Of a stretch of 18,433 nucleotides of DNA, positions 1 through 18,433 are shown piece by piece. Each line of letters opens with the position of its first letter. Within the stretch, counting starts at the first letter, position 1. Location: the UHGV virus genome UHGV-0086921. The stretch is one strand, 5' to 3'. The DNA comes from a virus. The notes beneath the pieces were generated by a model. That model made no database searches and had not been told where the DNA came from. It saw nothing but the letters and a program-made list of their open reading frames with translations. A program made the position numbers and the translations under genes.

Positions 1-642
1 GAGTTTTGCCAGTGCATCCTCATCTTTCGTCTTAATGGCCTGAGCCAGTTTTTTAAGCCATGACATTACAGGCTTCTCCTTTGTTGTTGATGGGATGGAA
101 TCCCCGATTGCACAGCGGCCACCAGCACGCCCCCGGTCGATTCCGACAGCGAGGTGGTTACCTGTGATTTGGTATTGCTTGCCCTTACCGGGTGCCAGCT
201 GCTTGTACTGCGCGTCATAGCCACAGCTGACATCGGTCAGGCCAGAATTCACCGCGTCGATTGCTTCCTGCCGTTTAATCAGCACGTCAGCAATGAGCAG
301 ATCCGATTTATCGCCGGTGCCGCGCCGGACGTTCTGAATGTGTCCGTGTGCCAGCTCTGCGAAGTTAGAAGGGTTCACGAAAACGATGTTGCCCAGACTG
401 TCCTCTGGATGCCCCAGCGTGACGGCTACGCCCTCAAAGCTCGCCATCGTCTCCGGGGAAAACACCTCGTCTTCTGTTCGCCAGACTGTCACCGTGCCGG
501 TGCCGTCCGGTTCAAGGTCGATTTCCTCAGGTAAATAGACCTGCGTCCCTGTGCGTGCGATCGGCACGTCTTTACAAAGCAGAGAGCCGTCCGCCTGCAG
601 ATAGCGCGTTTCGCCCAGGCGTGTAGTGAAGAAATATTTCAT
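1..642 (-). CDS. Phage head assembly protein (putative scaffold or prohead protease), 5' portion; gene runs past the window start
   Basis: Minus-strand frame opens at the ATG near 642 ([22 protein letters not shown]...) and I translated it without a stop for 214 codons to position 1. It sits directly downstream of portal and head-morphogenesis genes, where scaffold/protease genes normally lie. Product is inferred from position only. Confidence 0.5.
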
Positions 643-903
643 GGGTTACCTGCTCGATTACGGGCAACAAAAAGGCCGCCCGGAGGCGACCTTGTGAGAT
701 GGGAAAAATGTTCGAAATAACGGGCTATTTAACATAAGGGTTCTTACCCGCACCGACGAAAATGGACTCGATTAAAATGTCCCCTTAAAGCCGTAAAAGT
801 AGCGATTAACTGGGCTGAAAATCGGTCTTTTCGAATACAACATTTTCATAACATTTCGCGGGTATTGCAGTTCGCATGAAATGAATGCTCAAAGCCGTAT
901 TTT

Positions 904-1656
904 TCATTTTCTCGGTGCAGGAATCTGTACTTCAGGCCAGCATTTGCAGTTCGGCAAACATCCGGCGTGTCCGGTCATACCGTCCAGCGTCGGCGGGTTA
1001 TCCCAGCGCACAAATTTATCTTTCATCTTGCGGTGAGAATCGCGCGTTCCGGCCCCCTCGATACGCCACCAGTAGCCCTCTGAGCCAACCGAAAGGGCTC
1101 TGGCCTGCGTCAGCGCGCCGGTAGCTCGTCCAATCTCTGTGCGGGCAATCAGTTGCGCCCTGCTGGCGGTCACGTCACCGGAGGCCATGATCATCTCGTA
1201 GAGTTCGTCCGGACGTTCACCAGTGATAACCGCCTGCATTGCGCGCTTTTGTATGTCCATCACGCGATCGGCTGCTTCCAGCGGCAGGGACTTCATCAGC
1301 TGAATCTGGCGGTACACGATATCCTGCGCCACCTGCCCGACGGGGGTATTACCCACCACATCGCGCAGGCCAGCGCCGATTTCCTCTGATACCGATTTCC
1401 ACTGATTCCATTCCTCCTGCTCGACCTGGGCAAACATCCTTCGCCCGACCTGCTCTGCCCAGTCGCTGATTACCTCGGAATAGTCCACCAGCGTTTTCGA
1501 AATGCTGTCAGCGCTGGCCTGTGAACCATCGTAGGTACCATCGACGATCTGCCCTATCTGGTTTGCTATCGCCAACAGGCTTTTTCGATACTGGATCTCC
1601 GAACGACGGCGGAGGGATGGTTTCAGGTTCATCCTCCTGCCACTGGGCCTTCGCAT
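904..1656 (-). CDS. Head morphogenesis protein (SPP1 gp7 / Mu F-like minor head protein)
   Basis: 250 aa ORF immediately downstream of the portal gene on the late strand; size and sequence character fit the MuF/gp7 family. Start is uncertain: the 1656 start has a GAGGA RBS but overlaps the portal 3' end by about 150 nt; alternatives are 1632 or 1437. Confidence 0.65.
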   Translation of the reverse strand: MRRPSGRRMNLKPSLRRRSEIQYRKSLLAIANQIGQIVDGTYDGSQASADSISKTLVDYSEVISDWAEQVGRRMFAQVEQEEWNQWKSVSEEIGAGLRDVVGNTPVGQVAQDIVYRQIQLMKSLPLEAADRVMDIQKRAMQAVITGERPDELYEMIMASGDVTASRAQLIARTEIGRATGALTQARALSVGSEGYWWRIEGAGTRDSHRKMKDKFVRWDNPPTLDGMTGHAGCLPNCKCWPEVQIPAPRK

Positions 1657-2977
1657 CTTCTATGTCCTCATCAGTGATAGAACCACCGATCCCAATCACA
1701 TCAGAAATGTTCCTGAGGTCGTTAAGCGCTGCTGCAGGCGTCATTCCGAGCTCACGAACGGCGGTACCGAGTGCGGTAACCACATTGTTCGCCATCGCTG
1801 CACGGTCCACGTCTGACATCTCCCAGAGCTTGTTAAACTCGAATGTAAAATCGTCAGGCAGTGGTTCACCGAACAGAGAGCGCCAGGAGATATCGAGCAG
1901 CCAGCGGATATGTCGGCGTAAGCGTCTCTCCTGCAGCGAGTTAACCCGGCTGTAGTAGTTTTCCAGATCGCCGTCGCCGGTGTTGAAACCTGCAGGGGAC
2001 TGCCCGAACAGACGGACGAGAGGAATTCCCGTCGCGCCGGAAACCTGCTCAGCAAAGCGCAGAAGGACATCAGCGATACCCGCAAACGTATAGCTGTGGG
2101 TTTCGAACTTATCCTTACCATCCATGATGGTCATGCCTTCGATGGTCTGGAACTGACGTATCATGTCCAGGTGCTTCATCAGCGCCTTTTCAAGGTCGCC
2201 TCCGGTAGCAAGAATCTTGCGCAGGTCTTCAATGCTGTAGGTCCGCAGATGCGCTTTGTGGATCAGCTGTGTGGTGCCGACGGTCGCAGTATCAAACGCC
2301 TCGATACGCTCGAAAATACGCTCCACGACAGACATCCCCCAGCCGTTTTCCGTCTGAGCCTGCTGGAAAGGAAGCGTATCGCCCTCCATGCGGATAACGC
2401 GGCTATGGTGGATCTTCCAGGGGGGAATCCCCTGCTGGTTCGTGATTACCTTGTAATATTTCGGTTTCCCAAAATCGGGACCGTAATCGGTAACGAGATC
2501 GTAATAACTCGGGTTAACCATCCAGCGGTCAAGGCTCATCACGCCCTTAAATTGCCCCTCTTTGATGCGATCCAGTTTAAGCGGGGAGGACATATCCTGC
2601 CCTTCAAGCAGGACCACCAGCACCGCGCCACCGTACAATCGTGACCATTTGAGGTTATCGTTAAGCCCATCCCATATAGCGAGCTCATCCCAGAAGGTTT
2701 CGAGCTCGCCCTTTTGTCCGGGCTTCAGCTTTGAGCTGATGTTAATCCCCTTGCGGGTCATATCATCGGCCATCGCATCCACACCGACACCAACGAGGAA
2801 CGATGAACGATACGCAAACTCCAGCATCACCCTGTTACGGCTGATGTACCCGGGCATGTACATTCCGCCCGTCTGTATGTTTCTGGTGTCGCTGCCAAGT
2901 TTGGCCGTGAAATTGTTGTACCCGTCAGCTGTCGCAACGGGCTTTTGTGCGCCGTTCTGGCGTTTCTTACGGGACAT
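1508..2977 (-). CDS. Portal protein
   Basis: About 490 aa ORF directly after the terminase large subunit, the conserved portal position. Preferred start is the internal ATG (MSRKKRQNG...) with a GGAG RBS, just after the TerL stop; the track ORF extends to 3010. Confidence 0.7.
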   Translation of the reverse strand: MSRKKRQNGAQKPVATADGYNNFTAKLGSDTRNIQTGGMYMPGYISRNRVMLEFAYRSSFLVGVGVDAMADDMTRKGINISSKLKPGQKGELETFWDELAIWDGLNDNLKWSRLYGGAVLVVLLEGQDMSSPLKLDRIKEGQFKGVMSLDRWMVNPSYYDLVTDYGPDFGKPKYYKVITNQQGIPPWKIHHSRVIRMEGDTLPFQQAQTENGWGMSVVERIFERIEAFDTATVGTTQLIHKAHLRTYSIEDLRKILATGGDLEKALMKHLDMIRQFQTIEGMTIMDGKDKFETHSYTFAGIADVLLRFAEQVSGATGIPLVRLFGQSPAGFNTGDGDLENYYSRVNSLQERRLRRHIRWLLDISWRSLFGEPLPDDFTFEFNKLWEMSDVDRAAMANNVVTALGTAVRELGMTPAAALNDLRNISDVIGIGGSITDEDIEDAKAQWQEDEPETIPPPSFGDPVSKKPVGDSKPDRADRRWYLRWFTGQR

Positions 2978-2978
2978 G

Positions 2979-4604
2979 TCACGCTCCGGCCAGTTTGGCC
3001 CAATTATCAAGAGAGGAATCCATCGGCGCGTAGTTAATCATCACGGCGTCAGCGAGGTTCGGCGACTTGGTGCCGTCAGGCTGTTTATCAACAACGATTT
3101 TCCCCACACCGTTAATGGAATAGGTCGGTTGCGACAGCTCGATGATGAGTTTGTCTTTGCTCGCCATGGCGCTGCTGATTGAGATAATTTCGTCCGGGTT
3201 GTAGGCCATTCCCTCAACCACGGCGCGATAGGTGTTCTGGAAAAGCTTGCGTAATTGCCACCAGCTCTGGGCCTTGGCGTTAGCAAAGAAGTCCTTGTTC
3301 AGGCGGGCGGCCTGTCCGTTGTCGCCGCGCACCGCTTCATCGTCCGGATCAAATACCGCGCCGCTACCACGAAACGGTGTGGCGAGTATTGACGGTCGGC
3401 GCGCTGCGTTACGCAGTTCGTTGATGGCGCGCGCATCGCCGCGAACGCCAGCACCCAGGCCGTCCTCGTCGAAGCGAAACTCTTCGAGGTTGTCCTGTTC
3501 GCAAAAGCCGAAGACCTTCTCAACAGACTGGTAAATGTCGCTGCCAACGCCGGACCATTCACGCACGTTCTCCAGAAGGAAGCCGTGACGGGTCGAAAAG
3601 GCGTTTTTGTCCCGGCCTTCGTCGGCGACGTCCATCGCGCCCAGTCGCTTGCCCGTTGGCTGAATACCAAGTTTGATATGCGCGTCGACGGCAGCCTGTA
3701 CCCAATCGGACGGGATCAGGACGCCTTCCGCAGATGCGCTGTAGTTCAGGTCAAGTTCCTGCGCCACCACCACCGGATTGTCGATTTTCTCGCACTCCCT
3801 GCGATACCACTCTTCATCCTTGCGCGGGTCATCTCGCCAGTGGAACGTGAATACTGGTATTTTTCCGCCGTGGCGCTTCTGCGCGAACGGGTTCGCCATG
3901 CCATTAACCGAGCTCAGGTCAATACGGCAACGGGTGGTTTGCGACAGCGCCGCATCAATCAACAGAGGACGCTGGAGGAATGCAGCTTCATCCACCAGGT
4001 AGAGCGTGGTACGGTCACCACGTCCGATATTGTCGCCAGCCTCGCCTTTGATAACCGCGCCAGTATCTGGAAACTCAACGCGCATATAAGGCGCATGCTT
4101 CTTCTCGTCCCACGAGCCACGAAACTCGATGGGCAGTGTTTCCACGAACTTTCGCGCCTTCCAGAACAGCGCCTTCGGGTCACCGGTGCTGTCGACGTAT
4201 TCCTCTTTACGGGAGCCGAAACCGATAACCATTTCTTTGTTGAAGAGGCAGAGCGAACAGGCCAGCCCGATCGCCGTCCAGCTGAGCCCCATTTCGCGGC
4301 TCTTTTCGGTGATGCCGTTCTCCAGTCGTTCGCGCCGCTCCATGATCCAGTGAATCCACTCTTCCTGTTTCGGGAACAGCAGAAAAGGGATGGTGACCGG
4401 CAGGCCATAATCGATGTTACGCGGGTCAGTAGTCATACCCCAGTCGATGATGAACTGTGCCGGGTTGGTGCGGTAAAACTGCTTTAGCGCTGGCAGCATT
4501 TCAGGGTTCTGGCGAATGCGCTGTAAGCGCTCCATCCGCCATTCAAAAACCATCTGGTAATCAGGGTTTCTGAAATCGAATTCAAACGGGAGAGGCATGA
4601 TCAC
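2979..4604 (-). CDS. Terminase large subunit
   Basis: 541 aa ORF between the small terminase and portal genes. It starts with GTG and overlaps the TerS stop by 4 nt (GTGA), indicating translational coupling. Size and position are typical of TerL (ATPase plus nuclease). Confidence 0.8.
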
Positions 4605-5230
4605 CCCATCATCTTGCGGTAAATCTCTGCGGCCTGATCTGCGGTGAGGTTGGTCGTCTCGGTCTTGATCGGGCCGCCATCCGCACCAGTCAGTTCGGTT
4701 TTCTTAGGTGCTTCCCACCCCTGCAACTCAGCCAACTGCTTTATTGCTGCCTTCGGGTCGTGCATCTTCAGTTTGATACCATCTTTCCCTGAGATCAGCT
4801 CTGATACTGCGCTCATCGCGTCAGGGTCCTGAAGGGAAGAATCCTTGAAGCTCCAGACGGCTTGATAGACAGGATTTCCTTCTTCATCCTCCCCCACGAT
4901 GCTGTTACTAAACTCGGCGATATCGGCGATAGAAGCACGGCCCATTTTAGACAAACGCTTAAGAGCTTCATCGCGGGTCATAATGGCCTCGTCGATGATT
5001 TCACCTTGAACAGACTTAATGAACGCCTGAACGTCGCAATTTGTCGCAATTACGTGCGCAGCTTTGCGGAGGTTGTCCCCCTTCGCTTTCCCTCCTGCTT
5101 TGCGGTAAGCCTCGGTCTGATTCTTGCCCTTGATAATGGCTAAGCTGAATCTTTTCTGGAGCGGAGTCAGCACATCGAAAAGGCGCTGCTGTTCCGCCGT
5201 TAGCTTTTTCGATGCCATGATGGTTTCCAT
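4601..5230 (-). CDS. Terminase small subunit
   Basis: 209 aa ORF immediately upstream of and overlapping TerL; N-terminal helix-rich region ([28 protein letters not shown]...) is typical of small terminase DNA-binding domains. The true start may be the second ATG (MASKK...). Confidence 0.65.
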
Positions 5231-5284
5231 AAGTTGTTAACATTATCGAAGCCCCTCATAGAGAAGGGCTCCTGTAATGCCCGG

Positions 5285-6016
5285 TCAGTCCTTAATGAAC
5301 TCTTCCGTGTGAATGCCGATTTCACCAGTAAGCAGCTGAGCACTGGTTGCGTCGATGCTCACTGATGTATGAGGGTTGGCGTTTTCGTTAAGCCATTTGA
5401 TTACCGGATTCACTACGTCTTCGAAGGAGGAGCTGCGAGCCTTATTAACGTCGGAAACGTGGCAGTCACCAAGGCATGGGCCTTTATCGGAAAAACAGTT
5501 AACGCAGGAATGATCGTGGATTTTCTCAGGGACGCTAAAAGTCTCATGAAAACCATGGCCTTCTTGGTACCAGCGCCAACAAGCGCGATATTCATAATCG
5601 ACCGCCTCGTCATGCAACTGCCAAAGCAGATCAGGATTGCTAATGAGCTCATGGCAGATTTTAGGCTGATAGCCTTCCCCAATGGCCTGCTTGATATATT
5701 CAATCATGGCCTCGCGTGAGGGTGGCTTAGTCTGCTCTTCCTGAGTCCCGTCAGTTTCATCATCATATTCAAACACCGGGAAGCAACGCACACTGTCAAC
5801 GAGGTGGTCACGAAAGATACGGGTTTCCAGCGAATCGGGCGCTGTAAACAACTCAATATTTACTCCGGAACCGAGGTTAATTTTCGGTTTATCTTTCGAG
5901 TACCCCTCAAACAACAGGCTTTCGACCAGATTGTGGGCGTTGATAATGCCGGGAAGCTTGCCGGAAGGCTGAGAAAGCTGCAGAAGCTGAACTTTCCAAT
6001 ACTTGATAACTTTCAT
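5285..6016 (-). CDS. Hypothetical Cys/His-rich protein (orphan moron between lysis and packaging modules)
   Basis: 244 aa from the internal ATG (MKVIKYWKVQ...), which has an AAGGA RBS about 8 nt upstream. C-terminal half carries clustered Cys/His (CHELISNPD...HDHSCVNCFSDKGPCLGDCH). I recognise no family. Confidence 0.5.
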   Translation of the reverse strand: MKVIKYWKVQLLQLSQPSGKLPGIINAHNLVESLLFEGYSKDKPKINLGSGVNIELFTAPDSLETRIFRDHLVDSVRCFPVFEYDDETDGTQEEQTKPPSREAMIEYIKQAIGEGYQPKICHELISNPDLLWQLHDEAVDYEYRACWRWYQEGHGFHETFSVPEKIHDHSCVNCFSDKGPCLGDCHVSDVNKARSSSFEDVVNPVIKWLNENANPHTSVSIDATSAQLLTGEIGIHTEEFIKD

Positions 6017-6139
6017 GCTGTTTTCCTTTAGATGTGAGCCTGTCGTACAGGAACGCCGCCCGAGAGAGGTCGCCACCTTTAACGGCGTTCCTCAGGCTCA
6101 CGACTGAAAGACTCTCGATGGTTTGCGTGTACGATACGC

Positions 6140-6170
6140 ATAAAAAAGCCCCGCTATTGCGAGGCTCTTG
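6140..6170 (-). terminator. Putative intrinsic terminator downstream of the lysis cassette
   Basis: On the minus strand, a GCCTCGC...GCGGGGC hairpin followed by TTTTTT, overlapping the end of the Rz1 reading frame. Confidence 0.4.
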
Positions 6171-6417
6171 ATGATTCGATTTTCCTGATTGCTGCCTTAT
6201 CCAGATTGCACTGCCCCAGCGCCGTGTAGAGCTGAGCGTTTAACTCCAGACTTGCCTGCCACGTGAACGGAACCGTCATTCCGGGGATCGGCGTGTCAGC
6301 TGTCAGGTCAGCGCTTATCGGCACCACCGGGGCCGGAACGTAAACTGTTTTGGTATTCCCGCAGGCTGTCAGCAGCGGCAGCAGGAACAAGCTGGTTAGC
6401 ACACGGATCGCCTTCAA
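6154..6417 (-). CDS. Rz1: o-spanin (Rz1-like outer-membrane lipoprotein), overlapped architecture
   Basis: Alternate frame overlapping the 3' part of Rz encodes a lipoprotein signal with lipobox (…[22 protein letters not shown]…) followed by a Pro-rich segment. Start is probably a TTG (giving [19 protein letters not shown]); the first in-frame ATG would put the start at 6477. Confidence 0.55.
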
Positions 6418-6685
6418 GCGCCTGCCTGATGTAGACAATGCGTGTCTCGCCTTTTTTGGCCAGTTCGTTCTTTGCATTCTGGGTAGCCTGTGAGATGTCA
6501 CGGATGAGGTTCATCGTGGTGATCACGTTTCTGGTGATCGCCTCCGATGTGTCTGCCCTGACCGTCGCCTTGTCACGCTGTTCTTTGTAGGCGATGGCGT
6601 TATCACGGTAATGATTAACAGCCCATGACAGGCAGACGATGATGCAGATAACCAGAGCGGAGATAATCGCGGTGACTCTGCTCAT
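6308..6685 (-). CDS. Rz: i-spanin (Rz)
   Basis: N-terminus [31 protein letters not shown] matches lambda Rz as I recall it (transmembrane anchor), then diverges. It overlaps the endolysin stop by 4 nt. Confidence 0.8.
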
Positions 6686-7158
6686 ACCTCAATCTCTCTG
6701 ACCGTTCCGCCAGCTTCTTTGAATTTTGCAATCAGGCTGTCAGCCTTATGCTCGAACTGACCATAACCAGCGCCCGGCAGTGAAGCCCAGATATTGCTGC
6801 AACGGTCGATAGCCTGACGAATATCACCGCGATCAATCATCGGCAAAGCGCCACGTTCCTTAATCTGCTGCAATGCCACAGCGTCCTGGCTTTTCGGAGA
6901 GAAATCTTTCAGGCCAAGTTGCTTACGGTAGGCATCCCACCAACGGGAAAGAAGCTGGTAACGTCCGGCTGCTGTTGATTTGAGTTTTGGGTTTAGCGTG
7001 ACAAGTTTGCGAGGGTGATCTGAGTAATCAGTGAATAGCTCTCCGCCAACAATGACGTCATAACCATGATTTCTGGTTTTCTGTCGTCCGTTATCTGTTC
7101 CCTCTGACCACGCCAGCATATCTAGGAACGCCTTACGTTGATTATTGATTTCCACCAT
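6682..7158 (-). CDS. R: Endolysin R (lytic transglycosylase)
   Basis: 158 aa [51 protein letters not shown]..., essentially the lambda R protein as I recall it. Confidence 0.95.
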
Positions 7159-7465
7159 CTTCTACTCCGGCTTTTTTAGCAGCGAAGCGTTTGATAAGCG
7201 AACCAATCGAGTCAGTACCGATGTAGCCGATGAACACGCTCGTTATATAAGCGAGATTGCTACTTAGTCCGGCGAAGTCGAGAAGGTCACGAATGAACCA
7301 GGCGATAATGGCGCACATCGTTGCGTCGATTACTGTTTTTGTAAACGCACCACCATTATATCTGCCGCGAAGGTACGCCATTGCAAACGCAAGGATTGCC
7401 CCGATGCCTTGTTCCTTTGCCGCGAGAATGGCGGCTAACAGGTCATTTTTTTCTGGCATCTTCAT
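7142..7465 (-). CDS. S: Holin S (class I holin with dual-start motif)
   Basis: 107 aa [39 protein letters not shown]..., near-identical to lambda S105/S107 including the Met-Lys-Met dual start. Confidence 0.95.
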
Positions 7466-8302
7466 GTCTTACCCCCAATAAGGGGACTTGCTCTATTTAA
7501 TTAGGAATAAGGTCGATTACTGATAGAACAAATCCAGGCTACTGTGTTTAGTAATCAGATTTGTTCGTGACCGATATGCACGGGCAAAACGGCAGGATGT
7601 TGTTAGCGCAACCTCTTGCCACCCGCTTTCACGAAGGTCATGTGTAGAAGGCAGAAGCGTAACTATCACTAATGAATTCAGGCCAGACAGTGGCTACGGC
7701 TCAGTTTGGGTTGTGCTGTTGCTGGGCGGCGATGACGCCTGTACGCATTTGGTGATCCGGTTCTGCTTCCGGTATTCGCTTAATTCAGCACAACGGAAAG
7801 AGCATTTATGGCTCGCATCGCGGGAAAAAACCCACGGTAGAGAGTCGAACTCTACAAATACTCTTACCTGCTGTGCGCTCCGTTTCGTGGAGCTAACGGC
7901 AACGACATTACCGGATTATTCGCTGCACCCTTGAGGGATTTACTAAGGCGACATGCCCGTTGTTACCCACGAATGAAAGCTCTATCTTTCGAACAGACTT
8001 TGCGCGCAAGAACGACGATAAATCATAAAGCTCTCATTGGTGGGTGCCCATTATTAATCACAGCGGGCCACTGCGCCGAATTTGTTCACAAGGAATCGGA
8101 AGACCTTGCTGACTTACAGGCTATTACGCCGCCATCAGAACAACATCATCGTTTGCATTTATCTTTGTGGTCAGTTTCTAAAAACCCGCAAAGTCGCCAA
8201 CTCTGACGAAAACTATCGTTGTGCTGCCACAACGATAAGAGCACTCGGTGCATTTAAGCCAAGCCCCATAAGGGAGAATGCTCTTACCTGTTGTGCAAAC
8301 GC

Positions 8303-8331
8303 AAAAAGCCCCGAGCTATTAACTCAGGGCT
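8303..8331 (-). terminator. tR'-like terminator of the short pR' leader transcript
   Basis: Minus-strand hairpin AGCCCTGAG...CTCGGGGCT followed by TTTTT, about 40-60 nt downstream of the pR' start. It is followed by the CACAACAGGTAAGAGCATT motif that follows tR' in lambda. Confidence 0.5.
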
Positions 8332-8366
8332 TTATTTAACGAGTGCATTTATCCATCGTTGAGTCA

Positions 8367-8395
8367 AATTTACCCAACTTTATTCAATAAGTCAA
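8367..8395 (-). promoter_or_regulatory. Late promoter pR' (Q-dependent antitermination site)
   Basis: Minus strand reads TTGACT, 17 bp spacer, TAAATT, just downstream of the Q stop. This matches my memory of lambda pR' (TTGACTTATTGAATAAA.TTGGGTAAATTTGACTCAACGATGG). Confidence 0.6.
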
Positions 8396-8437
8396 TATCA
8401 TGCCGTTAATATGTTGCCATCCGTGGCAATCATGCTG

Positions 8438-9061
8438 CTAACGTGTGACCGCATTCAAAATATTGTCTGCGATTGACTCTTCCTTGTGGCATTGCACCAC
8501 CAGAGCGTCATACAGCGGCTTAACAGTGCGTGACCAGGTGGGTTGGGTAAGGTTTGGGATTAGCATCGTCACAGCGCGATATGCTGCGCTTGCTGGCATC
8601 CTTGAATAGCCGACGCCTTTGCATCTTCCGCACTCTTTCTCGACAACTCTCCCCCACTGCTCTGTTTTGGCTATATCAACCGCACGGCCTGTACCGTGGC
8701 AATCTCTGCATCTTGCGCCCGGCGTCGCGGCACTACGGCAATAATCCGCATAAGCGAATGTTGCGAGCACTTGCAGTACCTTTGCCTTAGTATTTCCTTC
8801 AAGTTTTGCAACGCCACGGTATTTCCCCGATACCTTGTGTGCAAATTGCATCAGATAGTTGATAGCCTTTTGTTTGTCGTTCTGGCTGAGTTCATGCTTA
8901 CCGCAGAATGCAGCCATTCCGAATCCGGCTTGTGATTGCGCCATCCCCATAGCAGCCATCACATCAGTACCGGAAAGAGAGTCAGAAGCCGTAGCCCGTG
9001 GTGAGTCGCTCATCATCGGGCTTTTTGGCGAATGAAATTTAGCTACGCTTTCGAGTCTCAT
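8438..9061 (-). CDS. Q: Late-gene antiterminator Q
   Basis: 207 aa MRLESVAKFHSPKSPMMSDSPRATASDSLSGTDVMAAMGMAQSQAGFGMAAFCGKHELS..., essentially lambda Q as I recall it. Confidence 0.95.
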   Translation of the reverse strand: MRLESVAKFHSPKSPMMSDSPRATASDSLSGTDVMAAMGMAQSQAGFGMAAFCGKHELSQNDKQKAINYLMQFAHKVSGKYRGVAKLEGNTKAKVLQVLATFAYADYCRSAATPGARCRDCHGTGRAVDIAKTEQWGRVVEKECGRCKGVGYSRMPASAAYRAVTMLIPNLTQPTWSRTVKPLYDALVVQCHKEESIADNILNAVTR

Positions 9062-9246
9062 GGCCTTCCCCTTTTGCCCTGTTTGACCATCAGGACGCCG
9101 TTAACTATTACGTGACGCTCGCCTTTGCTGTCTCGGTTGTACTTGAGCACTGTTCCTCTTGCGCAGGAAAGCATCCTTGCCACTTCGGTCTGATTGCCTC
9201 GTGTCTGGATAAGAAGCTCTGGTATCGTTTGAATTGTGGCGTTCAT
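9058..9246 (-). CDS. ninH: NinH-like small DNA-binding protein
   Basis: 62 aa immediately upstream of Q with an ATGA overlap; the motif GNQTEVARMLSCARGTVLKY resembles lambda NinH (GNQTEVARRLKCSRGTVRKY). Confidence 0.7.
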   Translation of the reverse strand: MNATIQTIPELLIQTRGNQTEVARMLSCARGTVLKYNRDSKGERHVIVNGVLMVKQGKRGRP

Positions 9247-9605
9247 GCGTTCTCCAGTTCGGTGATTTTTATTCCAAGCCTTCCACCTGGTACTTTCACA
9301 CCACGAATTACGCGAATGTCATCGAATTGCTCGTCGTCTTCCGCAAATCCGGCGTGGATAAGGGAGTCGAGTAAACCTTTCAGGATGTTGTCGAGGTCGC
9401 GGCGGCGGGAGTCCGGAACGTCTGCGATTACTTTGATGCGGAGTCGTGATTTGGTGAAAATGTCTAACTTAAGTTGGCGGATGATTTGCTGAACGTCTTT
9501 TCGGTATTTCTGGCCTTTATCGCTGATGTAGTATTGGCTTCCCCGTCTTCGCCAGTAGGTATTCACCGACGGCGGGTATGGAAGCACAAACTGATATTCG
9601 TTCAT
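9243..9605 (-). CDS. rusA: Holliday-junction resolvase RusA
   Basis: 120 aa with RusA-family features (VPDSRRRDLDNILKGLLDSL...GF..DD.Q...IRV.RG) similar to the DLP12 RusA; overlaps neighbours by 4 nt. Confidence 0.85.
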   Translation of the reverse strand: MNEYQFVLPYPPSVNTYWRRRGSQYYISDKGQKYRKDVQQIIRQLKLDIFTKSRLRIKVIADVPDSRRRDLDNILKGLLDSLIHAGFAEDDEQFDDIRVIRGVKVPGGRLGIKITELENA

Positions 9606-9892
9606 GACTTAATCTTCCCCTCCTTCAGCAGTATCGCCTGCGTCCTGATCACGCCTTCGAGGTGGTAAAGTCTGGCGTCTTTGTTGTCGAGAATCATTGT
9701 GCGTCGGTCGATTTCATCGTGACACGCGCTACAAGCCCATGCGCCGATCAGGTCGGCAGGCTTCATTCCCGTTCCGCAAATTCCAGCCATCCGGTAATGT
9801 GCCAGAACTGTAGTTTCAGGATTACCATTGCATACGCCGTAAATACGTACCTGGCATTCTCTGCCGCGCGCTTCTTTGCGTAGGTTAGCCAT
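9602..9892 (-). CDS. DUF1364-family protein (YbcO-like, putative Cys-rich nuclease)
   Basis: 96 aa MANLRKEARGRECQVRI.GVCNGNPETTVLAH...CSACHDEIDRR..., closely resembling the YbcO protein of cryptic lambdoid prophages. Confidence 0.7.
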   Translation of the reverse strand: MANLRKEARGRECQVRIYGVCNGNPETTVLAHYRMAGICGTGMKPADLIGAWACSACHDEIDRRTMILDNKDARLYHLEGVIRTQAILLKEGKIKS

Positions 9893-10614
9893 TAAGCAGC
9901 CTCCCCTGTTACTTTCAGCATTCCGTTATCGAGCAGCTTTCTGGTCAGCCACTGTTGACCACGGCCGGTGATTTTTGTGGTGAACGATATCTGTATTCCG
10001 TGATTTGTGTTGACCGCTGTTTCTTTCACTGTGAAATAGCCGCGCTCCATATATTCCTGCATTGGCACATTGCGCCGGGAACCTGAAGCAATAAGGATTT
10101 TGTGATCGCGCATCCACGCAAACAGTTTGTTTGGACCAATTCCAACAACCTTTGCAAAGTTTCCAATCAAAATTCCGCTGGCCTCGCCAACGCGATCGGC
10201 AAACTCAACTTTAGGTGCGGCAATTGCGAGCTGGTTTTCCAGTTGCATTTTCTGCTCAGCAAGATCAGCAGCAAGGCGCAACGCTTCTGGTAGCGTTTTG
10301 GGGATATTAACCGCAGTTTCTTCAAGCTCTCGCCAGCGGTCAACAAGGCGAGCGGTGAACTCTGGCGACAACTGGGCAACAACAACAATACTATCTCGCT
10401 TACCTTGTTCGCCTTCGAAGACGTAATGCTCGTACTGAACATTGAACCCTAAGTTATTGATTCTTTCGGAAACCTCAATTTGAGGAAGCCGGATAACACC
10501 ATTTTTAGCCAGCGTTTCGATGGTACGTTTCACATTGTCATGACGCTTACCCACCAAATAAGCGATTTCAATGCTTGTCATTTTGATGGCATTGCCATTT
10601 ATTAACTCATTCAT
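9892..10614 (-). CDS. Rha-family phage regulatory protein with C-terminal antirepressor (KilAC/ANT-like) domain
   Basis: 240 aa; N-terminal MTSIEIAYLVGKRHDNVKRTIETL (Rha-like) and C-terminal GNFAKVVGIGPNKLFAWMRDHKIL (ANT-like). GAGGAA RBS upstream of the ATG. Confidence 0.7.
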   Translation of the reverse strand: MNELINGNAIKMTSIEIAYLVGKRHDNVKRTIETLAKNGVIRLPQIEVSERINNLGFNVQYEHYVFEGEQGKRDSIVVVAQLSPEFTARLVDRWRELEETAVNIPKTLPEALRLAADLAEQKMQLENQLAIAAPKVEFADRVGEASGILIGNFAKVVGIGPNKLFAWMRDHKILIASGSRRNVPMQEYMERGYFTVKETAVNTNHGIQISFTTKITGRGQQWLTRKLLDNGMLKVTGEAA

Positions 10615-10777
10615 CGTCTTCTTCCTCGTACATTGAGCTATTCGGATCGCTCATCAGTTCTGCGCAGCAATCGGAGCACACGTGAACTTCCAGCACATGC
10701 AGCTTCTGACCGCAGTTAGCGCACGTTAAAGCCCGCTCGACGCTTTCTTGTTCGTAACTTCGATTTGGGTCAATCAC
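10607..10777 (-). CDS. ninF: NinF-like small Cys-rich protein (not in the ORF track; GTG start)
   Basis: Hand translation gives 56 aa: (M)[55 protein letters not shown]. The GTG start overlaps the NinE stop (GTGA). Matches my memory of lambda NinF (orf56). Confidence 0.55.
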
Positions 10778-10956
10778 CTTGTTTTCCTCGCACGTTCTCT
10801 AAGCCACCGGATATCCCACAGGTGAGCCGTGTAGTTGAAGGTTTTTACGTCAGATTCTTTTGGGATTGGCTTGCGTTTATTTCTGGAGCGTTTCGTTGGA
10901 AGGTATTTGCAGTTTTCACAGATGATGTCGGTGATACTTCGTCGCTGTCGTCTCAT
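10774..10956 (-). CDS. ninE: NinE
   Basis: 60 aa from the internal ATG: [60 protein letters not shown], as in lambda NinE. ATGA overlap with the upstream methyltransferase stop. Confidence 0.7.
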
Positions 10957-11483
10957 GCCGCCCTCCTGACGCCCTGCCCGATCGCCATCAATGCCGCTTT
11001 GGATACGGTAGTAAACATCCGTCGAGGACTGATGAACGGTCGCCAAATCAGCAGCATGGAGCCTTTGCTGTTTCCCTTCTTCTCCAGCCCTGTCGATGGT
11101 TCGATAAAATTAATCCGTCCATCAGTGATAATGCGAACTTCGTCGACACTCTCCAGAGCCTTGCTGAACCATCCGACAGACATATCCTCTGGCACAAGCA
11201 TCACTACCGTCTGTCGCTGTTGTATGCACTGCTCAGCTGCTTTTTCCACCCACGGCCTGATATTGCTGTACGGTGGGTTATTCCAGATTGCACCGTGACT
11301 TACCCACTCAGAATTGAGCGCGTCGTCGGCCTCAGTTAGCCAGTGAGCGCACAGAGCATTTTTGTCGCTCGCTGCCGAATCCAGCCAGAATCCAAACTCA
11401 ATATCCAGTGCATCAAAAAGCCAGAGCGGCGTTTGCCAGCAGTCTCTAACTTCTTTTGGTGTTTCTGATTTATGCTTAATCAT
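10953..11483 (-). CDS. Phage DNA N6-adenine methyltransferase (Dam-type orphan MTase)
   Basis: 176 aa with the NPPY catalytic motif ([11 protein letters not shown]) and the N-terminal [12 protein letters not shown] pattern typical of the phage Dam family. Confidence 0.8.
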
Positions 11484-12007
11484 TCACCCCTCGCATATTG
11501 TCCGTGATATTTGTTGATAGCCTCACTGGCAACCAAACCAGCAAGCTCAAGATCTTCATAGAACCCAAAATGCAACCGGCCAAAATCTGTGCGCACTTGA
11601 ACGGCCCATTTATTTTTTTGCTTGTTCCATAAAACATTTTTTATTCCAGAACGGCTATTGCACTTAGTTTTCTGATTTCGGCTGTTTGCTATCCGGCTTG
11701 CCTCCCTAAGATTTTTTGGGGAATTGTCCAGCCTGTTTCCGTTAATATGGTCAATATTTTTCAATGGCATTCTTTTGTTGTGCAGCGCAAAAACAACTAC
11801 GTGAACAAACATCTGAATGCCTGCAAAACACACCTGTCTATACCCAGATCCATTTATCGATGTTTTAATTTCATCTCCGGCCCGGTGGCTGTGGTTGGGG
11901 TGTTTTAGCGAGTCCTTTTTGTATCTGACTGTATCTCCGTCTAAATACAGATAATCCTCAATAAGCCGATACCTATCTGACGCTGGCGTATTTGATTTGA
12001 TAGTCAT
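11480..12007 (-). CDS. HNH endonuclease with AP2-like DNA-binding domain (homing-endonuclease type)
   Basis: 176 aa from the internal ATG (MTIKSNTPASDRYRL...); HNH motif IDHINGNRLDNSPKNLREASRIANSRN followed by an AP2-like segment (NKWAVQVRTDFGRLHFGFYEDLELAGLVASEAINKYHG). ATGA overlap with the ninB stop. Confidence 0.75.
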   Translation of the reverse strand: MTIKSNTPASDRYRLIEDYLYLDGDTVRYKKDSLKHPNHSHRAGDEIKTSINGSGYRQVCFAGIQMFVHVVVFALHNKRMPLKNIDHINGNRLDNSPKNLREASRIANSRNQKTKCNSRSGIKNVLWNKQKNKWAVQVRTDFGRLHFGFYEDLELAGLVASEAINKYHGQYARGE

Positions 12008-12444
12008 GCAGCCCGATCTCCCCATCGCGCTTTCCATTCGAGAGCCAGTCGCGCTTCGTCTGACCACTTAACGCCACGCTCTGTACCGAATGCCTGTATA
12101 AGCTCTAATAGCTCCGCAAATTCGCTTACACGCATCCTGCTGGTTGACTGGCCTATTACCACAAAGCCATTCCCGGCAAGGTTAGGAACAACATCCTGCT
12201 GCTTTAATGCTGCGGTAAACACACACTTCCAGCTTTCTGCATCCAGCCAGCGCCCATGCCATTCAACCTGACGAGAGACGTCACCAAGGCAAGCCCAAAG
12301 CTTTCGATTCTGGTCTAAGCTGCGGTTGCGTTCCTGAATGGTTACTACGATTGGTTTGGTTGGGTCTGGAAGAATTTGCTGTACCGCGTGAATAGCGTTT
12401 TGCTGATGTGCTGGAGATCGAATTTCAAAGGTTAGTTTTTTCAT
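12004..12444 (-). CDS. ninB: NinB (Orf recombination mediator)
   Basis: 146 aa from MKKLTFEIRSPAHQQNAIHAVQQILPDPTKPIVVTIQERNRSLDQNRKLWACLGDVSRQVEWHGRWLDAESWK..., essentially lambda NinB as I recall it. Confidence 0.9.
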   Translation of the reverse strand: MKKLTFEIRSPAHQQNAIHAVQQILPDPTKPIVVTIQERNRSLDQNRKLWACLGDVSRQVEWHGRWLDAESWKCVFTAALKQQDVVPNLAGNGFVVIGQSTSRMRVSEFAELLELIQAFGTERGVKWSDEARLALEWKARWGDRAA

Positions 12445-12481
12445 GACTTCCCTCTCCCCCAAATAAAAAGGCCTGCGATTA

Positions 12482-12511
12482 CCAGCAGGCCTGTTATTAG
12501 CTCAGTGATGT
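12482..12511 (-). terminator. tR2-like intrinsic terminator between the replication and nin modules
   Basis: Minus strand: 7-8 bp perfect stem (GGCCTGC / GCAGGCC) with an 8 nt loop, followed directly by TTTTTATTTGG. Same position as tR2 in lambda. Confidence 0.6.
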
Positions 12512-12520
12512 AGATGGTCA

Positions 12521-13957
12521 TCAGAATCCCCCTTTCTTCTTGGACTGCGGTTCCTTGCGTTCACGGCGGCGAATTTCAGCAGACTGTTGGTCTGTGTCAT
12601 AAATAGCGCCATTTGCCTGAATGCAATACACCGTACCGGTATTGCCATGACGATTGAGACGAAGGATTAGTTCGGTTTCACCAGGTGGAACACTGTCATC
12701 AAAAGCGCCTTCACGATGGATCCCAACCCAATAATCGCAATCCTGTTCAATCTGCCCTGTATCTCGTGAGTCACTTGGTAATGGGCGTTTATTGGTTCGG
12801 CTTTCCAGTGCGCGGTTAAGCTGCGTCAGAAGCACAACAACGCAATCAAGCTCTTTGGCAAGGTTCTTCAGTCCTTTGGTGATCATGCCGTAAGCAAGGT
12901 CGTTGCGATCGGCCTTCTCAGCGGTCATTAGTGTCAGGTAATCGACCAGAATCATGCCAACACATCCTTTTTCTCGCTTGATTCGACGGCTTTCGCTGAC
13001 GATTTGAGCCAGAGATAATCCCGGCGTGTCGTCGATGTAAAGCATGTCGATTTCACTCAAGCGATTAGCTGTTTCGATCGCCCTGTTGAAGGCACCATCG
13101 TAATCACCCTGATAGCCGTCATCAGCGTCATTTGTCGCCGGAAGGTAAAAAATATTCGGGTTAACACCAGACTTCTGCCCTACCAGTTTTTCCAGTATCT
13201 GATCACCTGGCATTTCAAGGCTGAACATCAAAGCGGGCTTTTTCTCATGCACTGCGCAATTGATTGCCATCTGGCTGTATAGCGTCGTTTTCCCCATCTT
13301 AGGGCGAGCGCCAATGACAAACAGAGAGCCTTTCACCAGACCTTTCGGTGACAGCATCCTGTCCAGCGATGGGATCCCTGTGCTCATTCCCCGTTGTTCG
13401 CCTGATGGGTCAAATCGCTTCTCAAGGTCGCTAACCCAGTCTTCCATGACCTCACCAAATGAACGAAGGCCGCGACGCGATCCGGTTTTTGCATGGTCTG
13501 TCAGTTGCGTGAAAATCGCCTGAATAGCTTCGTACTTCTGCGTTGCAGTCATTCCGTTGCGGGAATAGAGCAATTCCGTCGCTTCAGTCATGCGGTTGAT
13601 GGCGTAGCGTTCCATTGCGGTTTCACGAACCTGCATTGCATAGGCAACGATGTTTGCTGCGCTTGGCGTGTTCTTTGCGATCTCAGCGATATAAGCAAAA
13701 CCGCCAACAGACGCCGTTAACGATTTACGCTCCAGTTCATCGAAAAGCGTCAGGCCATCTACTGGCTTTTGCTCCCGGTGCATTCTGGTTATTTCTTCGA
13801 AAAGGATTTTGTGTGGTCGGCCGTAAAATGAATCAGGCTTCAGCATCGCCAGAACTTTCCGGACGCGCTCACTGCTGTCATCATCCAGAAGCAATCCACC
13901 AATCACCGCCTGCTCTGCCTCGATGCTATGGGGCGGCGCATAAAAATTATCGGTCAT
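12521..13957 (-). CDS. Replicative DNA helicase, DnaB family (P22 gp12-type)
   Basis: About 478 aa with Walker A GARPKMGKT, Walker B MILVDYL, and the DnaB-like N-terminal domain (IEAEQAVIGGLLLD). Preferred start MTDNFYAPP; overlaps the upstream gene stop. Confidence 0.9.
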   Translation of the reverse strand: MTDNFYAPPHSIEAEQAVIGGLLLDDDSSERVRKVLAMLKPDSFYGRPHKILFEEITRMHREQKPVDGLTLFDELERKSLTASVGGFAYIAEIAKNTPSAANIVAYAMQVRETAMERYAINRMTEATELLYSRNGMTATQKYEAIQAIFTQLTDHAKTGSRRGLRSFGEVMEDWVSDLEKRFDPSGEQRGMSTGIPSLDRMLSPKGLVKGSLFVIGARPKMGKTTLYSQMAINCAVHEKKPALMFSLEMPGDQILEKLVGQKSGVNPNIFYLPATNDADDGYQGDYDGAFNRAIETANRLSEIDMLYIDDTPGLSLAQIVSESRRIKREKGCVGMILVDYLTLMTAEKADRNDLAYGMITKGLKNLAKELDCVVVLLTQLNRALESRTNKRPLPSDSRDTGQIEQDCDYWVGIHREGAFDDSVPPGETELILRLNRHGNTGTVYCIQANGAIYDTDQQSAEIRRRERKEPQSKKKGGF

Positions 13958-14846
13958 CGTGTTCACCCTCACGAACTTTCAGGTAGGTATTATCGTTAAG
14001 CAGGAAATCAAATCCCTTTTTGTGCCAGACGGTTCCGCGCTGATGGTTTGGGCGCTCTTCGAACATCCATCGGCAATTTTCGCCTACGTAGCTCAAATAA
14101 TTTCTCCAGTCCTGCATCGTGAAACCATGCCCGTCAAGCTGTCGGGTTATCACTCCGGCTTTGCGCCAGAACGTTCGGATCTGGTTTTTACGCTTGTCAT
14201 TCAGTGCGCGGATTCTTGGCGCTTCAGGAAGGATTTCGTGGTAAGCATCGACAACATCCTGACAGCTGACGGAAGGTTTTTTCTTGTCAGACTTTTTGTC
14301 TGCTGTGGCACTCTCTAATACGTCAGTATTAGAGATAATATTATTATATTCTTTATCTGTGGTAATTTGCTGGTAATCTGCTGGTACAGTATTGCTTGCA
14401 GGCATTGGTATTGCTGGCTTTGAGGTGGTAATTTGCTGGTAATCTGCTGGTACAAAATTTGACTGATAATCGTCATATTTCTCTACCGAGAAAACTGAGA
14501 ATTTACCGTGTGAAACCCAGTCAATCATGCCGAGTTTTTTGAACTTTCTAAGCAGGTACTGAACGCGATCTGGTTTGAGTCCTGTTTCAAACGCCAGAGT
14601 ATTTCTACCGCCAAGTAGCTTCCCTCTGCCTACCAGAATTTCTCCTGCGTCAGTCATTACATACTCAGGCGTATGCTTTGCTTTGAGGATTAAGTGAACC
14701 CACAGATGCGCAGTTTCTGCGTCCTTGTAAAACGGCACATCCATAATTTTACGGTGCAGCAAGGCATACCCCTTACCGCTGCTTTGATGCGGTTGTTGTA
14801 GCCTTCTGGCCTCTCTGGCTTCGGCTAGATTAGATATGTTACTCAT
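13947..14846 (-). CDS. Replication initiation protein (O-like / P22 gp18-like), with origin iterons inside the gene
   Basis: 299 aa ORF directly upstream of the helicase gene. It contains tandem peptide repeats ([10 protein letters not shown] x2) encoded by DNA direct repeats, the hallmark of lambdoid initiators whose ori lies within the gene. Confidence 0.75.
14355..14455. repeat. Origin-of-replication iteron array inside the initiator gene
   Basis: Two roughly 30 bp direct repeats GTGGTAATTTGCTGGTAATCTGCTGGTACA (about 14358-14389 and 14423-14454) built from CTGGTAAT-type sub-repeats, flanked by an AT-rich stretch around 14320-14360. Confidence 0.55.
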
Positions 14847-14985
14847 GACCTTTCTCCTTCTGCATCAGCTTCACTTTTTCCAACTCAGCCCGGAATCGAC
14901 CAGGCTGCTTGAAGCTGGACAGGAAGCGATCACGTAGTATGTGTTTGTGAATTTTGTCCTGGTAAGGACTGAGTTGTTTTGTCAT
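14839..14985 (-). CDS. Small hypothetical protein (48 aa) between cII and the initiator gene
   Basis: Hand translation: [48 protein letters not shown], with an AGGAG RBS 5 nt upstream. Its stop overlaps the initiator start. No recognised family. Confidence 0.35.
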
Positions 14986-14989
14986 AATG

Positions 14990-15062
14990 ACTCCTGTTGA
15001 TAGATCCAGTCTTTCTACATCAGGCCTCGAAGAATTCGCCGTTCTTCGGGGCTTTTTCTTTT
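14990..15062 (+). ncRNA. oop-like antisense RNA (terminator well supported; promoter tentative)
   Basis: Plus-strand intrinsic terminator at about 15024-15062: 11 bp stem GCCTCGAAGAA / TTCTTCGGGGC followed by TTTTTCTTTT, antisense to and overlapping the cII 3' end, exactly as lambda oop does. Candidate -10 CATAAT at about 14983-14988. Confidence 0.45.
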
Positions 15063-15298
15063 GTCAGCATTCTGGCTACTTTCTTAGCCAGTTCCGCCAA
15101 CTCCTCGTCTTCAACACCCCATTCAAGAACAGCCAGAAGCATTCCCATTTTTGGGATGAAGCTGTCTTTCCATCGCGAAATTTGCGATTCATTAATCCCT
15201 AACGCGTCGGCAACCTTTCGCTGACCACGTACAGCAATTCGATTCAGGATGTTGCTTGTAATTGCATTCGCTTTCTTGCGAGTACTTGTAAGTTGCAT
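15020..15298 (-). CDS. cII: Transcriptional activator CII
   Basis: 92 aa from [62 protein letters not shown]..., with the lambda CII signature ([25 protein letters not shown]). The translation-initiation region AAGGAAATACTTACAT-ATG is lambda-like. Confidence 0.85.
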
Positions 15299-15356
15299 AT
15301 GTAAGTATTTCCTTAACAAATAAGAAGTTATGCGCATCAAATTATGCGCGTTGTAT

Positions 15357-15400
15357 TCCCGCATTTCGGCGGGAATGAGGACCATGACTGTTAAAGAGCG
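15357..15400 (-). promoter_or_regulatory. nutR (boxA + boxB) N-utilisation site
   Basis: On the minus transcript, boxA CGCTCTTTAACAG is followed by the boxB hairpin UCCCGC-CGAAAU-GCGGGA, immediately downstream of cro. An identical boxB is present in nutL. Confidence 0.6.
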
Positions 15401-15408
15401 GGTACTGC

Positions 15409-15627
15409 TTAGGCGGCTTTGTTACTGGATGGAGGGAAAACATCATCCAAAGAACATTGGCACCCTAACTTCCTGAGGCCTTCTACGATCATTCGGCAAT
15501 CGTTAAGGCCAGGAGTACGGATATTCAGCTCATAGTTGGCGATGCGGGATTGCCCCCAACCAATTGCTGAAGCTAGTACAGCTTGCGAAACTCCGATTTT
15601 TTTTCGCTGCTGGGCAATTTTGTTCAT
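15409..15627 (-). CDS. cro: Cro-like HTH repressor (434/P22-type Cro)
   Basis: 72 aa from MNKIAQQRKKIGVSQAVLASAIGWGQSRIANYELN... (HTH_XRE-like), with a GGGAGA RBS. It is the first gene transcribed from the pR-like promoter, divergent from cI. Confidence 0.8.
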   Translation of the reverse strand: MNKIAQQRKKIGVSQAVLASAIGWGQSRIANYELNIRTPGLNDCRMIVEGLRKLGCQCSLDDVFPPSSNKAA

Positions 15628-15639
15628 TGCGGTCTCCCT

Positions 15640-15735
15640 AGCATTAATCACACACCCATTACACACAATTTGTGATTAACAGTCAACCTCAATTCGTGTA
15701 CAGAGTTCAATCACGTTGCGTGTTACATTTAAGGG
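15640..15735. promoter_or_regulatory. Right operator/promoter region (OR with pR and pRM)
   Basis: Divergent cI/cro intergenic region. Minus-strand pR reads TTGACT (about 15681-15686), 17 bp spacer, TGTAAT (about 15658-15663). Repeated AATCACA/TGTGATT operator half-sites (TTAATCACA at about 15644; TGTGATTAA at about 15671; AATCACG at about 15709). Possible pRM -10 TACATT ending at the cI ATG, implying a leaderless cI mRNA. Confidence 0.6.
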
Positions 15736-16383
15736 ATGAAAACGATGCATGAAATTATCGGGGAAAGGATCAAGTCCCTTAGAGAAGCTAAAGGACTTAG
15801 CCAGGCTCAATTGGCCAAGCTTTGCGGCTGGGCTGCGCCTTCACGCCTGGGGAACTACGAGTTAGGAACAAGAAAGGTTAGCGCGGATGACGCGCTGGTT
15901 CTTGGGGCGGCACTCGGCGTATCTCCGGCAAAAATAATGTTTGGCGAGGATTCAGACGCCGTATTTCGCCAATATGAATACCCGTTATTTTCTTCAGTGC
16001 AGGCCGGGCCATTTTCGGAGGTGGGAAGCTACACAGCCAGCGATGCAAAGGCATGGGTCCCAACGACCACAAAAGCCAGCGAAAAAGCTTTCTGGCTTGA
16101 GGTGAAGGGGCATTCAATGACGGCGCCTCAGGGGGTTCGTCCAAGTTTTCCGGAAGGCATGCTGATACTCGTTGATCCGGCTGAGCCGGTAGAGTCTGGG
16201 GATTTCTGCGTGGCTTCTGCAAATGGTGATTCAGAGGCAACGTTCAAGAAGTATGAGAAGGATGCAGGGGTTAGTTACCTGGTACCTTTAAACCCGGCAT
16301 ATAGAACACTGGATTGCGACCATAGCTGCCGCATCATAGGCAAGGTAGTTAAGGCGCAGTGGCCTGAAGAGACGTTTGGCTGA
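15736..16383 (+). CDS. cI: CI prophage repressor (LexA-like S24 autopeptidase family)
   Basis: 215 aa with an N-terminal HTH ([12 protein letters not shown]...) and C-terminal S24 features (VKGHSMTAP... Ser nucleophile, and a later Lys in IGKVVK). An in-frame alternative start at 15745 has an AAGGG RBS. Confidence 0.9.
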
Positions 16384-16533
16384 TCGGCAAGGTGTTCTGG
16401 TCGGCGCATAGCTGGTGAAAAAATTATTTAATGCGGTGTATTGGCTGATTGTAACCCCATGTAACATCTTGCCGTCACCATTTCGGTGGTTAGATTTTTA
16501 ATAAAAAAAAACAAATGTATAGCAAGGTTTTTT

Positions 16534-17013
16534 ATGGATAAAATTAATTACCCACCCCTGTTTGAGCCAGGGTTCCATGACATGGATGAAGCTGGATTAA
16601 AATCGTATTGTGTCGATTGCTTTCCTTCATCATCCAGGCGAGGCATGCTATACTGTAATTTTATACAGCTACTCGAATCTATTCGAGAATTATCTGCTCA
16701 ATATGGCTGTTTTACAGAAATATGGGTTGATGGTTCATACACCACGTCTAAACCAGAGCCTGATGATATTGATATTTTGTTGGTATGTGACTATAGCAAT
16801 ATAAACTCAATACCTGTCATGCTTCGGGGCCGCGTCGATAATTTGCTTGACCGAAACTACATCAAACAAAACTACAAAATTGATGTCCTACTACTCATGA
16901 AGAATTTAGATGACCCTAACTATGATTATGAGTACTGGCGTAGCTACTGGCGCGGTTGGTTTGGTTTTGATCGCAGTGAAAACCCGAAAGGGTTAGTGAG
17001 GATTTTTTTATGA
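16534..17013 (+). CDS. Predicted minimal nucleotidyltransferase-fold protein (Pol-beta superfamily-like), cargo gene A
   Basis: 159 aa from MDKINYPPLF... (the track ORF starts at an upstream GTG in an A/T run, less likely). Motif EIWVDGSYTTSKPEPDDIDILLV fits the NTase GS-x(9-13)-DxD signature. AAGG RBS; AT-rich codon usage unlike the surrounding phage genes. Confidence 0.55.
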   Translation: MDKINYPPLFEPGFHDMDEAGLKSYCVDCFPSSSRRGMLYCNFIQLLESIRELSAQYGCFTEIWVDGSYTTSKPEPDDIDILLVCDYSNINSIPVMLRGRVDNLLDRNYIKQNYKIDVLLLMKNLDDPNYDYEYWRSYWRGWFGFDRSENPKGLVRIFL

Positions 17014-17942
17014 ATGATAAATCAATGTTTAAAAATTGCGATAAACGCATTGATTTCATTCAAAAAGAAGTCGATGCAATGAAGCAAAACAAAACCAGGT
17101 CCTTTGCTGACATGCTTCTTTATCGCTCCATGGATTCTCATCTGAGCGATTTGAAGGCCGAAAAATTAAAGCAAGATAGTCGGCACCCACTTATCGATTT
17201 TTTTGAGCTGCGGCTGAAAGGCTCTGAGGTTGACTTTGGCTCTATTCCTTTAGAGCTGCTTGGGGCTATTTCAACAAATCTTGCAGCGCTAATACAAAGA
17301 GCAACACACAAAATTGCCTCAGGCAAGGACTCAAAAAAAGTTCCCTACGACGTGAAAAGCTCCTTAAACCTCAGGCTGGCTGATTTATCCCCTGGGTCTA
17401 CAAAATTGGGCGTCACCTTCTCTACAGGAATAGCAGAATTAGTAGAAACAGTACCCAGCAAGGCTGTAAAAGGCATATTCGATTTGTTGTTAAGCGATGA
17501 CGACAACAACTTCATGAATCACGTCGCTGAAATTGGATACAATTCCACTGTAAGCCTTAAGAGAATCGTAGAGGAATGCGATAAACACAACTTAACATTT
17601 GATGCAAGTTGGACCGGTCCATTTAGTAATGGCACCAAGGTGGCAACTATTGACTCCAATAAAATTAAGTACTTGGTGAGTAGACTTACATCAACCATTT
17701 CATCCCCTCCCATTACTGAAACGGTTACAGGCGAACTGGTCGTTCTATCCAAATATGGGAAGCTGGAGCTTGATGTTGGTGGTGAACATTTAAAGGCTTC
17801 CTATCCGATTGAAATGCTAGATTTAATACAAAAAAAACACAAGGTCGGACAGATTGTTTCTCTTTTAGTGGAGACTACTGAGATTCACAATGATCGCATA
17901 GGTCTGTACCGTAAAAACCATCTTGTTAAATCGGTTCTTTAA
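17010..17942 (+). CDS. Hypothetical protein (310 aa), cargo gene B, translationally coupled to gene A
   Basis: Its start overlaps the gene A stop (ATGA at 17010-17013). No transmembrane segments are apparent and I recognise no family. AT-rich. Followed by a strong terminator. Confidence 0.6.
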   Translation: MNDKSMFKNCDKRIDFIQKEVDAMKQNKTRSFADMLLYRSMDSHLSDLKAEKLKQDSRHPLIDFFELRLKGSEVDFGSIPLELLGAISTNLAALIQRATHKIASGKDSKKVPYDVKSSLNLRLADLSPGSTKLGVTFSTGIAELVETVPSKAVKGIFDLLLSDDDNNFMNHVAEIGYNSTVSLKRIVEECDKHNLTFDASWTGPFSNGTKVATIDSNKIKYLVSRLTSTISSPPITETVTGELVVLSKYGKLELDVGGEHLKASYPIEMLDLIQKKHKVGQIVSLLVETTEIHNDRIGLYRKNHLVKSVL

Positions 17943-17949
17943 TATCTCA

Positions 17950-17976
17950 CCCGGCCACCGCGCCGGGTTTTTTATT
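17950..17976 (+). terminator. Intrinsic terminator ending the cI-cargo transcript (tIMM-like)
   Basis: CCCGGC-CACCGC-GCCGGG hairpin followed by TTTTTTATT, 8 nt after the gene B stop. Confidence 0.7.
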
Positions 17977-18189
17977 GTCCGCCGATCACTATCAGGACAG
18001 CACCTGCCAGCCGGTCCAAACAATTGATTAAATTACTATAATTCTTAATACAACTCCCATATCCCGCCATCTCGCCACCACCACCTTCGCTCGTTTTTCG
18101 AACTTTTCAGCACCCATCCTGCTGTTGCCACCGACTTAAGTAAGCAAAACCATCGCGGGTAAAACTATTTACACAAAAAAATCATACAC

Positions 18190-18255
18190 ATAACGTGTCA
18201 CACCTTTATTTTACACATTTTGTGATTGACCATTAAATCACAATATGTGACTATC
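18190..18255 (+). promoter_or_regulatory. Left operator/promoter region (OL/pL)
   Basis: Inverted repeat TTGTGATT-N8-AATCACAA (about 18220-18243) shares half-sites with the OR region. Candidate pL is TTGACC (about 18226) with a weak -10 about 17 bp downstream. nutL lies about 50 nt downstream. Confidence 0.5.
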
Positions 18256-18300
18256 ATTTCCATCAGCAGGACGCTGGTAGCCAAACGGAACATATTGGCA

Positions 18301-18342
18301 GGCTCTTTAACATTGATGGGATTGTCCCGCCGAAATGCGGGA
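18301..18342 (+). promoter_or_regulatory. nutL (boxA + boxB)
   Basis: boxA GGCTCTTTAACA and boxB TCCCGCCGAAATGCGGGA on the plus strand; the boxB is the exact reverse complement of the plus-strand sequence at nutR, so both transcripts carry the same hairpin. Confidence 0.6.
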
Positions 18343-18433
18343 ACTGAGTTTAACAAAACAGGAGGTGCCGTAATGGTGCACTAACGCGGTTAGACCGCAG
18401 CCGAAAGGCAATTCAGCAGTAATGATGCTGCCC

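Follow-up and report, generated by a model that had tools for sequence, protein, structure and literature searches.

It is an old observation that lambdoid phages vary in the interval separating lysis from packaging genes, and the contents of that interval have been treated as moron miscellany. By the definition drawn from HK97 and HK022, a moron ('more DNA') is an open reading frame with its own promoter and terminator, lying between genes that are adjacent in relatives. The described phages closest to the locus studied here are phi80 and HK620, in which rha and the KilA-N gene hkbK, respectively, directly follow Rz/Rz1; rha of P22 has been named alongside phi80 rha as a lysis/packaging-region gene. 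We analysed 18,433 nucleotides of the virus genome UHGV-0086921 (the window), where a gene between the spanin and terminase genes occupies the same slot, behind the same terminator and structured leader. A covariance model of this leader scores 104 bits on the window, 77-118 bits in phi80 and 79 bits in HK620, and downstream of phi80 rha stands the GGCATTACAG...TGATAATGC hairpin that also follows the gene in the window. The frame is shared but the cargo is not, since phi80 Rha and the HK620 KilA-N protein belong to DNA-binding families unrelated to the mosaic of four modules (N-M-Z-C) encoded in the window. Neither the leader nor the protein family is described in the literature that we searched on lambdoid lysis/packaging-region genes, a search whose scope excluded the older HK620, phi80 and rha papers.

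All features of the locus lie on the minus strand. The lysis cassette ends upstream with the Rz/Rz1 spanin genes (6154-6685; Rz at 6308-6685, with an embedded Rz1-frame ORF ending at 6154), whose near-identical counterparts are named 'lysis protein' or 'Rz1-like LysC' in RefSeq. Downstream lies the gene for the small terminase subunit, TerS (4601-5230; Pfam Terminase_2, E = 3e-16). Between them, the cargo ORF (5285-6016) has 243 codons and a stop, with an ATG at 6016-6014, a TGA stop and a Shine-Dalgarno sequence AAGGA (6024-6028) placed 7 nt upstream of the ATG. The gene and its position are thus as a sequence-only reading of this DNA had proposed. An in-frame GTG extension to 6076 was rejected, as it starts inside the leader hairpin, which is common to unrelated cargos at variable spacing. 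An ARAGORN tRNA-Ala call inside cI was judged spurious.

The sequence-only reading had also proposed an accessory gene at a variable junction with two flanking hairpins, and comparative genomics bears this out. In 30 of 30 IMG/VR loci the gene directly follows Rz and stands before at least five different TerS/TerL types, the terminase and portal types paired with it (at least five) being unrelated to one another. In the E. coli copies, 99.6% identical, the match extends from one hairpin to the other (window 5240-6169) and the neighbouring terminase is a different one, and homology between phages breaks exactly at both hairpins. In some phages the slot is unoccupied. In E. coli EJN001, 76 nt separate Rz1 from a related TerS, and the leader, the cargo and the 3' hairpin are all missing; because this empty junction exists, the cargo can be called extra DNA. 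Elsewhere the junction is occupied by many cargos. At least 120 viral contigs contain the leader pattern, about three quarters of them with unrelated first ORFs, and the genes in the slot include rha (phi80), hkbK (HK620), a GT2-like gene, small membrane proteins and many unknowns. The leader is present in 727 of 5,426 E. coli genomes (about 13% of complete genomes), the cargo ORF itself in 11 of them, and the leader was confirmed in 39 Enterobacterales species representatives; some 39 chance matches of the genome-wide pattern scan, in unrelated phyla, were rejected by the covariance model. Some phages carry two leaders or cassettes in series. No recombinase gene is linked to the slot in the E. 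coli copies and IMG/VR loci. Within the late operon of lambdoid phages the locus is a conserved slot for cassettes, which lies between the spanin and the terminase genes and is bounded by two conserved RNA hairpins.

The 5' boundary begins with an intrinsic-terminator-type hairpin and U-run (T1, 6139-6169) that overlaps the stop codon of the Rz1-frame ORF. The hairpin proper, at 6144-6169, has an 11-bp stem and a 4-nt loop followed by the U-run (dG -21.7 kcal/mol, z -4.3), in agreement with the terminator-like structure that had been placed at about 6140-6170. Its phi80 homologue is annotated as a putative terminator, and its 5' edge is the start of homology between loci with different Rz types. 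A simple terminator scanner missed T1, probably because the maximal stem takes in part of the T-run. Next comes a structured leader (6022-6146; about 110-125 nt in length) composed of a small hairpin, H2 (6124-6140), and a long one, H3 (6024-6111). In H3, a lower stem of 9 bp leads through an asymmetric internal loop of 6 nt to an upper stem of about 10 bp that covaries; the base of H3 (CUUU/AAAG) pairs with the 5' part of the Shine-Dalgarno sequence, and the ribosome-binding site lies in the leader at a fixed distance from each cargo start codon.

The structure of the leader is strongly conserved. Among the 105 hits of the covariance model, 94% of the cells are paired, and sliding the structure lowers this to 26-49%; twelve pairs show double changes, and none of 500 shuffles reached the observed values. 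Stems folded from their own arms have a mean energy of -11.3 kcal/mol, as compared with -7.7 kcal/mol when arms are swapped. Indels put the upper stem out of register in a MAFFT alignment, so RNAalifold recovered it there only in part; the arm-swap energy test and covariance-model alignment were used instead. G-U pairs are frequent and are tolerated on the sense strand only, which points to RNA; the leader is also more conserved than the cargo ORF. At permissive thresholds Rfam contains no family for the leader and nothing on H3, giving only sub-threshold matches at 6139-6200 to the terminator ends of unrelated sRNA or leader models. The lower stem of H3 and its pairing with the Shine-Dalgarno sequence are near-invariant, partly through the search pattern that collected the loci, so that sequestration of the ribosome-binding site by H3 is compatible with the data while covariation is no proof of it.

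The 3' boundary is a compound hairpin (5239-5281) formed by GGCATTACAG, a covarying GC-rich stem-loop and CGATAATG, followed by the ribosome-binding site of TerS. It contains 7 bp, a 2x2 loop and 10 bp (dG -24.6 kcal/mol, z -5.2) and covaries through at least six stem types, so the second hairpin that had been noticed downstream of the gene is indeed stable and conserved. It has no U-tract, in the window or in any variant, and no match in Rfam at permissive thresholds. The view of the two hairpins as features of one insertion has to be given up, for both are conserved, covary and are common to many unrelated cargos.

It could be argued that the hairpins act mainly as DNA, as recombination sites or flanks for cassette exchange, the cargo being simply the gene that was last recombined in. 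The exact breaks of homology at both hairpins are in keeping with this, together with the many unrelated cargos, the two leaders of some phages and boundaries set by structure over sequence, which recall integron attC sites. However, the G-U pairing restricted to the sense strand points to RNA, and the leader holds a ribosome-binding site at a constant spacing from each cargo; besides, the slot has no linked recombinase gene, and homologous recombination between conserved flanks needs no hairpin. A mainly DNA-level role is on this evidence unlikely. Roles at the DNA level and at the RNA level are not mutually exclusive.

How the gene is expressed bears on its description as classic moron architecture. 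On the minus strand between 4500 and 7600 we found no sigma-70-like promoter by a simple consensus scan, which a weak, atypical or activator-dependent site could escape, and the conserved leader, on reading, contains no -35/-10 pair. Given that the scan yielded no promoter, that the gene runs in the direction of the late operon and that a terminator lies ahead of it, the cargo would most likely be transcribed only as part of Q-antiterminated late transcripts. The part of the moron description that stands is the extra DNA with its two hairpins; against the description as a whole are the promoter that was not found, a downstream hairpin lacking a U-tract and the shared strand with the late operon. 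Like the morons of HK97 and HK022, the cargo is extra DNA at an otherwise empty junction, with a single ORF between hairpins, highly variable between related phages and of lower GC (slightly below that of its flanks). Unlike them, it has no promoter that we could find, its terminator lies upstream instead of downstream, and its boundaries are common to different cargos.

An independent unit expressed from the prophage, conferring lysogenic conversion, superinfection exclusion or a defence phenotype, would agree with the additional DNA at the Rz1-TerS junction and with hairpins on both sides, as well as with the membrane proteins and the GT2-like gene found in the slot of other phages; in Salmonella prophages a related Z-C gene lies within the structural operon but on the other strand, a placement typical of morons. 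Several observations weigh against such a unit. From the terminator to the ATG there is no sigma-70-like promoter, the gene follows the strand of the late operon, part of its ribosome-binding site is taken up by the pairing of a very stable hairpin, and the 3' hairpin has no U-tract; furthermore, PADLOC gives no match and the protein has neither signal peptide nor transmembrane segment. We consider a classic moron improbable, and favour a late, Q-dependent gene in a hairpin-framed slot.

The cargo protein is a cytoplasmic, acidic protein of 243 aa (pI 4.98, net charge -17), with no signal peptide or transmembrane segment on inspection of the sequence. It had been called an orphan, a term that no longer applies: its family comprises at least 277 protein clusters at 90% identity, mainly from prophages of Klebsiella and E. 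coli, and at 50% identity the modules are represented in at least 416 clusters. The statement that it could not be placed in any family holds for families of annotated function. Pfam (E <= 10), NCBIfam and PADLOC (E <= 10, defence proteins) contain no family for the cargo ORF, and Pfam over all 125 aligned relatives returned scattered noise only and no HNH, while the same database detected a genuine HNH_3 in the window ORF at 11480-12067. Nine further cargo proteins from the slot, and an N-C relative, had no match in PADLOC either. Searches of PDB sequences with the family profile and the C-domain profile found nothing below E = 0.19, and a fold comparison gave no significant match for the cargo protein. 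PHROG 16206 does match the whole protein (E = 1.3e-59), its profile positions 3-137 aligning with residues 1-243, although this profile consists of N and C only (137 positions), whereas the window protein carries about 105 extra residues in M and Z. The C module also matches phrog_4621 (E = 2e-6). PHROG 16206 and PHROG 4621 are phage families without assigned function.

The four modules were modelled with AF2. A composite alignment of 125 sequences gave confident models for N and C and poor ones for M and Z, a shallow alignment of 25 sequences being unusable (pLDDT 42). The N module (5768-6016, residues 1-83) is predicted as a small five-stranded beta-barrel and is constant across the family. 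It is followed by an acidic linker and the M module (5537-5767, residues 84-160; pLDDT 52-77), predicted to be helical, and by the Z module, a Cys/His knuckle (5447-5536, residues 161-190; pLDDT 45-56), both of which are optional cassettes. The C module (5288-5446, residues 191-243; pLDDT 86-96) is modelled as a long helix followed by three short strands and terminates in EEFIKD-COOH. Cassettes are cleanly present or absent among family members, only N and C being constant, and minimal N-C proteins of 130-140 aa are found in Salmonella and Serratia. M also exists as a stand-alone protein, for instance gp53 of Enterobacter phage Tyrion, and C is common, as a stand-alone protein of 51-70 aa and also at the C-terminal end of many further small phage proteins. 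The stand-alone C domains have a median pI of 5.0, are conserved as ORFs in many phyla and also turn up in other phages, in early regions. The modules combine in many ways: of 149 representative hits at the 50% level, 132 contain C (25 of them as a stand-alone domain), 31 contain N, 15 M and 12 Z. The cargo is thus an example of shuffling at the domain level, in which the N/C frame is constant, the cassettes are optional and each module is also found alone elsewhere, and the middle modules, including the Cys4/HDH knuckle, are swapped by in-frame recombination.

The dense Cys/His cluster that had drawn attention to the gene is real in the window, where the protein has 7 Cys and 11 His and the peptide quoted earlier corresponds to residues 153-186, but it is not constant in the family, the knuckle being optional. 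Its motif, H167-D-H169-x-C171-x-N-C174-F-x3-G-x-C181-x-G-x-C185, places HDH and four Cys within 19 residues. In 34 distinct variants C171, C174, C181 and C185 (CxxC...CxxxC) and H167 and H169 are nearly invariant, positions that were partly fixed by the regular expression used for collection, and the trailing His186 is variable. The knuckle would be a small zinc-stabilised binding module.

Values of dN/dS are 0.10-0.31 for N, M, Z and C alike, at dS of 0.6-1.3, with the Z module at 0.10-0.20 where it is present, which indicates that all four modules are under purifying selection. Within pairs, dS is unequal between modules, which indicates intragenic mosaicism. We conclude that the cargo ORF is a genuine, selected accessory gene, most likely expressed late.

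A zinc-binding or HNH/His-Me-like fold had been suggested as something to look for, and of these the HNH/His-Me fold was not borne out: there was no HNH profile match and no fold match, and the Cys/His module is small, modelled with low confidence and optional. The gene could still be pictured as a terminase-associated HNH/His-Me nuclease, or another DNA-packaging accessory on the model of HK97 gp74, with Cys and His as the metal site, given that it lies directly upstream of the terminase genes and that its HDH and Cys residues are near-invariant where present and under purifying selection. The cargo shares with HK97 gp74-type HNH endonucleases this location and the His and Cys residues; it differs from them in having no HNH profile match, although Pfam finds HNH_3 in another ORF of the window, in showing no beta-beta-alpha-metal fold and in the optional nature of its Cys/His module, which spans only some 25 residues and is missing from many intact family members. 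Moreover, the terminase and portal types that accompany the gene are unrelated to one another, a phage whose TerS is closely related lacks the gene, and in other phages C and Z-C modules lie far from terminase genes. A HNH or His-Me finger endonuclease was rejected on these grounds, and a packaging nuclease or accessory is very unlikely. A decaying ORF, in which only the flanking RNA elements would be selected and the mosaic protein would be recombinational debris, is just as hard to credit: the wide range of lengths (198-289 aa), the cassettes present or absent, the occasional truncations and broken knuckles (C to S or R), the poor models of M and Z and a leader more conserved than the ORF are outweighed by a dN/dS of 0.1-0.3 in each module at substantial dS, hundreds of intact in-frame variants, the confident AF2 models of N and C and the conservation of the C domain in many phyla as a stand-alone ORF.

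Taken as a whole, the explanation that we favour, and hold to be somewhat better than even, is that of a genuine cargo gene in a hairpin-framed slot, expressed late under Q, repressed in translation by its leader and encoding a modular accessory factor that binds proteins. The leader hairpin would probably hold translation down until it is opened or processed. The protein most likely acts by binding other proteins, N and C serving as a common scaffold or anchor and the exchangeable middle cassettes providing target specificity. It would then be a host-interaction or counter-defence accessory factor, neither an enzyme nor a packaging component. From its acidic and modular character, the fast exchange of its cassettes and its place in the genome, our best guess is an acidic factor that binds proteins, in an accessory or counter-defence role. 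A defence or anti-defence role is, as far as the sequence goes, possible, although genes of the anti-defence kind are more typically expressed early.

A wider reading, which we offer tentatively, is that of an undescribed late-operon cassette system of Enterobacterales lambdoid phages. The frames would provide dosed late expression and portable flanks for exchange, the 5' leader may be processed, and the N...C proteins would form a new class of modular effectors whose modules, including the zinc knuckle, could be directed against different host proteins, for instance sensors of abortive infection that respond to late phage proteins. Whatever the cargo does, the variation of this interval is organised, in a defined slot with two structure-conserved RNA elements that are not listed in RNA family databases and that are found in phi80, HK620 and Enterobacterales. 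The covariance model offers a handle with which to harvest late-expressed accessory genes, nearly all without an assigned function, as candidates for counter-defence, host takeover or exclusion.

Two further known systems resemble the slot. Integron attC cassettes are also promoterless, hold a single gene, have structure-conserved boundaries and, as in some of the phages, can be found more than one in series. Unlike them, the slot has no integrase and no attC or core-site motifs, its G-U pairs speak for folding as RNA and not as single-stranded DNA, and its leader contains a ribosome-binding site. The intergenic R sites of T7 and the lambda N leader are hairpins processed by RNase III, and processing frees the ribosome-binding site. 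H3 resembles these leaders in its build, with a lower and an upper stem of about 20 bp together around an asymmetric internal loop, in its position between cistrons of a long phage transcript and in a base that overlaps the Shine-Dalgarno sequence; the general architecture of RNase III signals, about two helix turns with an internal loop and a conserved structure, is found in both H3 and the 3' hairpin. An RNase III-type processing signal would thus be the best structural analogy for H3, where, sequence similarity being absent, the resemblance is one of possible working and not of membership. If the leader is a processing-dependent translational switch of this kind, it would add a new regulatory layer to one of the best-studied phage operons.

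The Cys/His-rich cargo gene of the window is one interchangeable cargo of a structurally framed slot in the late operon of a lambdoid prophage. All late genes lie on the minus strand, in the order Q (8438-9061, Pfam Antiterm), holin (7142-7465), lysozyme (6682-7158), Rz (6308-6685, with an embedded Rz1-frame ORF ending at 6154), the cargo ORF (5285-6016), TerS (4601-5230, Pfam Terminase_2), TerL (2979-4604) and portal (1508-3010). HK620, HK022 and mEpX1 share 96-97% identity with the window over the early region, a homology that ends at about 6570. The ORF between Rz and TerS is real as the sequence-only reading had proposed: its translation gives 243 aa and a stop, the quoted Cys/His stretch included, and a Shine-Dalgarno sequence (AAGGA) is found 7 nt 5' of the ATG.

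Both hairpins proposed to flank the gene exist as well. The upstream one (6144-6169) has an 11-bp stem and a U-run (dG -21.7 kcal/mol, z -4.3), and the downstream one (5239-5281) has no U-tract (dG -24.6 kcal/mol, z -5.2). In aligned upstream regions, homology starts exactly at the terminator stem, and the roughly 150 nt from this hairpin to the ATG are more conserved than the ORF itself, the leader being still recognisable at loci where the cargo proteins share just 28-38% identity. This leader contains a terminator-type hairpin (T1), of variable sequence and usually with a U-run, which is missing at some loci; a short hairpin (H2); and a long hairpin (H3), in which a 9-bp lower stem (GUGAGCCUG / CAGGCUCAC) and an upper stem of about 10 bp are separated by a 6-nt internal loop confined to the 3' side. 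At the base of H3, a CUUU.AG / CU.AAAG helix under the lower stem takes in the first Shine-Dalgarno bases.

A covariance model built from 37 leaders matched 105 sites, and scored the leader of the window (6022-6146) at 104 bits. In the resulting alignment, which was itself fitted to the model, standard pairs occupy 94% of cells, against 26-49% with partners slid, and both-sided changes affect 12 pairs (138 cells); none of 500 shuffles equalled any of the observed values. The covariation falls mostly in the upper stem of H3, where one pair, for example, occurs as GC 46, UG 23, CG 10, AU 5 and UA 5 times, while the invariance of the 5' arm of the lower stem is partly ascertainment, since that arm belonged to the search pattern. 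In an independent arm-swap test, the 5' arms paired with their own 3' arms at a mean of -11.3 kcal/mol versus -7.7 with the arms of other variants. The many G-U pairs are compatible with sense-strand folding only, which argues that the leader folds as RNA. The 3' hairpin consists of GGCATTACAG, a stem-loop and CGATAATG; its inner stem occurs in at least six differing sequences, each self-complementary, and it recurs behind several kinds of single-gene cargo and behind rha in phi80. Neither the leader nor the 3' hairpin matched an Rfam family.

In all 30 family-encoding IMG/VR loci the gene lies directly 3' of Rz, with Rz proteins 29-100% identical to that of the window, and the TerS/TerL genes that come next are of at least five types. 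For the closest E. coli copies (99.6% identity), the match to the window runs exactly from one hairpin to the other (5240-6169), and these copies adjoin a terminase other than that of the window. The leader is much commoner than the ORF: among 5,426 complete E. coli genomes the leader was found in 727 and the ORF in 11. Among Enterobacterales species representatives, 39 have a leader confirmed by the covariance model, which rejected about as many chance pattern matches in other phyla. An 18-nt leader pattern matched at least 120 viral contigs, and in about three quarters of these the first ORF 3' of the leader is unrelated to any module of the cargo protein. The alternative cargo includes a 486-aa GT2-like protein, small membrane proteins, ORFs of 77-111 aa and larger mosaic proteins, with almost no matches in Pfam or PADLOC. 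The same leader stands 5' of rha and of a second gene in phi80, and of hkbK (KilA-N) in HK620; HK639, HK106, the mEp phages and several phages of Klebsiella, Enterobacter and Salmonella have it too.

Some phages (L157, L037, L063, L087, L095, L188, L200 and L215) carry two leaders in series, each directly 5' of a different gene, which suggests arrays of cassettes. In phi80 (L157, JX871397) they lie at 2534-2660 and 4128-4238, 5' of rha and PHI80_66, respectively. The second overlaps PHI80_65, a 'hypothetical protein' on the opposite strand that was probably annotated in error. In three E. coli prophages (L001-L003), 3' of the alternative terminase, the gene at the portal position bears the annotation 'anti-CBASS protein Acb1 family protein' and a NUDIX-domain protein follows it; this is probably a head-morphogenesis region, either fused or wrongly named.

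The protein had been called an orphan outside any family. It is no orphan: a search of 5.8 billion proteins returned at least 277 related clusters, all labelled hypothetical, mostly from Klebsiella and E. coli prophages and 198-289 aa long. Pfam, NCBIfam and PADLOC are indeed blank, as is Pfam for 125 relatives, and the sole family match is PHROG 16206 (E = 1e-59), a family without known function whose profile covers only the N (residues 1-83) and C (191-243) modules. In the family alignment entire blocks are either there or missing, with clean edges, and when 1.84 billion representative proteins were searched exhaustively with an HMM, at least 416 matched, the majority to part of the profile. 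When segments of the window protein were placed on the 149 listed matches, the C module was found in 132, N in 31, M (84-160) in 15 and Z (161-190, the Cys/His knuckle) in 12, in combinations that include N-C, N-x-C, Z-C, M-C and N-M-x-C. In nearly all of the listed matches that have C, it forms the very C-terminus and ends in ..EF-x-KD; in 25 it stands alone as a protein of 51-70 aa. Salmonella and Serratia commonly have minimal N-C proteins (130-140 aa), M occurs alone in Enterobacter phage Tyrion (gp53 region), and an environmental phage carries two tandem copies of stand-alone C 3' of DnaB. Given these combinations of present and missing blocks, the Cys/His cluster is an optional cassette, not a constant part of the family. 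Where present, its motif (H-D-H-x-C-x-N-C-F-x3-G-x-C-x-G-x-C) is almost invariant in 34 variants, with a variable trailing His. In epsilon15-like Salmonella prophages (4001-4249 in Salmonella enterica AAIOMJ010000003.1), an 82-aa protein made of the knuckle and the C domain, listed in 607 blocks of the collection, is encoded between TerL and portal on the opposite strand, a typical moron placement, and offers a good experimental entry to the function of Z and C.

Pairwise Nei-Gojobori comparisons of the cargo ORF with diverged loci (dS 0.6-1.3) gave dN/dS of 0.15-0.24 for N, 0.18-0.31 for M and 0.15-0.27 for C, so purifying selection acts throughout the reading frame. Between modules of one gene pair dS differs up to 20-fold, a sign of recombination inside the gene. 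An AlphaFold model from a composite alignment of 125 sequences confidently predicts a five-stranded beta domain for N (pLDDT 86-97) and a long helix followed by three short strands for C (pLDDT 86-96), with M and Z at pLDDT 45-77. Foldseek with this model gave nothing significant against PDB (E >= 2) or BFVD (E >= 0.12), nor did PDB sequence-profile searches. An HNH or His-Me fold has no support, though Pfam does detect a true HNH_3 ORF in another part of the window. With a pI of 4.98 and a net charge of -17 the protein is acidic, and the stand-alone C domains are acidic too; it has neither a signal peptide nor a membrane segment. Its constant ends, swappable middle, acidity, lack of an enzymatic signature and accessory positions across several types of phage are most economically read as those of an accessory factor that binds proteins: N and C would form a common scaffold or anchor, the middle cassettes would confer specificity and Z would be a small binding knuckle stabilised by zinc. 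It may plausibly serve counter-defence or host takeover.

The HNH_3 ORF (11480-12067, minus strand, Pfam E = 5.5e-11) stands free in the nin region, with ninB on one side and a DNA adenine methylase-like ORF on the other, and is probably a homing endonuclease. The Q-holin intergenic region (7466-8437, minus strand, about 970 nt) has weak, sub-threshold tmRNA-like Rfam matches, especially at 8075-8178 (E = 0.013-0.025), and no tRNA by ARAGORN; since tRNA-Asn and tRNA-Arg occupy this position in the related Klebsiella phage GZ7, it may be a degenerate tRNA remnant. A tRNA-Ala (anticodon CGC) called by ARAGORN at 15934-16016 (plus strand) lies wholly within the cI repressor ORF (15736-16383) and is most likely a false positive. 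Adjoining cI, in the position of rexAB in lambda, two co-oriented immunity-region genes (16486-17942, plus strand) correspond to the two components of PDC-M63, a candidate defence system in PADLOC: the 175-aa protein (Pfam DUF6932) matches PDC-M63A (E = 2e-41) and the 310-aa protein PDC-M63B (E = 7e-45).

No promoter-like site was found between T1 and the ATG, the cargo gene is on the same strand as the late genes, and T1 would stop polymerase without Q modification; the cargo is therefore probably a late gene transcribed by Q-antiterminated polymerase. Its translation is probably held down or timed by H3, and the conserved frames would double as homology arms for cargo swaps between phages.

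A variable region after the lysis genes, including rha and kilA, is already known, and the phi80 homologue of the upstream hairpin is annotated merely as 'putative terminator'. The literature searched, older subscription literature excepted, describes neither a cassette frame formed by the leader and the 3' hairpin nor the N-M-Z-C family. As to the 'classic moron architecture' seen by the sequence-only reading, the locus is, like a classic moron, extra DNA relative to an empty site, such as that of E. coli EJN001, where Rz1 is followed by 76 nt and then TerS. Unlike a classic moron, it showed neither a promoter of its own nor a downstream terminator. For H3, the closest analogies are the T7 RNase III sites and the RNase III-sensitive lambda N leader, which it resembles in its succession of lower stem, asymmetric loop and upper stem, and in which cleavage frees the ribosome-binding site.

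Follow-up and report, generated by a model that had tools for sequence, protein, structure and literature searches.

Between the terminator tR' and the holin gene S, the window (the whole stretch of viral DNA that was analysed, 18,433 nucleotides) very probably carries a functional structured RNA gene that derives from tmRNA and is lodged in a hairpin-delimited cassette (8217-7877, minus strand), as judged from the comparison of homologous sequences. tmRNA is the bacterial ribosome-rescue RNA and is regarded as one unit, in which a tRNA-like part enters the ribosome and an mRNA-like part supplies a tag. Here, the coding signature of the reading frame, the covarying pseudoknots and the unit's own promoter indicate that selection maintains the mRNA-like part in the absence of the tRNA-like one. 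Taken as a whole, a late-expressed cassette with a tmRNA-derived RNA gene that acts on trans-translation is the best explanation that we can offer, and we give it slightly better than even credence.

Extra DNA in the late leader

The leader starts at a pR'-like late promoter (TTGACT-17-TAAATT; 8367..8395, minus strand) that was found by a promoter scan and is the homolog of lambda pR', with 95% identity between window 8437-8338 and lambda NC_001416 44510-44609. It is followed by a tR'-type intrinsic terminator (8303..8333, minus strand; 13-bp stem and T-run in the terminator scan), presumably read through only in the presence of Q. The same tR'-type terminator is found 5' of the element in many prophages. 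Further similarity to lambda was found at window 8314-8277 (lambda 44768-44805; 84% identity) and at 7804-7466 (lambda 44847-45185; 97.3% identity over 339 bp). In between, 472 bp of the window (8276-7805) stand in place of 41 bp of lambda, which bears out the extra DNA that a sequence-only reading had noticed at this site; reckoned from repeat to repeat, one unit of 420 bp was added relative to lambda. The same reading had noted a match to lambda on both flanks. This holds, but the body of the lambda 6S RNA (44610-44767) is also missing from the window, where it is replaced by 23 bp.

In Stx phages, stx and tRNA genes are cargo between Q and the lysis genes. The idea that the Q-S interval of the window is such a cargo site agrees with the tRNA-Thr/Asn at the same place in Kapi1 and mEp506. 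The element resembles this lambdoid cargo in its slot and in the same Q read-through of tR', and differs from it in being neither a cloverleaf tRNA nor a protein gene. The insert has no long sense ORF and was rightly read as lacking a protein gene; it does include a conserved sense ORF of 10 codons at 8156-8127. Among the options proposed earlier for its content (a small RNA, a regulatory element or a decayed moron), the small RNA has stood, but the tmRNA-derived content with its intact tag frame had not been recognised.

A 19-nt motif had been thought to occur twice and to bound the insertion. It is indeed present twice on the minus strand, as CACAACAGGTAAGAGCATT (exact) at 8295-8277 and as CACAGCAGGTAAGAGTATT (two mismatches) at 7875-7857, with no further match in the window, a chance expectation of 0.01 and two copies in 0 of 200 shuffles. 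The measured positions are 4-5 nt off the approximate coordinates first given for them. In a repeat search of the window the pair is direct repeat D1 (spacing 420), and there is a second direct repeat, D2, which had been missed: CACAACGGAAAGAGCA at 7789-7804 and CACAACGATAAGAGCA at 8228-8243 (spacing 439). The copies of the motif do not mark the ends of a transposon-like insertion and are not insertion scars. Each is the 5' arm of a conserved spacer hairpin that is present twice, with its 3' arm likewise duplicated. Lambda has a single copy of this hairpin, which also recurs in the other phages examined.

The first copy, spacer hairpin A (8224..8296, minus strand; 5' arm 8296-8276, apex 8275-8247, 3' arm 8246-8228), has its arms in the repeat families D1 and D2 and folds with -32.2 kcal/mol (z -4.9). 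The second, spacer hairpin B (7789..7875, minus strand; 5' arm 7875-7856, 3' arm 7807-7789), folds with -36.4 kcal/mol (z -5.4). Its apex is made of a T-arm-like hairpin, GUAGAG-UUCGACU-CUCUAC (7855-7837, minus strand), and a second hairpin, CGUGGG-U6-CCCGCG (7836-7819, minus strand). This apex family is shared by loci L011, L041, L126, L067 and L094; between members, GUAGAG/CUCUAC changes to GAAGAG/CUCUUC. The terminator-like hairpin with T6 that had been placed at about 7825-7855 is unconvincing as a terminator: the T6 is the loop of the second apical hairpin. The T-arm-like GUAGAGUUCGACUCUCUAC suggested tRNA genes in the insert; none was found by ARAGORN or Rfam RF00005 over 7000-9200.

A protein-coding moron of 91 aa on the plus strand, or an IS or MITE insertion in which the repeats would represent a target-site duplication or terminal repeats, is extremely unlikely. 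The corresponding antisense ORF (7931..8206, plus strand), whose conservation had been proposed as a check, is not a gene: of 97 distinct homologous cores, 76 interrupt the frame, and it matches no PHROG family, even though several GenBank phage records have a "hypothetical protein" CDS on that strand, a spurious antisense annotation over the element. As for the flanking repeats of 19-20 nt, which would suit a mobile element, they are arms of the hairpin scaffold (one copy in lambda, 167 in the fetched loci), and there is no transposase gene.

A modular array of hairpin-delimited cassettes

The comparison shows that a modular array of non-coding RNA units occupies the late leader from tR' to the holin gene. 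The extra DNA adds one cassette to this array, made up of an extra copy of the spacer hairpin and the 341-nt RNA gene. The scaffold was found 167 times in the fetched loci, around unrelated contents. Its inner stem (UAAGAGCAUU/AGUGCUCUU) is near-constant and its apex hypervariable, while the outer stem is formed by the 3' end of the upstream unit pairing with the 5' end of the downstream one. Overall, 96% of pairs are formed, against 40-55% in slid controls, and the outer stem and the 5' end of the unit covary (AACUAUC/GAUAGUU, GGCGAAAUC/AGUUUUCGUC), with no alanine identity. Integron attC-like sites were considered and rejected. The likeness goes no deeper than RYYYAAC/GTTRRRY-like outer boxes, and the way in which the outer stem follows the sequence of the adjacent unit points to pairing at the RNA level. 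The cassette probably arrived by recombination between conserved hairpin arms, as an exchange of cassettes; transposition is unlikely. The comparison also shows that the "empty" tR'-S leader of lambda is a member of a family of hairpin-delimited RNA cassettes that is shared with the tRNA regions of virulent phages.

In the window copy, the 5' end of the RNA gene sits in a perfect 9-bp hairpin rather than in the outer stem. This hairpin, AUCGUUGUG-GCAG-CACAACGAU (8215..8236, minus strand), had been noticed at about 8216-8237; it is real (-11.5 kcal/mol, z -5.2), and because it shares nucleotides with the 3' arm of hairpin A and with the first 3 nt of the RNA gene, it is an alternative pairing. 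It is followed by UUUUCGU, which gives a weak terminator-like score in the terminator scan, and the same arrangement is found in loci L010, L011, L041, L061, L073, L081 and L113. Another structured element, "unit 2" (7710..7794, minus strand; inverted repeat I2; -27.7 kcal/mol, z -3.95), is common to the window and lambda. Its closing 9-bp stem, GUUGUGCUG/CAGCACAAC, covaries with GUUGUGGUG/CACCACAAC in other phages.

Structure of the tmRNA-derived RNA gene

The RNA gene (7877..8217, minus strand) is a "long form" of 341 nt with the 5' end GAUAGUUUUCGU, delimited from sub-threshold Rfam tmRNA matches and homolog alignments. The Rfam tmRNA models match the window only here (tmRNA_permuted E=0.007, beta_tmRNA E=0.014), and the copy of a Klebsiella phage matches the same models with E values of 7e-5 and 1e-5. 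No family attains its Rfam gathering score in the window, and for permuted tmRNA (RF04321 and RF01850) the scores fall short, with 26.3 against 47 bits and 16.8 against 84 bits. ARAGORN finds no tRNA or tmRNA in the window, and calls a tmRNA at only 2 of 130 loci, with a neighbouring tRNA used as acceptor. Unlike one-piece tmRNA, the element is thus below threshold for ARAGORN and for every Rfam tmRNA model; both miss it because it has no alanine-acceptor tRNA-like domain.

The best Rfam alignments are with the two-piece tmRNAs of alpha- and beta-proteobacteria and cyanobacteria (RF01849-51, RF04321), and cover the resume region, the ORF and the first pseudoknot. The short form found in phages consists of the core alone (about 190 nt) and spans as much as their coding piece does. 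E. coli ssrA aligns at its resume region (positions 80-100) and at its 3' acceptor strand, where CCGTTAGCTCCAC aligns to ssrA 349-361; the distances from the resume codon, 267 and 269 nt, are about the same, and a hairpin and an AGCUCC-A-C strand occupy the T-arm and 3' acceptor positions. The context upstream of the resume codon, AUAAAU (8157..8162, minus strand), aligns to that of the Rfam tmRNA models and of ssrA 80-100, and has the conserved A at -4 of the bacterial one-piece tmRNA (SsrA, RF00023). As in the latter, the stop codon lies in the loop of helix 5 and H-type pseudoknots follow 3' of the ORF.

Helix 5 (8109..8138, minus strand; columns 37-40/66-69 and 46-48/53-55 of alignment A2) shows compensatory change at all four outer pairs. 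Pseudoknot PK2 (CAAGG/CCUUG and CCGA/UCGG; 8076..8108, minus strand) is paired in 99% of cells, with 6 of 9 pairs compensatory. Pseudoknot PK3 (CGCAG/CUGUG and GCCC/GGGC, with loop UGAUUAAUAA; 8046..8075, minus strand) is paired in 100% and 88% of cells, again with 6 of 9 pairs compensatory and with a second stem that varies in length and sequence. Among 48 non-redundant sequences, helix 5 and the pseudoknots together are paired in 93.4% of cells, against 34-47% with slid partners, and 17 of 25 pairs show compensatory change, values matched by 0 of 500 shuffles; these counts are inflated, since the homologs were gathered partly by position-fixing patterns and are related by descent. The loop sequences UGAUUAAUAA, GGUCUUCC and AGUUUUCGU are invariant. 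For PK1 and PK4, no supported pairing was found: RNAalifold yields no consensus fold for the 60 nt at the 5' end, where a PK1 would precede the resume codon, and in the tentative PK4-like segment (7926..7958, minus strand) the sequence is conserved in long forms and its variation lends the pairing no support.

The short-form core is divided from the 3' domain by an internal hairpin, CCCAC-CAAUGAGAGC...GCUUUCAUUC-GUGGG (7966..8044, minus strand), recognised by comparing long forms as a variant of the spacer scaffold; loci L013 and L042 have the canonical spacer hairpin there. Such a spacer-type hairpin between PK3 and the 3' domain is foreign to one-piece tmRNA. The 3' domain comprises a hairpin in the tmRNA T-arm position (GCAGCGA / UCGUUGC with a 14-nt loop; 7899..7926, minus strand), whose stem covaries (GCUGG/CCAGC, GUCAG/CUGAC, GCGACGC/GCGUCGC), and a 3' hairpin, GCUCC-ACGAAAC-GGAGC (7877..7893, minus strand; two compensatory pairs, -6.7 kcal/mol). 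The 5' strand of the latter, (U)AGCUCC-A-C, is similar to the tmRNA 3' acceptor strand, yet it pairs with the downstream GGAGC, giving A3:U70. These 3' hairpins are paired in 93.6% of cells, against 27-45% in controls.

The tag reading frame

The tag ORF (8121..8156, minus strand) reads GCA AAC GAU GAU GUU GUU CUG AUG GCG GCG, that is, ANDDVVLMAA, followed by UAA UAG. Like the tag of one-piece tmRNA, it has 10 codons, begins with AND, ends with AA or VA and is closed by a double stop. It is intact in 129 of 129 copies, which encode 18 different tags. The 11 members gathered by an ORF-free pattern all retain the 10 codons, with synonymous changes at codons 1-2 (GCA>GCU, AAC>AAU). Variation falls mostly at third positions (entropy by codon position 5.87, 4.65 and 9.58 bits). 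Among 48 sequences, the stop at its one fixed position is UAA in 44, UAG in 2 and UGA in 2, and the other two frames are closed in 45 and 39. There are no gap columns in the tag ORF, against 23 in the region 3' of it. By these comparisons the frame shows a coding signature; that it is really used in trans-translation we hold to be a little less than an even bet. A literature search for the element and its tags turned up no paper with the tag strings, and the supplements of the 2025 tmRNA database paper contain no match to the phage names or tags that we searched. tmRNA databases require a tRNA-like domain and CCA for entry.

Distribution, orientation and promoters

Related elements, at 71-93% identity, occur in 711 records of unrelated enterobacterial phages from diverse families (lambdoid, P1-like, T1-like, N4-like, 9NA-like, Felix O1-like and Vi01-like), most without RNA annotation. 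In E. coli, 126 of 5426 complete genomes (2.3%) are positive, always in the interval from Q to the holin gene and always unannotated; among species-representative genomes, the positives are 4 of 185,579, all Enterobacterales. One carrier, E. coli 55989, has a core of 96.7% identity at 2691526-2691705. Standard pipelines (ARAGORN, Rfam, PGAP and pharokka-type annotation) miss the gene.

Virulent phages have the unit with its own sigma-70 promoter, in tRNA clusters or against neighbouring structural genes, and in T1-like phages it is oriented against the flanking tail genes. A TTGACA-N17-TAGATT sequence ends 56-58 nt upstream of the resume context in 28 of 129 copies, and the tRNA genes within 1.5 kb of the elements are all on the tag-ORF strand (261 of 261). 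In the window, the copy lacks a promoter of its own, and the weak terminator-like hairpin lies before it; unlike one-piece tmRNA genes, this copy is phage-borne and lies under a late promoter.

These contexts bear on two alternatives. It is quite unlikely that the sequence is only a cis-acting leader element, serving as a processing or stability signal, a partial terminator or a control of S translation, with no trans-acting RNA. Such a role would suit the copies of lambdoid prophages, all of which lie between tR' and the holin gene in the late leader, as well as spacer hairpins that resemble processing stems and a 9-bp hairpin with a U-run that is terminator-like. Yet the units of virulent phages have their own promoter, in tRNA clusters or opposing structural genes, so they work independently of any particular downstream gene, and the conserved ORF and pseudoknots would be left unexplained. 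Less likely still, and very improbable, is a decaying relic: a tmRNA gene that was captured, has since lost the tRNA-like end and is now a functionless passenger in DNA prone to recombination. In favour of a relic are the vestigial state of the tRNA-like domain, lambda's lack of the element and its rarity among E. coli genomes. However, a dead gene would have gathered indels and stops, and all of the 140 copies examined have an intact frame; the compensatory substitutions, the unit's own promoter and the number and identity of the phage records also speak against a relic.

The missing tRNA-like domain

The functional tmRNA-derived gene that we favour departs from one-piece tmRNA in what it has lost: it has no 5' acceptor strand, G3.U70, CCA or T-psi-C-type loop. 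A PK1 was not recognised in it. Its relic 3' strand, AGCUCC-A-C, is locked in the local hairpin, where the pair 3:70 is A3:U70 in the window or G3:C70 in phage Bas79, never G3.U70. Instead of a T-psi-C-type loop, the T-arm-position hairpin (7926-7899) has a loop of 14 nt, which in other phages is GUUGAUCG (8 nt), and it stands 5 nt away from the acceptor-like strand. Short forms lack the entire 3' domain.

Could the missing part be supplied from elsewhere? The gene topology recalls that of permuted tmRNA, in that the 5' end of the unit pairs with an upstream strand across an intervening hairpin in several phages. Unlike two-piece tmRNA, there is no acceptor piece in the window or in a complete phage genome, and the cross-hairpin helix varies freely and never has G3.U70. 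Upstream in the window lie only tR' and hairpin A, with no T-arm, 3' strand or CCA, and the complete genome of the virulent phage Bas79 contains no partner tRNA or tRNA-like gene. We rejected several other candidates. An acceptor stem between GGGGCUU (8267-8261) and AGCUCC-A (7894-7888) would give G3.U70 and A73, but we treat it as a coincidence because GGGGCU is absent upstream in other long forms and the 3' strand is in the covarying local hairpin; the pairing is limited to the window lineage, and the chance of such a 6-mer within 500 nt is about 0.1. The "permuted tmRNA" that ARAGORN calls in phage Moogle, one of the two loci called, is not a two-piece gene: its 5' domain is inside a tRNA-Lys gene. 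The spacer hairpins and unit 2 do not qualify as the missing domain: the apices are hypervariable, G3.U70 is absent, and the topology is wrong, with the mRNA-like part attached to the acceptor end as a 5' leader or a 3' trailer. Borrowing the tRNA-like domain of the host tmRNA by pairing was discarded as well: the duplex has -24.4 kcal/mol, against -25.8 +/- 4.1 kcal/mol for shuffled sequences, and by these energies the phage RNA has no special complementarity to host ssrA. Finally, a clamp between the 5' end and the gene's own 3' ACGAAAC loop (UUUUCGU/ACGAAA) has no significant duplex energy, and is beyond the reach of covariation because both strands are invariant.

Possible modes of action

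Transcription from pR' would pass through the gene only upon Q read-through of tR', so that the RNA would be made late in lytic growth, and it could be freed by processing at the flanking hairpins. It may then intervene in ribosome rescue by the host, offering an alternative template for the tag (A)ANDDVVLMAA on the nascent chains of stalled ribosomes. The canonical route of tagging is closed, because there is no alanine-accepting tRNA-like domain, and a partner or a loading route would be needed. Candidates for delivering the template would be a non-canonical partner RNA, the entry step of host tmRNA-SmpB, or direct loading into the empty mRNA channel; to our knowledge, no tmRNA is known to deliver a template in these ways. 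That a free-standing mRNA-like module of tmRNA, spread horizontally among unrelated enterobacterial phages, reprograms trans-translation to a phage-specified tag is a tentative proposal, which we regard as doubtful.

A decoy or regulator, rather unlikely in our view, would be an untranslated look-alike of tmRNA, lacking the tRNA end, that binds or titrates a factor recognising the mRNA-like and pseudoknot part of tmRNA (ribosomal protein S1, secondary SmpB sites, RNase R, or some nuclease or defence factor of the host) and so modulates or protects rescue during infection. It would fit with the absence of an acceptor domain anywhere, the complete phage genome included, and with the invariant loops, which a protein might read. 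It would also fit with a self-contained gene of 190 nt that has its own promoter and moves between unrelated phages like anti-defence genes do. A mirror-image case exists: the gene of mycobacteriophage DS6A, with the tRNA-like domain only, inhibits tmRNA (PMC4131195, PMC11915505). But a decoy needs no open frame, and this frame always has 10 codons and is the sole open one, with third-position variation, all three stops at a fixed site and synonymous changes at codons 1-2.

Under the reading as a tmRNA-derived gene acting on trans-translation, if the RNA is active, phages could manipulate ribosome rescue or protein tagging in a way that is undescribed; alternatively, a rescue template could be loaded without a covalently linked tRNA-like domain. 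Either possibility would be relevant to the dependence of some phages on trans-translation by the host. The tmRNAs of the mycobacteriophage Bxz1 group and of Bacillus phage G and the gene of DS6A are, like this one, phage-borne derivatives of ssrA. Those of the Bxz1 group and phage G have a complete tRNA-like domain, which is lost here. DS6A, which keeps the tRNA-like domain alone, shows that phages retain partial tmRNAs (PMC4131195, PMC11915505), and ours is the reverse case: the mRNA-like domain and the pseudoknots were kept and the tRNA-like domain was lost. In Felix O1 and Moogle, "ssrA" calls of ARAGORN have been mentioned in passing (PMC4319497, PMC4392139); the call in Moogle borrows the neighbouring tRNA as acceptor.

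Repeats and spacer hairpins between tR' and S

The window is a lambdoid mosaic in reverse orientation, and its nearest relatives, mEpX1, HK620 and HK022, are 97% identical across ~36% of it. Q (8438-9061, minus strand) and the lambda-type holin gene S (7142-7465, minus strand) are separated by 972 bp, compared with 676 bp in lambda (NC_001416). By BLAST, lambda 44510-44609 corresponds to window 8437-8338 (95%), 44768-44805 to 8314-8277 (84%), and 44847-45185 to 7804-7466 (97.3%). The limits of these matches imply that 41 bp of lambda are replaced by 472 bp (8276-7805); counting from repeat to repeat gives one extra unit of 420 bp. The sequence-only reading, which had proposed extra DNA relative to lambda between tR' and S, was right in this respect. 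The lambda 6S RNA body (44610-44767) is absent from the window: the pR'-tR' unit lacks these 158 nt, with 23 nt (8315-8337) from the conserved start region to the terminator.

The motif previously noticed twice on the minus strand is present as CACAACAGGTAAGAGCATT at 8295-8277 and as a 2-mismatch copy at 7875-7857, with 0.01 window matches expected by chance. A repeat search revealed a second pair (7789-7804 and 8228-8243), and each of its copies is reverse-complementary to a copy in the first pair. The two mutually complementary pairs therefore form one long hairpin present twice: hairpin A (8296-8224, minus strand; -32.2 kcal/mol, z -4.9) and hairpin B (7875-7789, minus strand; -36.4 kcal/mol, z -5.4). 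Lambda has a single such spacer hairpin (-33.2 kcal/mol, z -3.7), and the fetched phage loci contain 167 distinct ones. For 48 distinct arm pairs, pairing holds in 96% of cells and drops to 40-55% with slid partners; compensatory change is seen at 8 of 17 pairs. The inner stem (UAAGAGCAUU/AGUGCUCUU) hardly varies, the apex is hypervariable (25-190 nt), and the outer stem varies with the unit that follows (CACAAC/GUUGUG, AACUAUC/GAUAGUU, GGCGAAAUC/AGUUUUCGUC). Given this scaffold, comparison of the sequences indicates that the repeats are punctuation separating RNA units and rules out insertion scars; they had been taken for the bounds of an insertion, and are instead arms of the spacer hairpin. 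For the same reason a transposon or MITE is ruled out. The extra unit would most likely have originated by recombination between spacer-hairpin arms.

Folding places the 9-bp-stem hairpin described earlier at 8236-8215 (minus strand). The supposed T6 terminator resolves into two adjacent hairpins, the T6 run forming a loop. T-arms of canonical look occur in spacer apices of several loci, among others L109, L027, L016, L049, L062 and the window (7855-7837); examples are GGGUUCGAAUCCC, GGGUUCAACUCCC and GUAGAG-UUCGACU-CUCUAC. The spacer 3' arm, ...UGCUCUU-U-CC(A/G), resembles a tRNA acceptor end. On these resemblances, the spacers may derive from tRNAs and serve as processing signals (for RNase P or RNase III).

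A tmRNA-like RNA with a tag frame

The unit between the hairpins is very probably a tmRNA-derived RNA; we take as established its homology and structure, the coding-type constraint on it, and its orientation and spread. At relaxed threshold, the sole Rfam matches are sub-threshold tmRNA hits at 8075-8178 on the late strand, which reads AUAAAU GCA AAC GAU GAU GUU GUU CUG AUG GCG GCG UAA UAG. In this string a resume context of tmRNA type precedes the tag ANDDVVLMAA; the E. coli tmRNA has ANDENYALAA. A tmRNA-like model of helix 5 and two H-type pseudoknots was tested on 48 non-redundant sequences: 93.4% of cells are paired, against 34-47% with slid partners, and compensatory changes affect 17 of 25 pairs (143 cells), values reached in none of 500 shuffles. 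Short forms (~190 nt) terminate after PK3. The copy in the window belongs to the long form and has three more elements 3' of PK3: a spacer-type hairpin (8044-7966), a hairpin at the T-arm position (7926-7899) and the hairpin GCUCC-ACGAAAC-GGAGC (7893-7877), all on the minus strand. The last two show covariation (93.6% paired, against 27-45%). One strand, CCGUUAGCUCCAC, aligns with the 3' acceptor end of E. coli ssrA; its distance from the resume region is 267 nt, compared with 269 nt in ssrA. On this match and spacing, the long form is best read as a full-length tmRNA relative without the 5' acceptor strand.

The tag frame is intact in all 129 copies, which encode 18 different tags, and in all 11 additional members gathered by a pattern scan free of ORF constraint, which show synonymous changes at codons 1-2 (GCA>GCU, AAC>AAU). 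Variation falls mostly on third positions (5.87, 4.65 and 9.58 bits by codon position). The stop keeps its position as UAA (44), UAG (2) or UGA (2), and the ORF has no indels, against 23 gap columns 3' of it; both remaining frames are mostly closed (in 45/48 and 39/48 sequences). The frame thus appears to behave as a translated ORF. The serious rival is that the RNA is a non-translated decoy, but this would leave the coding signature unexplained. The antisense ORF (7931-8206), suggested earlier as worth checking for conservation, is interrupted in 76 of 97 distinct cores, matches no PHROG family and is rejected as a gene. GenBank antisense "hypothetical protein" CDSs in Bas79 (L002 3087-3467 and 2941-3093), PJ16 (L003 2905-3342) and BUCT_XGG_PSM_3377 (L004 1498-1713) are probably spurious.

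The tRNA-like domain

We found no alanine-acceptor tRNA-like domain for the element, no CCA within it, no particular complementarity to host ssrA and no PK1 equivalent. A downstream GGAGC closes the relic 3' strand, giving A3:U70 (G3:C70 in Bas79) and no G3.U70. ARAGORN calls no tmRNA in the window and only two among 130 loci, both borrowing a tRNA-Lys gene as acceptor; the complete 46.9-kb Bas79 genome has no tRNA or tRNA-like genes. Across the window, all Rfam families, tRNA among them, stay below their gathering scores; an 83-nt tRNA-Ala(cgc) called by ARAGORN at 15934-16016 (plus strand), inside an ORF (15736-16383, plus strand), is probably a false positive. In Citrobacter phage Moogle (L009), positions ~930-1010 hold a T-arm (GAAGG-UUCGAUU-CCUUC), ACCCUUC-G-CCA, AACA, GAAGGGU (complementary to ACCCUUC) and UAGUGUAAUGGCAGCAC, which is D-arm-like. 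A circularly permuted tRNA-like gene has this layout, and the first half of the segment is the "3' tRNA domain" of ARAGORN's permuted tmRNA call.

The phage entries of the tmRNA databases comprise tmRNAs with full tRNA-like domains, from mycobacteriophages and Bacillus phage G, and a DS6A gene that is a tRNA-like domain only; their pipelines make tRNA-like segments and CCA obligatory (PMC4131195, PMC11915505). Genome announcements report an ARAGORN "ssrA" call for Felix O1 and Moogle and none for Mushroom (PMC4319497, PMC4392139), yet BLAST shows that Mushroom carries the core. The tag strings were not found in the searchable literature.

Spread, expression and possible role

BLAST identified relatives of the insert in 711 phage records (71-93% identity), including Felixounavirus, Mooglevirus, Ackermannviridae (Det7, T765), Schitoviridae (TR2), Nonanavirus (PJ16), T1-like Klebsiella, Escherichia and Vibrio siphophages (GP-1, Bas77-81, pYD38-A), P1/P7 and Erwinia phages. 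Most are unannotated over the element; a few have antisense "hypothetical proteins". Pattern scans of IMG/VR added 120 loci. The element is carried by 126 of 5426 complete E. coli genomes, with no RefSeq annotation over it, and only four of 185,579 species-representative bacterial genomes have the pattern, each time in an Enterobacterales prophage context. Four large Klebsiella plasmids (H147-H150; 104-114 kb, non-mobilizable) carry the core and may be phage-plasmids. A longer, 741-bp query (window 7700-8440) gave 362 plasmid matches in E. coli genomes, and P7 and RCS47, both P1-like, have partial insert matches near their tRNA-Asn/Thr genes.

The 261 tRNA genes found up to 1.5 kb from an element all lie on the tag-ORF strand; for the reverse-complemented Moogle locus, where the annotation gives minus and ARAGORN plus (the element strand), we adopted ARAGORN. 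In T1-like phages the unit is oriented opposite to the surrounding tail genes. A promoter, TTGACA-17-TAGATT, is found in 28 of 129 copies, ending at a fixed 56-58 nt upstream of the resume context. Together with the intact tag frame and the compensatory changes, it contradicts the idea of a dead relic. In lambdoid prophages the element directly follows tR', between Q and the holin gene, even where Q and holin types differ. The window copy has no promoter of its own, so its expression would be expected solely upon Q read-through of tR'. A purely cis role within the late leader is unlikely, since the unit is autonomous in virulent phages. The mechanism we favour, tentatively and from sequence comparison, is that the RNA would be transcribed late from pR', processed at the hairpins and used by ribosomes as an alternative tag template in ribosome rescue.

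The lambda tR'-S leader (~44785-44990; 576-659 onward in its fetched locus) contains one spacer hairpin and a structured "unit 2". Unit 2 (window 7794-7710; z -3.95) is closed by a 9-bp stem, GUUGUGCUG/CAGCACAAC; virulent phages, in which tRNA genes come after the unit, show the covarying stem GUUGUGGUG/CACCACAAC. The lambda late leader is therefore, as far as sequence can tell, built from this family of modular RNA cassettes too. Another module also recurs: GGUCGAAAGACGCCGG-AUAAACGUAA-CCGGC, with a 7-nt strand and an A after it, lies upstream of the hairpin and tmRNA-like unit in L012, L049 and L051, and far downstream in T765 (L007). Its stem covaries (GCCGG/CCGGC to GCUGG/CCAGC), and in some phages the 7-nt strand pairs across the spacer hairpin with the 5' end of the tmRNA-like unit.

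Follow-up and report, generated by a model that had tools for sequence, protein, structure and literature searches.

A phage Dam methyltransferase gene of the M.EcoVT2Dam type and a putative homing-endonuclease insertion at its start in a lambdoid nin region

The window analysed here, an 18,433-nucleotide stretch of viral DNA (UHGV-0086921), is a lambdoid prophage or phage. Its minus strand carries, at positions 10953..11483, a gene (dam) for a phage N6-adenine DNA methyltransferase of 176 residues, which begins at an ATG. Very probably, the product is a small Dam enzyme, an allele of M.EcoVT2Dam, that methylates GATC and tops up the work of host Dam during lytic growth; the HNH endonuclease gene next to it would be an independent selfish insertion. 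Judged by its sequence, the window gene is an allele of the already characterised M.EcoVT2Dam gene, and it is both well known and very common. As a discovery, dam therefore matters little, being among the commonest prophage genes of E. coli and encoding an enzyme that was already cloned and assigned to GATC. The sole mildly new item is the series of HNH insertion and loss at the dam start. Insertion and deletion scars together provide a clean, small example of homing-endonuclease invasion, followed by loss, in a prophage operon.

The dam product matches Pfam family PF05869 ('Dam') with an E-value of 8.2e-66 and 221 bits (cut-off 28), covering profile positions 1-167 of 169. It scores 264 bits against the NCBIfam equivalog model TIGR01712 (phage_N6A_met; cut-off 97) and matches phrog_111 with an E-value of 6e-87. 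These matches are far beyond chance; full-length and above the curated cut-offs, they identify the product as a phage N6-adenine methyltransferase of PF05869/TIGR01712. The preliminary description, which had read exactly this ORF, with its NPPY motif, as a Dam-type N6-adenine methyltransferase, is confirmed by all three matches. At a nucleotide identity of at least 95%, dam is present in 1566 of 5426 complete E. coli genomes, at 2192 places. Phage records that contain it number 244; among them are many Stx phages as well as HK544, HK140, Sf101 and mEp506. The Dam homologues of T1-like phages are 35-36% identical to the window protein; T1 Dam itself is presumably a member of the PF05869 family.

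RefSeq (PGAP) places the dam start differently between genomes. In some it is an ATT, one codon past the ATG (175 residues; window 11481-11483, annotations of loci L002 and L003), and in others, e.g. E308, it is the ATG (176 residues). The ATG at 11483 is the more plausible start, because it overlaps the HNH stop and a Shine-Dalgarno-like GAGGGG run lies upstream of it at 11487-11492. An antisense ORF of 177 residues (10765-11298) was also considered as a gene and was rejected for want of a significant family match. The Rfam scan of the whole window gave no match.

Motif IV, the catalytic adenine-binding NPPY, was read from the sequence at residues 69-72 (11268..11279, minus strand), where it is encoded by AACCCACCGTAC. 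P70, P71 and Y72 are invariant in an alignment of 25 homologues and N69 is nearly so; in the comparison with the VT2, HP1 and phi93 enzymes, all four residues are invariant. The motif I-like FWLDSAAS (residues 32-39; 11367..11390, minus strand) is the presumed AdoMet-binding loop after strand 1. F32, D35 and A37 of this motif are invariant among the 25 homologues, and F32, L34 and D35 across the members characterised for GATC. The AF2 model, made with the 25 homologues (mean pLDDT 82, pTM 0.82), has a core of alternating strands and helices, in which FWLDSAAS maps to strand E32-37; residues 1-8 form a low-confidence tail (pLDDT <50).

A PDB sequence search with Dam identified no solved relative, only matches at chance level (E 0.24 or weaker), so a fold search (Foldseek) was used instead. 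The best solved matches belong to the cap-specific adenosine-N6 methyltransferase CAPAM/PCIF1 (6irx family; E 7e-5, TMq 0.55-0.58); CamA, EcoDam, KsgA-type enzymes and M.BseCI came later. As modelled, the fold of Dam is that of a class-I (Rossmann-like), AdoMet-dependent N6-adenine methyltransferase. Fold and motifs together suggest a minimal class-I Rossmann-type, S-adenosylmethionine-dependent enzyme. AdoMet would be bound at the loop after strand 1, which holds the invariant D35, and the NPPY pocket would take up the flipped-out target adenine.

Window Dam and VT2-Sakai orf32 (NP_050531) are identical at 167 of 172 positions in BLASTP. All five mismatches are located at residues 7-13; residues 14-176 of the two proteins are thus identical. 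VT2-Sakai orf32 is M.EcoVT2Dam, whose target is given as 5'-GATC-3' in PMC6602927 with reference to Radlinska and Bujnicki (2001); the same cloning paper also stands in the reference list of PMC7556043. HP1 orf13 is a PF05869 member (E 7e-75) of 34% identity to window Dam; HP1 Dam is cited in PMC7556043 as a cloned phage Dam, and it is reported to be a GATC enzyme. The lactococcal enzyme M.Phi93DAM (KM091443 Phi93_04) is likewise a member of PF05869 (E 6e-34), with 32% identity to window Dam. SMRT sequencing gave G6mATC for this enzyme, and the cloned gene made DNA resistant to DpnII and sensitive to DpnI (PMC4190342).

The target predicted for window Dam, N6 of the adenine in GATC, can be taken as effectively known. 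It had been described as unknown; this statement falls, since GATC is reported for a near-identical member, M.EcoVT2Dam, and for two members at about one-third identity (32-34%). The 18.4-kb window contains 59 GATC sites. GATC is mildly depleted, with observed/expected ratios of 0.6 under a Markov model and 0.83 under base composition, values for which 18 kb is too short to allow an interpretation. E. coli and enterobacterial hosts are Dam-positive, and their GATC sites are already methylated. A search for a new m6A motif in a Dam-positive host would for this reason be falsely negative; methylome tests of such genes need a dam-negative host, otherwise they will appear negative.

On the minus strand of the window, cII, an O-like gene, a DnaB-like P gene (12521-13972) and a strong terminator-like hairpin are followed by NinB, HNH, Dam, NinE, NinF, Rha/Ant, YbcO, RusA, Q, the lysis genes, terminase and portal; cI (15736-16383) is on the plus strand. 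The nin-region location given earlier for dam agrees with this order, the gene being flanked by NinB, NinE, NinF, YbcO and RusA, with Q, cII, cI and the DnaB-like P further out. Upstream of dam, ninB (12004..12444, minus strand; Pfam NinB E 1.3e-54) encodes an Orf-family recombination mediator; the ATG at 12444 was chosen as its start instead of the TTG at 12462, where the listed ORF begins. Downstream of dam, ninE (10774..10956, minus strand) matches Pfam NinE (E 9.6e-43) from residue 31 of a longer listed ORF. Four-base ATGA stop/start overlaps are present at three junctions, NinB/HNH, HNH/Dam and Dam/NinE: the TGA of ninB overlaps the ATG from which HNH now starts and dam originally did; the HNH TGA stop overlaps the ATG of window dam; and the dam TGA stop overlaps the ninE ATG.

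An intrinsic-terminator-like hairpin (12469..12492, minus strand) lies between the DnaB-like P gene and ninB. It has an 8-bp stem with six GC pairs and is followed by TTTTATTT; from its position, it would be the equivalent of lambda tR2. No promoter-like sites were seen between this hairpin and dam. Because the coupled block lies behind a tR2-like terminator, the dam transcript is, by position, probably delayed-early and antitermination-dependent; the nin operon, the upstream terminator and the ATGA overlaps point to a Dam protein made in lytic growth as a delayed-early product. The expression data for phi24B, whose dam product is reported to be 100% identical to the VT2-Sakai protein, are consistent with such lytic, delayed-early expression. 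The phi24B gene was among five CMAT genes assayed by qPCR, four of which tracked the lytic cycle; on induction, dam showed a significant change in expression (PMC3342100).

Several other features of this region were observed. A Rha/KilAC antirepressor-type gene (9892-10614, minus strand; Pfam ANT E 1e-32, and Phage_pRha) lies between ninF and ybcO, a typical mosaic addition to nin regions. Just downstream of Q, the minus strand has a promoter-like site (8395-8367) and then a strong terminator-like hairpin (8333-8305), a layout as expected for a pR'/tR' pair of late promoter and terminator. Two overlapping genes (16486-17942, plus strand) directly follow cI, where rex lies in lambda. In PADLOC, both correspond to parts of the candidate defence system PDC-M63, one to PDC-M63A (also Pfam DUF6932; E 2e-41) and the other to PDC-M63B (E 7.5e-45); judging from these matches, the pair is probably a prophage-encoded anti-phage module.

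No restriction endonuclease adjoins dam, whose neighbours are NinB, HNH_3, NinE, NinF, Rha/Ant, YbcO and RusA. The HNH_3 protein is the sole nuclease beside it and is of the homing-endonuclease kind; PADLOC classes Dam as an orphan MTase (oMTase, E 1.9e-20). These observations support dam as an orphan methyltransferase, without a cognate restriction endonuclease in the locus, in line with what had been proposed.

The most likely job of phage Dam would be to supplement limiting host Dam, such that the many GATC sites of phage DNA are all methylated during rapid replication and in packaging. Host Dam is reported to leave lambda and P22 virion DNA undermethylated, 'possibly because replication outstrips modification' (PMC8022706), which speaks for such a need. 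Fully methylated phage DNA would be refractory to DpnII/MboI-type enzymes in a later host, to MutH incision and to SeqA binding. What a phage of a Dam-carrying host gains from a GATC methylase of its own is a testable question.

Anti-restriction is plausible as one of several possible benefits of phage Dam, beside protection from MutH and SeqA. That it is the primary role, with phage DNA shielded from DpnII/MboI-type enzymes on entering a new host, is possible but lies on the improbable side. M.Phi93DAM does shield DNA from DpnII in vitro, that of plasmids as well as that of the phage, and R-M systems of this type occur in lactococci (PMC4190342). The undermethylation of lambdoid virion DNA by host Dam (PMC8022706) would leave GATC sites partly unmethylated and thus exposed, and PADLOC groups Dam with the orphan MTases. 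However, according to a paper by the group behind the cloning of the VT-2 enzyme, what phage Dam enzymes do 'is still not well understood' (PMC7556043). Methylated GATC would, moreover, make DNA a target for DpnI-type enzymes. The enterobacterial hosts have a Dam of their own, and we found neither a report of GATC-cutting, methylation-sensitive restriction that limits lambdoid phages in E. coli nor an experiment in which a lambdoid Dam altered virion methylation, plating efficiency or fitness. Restriction systems that are specific for GATC and sensitive to its methylation are not known to be common in E. coli, and the expected benefit is smaller for it.

Control of mismatch repair and recombination is an unlikely primary role. 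A burst of Dam would remove hemimethylated GATC, so that MutH could not incise phage DNA; equally unlikely is the extension that recombination and replication intermediates are protected in this way and recombination between diverged phages is favoured, in concert with NinB and RusA. In the uninvaded alleles of VT2-Sakai and HK544, dam is translationally coupled to ninB, and it shares one operon with RusA and YbcO; Dam overproduction abolishes strand discrimination in E. coli, which also counts for a block of MutH. The argument is nevertheless purely inferential, the gene order of nin regions is mosaic, and many nin regions have no dam. It is quite unlikely that Dam is mainly a modulator of recombination and repair, one that disarms MutH-directed repair and so contributes to the mosaicism of lambdoid genomes.

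A role in lysogeny, in which phage Dam would supplement host Dam in lysogens and stabilise the prophage or set methylation-dependent switches, is just as doubtful as the modulator role. Stable lysogeny of 933W depends on host Dam, and a supplementary role of the phage enzyme was proposed in the phi24B study (PMC3342100). However, the qPCR results of the same study, with four of five CMAT genes tracking the lytic cycle and dam changed significantly on induction, argue for lytic expression; the position of dam behind a terminator in the pR operon also speaks against expression in repressed lysogens. Top-up of host Dam in lytic growth is the reading that we prefer for the methylase.

The second part of the preferred reading concerns the HNH gene. 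This gene of homing type (11480..12007, minus strand; 175 residues from the ATG at 12007, beginning MTIKSNTPAS...) is inserted within the 5' end of dam. Its product matches the full 46-position profile of Pfam HNH_3 (E 5.5e-11), i.e. the HNH catalytic domain is intact, and it matches phrog_99 HNH endonuclease with an E-value of 1e-43; PADLOC gives 'homing endonuclease', weakly (E 7e-4). The first 26 nt of the HNH ORF, ATGACTATCAAATCAAATACGCCAGC (11982..12007, minus strand), form the left junction of the insertion and are identical to the first 26 nt of ordinary dam in VT2-Sakai and HK544. HK544, which shares the NinB allele of the window but lacks the HNH gene, can serve as the uninvaded reference.

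The start of the ordinary dam allele (VT2-Sakai, HK544) encodes MTIKSNTPAHDK. In the window, as aligned with these two alleles, it is replaced by a variant ('type-2') start of 39 nt and 13 residues (11445..11483, minus strand), and identity with the ordinary allele resumes past this diverged stretch at GACTGCTGG. The preliminary description noted a phage Dam-family N-terminus; the first 13 residues, however, differ from those usual for this gene and represent a rare variant associated with the HNH insertion.

The HNH gene is present in 34 of the 5426 E. coli genomes and absent from ~98% of those that carry dam. Of the 5426 genomes, 40 have the variant dam start, which in 34 is accompanied by the HNH gene; among the 244 phage records, the variant start is absent. 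Six genomes thus have the variant start without the HNH gene (HNH 3' remnant of 6 to 37 nt). We inspected four of these six loci (L003, L007, L008 and L009); three keep an HNH 3' remnant, the ORF is precisely gone from the fourth, and no two of the junctions are alike. In strain E2, an internal deletion between two CTATCAA repeats left a 14-codon mini-ORF. In FDAARGOS_944, NinB is joined to ...CACGGACAATATGCGAGGGTTGA; the E308 junction is at a shared GAGGG, and in TW10590 the HNH ORF was lost precisely at a shared ATGA. The deletion junctions of the HNH-less loci sit at short microhomologies (CTATCAA, GAGGG, ATGA). The four different junctions indicate that the variant start came in together with the HNH gene and that several losses of this gene followed.

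Among phages, the nearest relatives of the HNH protein are only 35-46% identical to it and are annotated as HNH homing endonucleases; they occur at unrelated genome positions, with several copies in T5-like phages. Among near-identical loci, the HNH gene is sporadic at one fixed site and the flanking target is altered, a distribution of the homing type. By these features, the HNH gene looks like a selfish, homing-endonuclease-type insertion in the dam start, whose product would be a putative target-cleaving enzyme. The element would have inserted after nt 26 of dam, taken over the dam start codon and its coupling to ninB, and brought along a recoded 39-nt replacement start for dam. It is possible that the gene is an active gene drive, with a product that cleaves the start of dam in rival lambdoid prophages; dam is carried by ~29% of E. 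coli genomes. If so, the recoded dam start would be its immunity determinant. The gene drive is better supported than the role of Dam as a recombination modulator discussed above.

Further HNH genes were seen in a related prophage of E. coli E200086 (L002, 7750-11070), whose nin region has several of them. One lies between a partial and a complete copy of ninF, as though ninF had been invaded in a similar way; upstream of ninB there are an intact and a truncated HNH gene.

The variant N-terminus might have altered the specificity of window Dam or abolished its activity, leaving an inactive remnant of the HNH insertion. We consider this very unlikely. Although nine of the first 13 residues are unlike those of the tested enzyme M.EcoVT2Dam, the ORF is intact, and everything from residue 14 onwards is the same in both. 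The family-invariant residues S6, T8, D14 and W16 are all present in the window allele, and residues 1-8 are modelled as disordered. The 90%-identity cluster with the best match to window Dam, variant start included (P0001, 98% identical over the full length), has 528 member sequences, and the variant start persists in HNH-less loci. As residues 1-8 have a pLDDT below 50 and S6 and T8 are retained, we expect the activity of the window allele to be unchanged.

A restriction-modification-like or toxin/antidote pair, in which HNH would cut a site protected by Dam, is extremely unlikely: the ATGA overlap, co-transcription and the existence of HNH-type restriction enzymes would fit it, but only 34 genomes carry the HNH gene against 1566 with dam, HNH-less loci retain the variant dam start, the 5' end of the HNH gene is the first 26 nt of dam, a sign of insertion, the relatives of its product are annotated as homing endonucleases at unrelated positions and in multiple copies in T5-like phages, and the PADLOC score of the HNH protein is only a weak one for 'homing endonuclease'. 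The adjacency of dam and HNH, pointed out earlier as notable, is thus real, but a functional pairing does not follow from it, the HNH gene being a sporadic mobile insertion (34 versus 1566 of 5426 genomes). Annotators should not take the HNH neighbour of dam as a restriction partner.

Among known systems, M.EcoVT2Dam is the closest; it is the same gene as that of 933W-type Stx phages, HK97 gp62 and phi24B dam. Like in the window, it has the ninB-dam-ninE position and the ATGA coupling to ninE. Different from the window allele with its variant start, the first 13 residues of M.EcoVT2Dam are MTIKSNTPAHDK, and its gene adjoins ninB directly, whereas in the window the HNH gene lies between dam and ninB. 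HP1 Dam (orf13, M.HinHP1Dam) is also of PF05869 and of similar size (173 residues), with D35 and NPPY conserved. However, it is only 34% identical to window Dam and comes from a P2-like phage of a Haemophilus host, in which the gene follows rep.

M.Phi93DAM, from a lactococcal 936-type phage, shares PF05869 with window Dam, and its G6mATC methylation and DpnII protection were demonstrated experimentally (PMC4190342). The protective value is clear in this case, because the phi93 host has no Dam. Compared to window Dam, the phi93 enzyme is smaller (140 residues), lacks the C-terminal helix and is 32% identical, and its gene is located in the packaging module between the terminase subunits. Like window dam, the phi93 gene has a putative HNH homing endonuclease immediately upstream of it, PHEasePhi93I (L004, phi93 1684-2790); this adjacency of Dam and HNH is a second, independent case.

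E. coli Dam and T4 Dam (alpha-class) have the same G6mATC target and the same chemistry as window Dam. Different from it, they belong to another family, are larger and have a separate DNA-recognition domain. The EcoDam chains 2ore and 2g1p show a remote fold similarity to window Dam in the catalytic core (probability 0.91-0.97, TMq about 0.3); no sequence similarity of window Dam to E. coli Dam or T4 Dam was detected. The GATC specificity common to PF05869 Dam and to E. coli and T4 Dam looks convergent. Convergence has been argued for another phage GATC enzyme, which is of the MT-A70 family and not of PF05869 (PMC7556043).

For the HNH insertion, the known counterparts are free-standing phage HNH homing endonucleases, for example gene 31 (eaE-HNH) of the Salmonella phage epsilon34, an in-frame fusion of HNH with the N-terminal part of the invaded gene (PMC2629481). 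Like the window HNH gene, it lies in the early operon of a lambdoid/P22-like phage (PMC2629481). Different from eaE-HNH, the window insertion, whose cleavage activity and target are putative, also supplies a recoded start, and dam stays intact.

Follow-up and report, generated by a model that had tools for sequence, protein, structure and literature searches.

The HNH gene and its operon

The window (the whole stretch of DNA that was analysed, 18,433 nt of the virus genome UHGV-0086921) carries on its minus strand a lambdoid early-right operon, in which an O-like gene, a DnaB-type helicase gene and a tR2-like terminator are followed by ninB, an HNH endonuclease gene and dam, and then by ninE, ninF, a Roi-like antirepressor gene, YbcO, RusA and Q. 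A LexA-like cI is encoded on the plus strand. The HNH gene, its parts and its two neighbours are located as follows.

12004..12444, minus strand: ninB/orf, recombination mediator gene upstream of the HNH gene (Pfam NinB, E 1e-54); its stop overlaps the captured start codon
11480..12007, minus strand: HNH-AP2 endonuclease ORF, 175 aa, stop codon included (ORF list, Pfam HNH_3, PHROG 99)
11810..11968, minus strand: N-terminal beta-rich region, aa ~14-66; conserved family core from RLIEDYLYLDG, strands at 20-67 in the model
11678..11809, minus strand: HNH_3 (beta-beta-alpha-metal) nuclease motif, aa 67-110, with D86, H87, N99 and N108 (Pfam)
11492..11650, minus strand: AP2-fold DNA-binding domain, aa ~120-172, three strands and a helix (profile, Foldseek, Pfam AP2 of homologues)
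11613..11619, minus strand: A7 homopolymer run at codon ~130, a recurrent frameshift site; the AP2 domain is cut off in some copies
10953..11483, minus strand: phage dam (N6-adenine methyltransferase), the invaded gene, intact, 176 aa (PF05869, E 8e-66)

The HNH ORF runs from its ATG at 12007-12005 to its TGA at 11482-11480. The stop codon of ninB (12006-12004) overlaps the HNH start in the coding-strand sequence GCATGAC, with ATGA at 12004-12007, and the HNH stop overlaps the ATG of dam (11483-11481) in GAATGAT, with ATGA at 11480-11483. The sequence thus bears out an earlier note on this DNA, which had placed the gene between ninB and a methyltransferase gene with 4-nt ATGA overlaps on both sides. 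In the annotation of phage HK140, ninB is 441 nt long. The dam product matches PF05869 over model positions 1-167 of 169, and the body of the window dam is 97-99% identical to that of HNH-less alleles.

No promoter-like site was found by a promoter scan in 10900-12700, and the HNH gene must accordingly share the transcript of the nin genes; a transcription unit of its own was rejected on the same ground. A packaging HNH of the HK97 gp74 type (terminase-adjacent, cos cleavage) was also rejected, the gene lying between ninB and dam instead. Several kb, together with Q and the lysis genes, lie between it and the ORFs at the opposite end of the window, whose assignment to packaging is based solely on position and size. 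Neither a packaging function nor a required role in recombination, as suggested earlier, is likely, given that the HNH-less relatives include the isolated phages HK140, 434 and SfI. PADLOC returned no defence-system match and only a weak match to its generic 'HEase' (homing endonuclease) model (E 7e-4, 17.6 bits).

The protein matches Pfam HNH_3 (PF13392) at aa 67-110 with 42.6 bits against a cutoff of 24.8 (E 4.6e-11), and PHROG 99 (phrog_99, 'HNH endonuclease') with an E value of 7e-43. In an alignment of 39 homologues, H69, D86, H87, N99 and N108 are family-invariant, and the HNH protein keeps them all; the loss of catalytic residues, which the earlier note had raised, was not seen. The family profile matches I-HmuI (1U3E, E 1e-7) over the N-terminal half to two-thirds; D86/H87/N99/N108 align with the DH..N..N motif of that enzyme (..VVDHKDGNKDNNLSTNLRWVTQKINVEN..), and the N-terminal region aligns with its N-terminal DNA-binding part (profile positions 32-105).

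Neither the whole protein nor the isolated C-terminal 58 aa gave a direct match to Pfam AP2, and a single-sequence phmmer search against the PDB returned only noise for this question, so the AP2 assignment rests on profile and structure. PF00847 (AP2) is matched by 13 of the 39 aligned family members, and the family profile matches, over aa ~108-161 in the C-terminal third, the plant AP2 domains of WRI1 (7WQ5, E 1e-6) and TEM1 (7ET4, E 6e-4). The AlphaFold model (pLDDT 89.2, with low confidence, pLDDT 69, at residues 1-10, i.e. the captured leader) has a three-strand sheet and a long helix at aa 125-171. By Foldseek, this C-terminal part superposes on the TEM1 AP2 domain (7ET4) with 1.5 A over 48 columns, and the top whole-chain match of the model is I-HmuI (1U3E, probability 1.00). 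Judged from these sequence and model matches, the ORF is an intact HNH + AP2-fold homing-type endonuclease gene with predicted nuclease activity; the earlier reading of an HNH nuclease with an AP2-like domain is confirmed, the HNH part by Pfam HNH_3 and PHROG 99 and both parts by the profile and AlphaFold/Foldseek.

Public databases already list the exact 175-aa protein, on 217 contigs, under the name 'HNH endonuclease [Escherichia coli]', and close proteins from E. coli, E. albertii and Salmonella are deposited as 'HNH endonuclease' or 'AP2 domain protein'. Between the window HNH lineage and a second lineage described below, dN/dS is 0.094, which shows strong long-term purifying selection on the protein.

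The cassette inside dam

A query of 1601 bp across ninB-HNH-dam was compared with phage records. It matches 421 related records at 90-99% identity, none of which covers more than 67% of the query; the best matches consist of two pieces spanning 1074 instead of 1601 bp, the ~527-bp middle being absent. The HNH gene is present in none of the 421 related records, blastn of the HNH DNA gave no match among 50,697 phage records, and no phage protein exceeds 60% identity to the HNH protein. Among 5426 complete E. coli genomes, 34 contain the HNH, at 43 places, and empty-junction or flank sequences occur in about 1540-1865 of these genomes. Occupancy is ~2% of sites, and ~98% of otherwise near-identical ninB-dam junctions are without the HNH. 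Several genomes combine one occupied and one empty site in the same chromosome. A scan of GTDB representative genomes yielded one distant match only. The comparison of nin regions that had been proposed thus revealed a sporadic cassette, empty sites and, as described below, three deletion scars. The earlier note had read the tight coupling of the gene as a sign of a domesticated rather than a selfish element; such a rare presence/absence polymorphism (0 of 421 phages, 34 of 5426 E. coli genomes) does not support this reading.

Comparison with empty alleles resolves the occupied site into three parts.

11981..12007, minus strand: captured leader, the first 9 HNH codons (MTIKSNTPA), identical to the first 27 nt of HNH-less dam
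11445..11980, minus strand: cassette, the 536 bp missing from empty sites, comprising HNH codons 10-175, the stop and the new dam 5' end
11445..11483, minus strand: replacement dam 5' end, ATG and 12 codons, which substitutes MTIKSNTPAHDK of the empty allele

In the empty site of HK140 the junction reads ...GGGCTGCATGACTATCAAATCAAATACGCCAGCG/CACGACAAG/GACTGCTGG, or at greater length ...GGGCTGC ATGA CTATCAAATCAAATACGCCAGCG CACGACAAG GACTGCTGGCAAACGCC, with the dam start at MTIKSNTPAHDKDCWQTP. Where the empty allele has the 9 nt CACGACAAG, the occupied one has the 536-bp cassette and is 527 bp longer on balance, and the similarity between the window and the empty allele picks up again only at GACTGCTGG, downstream of the cassette. 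The captured leader carries the original start codon of dam, its Shine-Dalgarno region and its ATGA coupling to ninB. The upstream ATGA overlap of the HNH gene is the original start of dam, captured by an insertion 27 nt into that gene, and therefore did not evolve for the HNH; this removes one support of domestication. The comparisons show that the insertion point lies inside dam, after codon 9, and is not intergenic, and that the downstream ATGA overlap belongs to the cassette.

The replacement dam 5' end is itself rare. Its 46-nt variant end occurs in only 40 of the 5426 E. coli genomes, 34 of which contain HNH DNA (32 with an annotated HNH CDS), and about 18-22 of 40 positions differ between the occupied and the empty dam 5' sequence. 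The GC content is 42% in the HNH part, 30% in the dam 5' patch and 50-53% in the flanks, indicating that the base composition of the cassette is foreign. A direct repeat between the two junctions (ninB end/HNH start and HNH end/dam start) is weak, as 13 of 500 shuffles reach the observed score, and a target-site duplication was for this reason not called.

Spread, decay and a second dam lineage

In E. coli there are two HNH alleles at most 10 nt apart, A (the window, L003 and L004) and B (L009-L012), and each of them occurs behind ninB type 1, behind ninB type 2 and behind a YbcN-type gene with a GTG start. In the differing upstream backgrounds, the sequences resemble the window precisely from (A/G)TGACTATC onwards. 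Seventeen close loci were found in IMG/VR (L014-L030), and a further ninB variant stands upstream of the HNH among the 14 that were scored. An empty junction constructed as a synthetic sequence for the YbcN background has intact matches in 25 genomes. The RefSeq name 'HNH endonuclease signature motif containing protein' was considered as a label of frameshifted copies; it belongs to full-length allele B. E. coli Br_190_kylling carries two different lambdoid prophages, both with the HNH, and the HNH block (2664 bp at 99.7%) is the most similar segment between them. As for co-conversion, the E. coli dam bodies are 97-99% identical whatever their HNH status and are too uniform to show a tract. 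Relatives of the HNH with 40-50% identity are inserted at unrelated places in phage genomes, beside thioredoxin, within the tail genes or between the connector and scaffold genes, often with the same 4-nt overlaps on both sides. The recurrence of both HNH alleles behind different upstream genes shows that the cassette was transferred from one background to another.

A second lineage of dam carries the cassette at the same site. In P0003 (locus L002) a 78%-identical HNH is found between a DUF1367 gene and a dam whose identity to the window dam is 51% at the amino acid and 57% at the nucleotide level. This non-E. coli lineage has no match in phage records or in E. coli genomes. Of its 28 loci in IMG/VR, 24 are empty and four are occupied. 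The empty lineage-2 dam starts ATGACCGACAAATCAAATAC... (MTDKSNTPPEDKDRW), the HNH in the four occupied loci and in L002 starts ATGACCGACAAATC/TGAACAAAAG (MTDKS/EQKYRLIED), and the occupied dam starts MIKHKSQTPIESRDCW, a MIKHKS-type replacement end. The HNH of this lineage accordingly opens with the lineage's own dam leader (ATGACCGACAAATC), at the same insertion site. Between the two lineages, 38 of 48 nt of the replacement patch are identical, a level similar to that of the HNH (75%) and different from that of the whole dam (57%). Within lineage 2 the HNH copies are 99.2-100% identical, whereas the adjoining dam bodies are only 74-92% identical. For each of L002, L047 and L067 there is an empty allele whose dam body is 98-99% identical (96.8% for L069), and in the case of L002 the upstream gene matches as well. 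The dam bodies of this lineage are mosaic, and the co-conversion check found at most two shared sites near the junction. The contrast in lineage 2 between HNH and dam identity is what recent site-specific spread independent of the host gene is expected to leave.

Copies of the HNH are also lost. Three different deletion scars, attributed to microhomology deletions, were found: L006 retains a 14-codon remnant left by a deletion between CTATCAA repeats, in L005 the ninB end is fused to the last HNH codons, and in L008 the ninB ATGA is joined straight to the variant dam end. A nonsense codon (L024), internal deletions (P0006), an IS100 insertion (L007, L028) or deletions in the A6 and A7 runs (L027, L007, L028 and the P0002 cluster) are seen in further copies; the run at 11613..11619, A7 in the window, is A6 in L007, L028 and the P0002 cluster and is shortened in L027 as well. 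Twenty of the 23 complete copies retrieved are intact (~85%), in a sample that is not random. Recurrent loss and inactivation, despite selection on the protein, indicate that HNH copies are expendable. The inference of domestication from coupling is further weakened in that the same HNH stands behind unrelated upstream genes and beside diverged dam alleles, is recurrently deleted or inactivated, and has relatives at unrelated loci that overlap their neighbours too, as do mobile T4 endonuclease genes (mobE, PMC2988022).

Probable homing at the dam 5' end and rival explanations

The gene is probably a homing endonuclease gene (HEG) cassette that is, or was until recently, active and that has the 5' end of phage dam genes as its specific target. 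The sequence comparisons show that the nuclease ORF reads on from the start and first nine codons of dam and so inherits its translational coupling to ninB, and that the new ATGA-coupled start with 13 replacement codons keeps dam intact. According to the homing model, the gene would be silent in a lysogen, as the nin region would be transcribed from PR under cI control; on induction or in mixed infection, i.e. during lytic growth, the protein would be made at a low level, coupled to ninB. Its AP2 and N-terminal domains would recognise, in a lambdoid genome without the HNH, the dam 5' sequence in its uninterrupted form, at AAATACGCCAGCGCACGACAAGGACTGCTGG or nearby, and the HNH site would nick or cut there, the target being deduced from the insertion point only. 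To our knowledge, no member of the subfamily to which this HNH belongs has a mapped target. Recombinational repair from the HNH-bearing genome would then copy the cassette in, the homology arms being the dam body on one side and, on the other, the short dam leader, extended by the upstream gene if this is homologous. The cassette-bearing allele would be immune, with its target split and its dam 5' end diverged, and copies may decay or be deleted over time, which is the usual HEG life cycle. The earlier suggestion that the nuclease targets competing phages is compatible with homing, because marker exclusion amounts to that.

Several observations stand against the homing model. The upstream homology arm is only 14-27 nt where the upstream gene differs. 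Occupancy is low (~2%), and HNH-bearing and empty sites share chromosomes, which calls for an assumed repression in the prophage. No co-conversion tract is seen, the dam bodies of E. coli varying too little and those of lineage 2 being mosaic. Ordinary shuffling of lambdoid modules could yield part of the diversity of backgrounds, and the share of intact copies, ~85% of those sampled, also fits a beneficial gene.

A beneficial gene is what the first alternative proposes, namely a domesticated, co-expressed nin gene that aids recombination with NinB/Orf, RusA and YbcO or degrades host or competitor DNA, its tight coupling reflecting selected co-regulation. The strong purifying selection (dN/dS 0.094), the 20 intact copies among 23 complete ones and the recombination genes nearby agree with such a role. 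However, ~98% of the near-identical ninB-dam junctions and every related isolated phage in the collection are without the HNH, three independent clean deletions have occurred along with inactivations by frameshift, nonsense mutation and IS insertion, and the upstream overlap was inherited from dam. Proteins of the Orf family fused to HNH domains do exist in other phages (PMC4118853), but they represent another family (DUF968, zinc-finger HNH), and the PADLOC match, only weak, is to 'homing endonuclease'. We therefore consider domestication unlikely.

A passive passenger would be a former homing element that has stopped cutting and owes its distribution only to ordinary mosaicism among lambdoid prophages. 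The mosaic nature of lambdoid nin regions is well known, and the missing co-conversion signal, the low occupancy with empty sites coexisting in the same genomes and the degradation of several copies would all suit a passenger. Against it speak the invariant catalytic residues and the ORF intact in most copies, and also the 99-100% identical HNH beside 74-92% identical dam alleles, with breakpoints within a few nucleotides on both sides, and the occupation of the same site in two dam lineages, a pattern that is difficult to produce without some site-specific stimulus. A passenger appears quite improbable.

Two further proposals involve the methylase. We see only a slim chance that the HNH reads the methylation state set by the adjacent Dam, cutting unmethylated rival or host DNA and sparing its own; if this were true, HNH-dam would be a minimal phage-borne restriction-modification-like weapon whose cassette rewires the start codon of its partner. 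That the HNH-Dam pair forms a minimal restriction-modification or addiction module, in which methylation protects self and unmethylated rivals are cut, is very improbable: the ATGA-overlap linkage to dam in both lineages found and the description of HNH elements associated with phage methylase genes (PMC11855218) favour it, but the vast majority of dam loci are without the HNH, relatives reside at methylase-free loci (near tail, capsid or thioredoxin genes), the domain combination (I-HmuI-like + AP2) corresponds to homing enzymes with long sites, and dam as the insertion target fully explains the linkage.

Homing, the favoured model, connects the gene with several known systems. I-HmuI of Bacillus phage SPO1 (PDB 1U3E) is the closest solved structure and has the DNA-binding beta-sheet region at the N-terminus and the DH...N...N motif in common with it, but it is intron-encoded (group I) and ends in a helix-turn-helix domain, whereas the window HNH is intron-free and has an AP2-like C-terminus. 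I-HmuI nicks one DNA strand. Proteins combining HNH and AP2 are described as a homing endonuclease family (Magnani, Sjolander & Hake 2004, as cited in PMC10448857). Like the window protein, members of this HNH-AP2 family ('IPA-HNH' HEGs, Barth et al. 2023, PMC10448857) have an N-terminal HNH_3-type nuclease and a C-terminal AP2 fold in ~160-175 aa, and are phage-borne, sporadic and inserted next to or into conserved genes; the window protein differs in that its AP2 is too diverged for the Pfam model and its insertion lies inside the 5' coding end of the target gene rather than between genes.

The free-standing HEGs of T4 (seg, mob; 'intronless homing') resemble the window element in their presence/absence among close relatives, the lack of an own promoter, the overlap of start and upstream stop, and the expected outcome, which is marker exclusion of rival genomes. 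Five of the 12 overlap the upstream ORF, with UAAUGA at mobE/nrdA (Edgell, Gibb & Belfort 2010, PMC2988022), and since these are mobile genes, tight coupling is no argument for domestication. Unlike the window element, the T4 genes are intergenic and often cut hundreds of bp away; the window element resides in a temperate lambdoid prophage within the target ORF, borrows the start and leader of its target and supplies a substitute 5' end. Two other systems share the interruption of a coding sequence by an HNH-type HEG without intron or intein, and in both the interrupted gene keeps its function. In the Aeromonas phage Aeh1, mobE splits nrdA (PMC3045599), which yields two polypeptides that reassemble; in the ShiLan/hidden-HNH case of actinophages (PMC11855218) the target is also a phage DNA methylase gene, but there the insertion is an in-frame internal loop with the HNH out-of-frame. 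In the window, by comparison with both, dam is kept whole, its first 12-13 codons being re-supplied by the cassette and the old codons serving as the N-terminus of the nuclease.

A limited literature search found no description of this insertion arrangement or of this element, and no free-standing HEGs in lambdoid phages. The protein family, intronless homing and the RefSeq annotation 'HNH endonuclease' are already known; the HNH gene is an uncharacterised member of a known selfish nuclease gene family with an unusual insertion design, in which the start and leader of the target are used for the nuclease and a spare 5' end lets the target survive. That such 'start-codon capture plus surrogate 5' end' may be a general route of HEGs into coding sequence without intron or intein is a weaker novel point, though a more likely one than an HNH-dam pair that reads methylation. 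As a caution, overlapping start and stop codons are no evidence of domestication. Most characterised homing cases come from T4-like lytic phages, and the cassette offers a clean natural example in temperate lambdoid phages. Cultivable E. coli strains and the classic phages HK140 and 434 provide occupied, empty and scarred alleles, so that the target can be mapped and homing crosses can be made directly.

Decay and divergence of the HNH gene

One form that inactivation of the HNH-AP2 nuclease gene has taken among the loci compared with the window is a frameshift that recurs at a homopolymeric run:
11613-11619, A7 run in the HNH gene, codon ~130, recurrent frameshift site

This run is reduced to A6 in L007 (Escherichia coli 503440), L028 and the P0002 cluster of homologous HNH proteins (10 members), and is likewise shortened in L027; in each such event the AP2 domain is lost and the HNH core is left. 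Another is interruption by IS100 (IS21 family): besides the A7-to-A6 frameshift, L007 and L028 carry this element 43-49 nt from the start of the HNH ORF, and the HNH sequences on its two sides overlap by 7 bp.

The two E. coli HNH alleles (A, that of the window; B, that of L009-L012) differ mostly by amino-acid changes that cluster in the AP2-fold domain and at the C-terminus:
~11483-11572, codons 146-175, changes H146Y, F149L, G157C, R173K, G174V and E175V

The changes are few; relaxed selection or a change of specificity may lie behind their clustering.

Setting of the gene in the nin operon

Between the DnaB-like helicase gene and ninB lies a strong hairpin resembling an intrinsic terminator:
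12469-12492, minus strand, 8 pairs (6/8 GC), followed by a T-run

The tR2 terminator of lambda occupies the equivalent position. So placed, upstream of ninB, the hairpin puts the HNH gene within the operon segment that depends on N antitermination.

In many HNH-positive RefSeq genomes, PGAP places the dam start 3 nt late, at the ATT following the ATG; in scar alleles, left by deletions within the cassette (L005), the annotated start is the ATG itself. The RefSeq dam annotations at HNH-positive loci are:
L003, 2574-3101
L009-L012, 713-1240

The short annotation is probably a start-site mis-call, caused by the replaced dam 5' end.

Genes downstream of the repressor

Two overlapping genes directly follow the cI-like repressor gene:
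15736-16383, cI-like repressor gene
16486-17013, plus strand, DUF6932 protein gene (Pfam E 2e-24)
17010-17942, plus strand, 310-aa ORF (no match in a Pfam search)

In lambda, rexAB is located at the corresponding position, directly after cI, which makes these two genes candidates for a moron or defence pair expressed in the lysogen.

Site occupancy and other insertions

A single chromosome can hold one prophage with an HNH-occupied dam site and another with an empty one (NZ_CP121157.1, E. coli E89; 3290304-3291031 and 1531877-1532058), as is also the case in the Z1323CEC strains, and some genomes hold two occupied prophages. Further, different HNH endonuclease genes are found in the related nin regions of the E. 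coli Br_190_kylling prophages L041 and L042, where one of 203 aa lies between the helicase gene and ninB and one of 188 aa between ninF and ninG:
L041, 3302-3868 and 6331-6942
L042, 3116-3727

The nin region of lambdoid phages thus has the look of an insertion hot spot for nuclease genes.

One otherwise HNH-less phage, Lambda_ev058 (LR597651.1, record 38652-40436), has an annotated 'mobile element protein' at the same dam-ninB junction as the HNH cassette. The junction draws insertions besides this cassette.

Follow-up and report, generated by a model that had tools for sequence, protein, structure and literature searches.

A predicted replication origin of the HK022/HK620/VT2-Sakai type inside the initiator gene of a lambdoid prophage

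Two clusters of short direct repeats in the initiator gene of a lambdoid prophage were analyzed, and they very probably represent the replication origin of this prophage. The origin belongs to a module of the HK022/HK620/VT2-Sakai type and lies in the part of the gene that encodes the linker of the initiator protein. The repeats were found in a stretch of viral DNA of 18,433 nt (hereafter, the window). In total, they comprise six asymmetric 11-bp units, arranged as two clusters of three. Phased direct repeats, an adjoining AT tract and an initiator encoded in cis, namely the structural features of an iteron-type origin, are all present at this locus. That the repeats are an origin feature is already known from public annotation.

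Genomic Context and Previous Annotation

The order of genes around the repeats is the usual lambdoid early-right arrangement (Table 1). The initiator gene O is followed by the gene of a DnaB-type helicase, and no gene lies between them. The helicase gene overlaps the O stop codon by 11 nt, and HK620 and VT2-Sakai have the two genes in this order too; a 478-aa helicase gene is also called in the relatives. The helicase was attributed to the Pfam families DnaB (1.4e-30) and DnaB_C (9e-60) and showed 32% identity with gp12 of the phage P22 (E = 9e-59), in agreement with the DnaB-type partner named in the sequence-only reading of this DNA. NinB and more genes of the nin region follow the helicase gene. 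Promoter-like sites were not found in the region 13900–15100, and an Rfam search of the whole window did not reveal any family above the threshold. The high-identity coverage of the window by the best phage record was no more than ~37%; thus, the window is a new mosaic of familiar modules.

Table 1. Coordinates of the genes, protein domains and DNA elements of the origin region in the window.
Feature	Position	Strand	Basis or remark
DnaB-type helicase gene P, 478 aa from ATG at 13957	12521–13957	-	Pfam DnaB, DnaB_C
Initiator gene O, 299 aa	13947–14846	-	ORF/translation; PHROG 345
C-terminal domain of O, ~aa 172–299, presumed helicase recruiter	13947–14333	-	PHROG 24933; similarity to the P22 gp18 C-terminus
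Perfect palindrome, 10-nt arms, 4-nt centre	14312–14335	.	Arms 14312–14321 and 14326–14335
AT-rich tract, 23 nt, presumed DNA-unwinding element	14336–14358	-	GC content, position
Iteron cluster 2, same sequence as cluster 1, abuts the AT tract	14359–14388	-	VT2-Sakai 'ori iteron 2'
Spacer between the iteron clusters, 36 bp	14389–14424	-	Sets the cluster distance of 66 bp (6 x 11)
Iteron cluster 1, promoter-proximal	14425–14454	-	Exact 30-nt repeat, 11-bp period; VT2-Sakai 'ori iteron 1'
N-terminal domain of O, aa 1–128, ends KYDDYQ; presumed iteron-binding, G38P-type	14463–14846	-	BLASTP to SPP1 G38P
orf48/DUF2740	14839–14985	-	
cII	15020–15385	-	
cro-type gene	15409–15666	-	
cI-type repressor	15736–16383	+	

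Over all 900 nt, the O gene is 98.2–99.2% identical to those of HK022, HK620, VT2-Sakai and Stx1/Stx2 phages, and the O genes of CP-1639 and mEp235 are likewise 98–99% identical over the whole gene. A module of this type has been annotated as an origin since about 2000. In the VT2-Sakai record (AP000422), two misc_binding features with the O protein as the bound moiety correspond to the two iteron clusters of the window, and the HK620 record (AF335538) contains a two-part rep_origin over the same 30-mers. The homologous place in the phage Sf6 is described as 'putative; repeat region reminiscent of the phage lambda origin; similar to phage HK620', and a putative rep_origin is annotated at the homologous place in the phage L. 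For gene 18 of the phage L, six imprecise 11-bp repeats were described as the likely origin (PMC8022706). The public origin annotations are labelled 'putative' or are based on analogy with lambda. The segment comprising the N-domain and the origin was found, at a coverage of at least 80%, in 229 of 5,426 complete E. coli genomes (~4%).

Structure of the Repeats

The sequence-only reading had placed two direct repeats of roughly 30 bp at positions 14320–14470, inside a coding sequence in which they duplicate a peptide. Self-comparison of the window confirmed two copies that are exact over 30 nt (GTGGTAATTTGCTGGTAATCTGCTGGTACA on the plus strand), with a start-to-start distance of 66 bp; when extended to 35 nt, the pair is 94% identical. 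According to our own estimate, ~1e-10 exact 30-mer pairs would be expected by chance in 18.4 kb. Both copies are located in the minus-strand ORF that was identified as the O gene. Analysis using Tandem Repeats Finder revealed an 11-bp period within each copy (2.5–3 copies), so that each 30-mer contains ~2.7 units of the motif wTTACCAGCAr. On the plus strand, each 30-mer reads GTGGTAAT, CTGGTAAT, CTGGTAC, and the earlier description of CTGGTAAT sub-repeats was therefore roughly right. Three phased 11-bp units, namely TGTACCAGCAG, ATTACCAGCAA and ATTACCAC, make up each cluster on the coding (minus) strand.

The core octamer TACCAGCA occurs in four copies at the repeats, with a spacing of 11, 55 and 11 bp. 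The whole window contains five copies, where 0.42 would be expected, and none of 200 shuffles reached this number. The first 11 nt of the spacer (AAAGCCAGCAA) resemble a degenerate fourth unit, and the spacer is the part of the array that varies most among close relatives. Further clusters of the 11-bp unit were not found elsewhere in the window. A lone perfect unit, ATTACCAGCAG, is located at 12478–12488, just downstream of the helicase gene.

The 10-residue peptide encoded by the 30-mer occurs twice in the O translation, 22 residues apart. With a period of 11 bp, successive units fall into three different reading frames, so that a repeated peptide arises only from the 30-bp cluster as a whole. 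It is the DNA that is repeated, and the duplicated peptide would be a by-product of DNA repeats translated in a tolerant linker.

AT-Rich Tract and Palindrome

An AT-rich stretch adjoins the repeats, as had also been noted from the sequence alone. The GC content of 60-nt windows over positions 14300–14379 is 27–32%, compared with ~48% around them, and it is 17% in the 40 nt that follow the last repeat (in the orientation of the gene).

Beyond the AT tract lies a perfect palindrome, which on the coding strand reads TCTCTAATAC TGAC GTATTAGAGA. It was absent from the sequence-only reading and lies partly outside the region considered there. As a single-stranded DNA hairpin, it has a predicted energy of -9 kcal/mol (z = -6.0). 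Across eight sequences, seven of them distinct, 98.6% of the cells are paired, and eight of the ten pairs have changed on both sides while none has changed on one side only. These values were reached in 0 of 500 shuffles, and slid registers paired at only 29–46%. The palindrome is thus kept by Watson–Crick compensatory changes across diverged relatives. A role as a terminator was also considered: there is a weak terminator-like site on the antisense (plus) strand with only three G–C pairs. This role was ranked below a role at the DNA level because no pair shows a one-sided change of the G–T type. The palindrome could form a hairpin or cruciform for origin opening or helicase loading, in two initiator families without detectable sequence similarity to each other.

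The flanking elements also bear on the possibility that the repeats bind the initiator for regulation, that is for autorepression, copy control of the handcuffing type or a fork barrier like oriR of SPP1, and that the strands open elsewhere. In SPP1, oriR is a second G38P-bound site that is proposed to stall forks rather than to fire (PMC6316719). The lone unit downstream of the helicase gene would also fit such a role, and the window covers no more than 18 kb of the phage. However, the AT tract and the palindrome flank the repeats in the order of the lambda ori, and there is no other cluster of the unit in the window. In addition, genetic swaps cited for the phage L indicate an origin within its replication region, which is the homologue of this module (PMC8022706). 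Taken together, these data make a regulatory site with an opening site elsewhere unlikely, and the repeats are better explained as the origin itself.

The Initiator Protein

The O protein was assigned to PHROG 345 ('replication initiation O-like') with a value of 5.9e-87. Its presumed architecture includes an N-terminal origin-binding domain, a linker whose coding sequence carries the origin, and a C-terminal domain that recruits the partner protein. A BLASTP comparison revealed a similarity of residues 23–143 with residues 2–125 of the protein G38P of the Bacillus phage SPP1 (29% identity, E = 2e-10). A tblastn search of the whole phage collection with the N-domain again found SPP1 (E = 6e-5), along with phiAT3 (Lactobacillus) and phages of Vibrio, Shewanella and Pseudomonas. 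The match of the N-domain with the Pfam family Phage_rep_org_N was below the threshold (E = 0.09). No match with the family Phage_rep_O (PF04492) was found, either for the whole O protein at E ≤ 0.01 or for residues 1–128 at E ≤ 1; the comparison scores for lambda O and P22 gp18 were 5.7e-36 and 6.9e-38, respectively. BLASTP of the O protein against lambda O did not reveal any similarity, the C-domain included. A remote homology of the N-domain family with the N-domains of lambda O and P22 gp18 was not supported by a profile–profile comparison using hhalign (probability of 4.7%). As judged from these comparisons, the N-domain is a homologue of SPP1 G38P and is not of the lambda O type. The designation of the initiator as 'O-like', given in the sequence-only reading, is thus appropriate for its position and function and does not hold for its sequence.

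G38P is an origin-binding 'replisome organizer' that binds the repeats ('AB boxes') of oriL (PMC5737612, PMC6316719). The site oriL is embedded in gene 38 and adjoins an AT-rich unwinding element (PMC5737612), and oriL-dependent theta replication was reconstituted in vitro (PMC5737612, PMC6316719).

The C-terminal domain of the O protein showed a weak similarity to the C-terminus of P22 gp18 (25% identity, E = 1e-4). Modeling of the initiator from its single sequence using AlphaFold2 led to a model with a mean pLDDT of 41, too low for use, and solved structures matching the initiator by sequence were not found.

Comparative Analysis of the Module

At least 20 phage records matched the O gene only over nt 491–900 of the gene, with an identity of 92–98%; these phages include HK106, mEp234, Sf6, mEpX2, HK629, ECP1, IME10, mEp506, HK633, HK75, HK542 and SW-70. 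The C-terminal half and the helicase are common to them at ~97%. The last iteron ends at nt 488 of the gene, which places the junction of the swap 2 nt after the last repeat. In mEp506, the part upstream of the junction is a diverged homologue, with 46% amino acid identity in the N-domain. The swap phages examined, namely mEp506 and Sf6, have an N-domain of 46% identity and contain a different unit, TTGTCCAACGG, with the 3+3 layout and the 66-bp spacing kept. In mEp506, three copies of TTGTCCAACGG are followed by a 33-bp gap and by three copies again, and the encoded peptide is CPTVVQRLS. These domain swaps indicate that the N-domain and the iterons form one module and that the AT tract, the palindrome, the C-domain and the helicase form another.

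The layout was then compared in eight enterobacterial members of the family: the window, CobraSix, L, mEp506, Sf6, Erwinia Ehr59, Yersinia 30.14 and a Klebsiella prophage. All eight contained three units, a gap of three units, three more units and an AT tract with a GC content of 17–28%, and the cluster spacing of 66 bp was found in all seven relatives other than the window. The units fell into the classes TTACCAGCA, TGTCCAGCC, TGTCCAACG and TGTGCCAAC. The difference between iterons falls as the identity of the N-domains rises (Mantel r = -0.53; 34 of 5,040 exact permutations were as low, with only seven sequences). In this small sample, the class of the iteron appears to track the similarity of the N-domain, in the expected direction.

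This relationship is also relevant to whether the repeats could be recognized by some other protein of the host or the phage, such as DnaA, IHF or a repressor. The unit sequence changes together with the N-domain encoded by the gene around it, whereas the remainder of the module does not change, and a joint change of unit and N-domain is what a binder encoded in cis predicts. Moreover, no DnaA box was found in the O gene, and the number of matches in the whole window was at the chance level (33 found, 32.6 expected). No point in favor of another binder was found, and such a binder is extremely improbable.

In the Erwinia phage Ehr59, an N-domain of this family and the same iteron layout are combined with a C-domain that is 70% identical to that of lambda O, and a lambda-P-like gene follows. 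This combination indicates that the two halves of the O protein are separate functional modules and that the C-domain goes with the partner protein, the latter being the classical lambda model.

Beyond the enterobacterial members described above, arrays of 11-bp units were found at the equivalent place in distant homologues. Gene 38 of SPP1 contains five tandem units (AAAMGACA..) at nt 362–416, followed by a tract with 22% GC, and we infer that these units are the published AB boxes. Arrays are also present in phiAT3 and Vibrio 1.228.O, and that of the Pseudomonas phage Orisa03 is weaker.

Longer alleles of the O protein were found as well. Versions of 321 and 343 aa contain three and four copies of the 10-residue peptide module, respectively, and at the DNA level they show 2.5 and 3.5 perfect tandem copies of a 66-bp element. 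These alleles occur in the genomes of E. coli, E. albertii and Salmonella. The polymorphism of two, three or four clusters could tune the strength of the origin or the cross-interference between co-resident prophages in E. coli rich in Stx phages. The joint proposal that the palindrome is a structural DNA element and that the cluster polymorphism has a functional meaning is tentative, and we consider it somewhat doubtful. A scan of IMG/VR with alignment of the O protein yielded 80 loci, all of which were 97–100% identical and thus too close for an analysis of covariation. Among these near-identical relatives, 5 of 60 iteron columns were variable compared with 96 of 900 columns over the gene, and the iterons were not clearly more conserved.

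The absence of extra conservation in close relatives, the variation of the module copy number (2, 3 or 4, always in frame) and the tolerance of wholly different linker peptides in relatives would all be consistent with a tandem duplication that is neutral, or with a peptide repeat under selection, within a disordered linker and with no role at the DNA level. However, the 11-bp sub-period, whose units fall into three reading frames, cannot result from selection on the peptide. The 3+3 layout, the 66-bp spacing and the AT tract recur with other units in relatives down to 45% identity, and the class of the unit tracks the N-domain. Furthermore, distant homologues, SPP1 among them, have 11-bp arrays at the corresponding place, and the gene-internal repeats of SPP1 are a proven origin (PMC5737612). 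A mere duplication in the linker is thus very improbable. The reading of the repeats as an origin inside the gene, which the sequence-only reading had also put forward, is consistent with the comparative results and with the annotation of VT2-Sakai, HK620, Sf6 and the phage L.

Proposed Mechanism and Significance

Binding, unwinding, helicase recruitment and origin firing are the predicted steps at this locus. The N-domain of the initiator, a relative of G38P, would bind the six 11-bp units. With three units in each of two clusters spaced by 66 bp, all sites would lie roughly on one face of the helix. The resulting nucleoprotein complex may destabilize the adjoining AT-rich tract, and the palindrome beyond it probably assists opening or helicase loading. 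The C-domain would then bring in the phage's own DnaB-type helicase, as in the gene 18/12 system of P22. In lambda, transcription from pR through the origin region contributes to initiation, and it may contribute here as well.

A module of this type is carried by the Stx phages of O157:H7 Sakai, which are of clinical importance. No experimental binding, footprint or replication assay for this class of origin was found in the searchable literature. No biochemical test of the class appears to exist, in contrast to the lambda-type origins of 933W and P27 (PMC7466680), and the homology with SPP1 G38P provides a well-studied experimental model. No mention of the link with G38P, the covarying palindrome or the polymorphism of two, three or four clusters was found in the records and literature examined; these are modest additions to what is known.

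Comparison with Known Systems

The closest known system is the origin of HK022, HK620 and VT2-Sakai (Stx phage Sp5 type). It is the same element as that of the window, with a few point differences and the same DnaB-type helicase following it.

The phages L, Sf6 and mEp506 have an initiator of the same protein family, the 3+3 layout of 11-bp units and the 66-bp spacing, and their AT tract, palindrome, C-domain and helicase are near-identical to those of the window. However, their unit is TGTCCAACGG rather than TTACCAGCA, and their N-domains are only 43–56% identical overall (47–53% over the core). This suggests that they represent a different specificity class.

In SPP1, the N-domain of the initiator is homologous, and the origin is likewise located in the initiator gene straight after the part encoding the N-domain, with 11-bp units followed by an AT tract. 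The differences include another unit sequence and a single run of about five units instead of two clusters of three. The C-terminus of G38P matches the Pfam family Phg_2220_C at 2e-20, whereas the O protein of the window does not. Between its initiator and its helicase, SPP1 also employs G39P as a separate loader, while here the helicase gene directly follows the initiator gene. In addition, SPP1 has a second site, oriR.

The similarity with lambda is one of organization. In both cases, the origin occupies the central, linker-encoding part of the initiator gene, and the order is iterons, AT tract and palindrome; in lambda, the AT tract is followed at the corresponding place by a palindrome whose 12-nt arms flank a 4-nt centre. 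In both cases, the N-terminal half goes with iteron specificity, the C-terminal half goes with the partner, and the mosaic junctions lie at the origin. However, the proteins have no detectable sequence similarity, and the match with Phage_rep_O is absent here. Direct comparison of the ori regions also showed that the iterons are unlike those of lambda, as claimed earlier, and unlike those of P22; in these two phages, the repeats are present in four 20-nt copies each, with a spacing of 20, 24 and 23. The lambda iterons are four elements of 18–20 bp with internal dyad symmetry and a spacing of 20–24 bp, whereas the window contains six asymmetric units in two clusters. The partner in lambda is the P loader, which captures the host DnaB, while here it is a DnaB-type helicase encoded by the phage.

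Genes 18 and 12 of P22 are similar to the module of the window in that the initiator is followed by a DnaB-type helicase, the C-termini of the initiators are weakly similar and orf48 is located upstream in both. However, the N-domain of P22 gp18 is of the lambda O type, and its origin contains four iterons of ~20 bp in the lambda pattern.

Variation of the O gene and its iterons

Comparison of the initiator (O) gene with related phage sequences revealed a sharp mosaic junction at window positions 14356–14358 (gene nt 489–491), which was seen repeatedly. At least 20 phage records share with the window all of the sequence from 2 nt past the last iteron through the helicase gene, and upstream of the junction the same records differ in both the N-domain and the iterons.

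The number of iteron clusters also varies among natural alleles of the O gene. The regions homologous to window positions 14359–14454 contain four clusters in the locus L098 (positions 1893–2120) and three in the locus L099 (positions 1893–2054), where a 66-bp sequence is repeated perfectly in tandem, in 3.5 and 2.5 copies, respectively. The O proteins encoded by the four- and three-cluster alleles are 343 and 321 aa in length, compared with 299 aa in the window. These alleles were found in genomes of E. coli, E. albertii and Salmonella.

Other features of the early and nin regions

Features of the early and nin regions
Feature	Position	Strand	Description
Strong hairpin of 14 pairs, 6 of them G-C, with TTTCTTTTGT next to it on the 3' side	15022–15054	+	Antisense to cII 3' end
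orf48/hkaW, 48 aa	14839–14985	-	Pfam DUF2740 in relatives
HNH-endonuclease-like ORF	11480–12067	-	PHROG 99, 1.1e-43

In lambdoid phages, the oop antisense RNA has its terminator at the site of this hairpin, opposite the 3' end of cII. A search against Rfam gave no match anywhere in the window.

The orf48/hkaW gene overlaps the start of the initiator gene by 8 nt, and a 48-aa orf48 with an identical overlap is present in P22, L, a Klebsiella prophage and modules of the HK620/HK022 type. The label given to it in PHROG, "tail protein" (phrog_1913), appears to be a mis-annotation, since orf48 is an early-region gene. The HNH-endonuclease-like ORF is located in the nin region between NinB and a DNA methyltransferase and, as listed, has about 60 nt in common with the ORF of NinB.

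A single perfect iteron unit, ATTACCAGCAG, was found at positions 12478–12488 (+), on the strand opposite to that of the origin units. This unit lies in the short intergenic stretch that separates the stop of the helicase gene (12521) from the start of NinB (12462). It could be a chance occurrence, given that 0.42 copies of the 8-mer are expected per window.

Comparison with the lambda origin and initiator

The palindrome located 3' of the AT tract (14312–14335, 10-bp arms) was analyzed in an alignment of eight sequences including the window. Strictly Watson–Crick compensatory changes preserve its pairing, and all but one of the eight have either TGAC or TAAC as the 4-nt centre. The lambda ori has a palindrome counterpart at the same relative position.

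A hybrid initiator was found in the Erwinia phage vB_EhrS_59 (L089, positions 1486–3137). Its N-domain is of the G38P type with a 3+3 layout of 11-bp iterons, its C-domain is 70% identical to that of lambda O, and a lambda-P-like loader is encoded downstream. Judging from the sequence, the joint of this hybrid may fall just after its own palindrome, at GTCAGAGAATTT, because this stretch is similar to the left arm of the palindrome in the lambda ori.

Follow-up and report, generated by a model that had tools for sequence, protein, structure and literature searches.

The 48-codon open reading frame (ORF) that separates cII from the replication initiator in the window (the whole 18,433-nt stretch of UHGV virus genome UHGV-0086921 that was analysed) is an already catalogued gene of lambdoid phages, known as orf48 in P22 and hkaW in HK620, and is not new. 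One point about it is new: the families of small ORFs in this slot were seen to head only those replication modules that bring a helicase of their own.

On the minus strand of the window, the genes follow one another in the order cro-like gene, cII, 48-aa ORF, O-like initiator and DnaB-like helicase (Table 1). A preliminary description of this DNA had reported a 48-aa ORF between cII and the initiator, with a strong AGGAG ribosome-binding site (RBS) and a stop codon overlapping the initiator start, and all of these features were confirmed. It had also put the cII–O interval at about 170 bp, longer than in lambda. The distance from the cII stop to the initiator ATG was 173 nt, an interval filled by the small ORF, compared to a gap of 34 nt in HK140, a phage with a lambda-type module and the same cII as the window. 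The counterpart of the initiator region in HK620 is annotated as O and rep_origin. A 33-aa ORF on the plus strand (14836–14937) was discarded because the homologues have stops in the reverse frames.

Table 1. Features around the small ORF, with their positions in the window.
Feature	Position	Strand	Basis or remarks
DnaB-like replicative helicase, phage-encoded, partner of the initiator	12521..13957	minus	Pfam DnaB_C, E = 9e-60; DnaB N-terminal domain, E = 1e-30
Initiator, O-like, 299 aa, class A	13947..14846	minus	phrog_345, E = 6e-87
Origin iterons within the initiator gene	14359-14393 and 14425-14459		repeat analysis
Small ORF, 48 aa	14839..14985 (including stop)	minus	almost certain DUF2740 member; identical to HK620 hkaW
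Small-ORF stop, TAA	14839-14841	minus	sequence
Initiator ATG	14844-14846	minus	sequence
GGUCAUG around the initiator start, 3' arm of predicted mRNA helix	14844..14850	minus	RNAalifold
Initiator Shine-Dalgarno sequence, AAGGAG	14854..14859	minus	inside small-ORF codons 42-45, 7 nt before ATG
Putative oop promoter pO	14960..14988	plus	positional and sequence homology with P22 pO
Conserved lambdoid linker, CTGGATCnATCnACAGGAGTnATTATGACAAA	14976..15003	none	megablast, alignment
Small-ORF ATG	14983-14985	minus	sequence
Small-ORF Shine-Dalgarno sequence, AGGAG	14991..14995	minus	5-nt spacer to ATG
Predicted oop-like antisense RNA, beginning GTTGATAGATCCAG	14996..15064	plus	terminator scan, fold, P22 homology
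cII stop	15020-15022	minus	sequence
cII transcriptional activator, 93 aa	15020..15301	minus	Pfam Phage_CII, E = 1.9e-42
cro-like gene	15409-15666	minus	
Repressor cI	15736-16383	plus	

The protein encoded by the small ORF matched Pfam family PF10872 (DUF2740) with 99.4 bits (E = 8.9e-29) over profile positions 1–43 of 43, the gathering threshold of the family being 27 bits, and it also matched phrog_1913 (E = 2.7e-28); no Pfam family other than DUF2740 was matched. Members of DUF2740 are stand-alone proteins of ~46–48 aa from enterobacterial lambdoid phages and prophages, encoded directly after cII/oop by a gene whose stop overlaps an O-like initiator. The window copy has 48 aa and the same synteny, and there is hardly any doubt that it belongs to this family. 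Its protein was 100% identical to HK620 hkaW, HK022 orf48, H0097 of VT2-Sakai and the corresponding proteins of other Stx2 phages, 85% identical to P22 orf48 and 58% identical to the homologue in Erwinia phage Midgardsormr38. The P22, HK620, HK022 and VT2-Sakai genes are thus the same gene as the one in the window (85–100% amino-acid identity, same length), and P22 orf48 and hkaW stand in the same slot between cII/oop and the initiator with the same 8-nt overlap, nothing substantive being different. The small ORF was present in 127 phage records by tblastn, and the DNA of this region of the window was 97–99% identical to HK620, HK630 and several EHEC phages. The HK620 record labels hkaW as 'similar to HK022 gp53', which corresponds to HK022 orf48. 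In RefSeq, 400 of 5426 complete E. coli genomes have a gene annotated as 'DUF2740 family protein'. The family is narrow, with 14 representatives among 1.84 billion in an exhaustive profile search, and its named sources are all phages or prophages of Enterobacterales, except for a 386-bp 'Xanthomonas pisi' contig.

The preliminary description had called the ORF unannotated. This is true of the raw window, but the same gene is annotated in HK620, P22, VT2-Sakai and RefSeq E. coli genomes, and the novelty that the term implied is wrong: it has already been published both that the ORF exists and that lambda lacks it (PMC3349717). The general cII-oop-orf-O-P layout was described by Hayes et al. (PMC3349717). 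No functional study of DUF2740, hkaW or P22 orf48 was found in the searchable literature. The label 'tail protein' carried by phrog_1913 is not credible and is best treated as an annotation error, since in every case the gene is part of the early right operon, with cII before it and the initiator after it. This mis-annotation is spreading for DUF2740 through PHROGs and RefSeq.

Translation of the ORF had been thought plausible, with conservation of its reading frame in relatives (tblastn) as the decisive property, and this view was supported by a frame and selection test with eight homologues, which had as many as 47 differences from the window copy over 126 nucleotides compared. Across the eight diverged homologues, stops were absent only from the annotated frame, which had a pN/pS of 0.35, compared to 1.0–1.3 in other frames; the codon-aligned antisense frame gave 0.45, yet was interrupted by stops. 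For codons 12–41 alone, chosen because they lie outside both pO and the initiator start region, pN/pS was 0.28 as opposed to 1.0–2.1 in other frames. The reading frame was open even in homologues at 58–67% identity, and both frame and protein were kept from phages of E. coli and Salmonella to the Erwinia phage. Deep subfamilies share a basic N-terminus, the motif HKN..R..F, a turn and a helix ending K.KE.G.E. The window protein is strongly basic (pI 10.1) and was modelled by AlphaFold2 as a two-helix hairpin (residues 7–25 and 28–44) with a mean pLDDT of 82. Foldseek searches with this model returned no PDB matches and BFVD matches only at E ≥ 1.5, while a profile search of PDB sequences with the small ORF gave none with E < 0.4. 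Judged from these patterns of substitution, the small ORF very probably encodes a functional protein that is translated. The purifying selection on its central codons indicates that the peptide itself matters, and not a coupling device alone.

The 5' end of the ORF lies in the conserved linker, which contains the 5' end of oop, the –10 element of pO, the RBS and the first codons of the small ORF. In an alignment of the window with HK140, N7, HK97, Sf6, mEpX2 and P22, the linker was identical as far as ORF nucleotide +8/+9 and divergent beyond it. For phages that have only the cII module in common with the window, megablast matches stop at 14975–14976, and Sf6 annotates its counterpart of this stretch as boundary sequence bsq5. 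Because the identity runs through nucleotide +8/+9, the small ORF uses the same RBS and ATG as lambda O. At the O start of lambda, HK140 and N7, the linker, the RBS and the first eight nucleotides (ATGACAAA) are identical to those of the window, and oop and pO are arranged in the same way; in these lambda-type modules, O itself begins at the linker ATG with no small ORF before it, and its partner is lambda P or a DnaC-like loader.

An oop promoter, pO, has been described previously (PMC3349717). The putative pO of the window, on the plus strand, overlaps codons 1–9 of the small ORF and comprises a –35 element TGGTAA (14960–14965), a TG (14980–14981) and a –10 element CATAAT (14983–14988). A simple consensus promoter scan made no call at this site, and pO was placed by homology alone. 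The oop-like RNA predicted downstream has a terminator hairpin (15022–15054) with a T run behind it, extends over the 3' end of cII and folds with –23.6 kcal/mol (z = –3.5); the P22 annotation places an oop promoter and terminator at equivalent relative positions. An Rfam scan of 13800–16500 (E ≤ 1) matched no family, oop included.

At the 3' end, the small ORF and the initiator, read in different frames, overlap by the 8 nt ATGAGTAA that hold the stop of the one and the start of the other, and the initiator Shine-Dalgarno sequence (SD) lies within the small ORF. All homologues have GGAG or GAGG at the same spacing inside codons 42–45. Every intact homologue ends in ...GGTCATGAGTAA or a close variant, with the initiator beginning at that ATG/GTG, and the stop/start overlap was retained in every intact locus. 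Three geometries of the overlap were seen: ATGA in the more distant subfamilies, ATGAGTAA or GTGAGTAA, and a 14-nt overlap in the HK97 gp53 family described below. Coupled overlapping cistrons of the ATGA type likewise have a stop/start overlap and a downstream SD inside the upstream ORF; in the case of the small ORF, coupling would follow from the geometry, and selection also acts on the upstream peptide itself. Because a stop often overlaps a start in phage operons, the overlap by itself is weak evidence for coupling. Taking the overlap anatomy as a whole, we consider that the small ORF is probably coupled translationally to the initiator. A coupling ORF had been among the functions first suggested for it; the overlap and the SD inside codons 42–45 agree with that suggestion, but the selection on the central codons does not agree with a coupling device alone.

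A conserved mRNA helix was also evaluated as proof of coupling and was weakly supported after slid-partner and codon-shuffle controls. In nine diverged sequences, RNAalifold predicted a helix in which CGUGAUC (14928–14934) would pair with the region around the initiator start and UUCCU (14921–14925) with the initiator SD, these partners lying in codons 18–22. The pairing was realised in 94% of cells, compared to 36–55% with a slid partner, and the helix was kept in 9 of 9 sequences. Three pairs had changed on both sides, and 5 of 11 were invariant because coding constrains both arms. The pairing probability of the initiator start (0.65–0.68) was in slight excess over codon-shuffled sequences (0.58–0.61 ± 0.08), and only for the Erwinia copy did none of 40 shuffles reach the observed pairing.

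The small ORF is found in mosaic surroundings. An identical protein was encoded by 84 of the 96 loci collected, and the DNA of the ORF was at least 90% identical in most compared loci, with flanking cII and initiator genes that were related or unrelated (<70% ungapped identity) in all four combinations. In all intact loci, including that of the Erwinia phage, DUF2740 stands between cII/oop and an O-like initiator. The same identical protein precedes three different classes of initiator and helicase, namely class A (a 299-aa initiator and a DnaB-like helicase, as in the window and HK620), class B (a 286-aa initiator with a lambda-O-like N-domain and a 626-aa Toprim-helicase, as in SEN22) and class C (gp18 and gp12 of P22), which argues against a tight specific fit with any one initiator or helicase. 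It is unlikely that the protein is a lock-and-key partner of one specific initiator; small proteins that are not homologous to it also take the slot. The origin-binding domain of class B shares 48% identity with lambda O and 45% with P22 gp18, and since it is as close to the one as to the other, the small ORF tracks the partner of the initiator and not its origin-binding domain.

One of these other small proteins is HK97 gp53, which together with Sf6 gene 42 belongs to phrog_1331. Proteins of this family have 52–54 aa, are basic (pI 10.7) and start at the same linker ATG (ATGACAAAAC...), and their genes overlap the initiator start by 14 nt, as opposed to 8 nt for DUF2740. They are found with the same three types of initiator-plus-helicase module. 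A comparison of DUF2740 with the gp53 family by hhalign showed no homology (probability 1.6%). The motif YQ(D/E)K that is common to both was rejected as a sign of homology; it is better explained by the stretch TACCAGGA at the pO –35 element, which the window ORF and the unrelated gp53 ORF share as DNA. HK97 gp53 is a positional and probably also a functional analogue of the small ORF.

The phages that have the cII of the window are of two types. In the first, a small ORF is followed by the initiator and a helicase (HK620, and with a gp53 ORF, Sf6, mEpX2 and HK97); in the second, a small ORF is absent, and after the initiator comes either lambda P (HK140) or a DnaC-like ATPase (N7). This distinction was examined in two independent samples, in which partners were classified on the basis of six reference proteins. 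The first was anchored on the linker, the motif of which was used to fetch 120 viral contigs, 78 of them with sufficient downstream DNA. A small first ORF (DUF2740 or gp53) was present at 48 loci, of which 47 had a helicase, none a loader and one a partner that was not detected. Where O stood directly at the linker, there were 27 loci with a loader, two with a truncated O and lambda P, one with a partner not detected and none with a helicase. All helicase modules in this sample (47/47) therefore start with a small ORF and all loader modules (29/29) with O.

The second sample was anchored on the initiator and comprised 79 new, diverse contigs (80 rows) fetched by the Phage_rep_O N-domain. This domain occurs with both helicase and loader partners. 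Among 44 helicase loci, 36 had a DUF2740-like ORF, three a third family (…EDGFTFIPNKFLDDLL…) and one a gp53-like ORF; of the other four, three had another small overlapping ORF and one (L303) had a ParB-like gene upstream. A small ORF was thus carried by 43 of 44 helicase loci, and one of the three families by 40. Nine helicase loci had at first appeared to have no small ORF, of which eight carry a DUF2740-like ORF that had been hidden by the length filter through an upstream in-frame ATG. Seven 'ORFs' at loader loci had no match to any of the three families and appear to be spurious or part of a larger upstream gene. None of the three families was found at the loader loci of either sample (0/26 in the initiator sample and 0/29 in the linker sample). 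With both samples pooled, the pairing of a small ORF with a phage helicase was seen in 90 of 92 loci, and a recognised family at 0 of 55 loader modules. DUF2740 and gp53 each occurred with all three types of O-plus-helicase module. A scan with class A initiators found an overlapping ORF of 46–55 aa at 76 of 80 loci, and where enough sequence was available, DUF2740 loci had a helicase after the initiator in 85 of 87 cases, the two exceptions being a truncated prophage and a probable chimeric assembly. In terms of independent lineages, the association has a small base of roughly six helicase-type combinations compared to three of the loader type, all from one bacterial order.

Based on these results, we propose that the replication module opens with the small ORF as its first cistron. 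Rightward transcription from pR would reach it after cII, and its translation would begin at the strong RBS and ATG in the oop/pO linker. Its last codons hold the SD and start of the initiator (ATGAGTAA), and in that arrangement, ribosomes finishing the small ORF would terminate on top of the initiator start and so couple the two translations. The basic two-helix hairpin may then be an accessory factor for modules with their own helicase, which might either aid the loading or recruitment of the phage helicase at the origin or neutralise the host DnaB/DnaC pathway. An accessory role is suggested by the presence of the small ORF with a phage helicase and the absence of its families from modules with a loader for host DnaB. 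Helicase-type modules have in common that they carry their own helicase and no loader. Considered as a whole, the explanation that orf48/hkaW is a genuine first cistron, coupled to the initiator and an accessory of helicase modules, is the one we somewhat favour. The helicase-related accessory function taken by itself, which is suggested by the association with modules, is put forward tentatively. It is possible, if rather doubtful, that DUF2740, the HK97 gp53 family and the third family are interchangeable, near-obligate small subunits of modules that combine an initiator with its own helicase, supplying a loading or adaptor step or shutting the host DnaB/DnaC route. No likeness to known helicase loaders or loader inhibitors was found in Pfam, PDB sequences, or Foldseek searches of the PDB and BFVD.

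For the neutralising of a host pathway, there is an analogy in Staphylococcus phage 77, the ORF104 of which, in work by Hood and Berger from 2016, is said to block the host helicase loader DnaI, the phage having a loader of its own. As with the small ORF, the protein is an early one of ~50 aa in a phage that supplies its own fork-loading machinery; however, host, module type and gene position are different, and the small ORF showed no similarity of sequence or fold to any PDB chain.

Several other explanations of the small ORF were considered. In a cis-acting leader ORF, translating would be what matters (for ribosome delivery, initiator dosage or the buffering of OOP/RNase III events) and the peptide would have no function. 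Three non-homologous families with the same overlap logic in one slot suggest that position matters more than sequence, and the SD and AUG of the initiator are embedded in the ORF and covered by the predicted long-range helix, as such a leader would have them. We nevertheless consider this unlikely, in view of a pN/pS of 0.28 in codons that are clear of pO and the initiator start, an identical protein at 84 of 96 loci with DNA that is mostly at least 90% identical whatever the flanks, motifs that were kept across deep subfamilies, and a confident hairpin model. Moreover, the predicted occlusion of the initiator start was not clearly above the shuffled controls, and a leader ORF leaves the absence from loader-type modules unexplained. 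We regard as less likely still a trans-acting small protein that works outside replication from within the early right operon, such as a lysis/lysogeny regulator or a host-takeover or anti-defence factor. Early phage proteins that are small, basic and quick to evolve often have regulatory, host-takeover or anti-defence roles, and the same protein is found across different replication and cII modules, which would suit a factor making no contact with them. Nevertheless, such a role is difficult to reconcile with the strict positional linkage and initiator overlap over deep divergence, and with the lack of any recognised family ahead of 55 loader modules that share linker, cII and host range.

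Two further explanations dispense with a functional product. The ORF could be incidental to an island or boundary of DNA homology that promotes the exchange of replication modules, given that its DNA is at least 90% identical in most loci with flanks related or not in four combinations, and that a boundary sequence is annotated at its 5' end. We find this improbable, as synonymous changes build up while the protein is kept, the frame remains open at 58–67% identity, and the distant subfamilies retain motifs of the protein and not the DNA. A length of 48 codons is short enough for a chance ORF that is no gene, but conservation of the frame, the Pfam match and annotation in E. coli genomes refute this, and we give it practically no weight.

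As stated, the finding of the small ORF is ordinary, since the family is catalogued and its absence from lambda is already in the literature. Its association with helicase modules is a modest but testable lead, with a conserved candidate of 48 residues at the head of the P22 and HK620 replication modules. If the three families do act as such subunits of helicase modules, the protein would be a minimal (~50-aa) helicase-loading or replisome-takeover factor that has been overlooked in P22 for 40 years.

Two sequences, ATGACAAAAC and TACCAGGA (Tyr-Gln), were common to the unrelated DUF2740 and gp53 ORFs (the latter being the HK97 gp53/Sf6 gene 42 family, found in the same slot ahead of the replication initiator) and lay at an equal distance from the start in both. 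On the opposite strand, the TACCAGGA stretch reads TGGTAA or TGGTAT and is located 17 bp from CATAAT, the -10 of the putative oop promoter pO. TGGTAA/TGGTAT is probably the -35 of pO, in which case codons 1–9 of the 48-aa DUF2740 ORF would be under dual constraint.

Features of the window discussed here, with positions and strands
Feature	Position	Strand	Remarks
TACCAGGA	14954-14964	minus	inside DUF2740 ORF; equivalent position in HK97, Sf6 and mEpX2
175-aa protein gene	16486-17013	+	Pfam DUF6932; PADLOC PDC-M63A match, E = 2e-41
310-aa protein gene	17010-17942	+	PADLOC PDC-M63B match, E = 7.5e-45

Other small ORFs occupied the slot in collected viral contigs. A third family of acidic, 59–62-aa products containing ...EDGFTFIPNKFLDDLLKEDF... 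(L352, L353, L374 and L377) was found at the same position, overlapping initiators whose partner, the protein encoded after the initiator, is a helicase. Where the partner was DnaC-like (L338, L342, L344 and L345), a putative 74–124-aa ORF beginning MNHEQFIEKHVREELIKQGF... and having a Ser/Cys-rich tail overlapped the initiator start by 8 nt at its 3' end (ATGGGTAA); compared with the small-ORF families, it matched none of them. A 59-aa ORF overlapping the initiator start, seen in a single contig (L302; IMGVR_UViG_3300014642_000010), encodes a product that we take to be similar to the ClpX N-terminal zinc-binding domain. Because lambda O is a ClpXP substrate, this ORF may hint at a different use of the slot.

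The DUF2740 family (phrog_1913) carries the label 'tail protein' in PHROGs, which has been propagated into RefSeq phage records including NC_002371 (P22 orf48), NC_002730 (HK620 hkaW) and NC_070949, among others; the label is at odds with the size of the protein and its fixed site within the replication module. In Salmonella phage PSP2-22 (ON886116.1, UNVERIFIED_ORG; locus 3001-3408), the DUF2740 ORF formed an in-frame fusion with a DUF4752 ORF and adjoined both T7-like DNA ligase and RNA polymerase genes and lambdoid cIII and kil, and this record is most likely a chimeric assembly. E. coli-type DUF2740 ORFs (94–100% identical) also occurred in assemblies from unrelated or distant taxa, namely Shimwellia pseudoproteus, Candidatus Erwinia dacicola and Xanthomonas pisi, the last a 386-bp contig that looks like contamination.

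Directly downstream of the cI repressor gene, the window carries a two-gene cassette in the slot that is occupied by rexAB in lambda and by hkaS in HK620. We regard this DUF6932/PDC-M63A and PDC-M63B pair as a candidate anti-phage defence system encoded by the prophage.

Follow-up and report, generated by a model that had tools for sequence, protein, structure and literature searches.

The stretch of DNA analysed here (18,433 nt, hereafter the window) is the immunity and replication region of a lambdoid element, in an orientation opposite to that of the usual lambda map. A gene for a cI-type repressor lies on the plus strand. The minus strand carries a cro-like gene, a cII gene of the P22 c1 type, a small ORF of the DUF2740 family, and genes for an O-like replication protein and a DnaB-type helicase (Table 1). 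The CII protein of the window shares 53% identity with lambda CII and 86% identity with P22 C1, and the product of the DUF2740 ORF is 85% identical to that of P22 orf48. The O-like gene contains origin-like iterons, GTGGTAATTTGCTGGTAATCTGCTGGTAC, at 14359-14393 and again at 14425-14459. The repeat is also seen at the protein level, and the iterons (14359-14459) correspond to the annotated rep_origin of HK620. The top phage matches to the whole window, mEpX1, HK620 and HK022, are 96-97% identical to it but cover only about 37% of its length, and the element is therefore a mosaic.

The feature under study lies where cII and the DUF2740 ORF adjoin. It consists of a promoter-like element, pO, which sits within the DUF2740 ORF on the antisense strand of that ORF, a short unstructured stretch, and a terminator hairpin, tO, inside the 3' end of cII, whose stop codon occupies 15020-15022 of the minus strand.

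Table 1. Genes and predicted signals around the pO-tO locus, in window coordinates
Feature	Position	Strand	Basis or remark
DnaB-type helicase	12521-13972	-	sequence
O-like replication protein	13947-14846	-	sequence
48-aa DUF2740 ORF (P22 orf48 / HK620 hkaW)	14839-14985	-	Pfam PF10872, 8.9e-29
-35-like hexamer TGGTAA of pO	14960-14965	+	3/6 against TTGACA; 17-nt spacer to -10
33-nt block identical to lambda, TTTGTCATAATGACTCCTGTTGATAGATCCAGT	14978-15010	both	alignment with lambda
Extended -10 of pO, TGTCATAAT	14980-14988	+	TG 14980-14981, CATAAT 14983-14988; identical to lambda
Predicted oop-like antisense RNA, about 63-66 nt	14996 to about 15061	+	ends placed by homology
RNA 5' arm, essentially unstructured	14996-15021	+	-3.6 kcal/mol, z = -0.72
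cII (P22 c1-type), 92 aa + stop	15020-15298	-	Pfam PF05269 Phage_CII, 1.8e-42, full length
Terminator hairpin tO, 14 bp, 5-nt loop UCGCC	15022-15054	+	scan, folding, shuffles, identity to relatives
T-run of tO, TTTTTCTTTT	15053-15062	+	first two T paired at stem base
Cro-like HTH protein	about 15412-15627	-	sequence
cI-type repressor	15736-16383	+	HTH + Peptidase_S24 domain

Several other features of the region were recorded. The 48-aa DUF2740 ORF is labelled 'tail protein' in several RefSeq/GenBank phage records, which looks like a propagated annotation error. Directly 3' of cI and on the same strand, in the place of lambda rexAB, two genes (16486-17942) match the PADLOC candidate defence pair PDC-M63A (2.4e-41; Pfam DUF6932) and PDC-M63B (7.5e-45), with a terminator-like hairpin beyond them at 17949-17968. 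The two genes probably form an anti-phage module of the prophage that is transcribed together with the repressor. Two other strong terminator-like hairpins are present on the minus strand, at 8305-8333 and 12469-12492. One of these has 13 pairs; the other has 8 pairs and closely follows the DnaB-like gene. Both might serve as terminators within an operon of the early-right or late region.

The putative promoter pO and the conserved block around it

The original prediction had placed a plausible promoter about 70 nt upstream, and a promoter-like element, TGGTAA-17-CATAAT with an upstream TG, is present at this distance from the end of the terminator. Its -35-like hexamer lines up with TGGTCA, with which the annotated 29-nt 'oop promoter' of the P22 record BK000583 begins. 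The window hexamer is weak, having one match fewer than that of P22, and on the opposite strand it overlaps codons 8-9 of the DUF2740 ORF. The CAT of CATAAT is the start codon of the same ORF, read on the minus strand. Judged from sequence alone, the candidate promoter combines a good -10 and upstream TG with a -35 that matches at three of six positions. The TG is found one base 5' of CATAAT in all 21 upstream variants found (21/21), which span four unrelated upstream contexts. A consensus sigma-70 scan made no call in 13500-16500, although pR and pRM must lie there; the scan is therefore insensitive and carries no weight against pO. The features annotated 'promoter' at the first BLAST matches in HK620 and Sf6 were also considered and proved to be pRE, not pO.

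The core of this element belongs to a 33-nt block that is identical between the window and lambda and is used on both strands. Read on the plus strand and by lambda coordinates, it includes the -10 hexamer of pO, position +1 and nucleotides 1-15 of oop. Its minus strand supplies the Shine-Dalgarno sequence GGAG (14991-14994) and the ATG (14983-14985) of orf48. In addition, the Sf6 record labels the equivalent stretch as a mosaic 'boundary sequence bsq5'. Since the block serves also as the Shine-Dalgarno sequence and start of orf48 and as a mosaic boundary, its conservation alone is no proof of a promoter. In lambda, the 5' end of oop is at 38,675 with the -10 region 8-13 nt upstream, and a 45-nt pO fragment is inactive whereas a 94-nt fragment is active (PMC5869508). 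The extra upstream sequence of the active fragment lies in gene O in lambda, where the window has an unrelated small ORF.

These observations bear on whether a dedicated promoter is present at all. The block could be kept only as ribosome-binding site, start codon and recombination boundary, with the hairpin insulating cII, pRE and cI from stray antisense transcription. Such a reading would account for the weak -35, for a -10 that overlaps the ATG of orf48, for the boundary-sequence label in Sf6 and for the inactivity of the short lambda fragment, pO45 (PMC5869508). It fits poorly with P22 and BTP1, which share the orf48 context yet make a discrete RNA here (PMC13397905, PMC7067206), with the retention of the TG extended -10 in every upstream context, and with a distance from +1 to the terminator that stays at 67-82 nt in every allele. 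We consider this reading very unlikely.

The terminator hairpin tO and its alleles

The sequence of tO on the plus strand is AGGCCTCGAAGAA-TTCGCC-GTTCTTCGGGGCTT (15022-15054). The terminator scan found 14 pairs, six of them G-C, closed by a 5-nt loop. The stem of 11 bp with one G-U pair that had been described earlier is exact for the core, which runs from G15024-C15052 to A15034-U15042 and includes U15027-G15049, but the full stem is longer, as three further pairs extend it (U15035-G15041, G15023-U15053 and A15022-U15054). No T-run follows the hairpin on the minus strand, and the terminator signal is therefore unidirectional.

Folding agreed with the earlier call of a strong terminator-like signal on the plus strand. 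The RNA from 14996 to 15062 (67 nt) folds at -23.6 kcal/mol (z = -4.61), and 0 of 200 shuffles folded as well; the hairpin by itself reaches -20.0 kcal/mol (z = -4.39), so that both values lie near a z of -4.5. Among terminator-like sites on both strands of the whole 18.4 kb, tO ranks first. Under a strict criterion of at least 11 contiguous pairs followed by at least eight T in ten, it is the sole site in the window, and any such site appeared in only 1 of 200 dinucleotide-shuffled windows.

As had also been proposed, the hairpin is antisense to the end of cII. It lies inside the coding sequence, opposite the last 11 codons of a gene that is recognized over its full length as Phage_CII and runs on the minus strand (Table 1), while the hairpin and T-run are on the plus strand. 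The structure favors the oop sense. In that sense it folds at -20.0 kcal/mol versus -12.6 kcal/mol in the cII sense, a difference of 7.4 kcal/mol, because three G-U pairs turn into C-A mismatches on the other strand. Of six allele types, five share a folding bias towards the oop sense, and the two strands of the P22-type allele fold about as well as each other. When the CII tail was recoded synonymously 20,000 times, the observed hairpin beat 99.5% of the recodings for the window, 98.9% for P22 and 99.9% for lambda. The tO stem is not forced by the protein sequence of CII.

The same data weigh on the idea that the hairpin is a sense-strand feature of the cII mRNA, for instance a site of processing or of 3' stabilization, or that it arose by chance from the C-terminal codons of CII. 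Its place within the coding sequence and the equal folding of the P22-type allele on both strands would suit such an origin. In the window, however, the sense version is 7.4 kcal/mol weaker and has no T-run after it, just 0.5% of the synonymous recodings reach its stability, and a comparable site arose in a single one of the 200 shuffled windows. An origin of this kind is extremely improbable.

To see how the hairpin varies, we scanned for the conserved 5' block, and the survey accordingly covers loci that carry this block. At least 120 IMG/VR viral loci were recovered, representing 28 distinct RNA alleles. A hairpin and T-run were present in 28/28 alleles, 67-82 nt from +1, and the stems represent at least four sequences unrelated to one another. 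The types are that of lambda, a second long type, that of P22, and the one shared by the window, HK620, Sf6, L and BTP1. A MAFFT alignment of 16 alleles placed the two short-type stems out of register, with the 3' arm offset by 1 nt. Because the register was lost, the stems were compared pair by pair from the base.

When the window-type stem is set against the P22-type stem, five pairs have both partners replaced, and pairing is kept. The inner stem and the loop thus differ between P22 and the window, with the 3' arm offset by 1 nt, and because of this difference the last eight internal residues of CII also differ, from APKNGEFF in the window type to PQDCGNSF in the P22 type. The stem comparison is supporting evidence that the RNA structure is under selection, as it consists of independent sequences that all fold, from few haplotypes, and not of statistical covariation. 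The stem haplotypes may have arisen by segment replacement and not by stepwise compensatory mutation.

Comparison with the oop RNAs of lambda, P22 and BTP1

The OOP RNA of lambda is 77 nt long and antisense to the 3' end of cII. Like it, the locus in the window lies between cII and the replication genes, antisense to the 3' end of cII, and is oriented against pR. The two have an identical -10 and upstream TG, the same distance from the -10 to +1, and the same first 15 nt of RNA. In both, an intrinsic terminator lies within cII, and the two CII proteins are homologues. With lambda as the guide, the predicted +1 is G14996, whereas the 5' end seen by RNA-seq in P22 corresponds to 14999. The 3' end is predicted within the T-run, at about 15061. 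The predicted RNA covers the final 13 codons of cII and its stop codon, reaching about 42 nt into the gene with the stop included. The feature of about 70 nt first delineated at 14990-15062 therefore begins 6 nt upstream of the predicted +1, and the RNA itself is slightly shorter, about 65 nt. Its 5' arm is the complement of that part of the pR transcript which lies between cII and orf48.

The differences from lambda are also clear. The RNA of the window is shorter than the 77-nt OOP because a 15-nt deletion removes stem-loop I, and the two-hairpin architecture of the lambda type (stem-loop I and terminator) is thus absent. The terminator stem is unrelated in sequence and longer, at 14 bp versus about 11 bp. 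The overlap with cII is about 42 nt versus 52-57 nt in lambda. The original statement that the hairpin lies exactly where lambda oop terminates is right in placing it inside the 3' end of cII but is only approximate. Upstream, a 9-nt deletion in the window puts the lambda -35, TTGAGT, out of register. By eye, this deletion, located upstream of the -10, appears to remove lambda sequence in the area of the LexA and DnaA boxes reported near lambda pO. Finally, gene O lies upstream of pO in lambda, where the window has the 48-aa DUF2740 ORF. The two-hairpin form marks the lambda subtype and does not define the oop family, as P22 also has the short form.

A closer counterpart is that of P22. Its curated record BK000583 carries 'promoter: oop; similar to phage lambda' (TGGTCA-17-CATAAT) and 'terminator: oop'. 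The P22 gene order, c1-orf48-gene 18-gene 12, corresponds to that of the window, and 27 of the 29 promoter positions agree. The RNA is likewise of the short form, with a near-identical 5' arm and the same T-run. Small-RNA sequencing detected P22 oop as a 63-nt RNA at 653-1513 RPM in infected samples versus 0 in uninfected samples (PMC13397905). That paper credits P22 oop to Backhaus & Petri 1984. Its P22 coordinates fit AF217253 and not NC_002371, and the locus was located via the published RNA sequence.

From GATCCAG to the end of the T-run, BTP1 and the window do not differ, and they share a promoter type. Differences are found at a -35 base (A versus C), just before the -10 (T versus G), and at -6 and +7. 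At this position, an RNA named OOP(BTP1) was called from RNA-seq and dRNA-seq (Owen et al. 2020, PMC7067206); we found no coordinates for it in the accessible parts of the text and supplements of that paper. In the BTP1 RefSeq record (NC_042346, 30531-30705), the gap between cII and O is empty, and neither the orf48/DUF2740 homologue nor OOP(BTP1) is annotated. The tO hairpins of HK620, Sf6 and phage L are identical to that of the window. The oop gene is unannotated in these phages, and the phage L record MW013503 annotates the same hairpin as a terminator. Phage 21 carries an annotated 'oopRNA'.

The RNA of the window has two lambda-type bases, T14998 (+3) and A15002 (+7), which set it apart from P22 on what is otherwise an RNA of the P22/HK620 type. 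They weaken only a small 5' hairpin of the P22 type, from -7.2 kcal/mol in P22 to -3.6 kcal/mol, and have no effect on target pairing because the RNA is cis-encoded. The exact 103-nt promoter-plus-RNA sequence is absent from the collections searched, which comprised 5,426 E. coli genomes, some 50,000 phage records and the viral contigs retrieved. The combination of these two bases is consistent with recombination inside the boundary sequence.

In summary, three characters of the oop family are found at this locus: position and strand, 5' homology, and a tO 60-80 nt from +1. The identity first suggested for it holds well: position, strand, promoter and terminator correspond to those of lambda oop, and more closely to those of P22 oop. 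We regard it as very likely that the locus is the oop gene (pO-oop-tO) of a P22-/HK620-like lambdoid prophage or phage, working by the antisense mechanism described below, and this copy is predicted, from its signals, to be transcribed. The oop RNA of the short P22/BTP1 type is already well known.

This familiarity is poorly reflected in databases. The locus is common: with the 103-nt promoter-plus-RNA query, a partial match was obtained in 1,189 of 5,426 complete E. coli genomes, and at least 80% of the query was present in 344. The oop locus is left unannotated in most GenBank/RefSeq records, and the lambda records NC_001416 and J02459 have no oop annotation. A search of the window against Rfam gave no match at the gathering score, and only chance sub-threshold matches at the locus. 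As a control, the oop locus of lambda itself also gave no Rfam match at E <= 1. Rfam 15 is therefore without an oop model, and the blank result for the window is uninformative. This gap in annotation would be filled by a covariance model trained on the four types of hairpin. The database searches also turned up MW057783.1, 'Campylobacter phage CJLB-4', a 48,361-bp record of approximately lambda length with a 97% match to the lambda pO/O region, which is probably lambda contamination or a mislabelled record.

Predicted action of the RNA and its meaning for the lysis-lysogeny switch

In the mechanism we favor, RNA polymerase would start at the extended -10 promoter inside the start of the 48-aa DUF2740 ORF, run against the pR operon, and halt at the tO hairpin and its T-run, releasing an RNA of about 65 nt. 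Because it is cis-encoded, this RNA would pair perfectly, over about 65 nt, with the pR transcript. The pairing would begin 1 nt upstream of the orf48 Shine-Dalgarno sequence, pass over the cII stop codon and extend into the final 13 codons of cII. If lambda is a guide, RNase III would cut this duplex, which is about 65 bp long. The cII message would then decay, and the resulting drop in CII would lower pRE-driven cI expression and tilt the decision towards lytic growth. In lambda, oop lowers cII via RNase III (Krinke & Wulff 1987, 1990, as cited in PMC5869508 and PMC3985674), and it is by this analogy that we infer RNase III-dependent down-regulation of cII by the RNA of the window. Without stem-loop I, the details of pairing and of RNase III cleavage may differ from those in lambda.

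Transcription from pO might instead matter for its own sake. Convergent transcription would hinder pR and tune replication, as has been put forward for lambda (PMC3985674), and the RNA would be largely a by-product whose length is limited by tO. In lambda, inactivation of pO alters plasmid replication and raises pR read-through past pO, and changed levels of oop RNA barely affect plasmid copy number (PMC3985674). The setting in the window would be suitable, as pO is immediately upstream of the orf48-O-DnaB operon with its origin iterons. Against this, the antisense effect of lambda oop on cII is well documented (PMC5869508, PMC3985674), and the replication module of the window is of the P22 type with a DnaB-type helicase, not lambda O/P, so that the lambda result may not transfer. 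We hold a primary role for promoter activity to be possible but doubtful. It is compatible with an antisense role, and the two are not exclusive. A strong, strand-biased and conserved tO shows only that the transcript stays short, and fits both readings alike.

The antisense mechanism could also be extended. The short-type oop of P22, HK620 and BTP1 lacks stem-loop I and has a single-stranded 5' arm whose end is 1 nt away from the Shine-Dalgarno sequence of the orf48-O-DnaB operon. The short type might then form a distinct functional subclass that controls translation or stability of the replication operon, or acts in trans, beyond the trimming of cII, with the CII tail shaped mainly by terminator pairing and not by protein function. 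In lambda, the C-terminal tail of CII is the region of the proteolysis signal. We consider this combined proposal unlikely.

On the reading we prefer, that of a cis-encoded antisense RNA directed at cII, oop completes the annotation of the lysis-lysogeny switch of this element, alongside cI, cro and cII with its pRE site. More generally, the locus is a case of overlapping constraints, in which an intrinsic terminator lies antisense within a regulator gene and persists while stem replacements rewrite the tail of the protein encoded on the other strand.

Follow-up and report, generated by a model that had tools for sequence, protein, structure and literature searches.

Probable nutR and nutL sites of the HK620 type on the two early transcripts of a lambdoid prophage

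Several lambdoid N/nut systems have been described, and they differ in the boxB hairpin and in the arginine-rich motif of the N protein. The boxB of lambda, GCCCUGAA(A/G)AAGGGC, forms a 5-bp stem with a pentaloop and reads GCCCTGAAAAAGGGC in nutR and GCCCTGAAGAAGGGC in nutL of the lambda record (NC_001416). It is preceded by the boxA CGCUCUUA, and the 107-aa lambda N belongs to a separate Pfam family, N36. The boxA of P22 is CGCUCUUUA, its boxB carries a GACAA pentaloop from which the C is extruded, and its nutL and nutR boxBs are unlike each other. Published structures describe GNRA-like folds for the lambda and P22 boxBs and a C·C-closed hexaloop for that of phi21; in the P22 complex, the extruded loop C makes contacts with the N peptide at His7 and Arg11 (PMC12550061). 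The closest described system is that of HK620 (AF335538), whose nutR and nutL were annotated by the depositors with the boxB UCCCGCCGAAAUGCGGGA and whose N, annotated as an antiterminator, matches the Pfam family PF25694 (N_peptide). This boxB/N combination has been annotated since 2001 and is common, and the site type is already known. The HK620 record notes a resemblance of its N to that of H-19B, which also has a lambdoid N/nut system. H-19B N is a 127-aa protein with the motif 12-RSRRRER-18 (PMC3526286), a type different from NARNRRRARR, which ruled out an assignment of the N considered here as H-19B-type.

The 18,433-nt stretch of viral DNA analyzed here (the window) contains exactly two copies of the 19-mer TCCCGCCGAAATGCGGGAA, one at 15356-15374 on the minus strand and one at 18325-18343 on the plus strand. 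The two copies form an inverted pair with 100% complementarity, and none of 200 dinucleotide shuffles contained any match at two or fewer mismatches. Repeat and fold analyses delimited the corresponding boxB hairpins as UUCCCGC-CGAAAU-GCGGGAA at 15356..15375 (-) and UCCCGC-CGAAAU-GCGGGAA at 18325..18343 (+), which are the same as the annotated HK620 nutR and nutL, respectively. Each hairpin is preceded by the boxA core GCTCTTTAACA (15389-15399, minus strand; 18302-18312, plus strand). The complete boxA is CGCTCTTTAACA at 15389..15400 (-), equal to the HK620 nutR boxA, and GGCTCTTTAACA at 18301..18312 (+), equal to that of HK620 nutL; the spacer to the hairpin measures 14 nt in nutR and 12 nt in nutL. 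Lambda and P22 are arranged likewise, with a boxA shortly before the hairpin. With the flanking spacer included, both sites match those of HK620 base for base. The initial annotation had placed a boxA and an identical boxB on both early transcripts, and its coordinates and both of its strings proved correct. When read in the sense of their own transcripts, the two boxB copies are identical, asymmetric loop included, as expected of an RNA element and not of a DNA element. We estimate a probability of about 90% that these hairpins are the nutR and nutL of a lambdoid prophage with antitermination of the HK620 type.

The position and orientation of both elements agree with this reading. nutR lies between a cro-like repressor gene of 72 aa (15409..15627, minus strand; Pfam HTH_3, 8.8e-08; cro or antirepressor in the mEpX1 and VT1-Sakai annotations) and cII, the first gene downstream of it (15020..15310, minus strand; Pfam Phage_CII, 2.1e-42). 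nutL follows the cI operon, about 40 nt past the start of pL, and the cI repressor gene, with HTH and S24 peptidase domains according to Pfam, is located between the two sites (15736..16383, plus strand). A sigma-70 consensus scan called neither early promoter, so both were read from the sequence and placed by mapping from the annotation of VT1-Sakai, which is 98.7% identical to the window in the immunity region. The pR promoter occupies 15658..15686 (-), with the -35 element TTGACT, a 17-nt spacer and the -10 element TGTAAT; pL occupies 18226..18254 (+), with TTGACC, a 17-nt spacer and a TG-extended -10 element, GACTAT. The two nut copies are divergent, one on each early transcript and each in the sense orientation, and their layout relative to pR, cro, cII and pL agrees with the annotations of lambda, P22, HK620 and VT1-Sakai. 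The features by which nut sites are recognized were found together: boxA, a GC-rich boxB stem with a purine-rich loop, these positions, a cognate N gene downstream (in the near-identical prophage L299, described below) and covariation with N.

Folding of the isolated hairpin, a check proposed at the outset, predicted a stable structure, a hexaloop CGAAAU on a stem of 6-7 bp (-10.7 kcal/mol, z = -3.0), and within a 71-nt context the z-scores were unremarkable, about -1. By analogy with the phi21 (C-UAAC-C) and P22 nutR (C-GACAA-C) loops, CGAAAU would most likely adopt the fold of a GNRA tetraloop, GAAA, with a noncanonical C·U pair closing it. Rfam searches at gathering thresholds, covering the window and the relative L002, matched no family to the nut sites or to the N leader. 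The architecture is that of lambda, with promoter, boxA, spacer and boxB in the same order and located alike with respect to cro/cII and pL/N, and a Nus-dependent mechanism is presumably common to both systems. The hairpin itself differs from both boxBs in the lambda record, as had been suspected, and the lambda boxA is shorter than that of the window.

The N gene had been predicted to lie beyond the window end, and a rightward extension through prophage L299, whose sequence matches window positions 13510-18433 (4,924 nt) at 99.98% identity, led to an N-like gene downstream of nutL. In L299, an N gene for a 90-aa protein follows; it begins 268 nt after the last position of the window, occupies window-equivalent positions 18701-18973, and encodes the HK620-type arginine-rich motif NARNRRRARRQAQ (Pfam PF25694 N_peptide, 5.1e-15). 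From this near-identical relative, the cognate N of the window itself is predicted to lie just outside it, as an open reading frame of 90-99 aa beginning MTVVITYLADDNARNRRRARR near window-equivalent position 18701. The N-terminal 56 residues of the L299 protein, and by prediction of that of the window, are the same as those of HK620 N. A comparison with the N proteins of phage 21, P22 and lambda, also suggested by the initial annotation, showed that the HK620-type motif has a sequence of its own and fits the pattern A-x-[T/S/N]-R-x-x-x-R-R common to all three; with lambda N, the window-type N has A-x-T/N-RRR-x-RR in common.

These elements suggest how early transcription of the prophage would proceed. 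The leftward pR transcript and the rightward pL transcript would each carry the rrn-like boxA GCUCUUUAACA, followed 12-14 nt later by the hairpin UCCCGC-CGAAAU-GCGGGA. The N protein, whose gene would begin about 270 nt past the end of the window, would presumably bind this hairpin, and the complex, together with NusA and NusG if Nus factors are used as in related systems, would make RNA polymerase resistant to termination. The modified polymerase could then pass tR1, tR2 and leftward terminators, the set overridden being presumed. A tR2-like intrinsic terminator was called by the terminator scan after the helicase gene, at 12469..12492 (-), with an 8-bp stem containing 6 GC pairs followed by TTTTATTT, and HK620 has its tR2 at the equivalent place. 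Since pR drives the cro-nutR-cII-O-P-...-Q transcript, the N-modified polymerase would have to pass this terminator to reach Q; read-through would lead to expression of O, P and Q, and Q expression would thus depend on N. The late system is of the lambda type, as originally noted: Q (8438..9061, minus strand; Pfam Antiterm, 1.3e-57) is identical to lambda Q at 206 of 207 positions, and over the 100 nt directly following it, with the pR' promoter and qut, the identity to lambda is 95%. Our literature search found no experimental data on N-boxB binding or antitermination for the HK620 type. Furthermore, a full-text search for the boxB string as DNA, RNA and reverse complement returned no paper, and a PDB sequence search with HK620 N yielded spurious RNF168 matches only, with no matching solved structure.

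Hairpin and protein were also compared across relatives. Among loci retrieved through N, which span 10 immunity clusters, 59 of 60 nonredundant loci with the HK620 motif carry the window-type boxB at both nutL and nutR; for the phi21 motif, boxBs of the phi21 type stand at both sites in 47 of 48 loci. The type of N motif, HK620 or phi21, therefore predicts the type of boxB at both sites, with no mixed locus in about 107 nonredundant relatives. One immunity cassette of about 1,086 nt was found with both N/boxB types (25 versus 40 loci), so the match between motif and hairpin holds even where the cassette that lies between the sites is the same. The hairpin was expected to be conserved in relatives, and it was invariant in every relative retrieved through N, which means that the covariation is of type against type and not per base pair. 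Two loci, L052/L148 and L089, lack a recognizable nutR boxB despite a cognate nutL, and they may be defective prophages. In the reciprocal set, seeded with boxB, what comes after the hairpin is either cII or an N gene whose motif is of the HK620 type or a near variant of it, never an N with a phi21-, lambda- or P22-type motif, and boxA always precedes the hairpin at a fixed spacing. No record among complete Escherichia coli genomes contained the pL-nutL junction of the window at a coverage of at least 80%.

The comparison with HK620 and with phi21-type phages also bears out the modular mosaicism that had been proposed for this phage. HK620 shares the nut sites, but its immunity region between them is unrelated, with HK620 cI/cro in place of the VT1-Sakai/mEpX1-type cI/cro and two-gene cassette of the window. 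Conversely, mEpX1 (99.4%) and VT1-Sakai (98.7%) share the immunity region, the rrn-like boxA and the layout with the window, but carry the phi21-type boxBs CUCAACCUAACCGUUGAG and CACCUCUAACCGGGUG with a CUAACC hexaloop, which are not found in the window. The N of mEpX1, VT1-Sakai and phage 21 has the central segment ARKIALKLSGCVRADKAASLGS in common with the window-type N, but its motif, GTAKSRYKARRAELIAERR, is unlike that of the window type. Both mEpX1 and the relative L305 combine the immunity region of the window with phi21-type nut sites and N. On the right, the homology of these phi21-type relatives to the window breaks off within the boxA-spacer segment; on the left, it stops where the pL transcript starts. 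The crossovers fall in these short conserved islands. The locus is a clean case of an immunity cassette that lambdoid phages exchange separately from the module for N/nut specificity, and selection keeps both nut sites matched to N although the exchanged cassette separates them. This is ordinary, well-understood shuffling of phage modules and leaves current understanding unchanged. The practical value lies in annotation, as the early antitermination sites are located and the N type of the prophage is predicted.

In place of protein-binding nut sites, the hairpins could in principle be palindromes for DNA binding or recombination that mark module borders, or other generic features of the RNA or DNA, for example RNase III sites or terminators. 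Both are GC-rich inverted repeats and both lie exactly at the mosaic junctions, but neither is followed by a U-tract, and the terminator scan called neither. At both sites, and among the paired matches listed, the asymmetric loop keeps its sense with respect to transcription, boxA is always found 5' of the hairpin at a fixed spacing, and the hairpin type follows the RNA-binding motif of N across a variable intervening immunity region, so we consider a generic feature very improbable. An N-independent antitermination by put-like RNA, as in HK022, comes to mind because much of the window's right arm is HK022-like, with O, P, the nin region and Q at 96%; this homology, however, ends at window position 15010, short of nutR. 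The put element of HK022 is a two-stem RNA of about 65-70 nt without boxA or an N gene, whereas the window combines a boxA with one short hairpin of 19 nt, the 99.98%-identical L299 has an N gene, and no Rfam family was matched. We assign a put-like mechanism a negligible probability.

A closer question is whether HK620-type nut sites, taken as real, differ in specificity from those of P22. Under a shared functional class, the pair would cross-react with P22 N or boxB, and the sites would be non-lambda, as claimed, without having a specificity different from that of P22. The window boxB is close to that of P22 nutR, with a stem and a 5' half of the loop that are almost the same (CCGCC-GA..A-.GCGG; CCGCCGA-AAUGCGG versus CCGCCGACAACGCGG) and, in P22 nutR as in the predicted fold of the window loop, a pyrimidine-pyrimidine pair closing the loop. 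The boxA CGCUCUUUA of P22 is a further point of agreement. P22 gp24 is homologous to HK620 N over its full length (37% identity, E = 1e-14), with an MTV(V)ITY N terminus and a ..YAAG.RKSKQ.TAR C terminus in common, and both motifs fit A-x-[T/N]-R-R-x-x-R-R. Nevertheless, the GACAA pentaloop is not found in the window, where the loop is CGAAAU (GAAA), without the extruded C that contacts His7 and Arg11 of P22 N (PMC12550061). Outside the arginines, the motif sequence differs from that of P22 at most positions (NARNRRRARRQAQREQ versus NAKTRRHERRRKLAIE), the two window boxBs are identical whereas those of P22 are not, and the boxB-seeded set contained no P22-type motif beside a window-type boxB. 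On balance, membership in the P22 class seems to us rather unlikely. We propose, tentatively and with less than even confidence, that the HK620-type pair, composed of the motif NARNRRRARRQAQ and the boxB UCCCGC-C-GAAA-U-GCGGGA, may represent a fourth mode of N-peptide/boxB recognition, with a true GNRA tetraloop and C·U closure, orthogonal to lambda, P22 and phi21. If so, the pair could be used as an additional orthogonal pair for RNA tethering.

Finally, the segment between nutL and N differs from that of HK620, which does not have the noncoding insertion of about 250 nt that relatives carry between the nutL boxB and N. The insertion starts at 18344, and the last 90 nt of the window (18344..18433, plus strand) are, by comparison with relatives and L299, the start of this long N leader. 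No conserved open reading frame was found in it, and a permissive E-value Rfam search of the L163 N leader gave no match. A structured RNA was rejected by a z-score of -1.08 and by a consensus fold in which many pairs were broken and just 4 were compensatory. Speculatively, the conserved noncoding insertion could be a regulatory leader RNA controlling N. The 21-mer GGAGGTGCCGTAATGGTGCAC was found in 24 distinct stretches, all with the HK620 loop and 3' arm directly upstream and 23 with the hairpin intact, and all 20 stretches reaching far enough encode an N with the HK620 motif 420-626 nt downstream.

The window contains exactly two copies of the 19-mer TCCCGCCGAAATGCGGGAA, at 15356-15374 on the minus strand and at 18325-18343 on the plus strand, and shuffled sequence gave no match (0 of 200 shuffles). 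In the transcript that carries it, each copy follows GCTCTTTAACA, at a distance of 14 nt (minus-strand copy) or 12 nt (plus-strand copy). The initial annotation, which had described a boxA followed by the same boxB hairpin at both sites, was correct in coordinates and sequences. In isolation, the hairpin folds at -10.7 kcal/mol (z = -3.0), with a stem of 6-7 bp and the loop CGAAAU. Both sites have the long, rrn-like boxA that also occurs in the phi21-type relatives; in lambda imm21, boxA does not differ from that of E. coli rrn (PMC3177189). In contrast, the lambda record has a shorter boxA, CGCTCTTA, and the different boxB hairpins GCCCTGAAAAAGGGC and GCCCTGAAGAAGGGC. In coliphage HK620 (AF335538), the annotated nutR and nutL agree with the two sites at every base, and the match also covers the spacers and the stretch from nutR down to cII. 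The element is therefore already known, being annotated in HK620 and common in enterobacterial prophages.

The window runs in reverse of the conventional lambda map. The rightward operon lies on the minus strand, from the promoter pR (15686-15658) through cro (15627-15409), cII (15310-15020), O (14846-13947), the DnaB-like P (13972-12521) and the nin region to Q (9061-8438), while cI (15736-16383), two more genes and the promoter pL (18226-18254) are on the plus strand. A strong tR2-like intrinsic terminator is found on the rightward transcript just past the helicase gene (12492-12469, minus strand). Additionally, a strong intrinsic terminator with a 14-bp stem (15022-15054, plus strand) lies antisense to the 3' end of cII, the position of oop.

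The initial annotation had also predicted a non-lambda N beyond the window end, and such a gene is present in a near-identical prophage. A public-assembly look-up of the 310-aa protein encoded at 17010-17942 retrieved L299 (CP056396.1), whose sequence has 99.98% identity to window 13510-18433 and extends further. L299 has a 90-aa ORF with its start 268 nt beyond the window (window-equivalent 18701); the protein begins MTVVITYLADDNARNRRRARRQAQREQAMQEQRLARKIALKL and matches PF25694 (5.1e-15). The HK620 N is likewise 90 aa, starts MTVVITYLADDNARNRRRARRQAQREQ and matches this same family, 'Transcriptional antitermination N peptide'. A second line of evidence agrees with L299. The 21-mer GGAGGTGCCGTAATGGTGCAC, which lies within the final 90 nt of the window, was found in 24 distinct stretches, all with the HK620 loop and 3' arm directly upstream; the full hairpin is intact in 23 of them, the exception (L006) having a disrupted 5' arm. 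An N with the HK620 motif follows 420-626 nt downstream in 20/20 stretches long enough.

A terminator, a DNA palindrome and a put-like element were weighed as alternatives, and none of the three fits. A U-tract is absent after the hairpin at both copies, and the asymmetric loop reads the same way along the transcript each time. BoxA accompanies the hairpin, the near-identical prophage has N, and the homology to HK022 ends before nutR.

Reading the sites as nutR and nutL, and by homology with lambda, P22 and phi21, N would bind boxB through its arginine-rich motif and boxA would bind NusB/NusE, and the N complex with NusA and NusG would make RNA polymerase resistant to termination (for background, see PMC3526286 and PMC3177189). 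The modified polymerase would then read through tR1, annotated in HK620 directly after nutR, and through the terminator at 12492-12469, reaching Q. The HK620 motif fits A-x-[T/S/N]-R-x-x-x-R-R, common to lambda, P22 and phi21 N. P22 gp24 is a homologue of HK620 N (37% identity, E 1e-14), and P22 nutR has the closest boxB (CCGCCGACAACGCGG vs CCGCCGA-AAUGCGG); the HK620-type pair may be functionally distinct from that of P22 or may cross-react with it. In P22, GACAA folds as a GNRA loop from which the C is extruded, a GNRA-like fold also occurs in lambda boxB, and the phi21 hexaloop CUAACC forms a tetraloop-like UAAC with a C·C closing pair (PMC12550061). From these folds we infer that C-GAAA-U would be a plain GNRA tetraloop with a C·U closing pair. 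A full-text search for the boxB string and a PDB sequence search with HK620 N found no structure or binding study of the HK620-type pair.

To examine the co-variation of N and boxB, 160 viral-contig loci were collected with the N of HK620 or that of phage VT1-Sakai (phi21-type) as seed. After removal of redundancy, 107 loci and the window remained, and the DNA lying between their two boxA elements was clustered. CCCGCCGAAATGCGGG occurs at both nutL and nutR in 59/60 non-redundant HK620-motif loci, and 47 of the 48 phi21-motif loci have phi21 hairpins at both sites (nutL CTCAACCTAACCGTTGAG, nutR CACCTCTAACCGGGTG); none of these loci mixes the two types. The two exceptions (L052/L148 and L089) have a cognate N and nutL, but no nutR boxB could be recognised downstream of the closest boxA-like match on the rightward side (in L089, this match is a canonical boxA located after cro). 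Defective prophages or a different nutR may account for this. The association is kept across 10 immunity clusters. A cassette of ~1086 nt was found with both types (25 and 40 loci), and the ~2.9 kb cassette of the window accompanies phi21-type N and nut in phage mEpX1 and locus L305 and HK620-type nut in the window. Since nutR lies across the immunity cassette from N, its match is not a matter of physical linkage alone and implies selection for the cognate pair. The reverse test, seeded with the boxB string alone (at least 120 stretches), gave the same answer. Among the boxB matches listed, boxA precedes the hairpin in all but two cases, and what comes after the hairpin is either cII or an N whose motif is of the HK620 type or a near variant of it, one of which, TAKNRRRERRAALRDQ (L199), is more diverged. 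Motifs of the phi21, lambda or P22 type never follow it. The interpretation of the sites as nut elements served by a non-lambda N is supported by HK620 identity, by N in L299 and by this co-variation.

Homology to mEpX1 extends from 15378 to 18319 (99.4%). The right-side joint, where mEpX1-like sequence gives way to HK620-like sequence, lies within a 20-mer common to both, CCGCTCTTTAACAGTCATGG, formed by boxA and the start of the spacer. The left-side joint lies within the shared CCATCAGCAGGACGCTG, just past the pL start, which implies that the whole pL leader, boxA included, travels with N. The N proteins are themselves three-part mosaics (L163 4112-4411, L299 5192-5464, L305 4943-5242 and L004 4477-4749, all related loci), combining an HK620 or phi21 motif, a common middle segment ARKIALKLSGCVRADKAASLGS and a P22-like (..YAAGYRKSKQLTAR) or lambda-like (..GVTCVGRQKMKLGSKPLI) C-terminus, with all four motif/C-terminus combinations seen. 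The late system proved lambda-type, as had been proposed: Q is identical to lambda Q at 206/207 positions, and the first 100 nt downstream, including pR' and qut, share 95% identity with lambda. The element illustrates modular exchange neatly and is not a discovery.

At the position of rexAB, with cI on one side and the tIMM terminator (17949-17968) on the other, lies a two-gene cassette (16357-17987). Its plus-strand ORFs encode a DUF6932 protein (16534-17013) and a 310-aa protein (17010-17942) that matches no Pfam family, and they match parts A (1.8e-41) and B (7.5e-45) of the PADLOC candidate defence system PDC-M63. The block, whose left boundary lies within the last 27 nt of cI, is 99.4-99.6% identical behind repressors of at least five lengths (215-251 aa), including Rac-like prophages, and thus behaves as a mobile moron.

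Directly after the nutL boxB, upstream of N, there is a non-coding insertion of ~250 nt, which begins in the window (18344-18433) and continues in related loci (L299 4835-5090, L163 3549-3803, L002 4599-4852). All its occurrences in the examined loci are beside HK620-type nutL, and its two sequence variants diverge over ~70 nt in the centre. It has no Rfam match and no conserved ORF, and evidence for structure is weak; its start carries a strong Shine-Dalgarno and a 3-codon mini-ORF (AGGAGG..ATG GTG CAC TAA). Downstream of N in L002, a Stx2c phage relative, an Rfam ALIL pseudoknot (IS3-family frameshift element, 120 bits; 6088-6204, minus strand) points to an insertion sequence in that phage, outside the window.

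Follow-up and report, generated by a model that had tools for sequence, protein, structure and literature searches.

The UHGV virus genome UHGV-0086921 (18,433 nucleotides, analyzed at full length and called the window below) carries two overlapping genes, A and B, directly behind a cI-type repressor gene, which raises the question of what such a pair does in a prophage. A preliminary description, made from the DNA letters, had read a nucleotidyltransferase (NTase) signature in the product of gene A. The explanation that we favor, at a probability of roughly 40%, is that A is an NTase coupled to B and that the two form a toxin-antitoxin-like, abortive-infection, or superinfection-exclusion module expressed in the lysogen.

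Gene A (positions 16534 to 17013, plus strand) runs from an ATG at 16534 to a TGA ending at 17013 and encodes a protein of 159 aa, assigned to Pfam DUF6932, PADLOC PDC-M63A, and PHROG 9194. The start preferred earlier for its ribosome binding site was borne out: AAGG lies at 16524 to 16527, 6 nt upstream of the ATG, the N termini of 40 homologues coincide at this Met, and the same 480-nt coding sequence is annotated in both GenBank records of phage mEpX1. The upstream extension to a GTG at 16486, already suspected of being noncoding, is an A/T tract that is not common to the homologues, and it is probably noncoding.

The GS...DxD motif is present as described. The segment EIWVDGSYTTSKPEPDDIDILLV spans residues 62 to 84 and contains G67-S68, nine intervening residues, and D78-I-D80 (16732 to 16773, plus strand). 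In the 98 open frames of the whole window that are 60 aa or longer, the pattern G[GS]-x9-13-D-x-D occurs only once. Shuffles of A that preserve its composition contain it in 4.3% of cases, however, and the bare motif alone is therefore not significant. That it is more than a chance match follows from its conservation, its placement on strands in a structure model, and the NTase matches obtained in profile and fold searches.

The preliminary description had made its case depend on the motif residues being kept among homologues, and they are: G67, S68, D78, and D80 are invariant in all 90 nonredundant relatives, which come from many phyla and diverge down to about 30% identity. W64, P76, F30, and R36 are invariant in the same 90 family members. 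The third acidic residue that was to be sought is D117 (codon 16882 to 16884, plus strand), at the start of the strand formed by residues 116 to 123; it is Asp in 77 of the 90 relatives and is predicted to be the third catalytic carboxylate. Its context, I-D117-V, fits the h[DE]h pattern of the third carboxylate on β-3 of Pol-β-like NTases, and the DUF6932 family profile aligned GS...DxD and the third Asp with DNA polymerase β, at an E value of about 0.13. A family-specific C-terminal motif, R136-S-Y-W-R-G-W-F-G-F145 (16939 to 16968, plus strand), lies on the helix of residues 132 to 143 and is invariant or nearly so in the alignment of A (Y138 in 80, W139 in 85, and F143 in 76 of 90 sequences); substrate binding and partner binding are candidate roles for this helix.

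Profile searches placed A firmly in DUF6932 (PF22014), with 87.3 bits against a cutoff of 27, an E value of 1.7e-24, and coverage of profile positions 7 to 141 of 142. All 41 aligned relatives also match this family, the RefSeq name of A is already "DUF6932 family protein," and the PADLOC model PDC-M63A (PDLC04744) matched A at 1.8e-41; NCBIfam has no model for either A or B. The profile check proposed for the NTase reading came out in its favor at the level of the family: 26 of the 41 relatives, each independently, gave subthreshold matches to NTase families, the best E values among the 41 being 8.8e-6 for NTP_transf_2, 9.1e-5 for DNA_pol_B_palm, and 5.3e-4 for Polbeta. In the same Pfam searches the gene A protein itself did not match NTP_transf_2 at E values up to 1 and reached the Pol-β palm at only 0.044. 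A sequence comparison of A with PDB chains gave nothing meaningful (a flavodoxin at an E value of 0.46).

An AlphaFold model of A (pLDDT, 96.4) has the Pol-β-like fold that had been anticipated, with the minimal NTase topology helix-strand-GS-strand(DxD)-strand(D). The motif falls at the end of β-1 and the start of β-2, where it is expected: the strand of residues 60 to 66 precedes G67-S68, and D78-I-D80-I opens the strand of residues 79 to 86. Structure comparison recovered the minimal α-β-α-β-α-β NTase fold, and NTases ranked first in both fold searches, with modest similarity (TM score of about 0.3). The solved structures closest to A are minimal NTases, for the most part MntA antitoxins, again with modest scores; relative to MntA, the model of A has an additional N-terminal strand and helix. 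The cyclases CdnB, CdnC, and CdnD were also among the matches, weakly and over the core only. A had been judged too small for a CBASS cyclase, and we agree: it is 159 aa long and single lobed, lacks the C-terminal lobe, and gave no CBASS match in PADLOC. Sequence and model together support reading A as a minimal Pol-β-type NTase, and we predict with considerable confidence that it is an active one.

Gene B (17010 to 17942, plus strand) encodes an orphan partner of 310 aa, assigned to PADLOC PDC-M63B (PDLC04749; E value of 7.5e-45) and PHROG 6603. The two genes overlap by 4 nt, ATGA, so that B starts at 17010 and the stop codon of A occupies 17011 to 17013; the site of translational coupling (16998 to 17013, plus strand) includes a GAGGA at 16998 to 17002, inside the 3' end of A. 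An identical 4-nt overlap is found in enterobacterial relatives, seven loci among them. In 54 of 80 genome loci, A is directly followed on its own strand by a full-length B-family open reading frame; in four more this frame is split, and in another four it is cut by the end of the contig. Among viral loci, a B-family gene directly follows A in 77 of 80. The linkage spans proteins that are only 20 to 27% identical, and A and B very probably constitute an obligate functional pair. A conserved third gene was also considered, as many loci have an open reading frame of 180 to 210 aa after B, but these proved unrelated by all-against-all BLAST.

In the structure model, B consists of an N-terminal helical hairpin (residues 10 to 56; 17037 to 17177, plus strand), with helices at residues 10 to 25 and 32 to 56, a central domain, and a C-terminal OB-fold domain (residues 232 to 310, approximately; 17703 to 17939, plus strand), the last a confident structural match. 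No membrane-spanning segment was seen in the model. B has no Pfam match of any kind, HEPN included. Neither B nor its profile gave a meaningful match to PDB chains (for B, an LPXTG repeat protein at an E value of 0.0026 over 37 residues), and no catalytic-looking motif was found. Nor was a conserved Rx4-6H found in B: H277 is the only invariant or nearly invariant His, and R68 and R122 are distant from it. Proteins of the B family and their OB domains are mostly acidic, with median pIs of 5.6 and 5.5, and nucleic acid binding by the OB domain was downgraded as a proposal, since the domain is not basic across the family. A is acidic as well (pI of 4.7; family median, 5.1).

The partner of A differs among lineages. 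In addition to OB-containing B proteins, TPR proteins were found at two loci and hairpin-only proteins of 55 to 135 aa at seven. Because the hairpin is the only part of B retained in these short partners, we infer that it couples B to A. L48 is the only invariant residue of the hairpin in the partner alignment, so that no Ser, Thr, or Tyr of the hairpin is conserved as an acceptor. In one lineage (locus L009) the short partner is followed by a gene for a SecB-like chaperone; a phmmer search with this open reading frame against those of all collected loci found only itself. The client of the chaperone in toxin-antitoxin-chaperone systems is the antitoxin, and the SecB-like gene makes the short partner of this one lineage look like an antitoxin.

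The gene directly upstream of A (15736 to 16383, plus strand) encodes a helix-turn-helix and S24 peptidase protein (Peptidase_S24, 3.1e-26; HTH_3, 2.8e-10) and is annotated as cI in mEpX1. The spacer between the two (16384 to 16533, plus strand) contains a weak terminator-like hairpin at 16471 to 16490, the A/T tract, and the Shine-Dalgarno sequence of A, and a consensus scan found no σ70-like site in it. A strong intrinsic terminator (17949 to 17978, plus strand), with a 7-bp stem of which six pairs are G-C followed by TTTTTATTGT, starts 7 nt past the stop codon of B and ends the unit ahead of the OL/PL-nutL region. The consensus scan suggests that cI is the first gene of a cI-A-B transcription unit. 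No RNA family was found in the window with Rfam, and a tRNA call by ARAGORN was discounted, as it falls inside cI.

The GC content is 0.38 to 0.42 over A and B versus about 0.55 in cI, and phage mEpX1 matches the cI-A-B stretch at 99.4% identity. The same gene order is found in mEpX1, PhiR30_1, and Erwinia phage vB_EhrS_59, each with a different repressor. The pair is best explained as horizontally acquired, low-GC cargo in the slot that rexAB occupies in lambdoid prophages. Like lambda rexA-rexB, A and B are two same-strand genes directly 3' of cI, with a terminator before PL and N, and the two pairs would share an expression logic in which both proteins are present in lysogens. The likeness is one of genomic position only; homology to RexAB was rejected, with no Rex match in PADLOC or Pfam, and RexB is a membrane protein, unlike the model of B.

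According to the favored explanation, A and B would share a transcript with the cI repressor gene in the lysogen, ending just past B. The two proteins would form a complex in which the hairpin of B keeps A inactive; B would sense infection through its central and OB domains and release A, and freed A would then nucleotidylylate a host or phage target. The part of this explanation that makes A the effector and B its neutralizer and sensor is tentative. A is favored as the effector because it and its catalytic residues stay constant while the partner varies, because the hairpin-only partners are too small for effector activity, and because nothing resembling a catalytic motif, and no sequence relative in Pfam or the PDB, was found for B. 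The SecB-like chaperone gene points the same way, but in a single lineage. A working analogy is provided by AbiEii/MenT (DUF1814) with AbiEi/MenA, where the NTase is the enzymatic member of a two-gene abortive-infection or toxin-antitoxin pair. AbiEii/MenT toxins are about twice the size of A, the antitoxin gene comes first, and A is acidic rather than basic; membership in AbiE/MenAT was rejected, as there was no PADLOC AbiE or Pfam DUF1814 match and the upstream gene is cI, not AbiEi. The acidity of A, B, and the OB domain, unlike classical tRNA- or DNA-directed toxins and single-stranded-DNA binders, counts against the favored explanation, and the identity of the nearest solved structures counts against A as the effector, MntA antitoxins being regulators, not effectors.

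That comparison leads to the opposite polarity, which we consider unlikely: as in MNT-HEPN systems, A would AMPylate B and thereby keep an effector B inactive, and loss of A activity or synthesis on infection would free B to block replication or translation via its OB domain. MntA-HepT (type VII toxin-antitoxin) resembles A-B in having a minimal Pol-β-fold NTase with GS...DxD, encoded by the first gene of a two-gene operon with an overlapping partner gene. The partner there is a HEPN protein, however, whereas B has no HEPN match and includes an OB fold, and A differs from MntA in its RSYWRGWFGF helix and its N-terminal extension, at a TM score of about 0.3. With no Rx4-6H HEPN partner and no NTP_transf_2 match for A, membership in MNT-HEPN was rejected. 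The mechanism itself is also at odds with the variation among partners: the part common to all lineages is the hairpin, which offers no conserved hydroxyl acceptor (Ser, Thr, or Tyr), proteins of 55 to 135 aa are improbable effectors, and the SecB-associated partner resembles an antitoxin.

Whichever the polarity, we put the odds that A-B is a conflict or defense module slightly above even. A defense role is supported by the PDC-M63 match and by bacterial loci, some of which adjoin type I or type ISP restriction-modification, PLD or Nmad3 genes, or integrases. In the 80 bacterial loci the scattered neighbors include PD-T7-4, HEC-01, a type I restriction enzyme, PDC-S02, two HEPN genes, resolvases, a terminase, and a CI repressor; many are housekeeping genes, and we do not claim defense island enrichment. 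Most genes immediately adjacent to the pair in bacterial genomes are unrelated or have housekeeping roles, mobile-element or defense genes being a minority, which counts against the favored explanation. Of 5,426 complete E. coli genomes, about 2% (18 plus 98) contain the pair. PDC systems are unpublished candidates (PMC11811056), and deletion of PDC-M63AB from E. coli NILS69 left susceptibility to 10 virulent phages unchanged, with no defense phenotype (10.1101/2024.12.20.629700), a result that also counts against the favored explanation.

This deletion, the sole defense test found, is likewise an argument for a nondefensive role, in which A-B would assist the lysogeny switch or otherwise serve prophage fitness, for example, by sensing nucleotide or stress state and modulating repressor stability or induction. 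Such a role would suit the tight position of the pair behind many different cI/S24 repressors in viral contigs: 60 distinct upstream neighbors in IMG/VR, mutually divergent, include HTH_3 in 34 and Peptidase_S24 in 30. It would also suit Streptococcus phage MissE1, in which an A-like gene lies between helix-turn-helix regulators and an ImmA/IrrE peptidase, and two independent fusions of an ImmA/IrrE-type M78 peptidase to DUF6932. Most bacterial loci lack an adjacent repressor, however (HTH_3 in 5 and Phage_CI_repr in 2 of 142 immediate neighbors scanned), and some lie next to restriction-modification or other defense genes. Exclusion genes such as rexAB are well known to occupy the slot behind the repressor, and pairs of XRE and M78 proteins also control defense operons, for example, CapH/CapP of CBASS. 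We regard a nondefensive role as improbable.

Distinctly improbable, in our estimate, is a nucleotide signal or oligonucleotide guard like those of CBASS or Hailong, in which A would make a small nucleotide or template-independent oligonucleotide and B would bind this product, perhaps via its OB fold, and be switched when infection alters the ligand level. CBASS CD-NTases, HalB (Hailong), and CloB (Clover) share with A a Pol-β-type NTase core in an antiphage setting; Cdn proteins were among the fold matches, B has an OB fold, and a constant NTase with a variable partner recalls the logic of cyclase and effector. More speculatively, Y138 might prime synthesis, as in HalB. Both HalB and CloB act constitutively as negative regulators, each of a toxic partner (PMC13434031). 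A is half the size of CD-NTases (about 300 aa) and lacks their second lobe, and B is neither a channel nor a dNTPase nor a Cap effector. Structures of HalB or CloB were not among the fold matches of A, and CBASS membership was rejected, with no PADLOC CBASS model matching A or B.

Finally, that the motif is a chance match or relic and A a noncatalytic scaffold, as the shuffle frequency, the modest fold scores, and the 0.044 match to the Pol-β palm would allow, is very improbable, given that GS and DxD stay invariant at identities down to about 30% and that the third Asp is also kept, as expected under catalytic selection, and that every motif element lies on the correct secondary-structure element of the model.

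A-B is the same family and gene pair as DUF6932, PDC-M63AB, and PHROGs 9194 and 6603, with no difference at the level of sequence, and none of these catalogue entries gives a function: the first is a DUF, the second a candidate that is unpublished, and the last are labeled "unknown function." The present analysis contributes the reading of A as an NTase, the OB fold in B, the partners reduced to a hairpin, and the placement after cI; none of these was found in the readable catalogue entries or the literature searched, which made no mention of DUF6932. Titles and abstracts on mEpX1 contained nothing on these genes, and searches of the literature on minimal nucleotidyltransferases and antiphage systems, or on DefensePredictor, yielded no named system like A-B.

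It is possible, though doubtful, that DUF6932 is a previously unrecognized class of minimal NTase toxins, each neutralized by the hairpin of its partner and released by swappable sensor domains that detect infection: an OB fold in B, TPRs elsewhere, and, in the short forms, dependence on a chaperone. If A is the effector, the family would represent a new minimal-NTase toxin class with a neutralize-and-sense architecture, and the logic of MNT systems, whose minimal NTase serves as antitoxin, would be reversed; if A is a regulator, MntA-type control would extend to an effector with an OB fold in place of HEPN. Under either outcome, what is now a DUF and an unverified PADLOC candidate would become a defined system, and even the lack of a phenotype would be a useful caution on candidate lists. 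Since A-B is also carried by the cultivable K-12 phage mEpX1, it is directly testable by standard lysogen genetics. To our knowledge, the mechanism of rexAB, the classic exclusion system, is still incompletely understood, and here its slot, in the context of at least 30 distinct S24-type repressors, holds an unrelated pair of enzyme and partner. If DUF6932 is indeed such a toxin class, A-B would be a widespread functional analogue of rexAB, expressed from the repressor operons of dozens of lambdoid immunity types.

The preliminary description recognized in gene A (16534-17013, plus strand) the Gly-Ser...Asp-x-Asp signature of a nucleotidyltransferase (NTase), and the motif is present as described: nine residues separate G67-S68 from D78-I-D80 (nt 16732-16773), and the segment quoted earlier spans residues 62-84. 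The bare pattern, which the window shows once in its 98 open frames of 60 aa or more, is weak evidence by itself, because 4.3% of shuffled versions of A contain it. Conservation of the motif was borne out in an alignment of 41 relatives, where G67, S68, D78 and D80 are invariant down to 33% identity; D117 is retained in at least 90% of these proteins, which also share a family-specific block, R136-S-Y-W-R-G-W-F-G-F145. The same four residues are found in 90 of 90 non-redundant proteins from Proteobacteria, Bacteroidota, Bacillota (Clostridia), Acidobacteriota, Nitrospirota, Verrucomicrobiota, Parcubacteria, and phages, and D117 in 77. The profile search that had been proposed gave independent matches for 26 of the 41 relatives to NTP_transf_2 (best, 8.8e-6), DNA_pol_B_palm (9.1e-5), and Polbeta (5.3e-4), all sub-threshold. 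The A family profile aligned with DNA polymerase beta chains at an E value of about 0.13, with GSF...D.D opposite GSFRRGAESSGDMDVLL and the D117 column opposite the Asp of FITDTLS; the polymerase residues aligned with the DxD and D117 columns are its three catalytic carboxylates. The scores linking A to NTases are modest, and the matches are consistent. An AlphaFold2 model calculated with the 41-relative alignment (pLDDT, 96.4) has a helix (34-57), a strand (60-66) leading to GS, a strand carrying DxD (79-86), further helices, a strand carrying D117 (116-123), a helix (132-143), and a final strand (153-158). D117 is the third acidic residue sought earlier. Sequence and model together indicate that A is very probably a divergent minimal Pol-beta-type NTase with its active site intact.

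The A-B family is already catalogued, as Pfam DUF6932 and as the PADLOC candidate defence model PDC-M63, both entries without a function, and our literature search found no paper on what the family does. A scores 87.3 bits against DUF6932 (cut-off, 27) and 1.8e-41 against PDC-M63A, and falls in PHROG 9194, a group without an assigned function. Its family comprises 3,722 clusters at 50% identity with E values up to 1e-3 (1,420 with E up to 1e-10), nearly all stand-alone proteins of 145 to 170 aa. B matches PDC-M63B (7.5e-45) and belongs to PHROG 6603; no sequence relative was found in Pfam, NCBIfam, or the PDB. Median pI values are 5.1 for the A family, 5.6 for B, and 5.5 for the C-terminal OB-fold domain of B; none is basic, so the OB fold is no ground for assuming nucleic acid binding.

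The window belongs to a lambdoid prophage. Its minus strand carries genes for head morphogenesis, portal, TerL, TerS, and endolysin, and for a Q antiterminator, an Ant/KilAC anti-repressor, a DnaB-like helicase, and an O-like initiator. After these come genes that position and the annotation of Escherichia phage mEpX1 identify as cII-like and cro-like. Flanked by the small terminase gene and the lysis region is a 263-aa open reading frame (ORF; 5285-6076, minus strand) that may be another cargo gene; its only matches are to PHROGs without an assigned function (phrog_16206). On the plus strand, a cI-type repressor gene (HTH and S24; 15736-16383) precedes A by a 150-nt spacer. A runs from ATG 16534 to TGA 17013 and encodes 159 aa; the start preferred earlier is correct, with AAGG 6 nt upstream and homologue N termini aligning at this Met, and is used in both GenBank records of mEpX1. 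B (17010-17942, plus strand; 310 aa) starts within the A stop codon (ATGA), with GAGGA 7 nt upstream, and a G+C-rich hairpin with a T-run (17949-17978) begins 7 nt past its stop. A scan of the cI-A interval found no sigma-70-like site, and GC content, about 0.55 in cI, is down to 0.38 to 0.42 over A-B. The spacer also holds a weak terminator-like hairpin (16471-16490, plus strand; 6 pairs, 3 of them G-C) followed by a T-rich stretch and the A/T tract TAGATTTTTAATAAAAAAAAA; this hairpin could dampen transcription running on from PRM into A-B, or the resemblance could be due to chance. Beyond the A-B terminator lie operator-like inverted repeats (...TTTTACACATTTTGTGATTGACCATTAAATCACAATATGTGAC...; 18170-18320, plus strand) and a boxA-like GCTCTTTAA at about 18302-18319, annotated in mEpX1 as the nutL boxA; this is the OL/PL-nutL region, with N past the window end. 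ARAGORN placed a tRNA-Ala(cgc) of 83 nt within the coding sequence of cI (15934-16016, plus strand), where Rfam gave no tRNA; the call is probably a false positive.

Phage mEpX1 matches the window at 99.4% identity over a block (15700 to about 18319) that takes in cI, A, B, and the nutL boxA; its counterparts of A and B are annotated as hypothetical and lie between cI and N, which is the rexAB slot of lambda. This match does not extend over 1-15700, and the prophage is a mosaic. Among complete E. coli genomes, the best match, in strain PC6 (96.9% identity), covers no more than 59% of the window at a single locus. The window allele is present in 18 of 5,426 such genomes and a PhiR30_1-type allele in 98, every copy being chromosomal.

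Linkage of A to B was counted at 80 genome loci, one per species, and 80 viral (IMG/VR) loci. A full-length B-family gene follows A at 54 and 77 of these, respectively, and even distant A relatives are followed by a B-type protein, only 20 to 27% identical to B of the window. The remaining viral loci have a truncated or weak B (two, a class that includes split genes) or a B cut by the contig end (one). The other genome loci have a B split into two ORFs (four), a B cut by the contig end (four), a distant partner of 310 to 345 aa (ten), a short partner of 133 to 271 aa (four), an HsdR-like helicase (one), or no room left on the contig (three). No conserved third gene was found among the loci compared. 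At least two distant partners are TPR-repeat proteins of 336 to 345 aa directly 3' of the DUF6932 gene (L033:6445-7455 and L087:6462-7499), and the 856-aa helicase (ResIII and EcoEI_R_C; L096:6456-9026) overlaps the A stop codon. The split B genes (loci L031, L040, L062, and L091; about 6400-7400), each beside an intact A, could reflect frameshift, pseudogene formation, or sequencing error; if real, they would suggest that A is tolerated without full-length B.

Short partners (loci L009, L060, L070, L076, L099, and L181, possibly also Streptococcus phage MissE1) have only the N-terminal helical hairpin of B (residues 10-56) in common with it, with the recurring motif PxNFxxxLTLxSxxxHxxEL. We therefore infer that the hairpin is the element coupled to A and that the rest of B is exchangeable. 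At L009 (ENA ERZ27319035 k141_653814, 1838-3134; also L010), a DUF6932 homologue is followed by a 114-aa hairpin-only protein and a SecB-like gene (PF02556, 177 aa), a unit resembling toxin-antitoxin-chaperone operons; about 1.2 kb further downstream is a SocA_Panacea gene.

The order cI, A, B recurs in phages PhiR30_1 and Erwinia vB_EhrS_59 behind different repressors. Among 60 distinct upstream neighbours of A in viral contigs, 34 have HTH_3 and 30 Peptidase_S24; they are mutually divergent and lie on the same strand, 57 to 270 nt upstream. In the Gram-positive elements MissE1 (L016:2429-3069) and satellite Javan304 (L017:2438-3806), A-like genes (24 to 32% identity) sit in the lysogeny module adjoining HTH regulators, an ImmA/IrrE peptidase, and an integrase; a 55-aa ORF follows in MissE1 and, in Javan304, a 294-aa ORF without detectable similarity to B. 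Two fusions, P0349 (L098:681-1850) and P0364 (L099:4899/5001-6068; GCA_038040175.1), have an ImmA/IrrE-type M78 metallopeptidase at the N terminus and, at the C terminus, a DUF6932 domain that preserves GS, DxD, and D; they link DUF6932 to XRE/ImmA-type switch modules. An overlapping 61- to 76-aa coiled-coil ORF after the second resembles the B hairpin. On bacterial chromosomes the context is mixed: some A loci adjoin genes for restriction-modification (type I or type ISP), PLD, Nmad3, or an integrase, and immediate neighbours are mostly unrelated genes.

We regard A-B as a candidate prophage exclusion or abortive-infection module, with a probability of roughly 0.55, because it is a two-gene, translationally coupled unit of low GC relative to its surroundings, has spread horizontally over many phyla, would be expressed from the repressor operon in the lysogen, and is listed by PADLOC as a defence candidate. 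In the sole experiment found, deletion of PDC-M63AB in E. coli NILS69 left susceptibility to 10 virulent phages unchanged (10.1101/2024.12.20.629700); this counts weakly against a defence role, since the panel was small and without temperate phages. As to polarity, we tentatively favour A as an enzymatic effector that would be restrained by the partner hairpin, with the central and OB domains of B possibly serving as the sensor. The main rival, MntA-like control with B as an effector that A would silence by modifying it, draws on MntA antitoxins being the solved structures nearest to A and on the inhibitory NTases HalB of Hailong and CloB of Clover (PMC13434031). We consider it unlikely. We lean toward A as effector because the enzyme, with its catalytic residues, stays constant and it is the partner that changes, from one ligand-binding-type domain to another (OB, TPR), because hairpin-only partners are too small for effectors, because the hairpin, the sole shared part of the partner, lacks a conserved acceptor residue, and because a SecB chaperone gene adjoins a short partner, as for antitoxins. 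In toxin-antitoxin-chaperone systems the chaperone serves the antitoxin. The associations with repressors and ImmA suggest a role in lysogeny control, which is improbable, as is a signal or oligonucleotide model; a pseudo-enzyme A is very improbable.

Membership in the MNT-HEPN class was rejected because the partner is not HEPN; nor is A-B a CBASS, AbiE/MenT, or RexAB system, and no relationship to Hailong or Clover was detected. By analogy, the closest functional counterparts of A-B would be two-gene toxin-antitoxin or abortive-infection pairs that include an NTase; A-B differs from these in its new partner architecture and its characteristic placement behind prophage repressors. Lysogens of E. 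coli K-12 carrying mEpX1 allow the pair to be tested directly.
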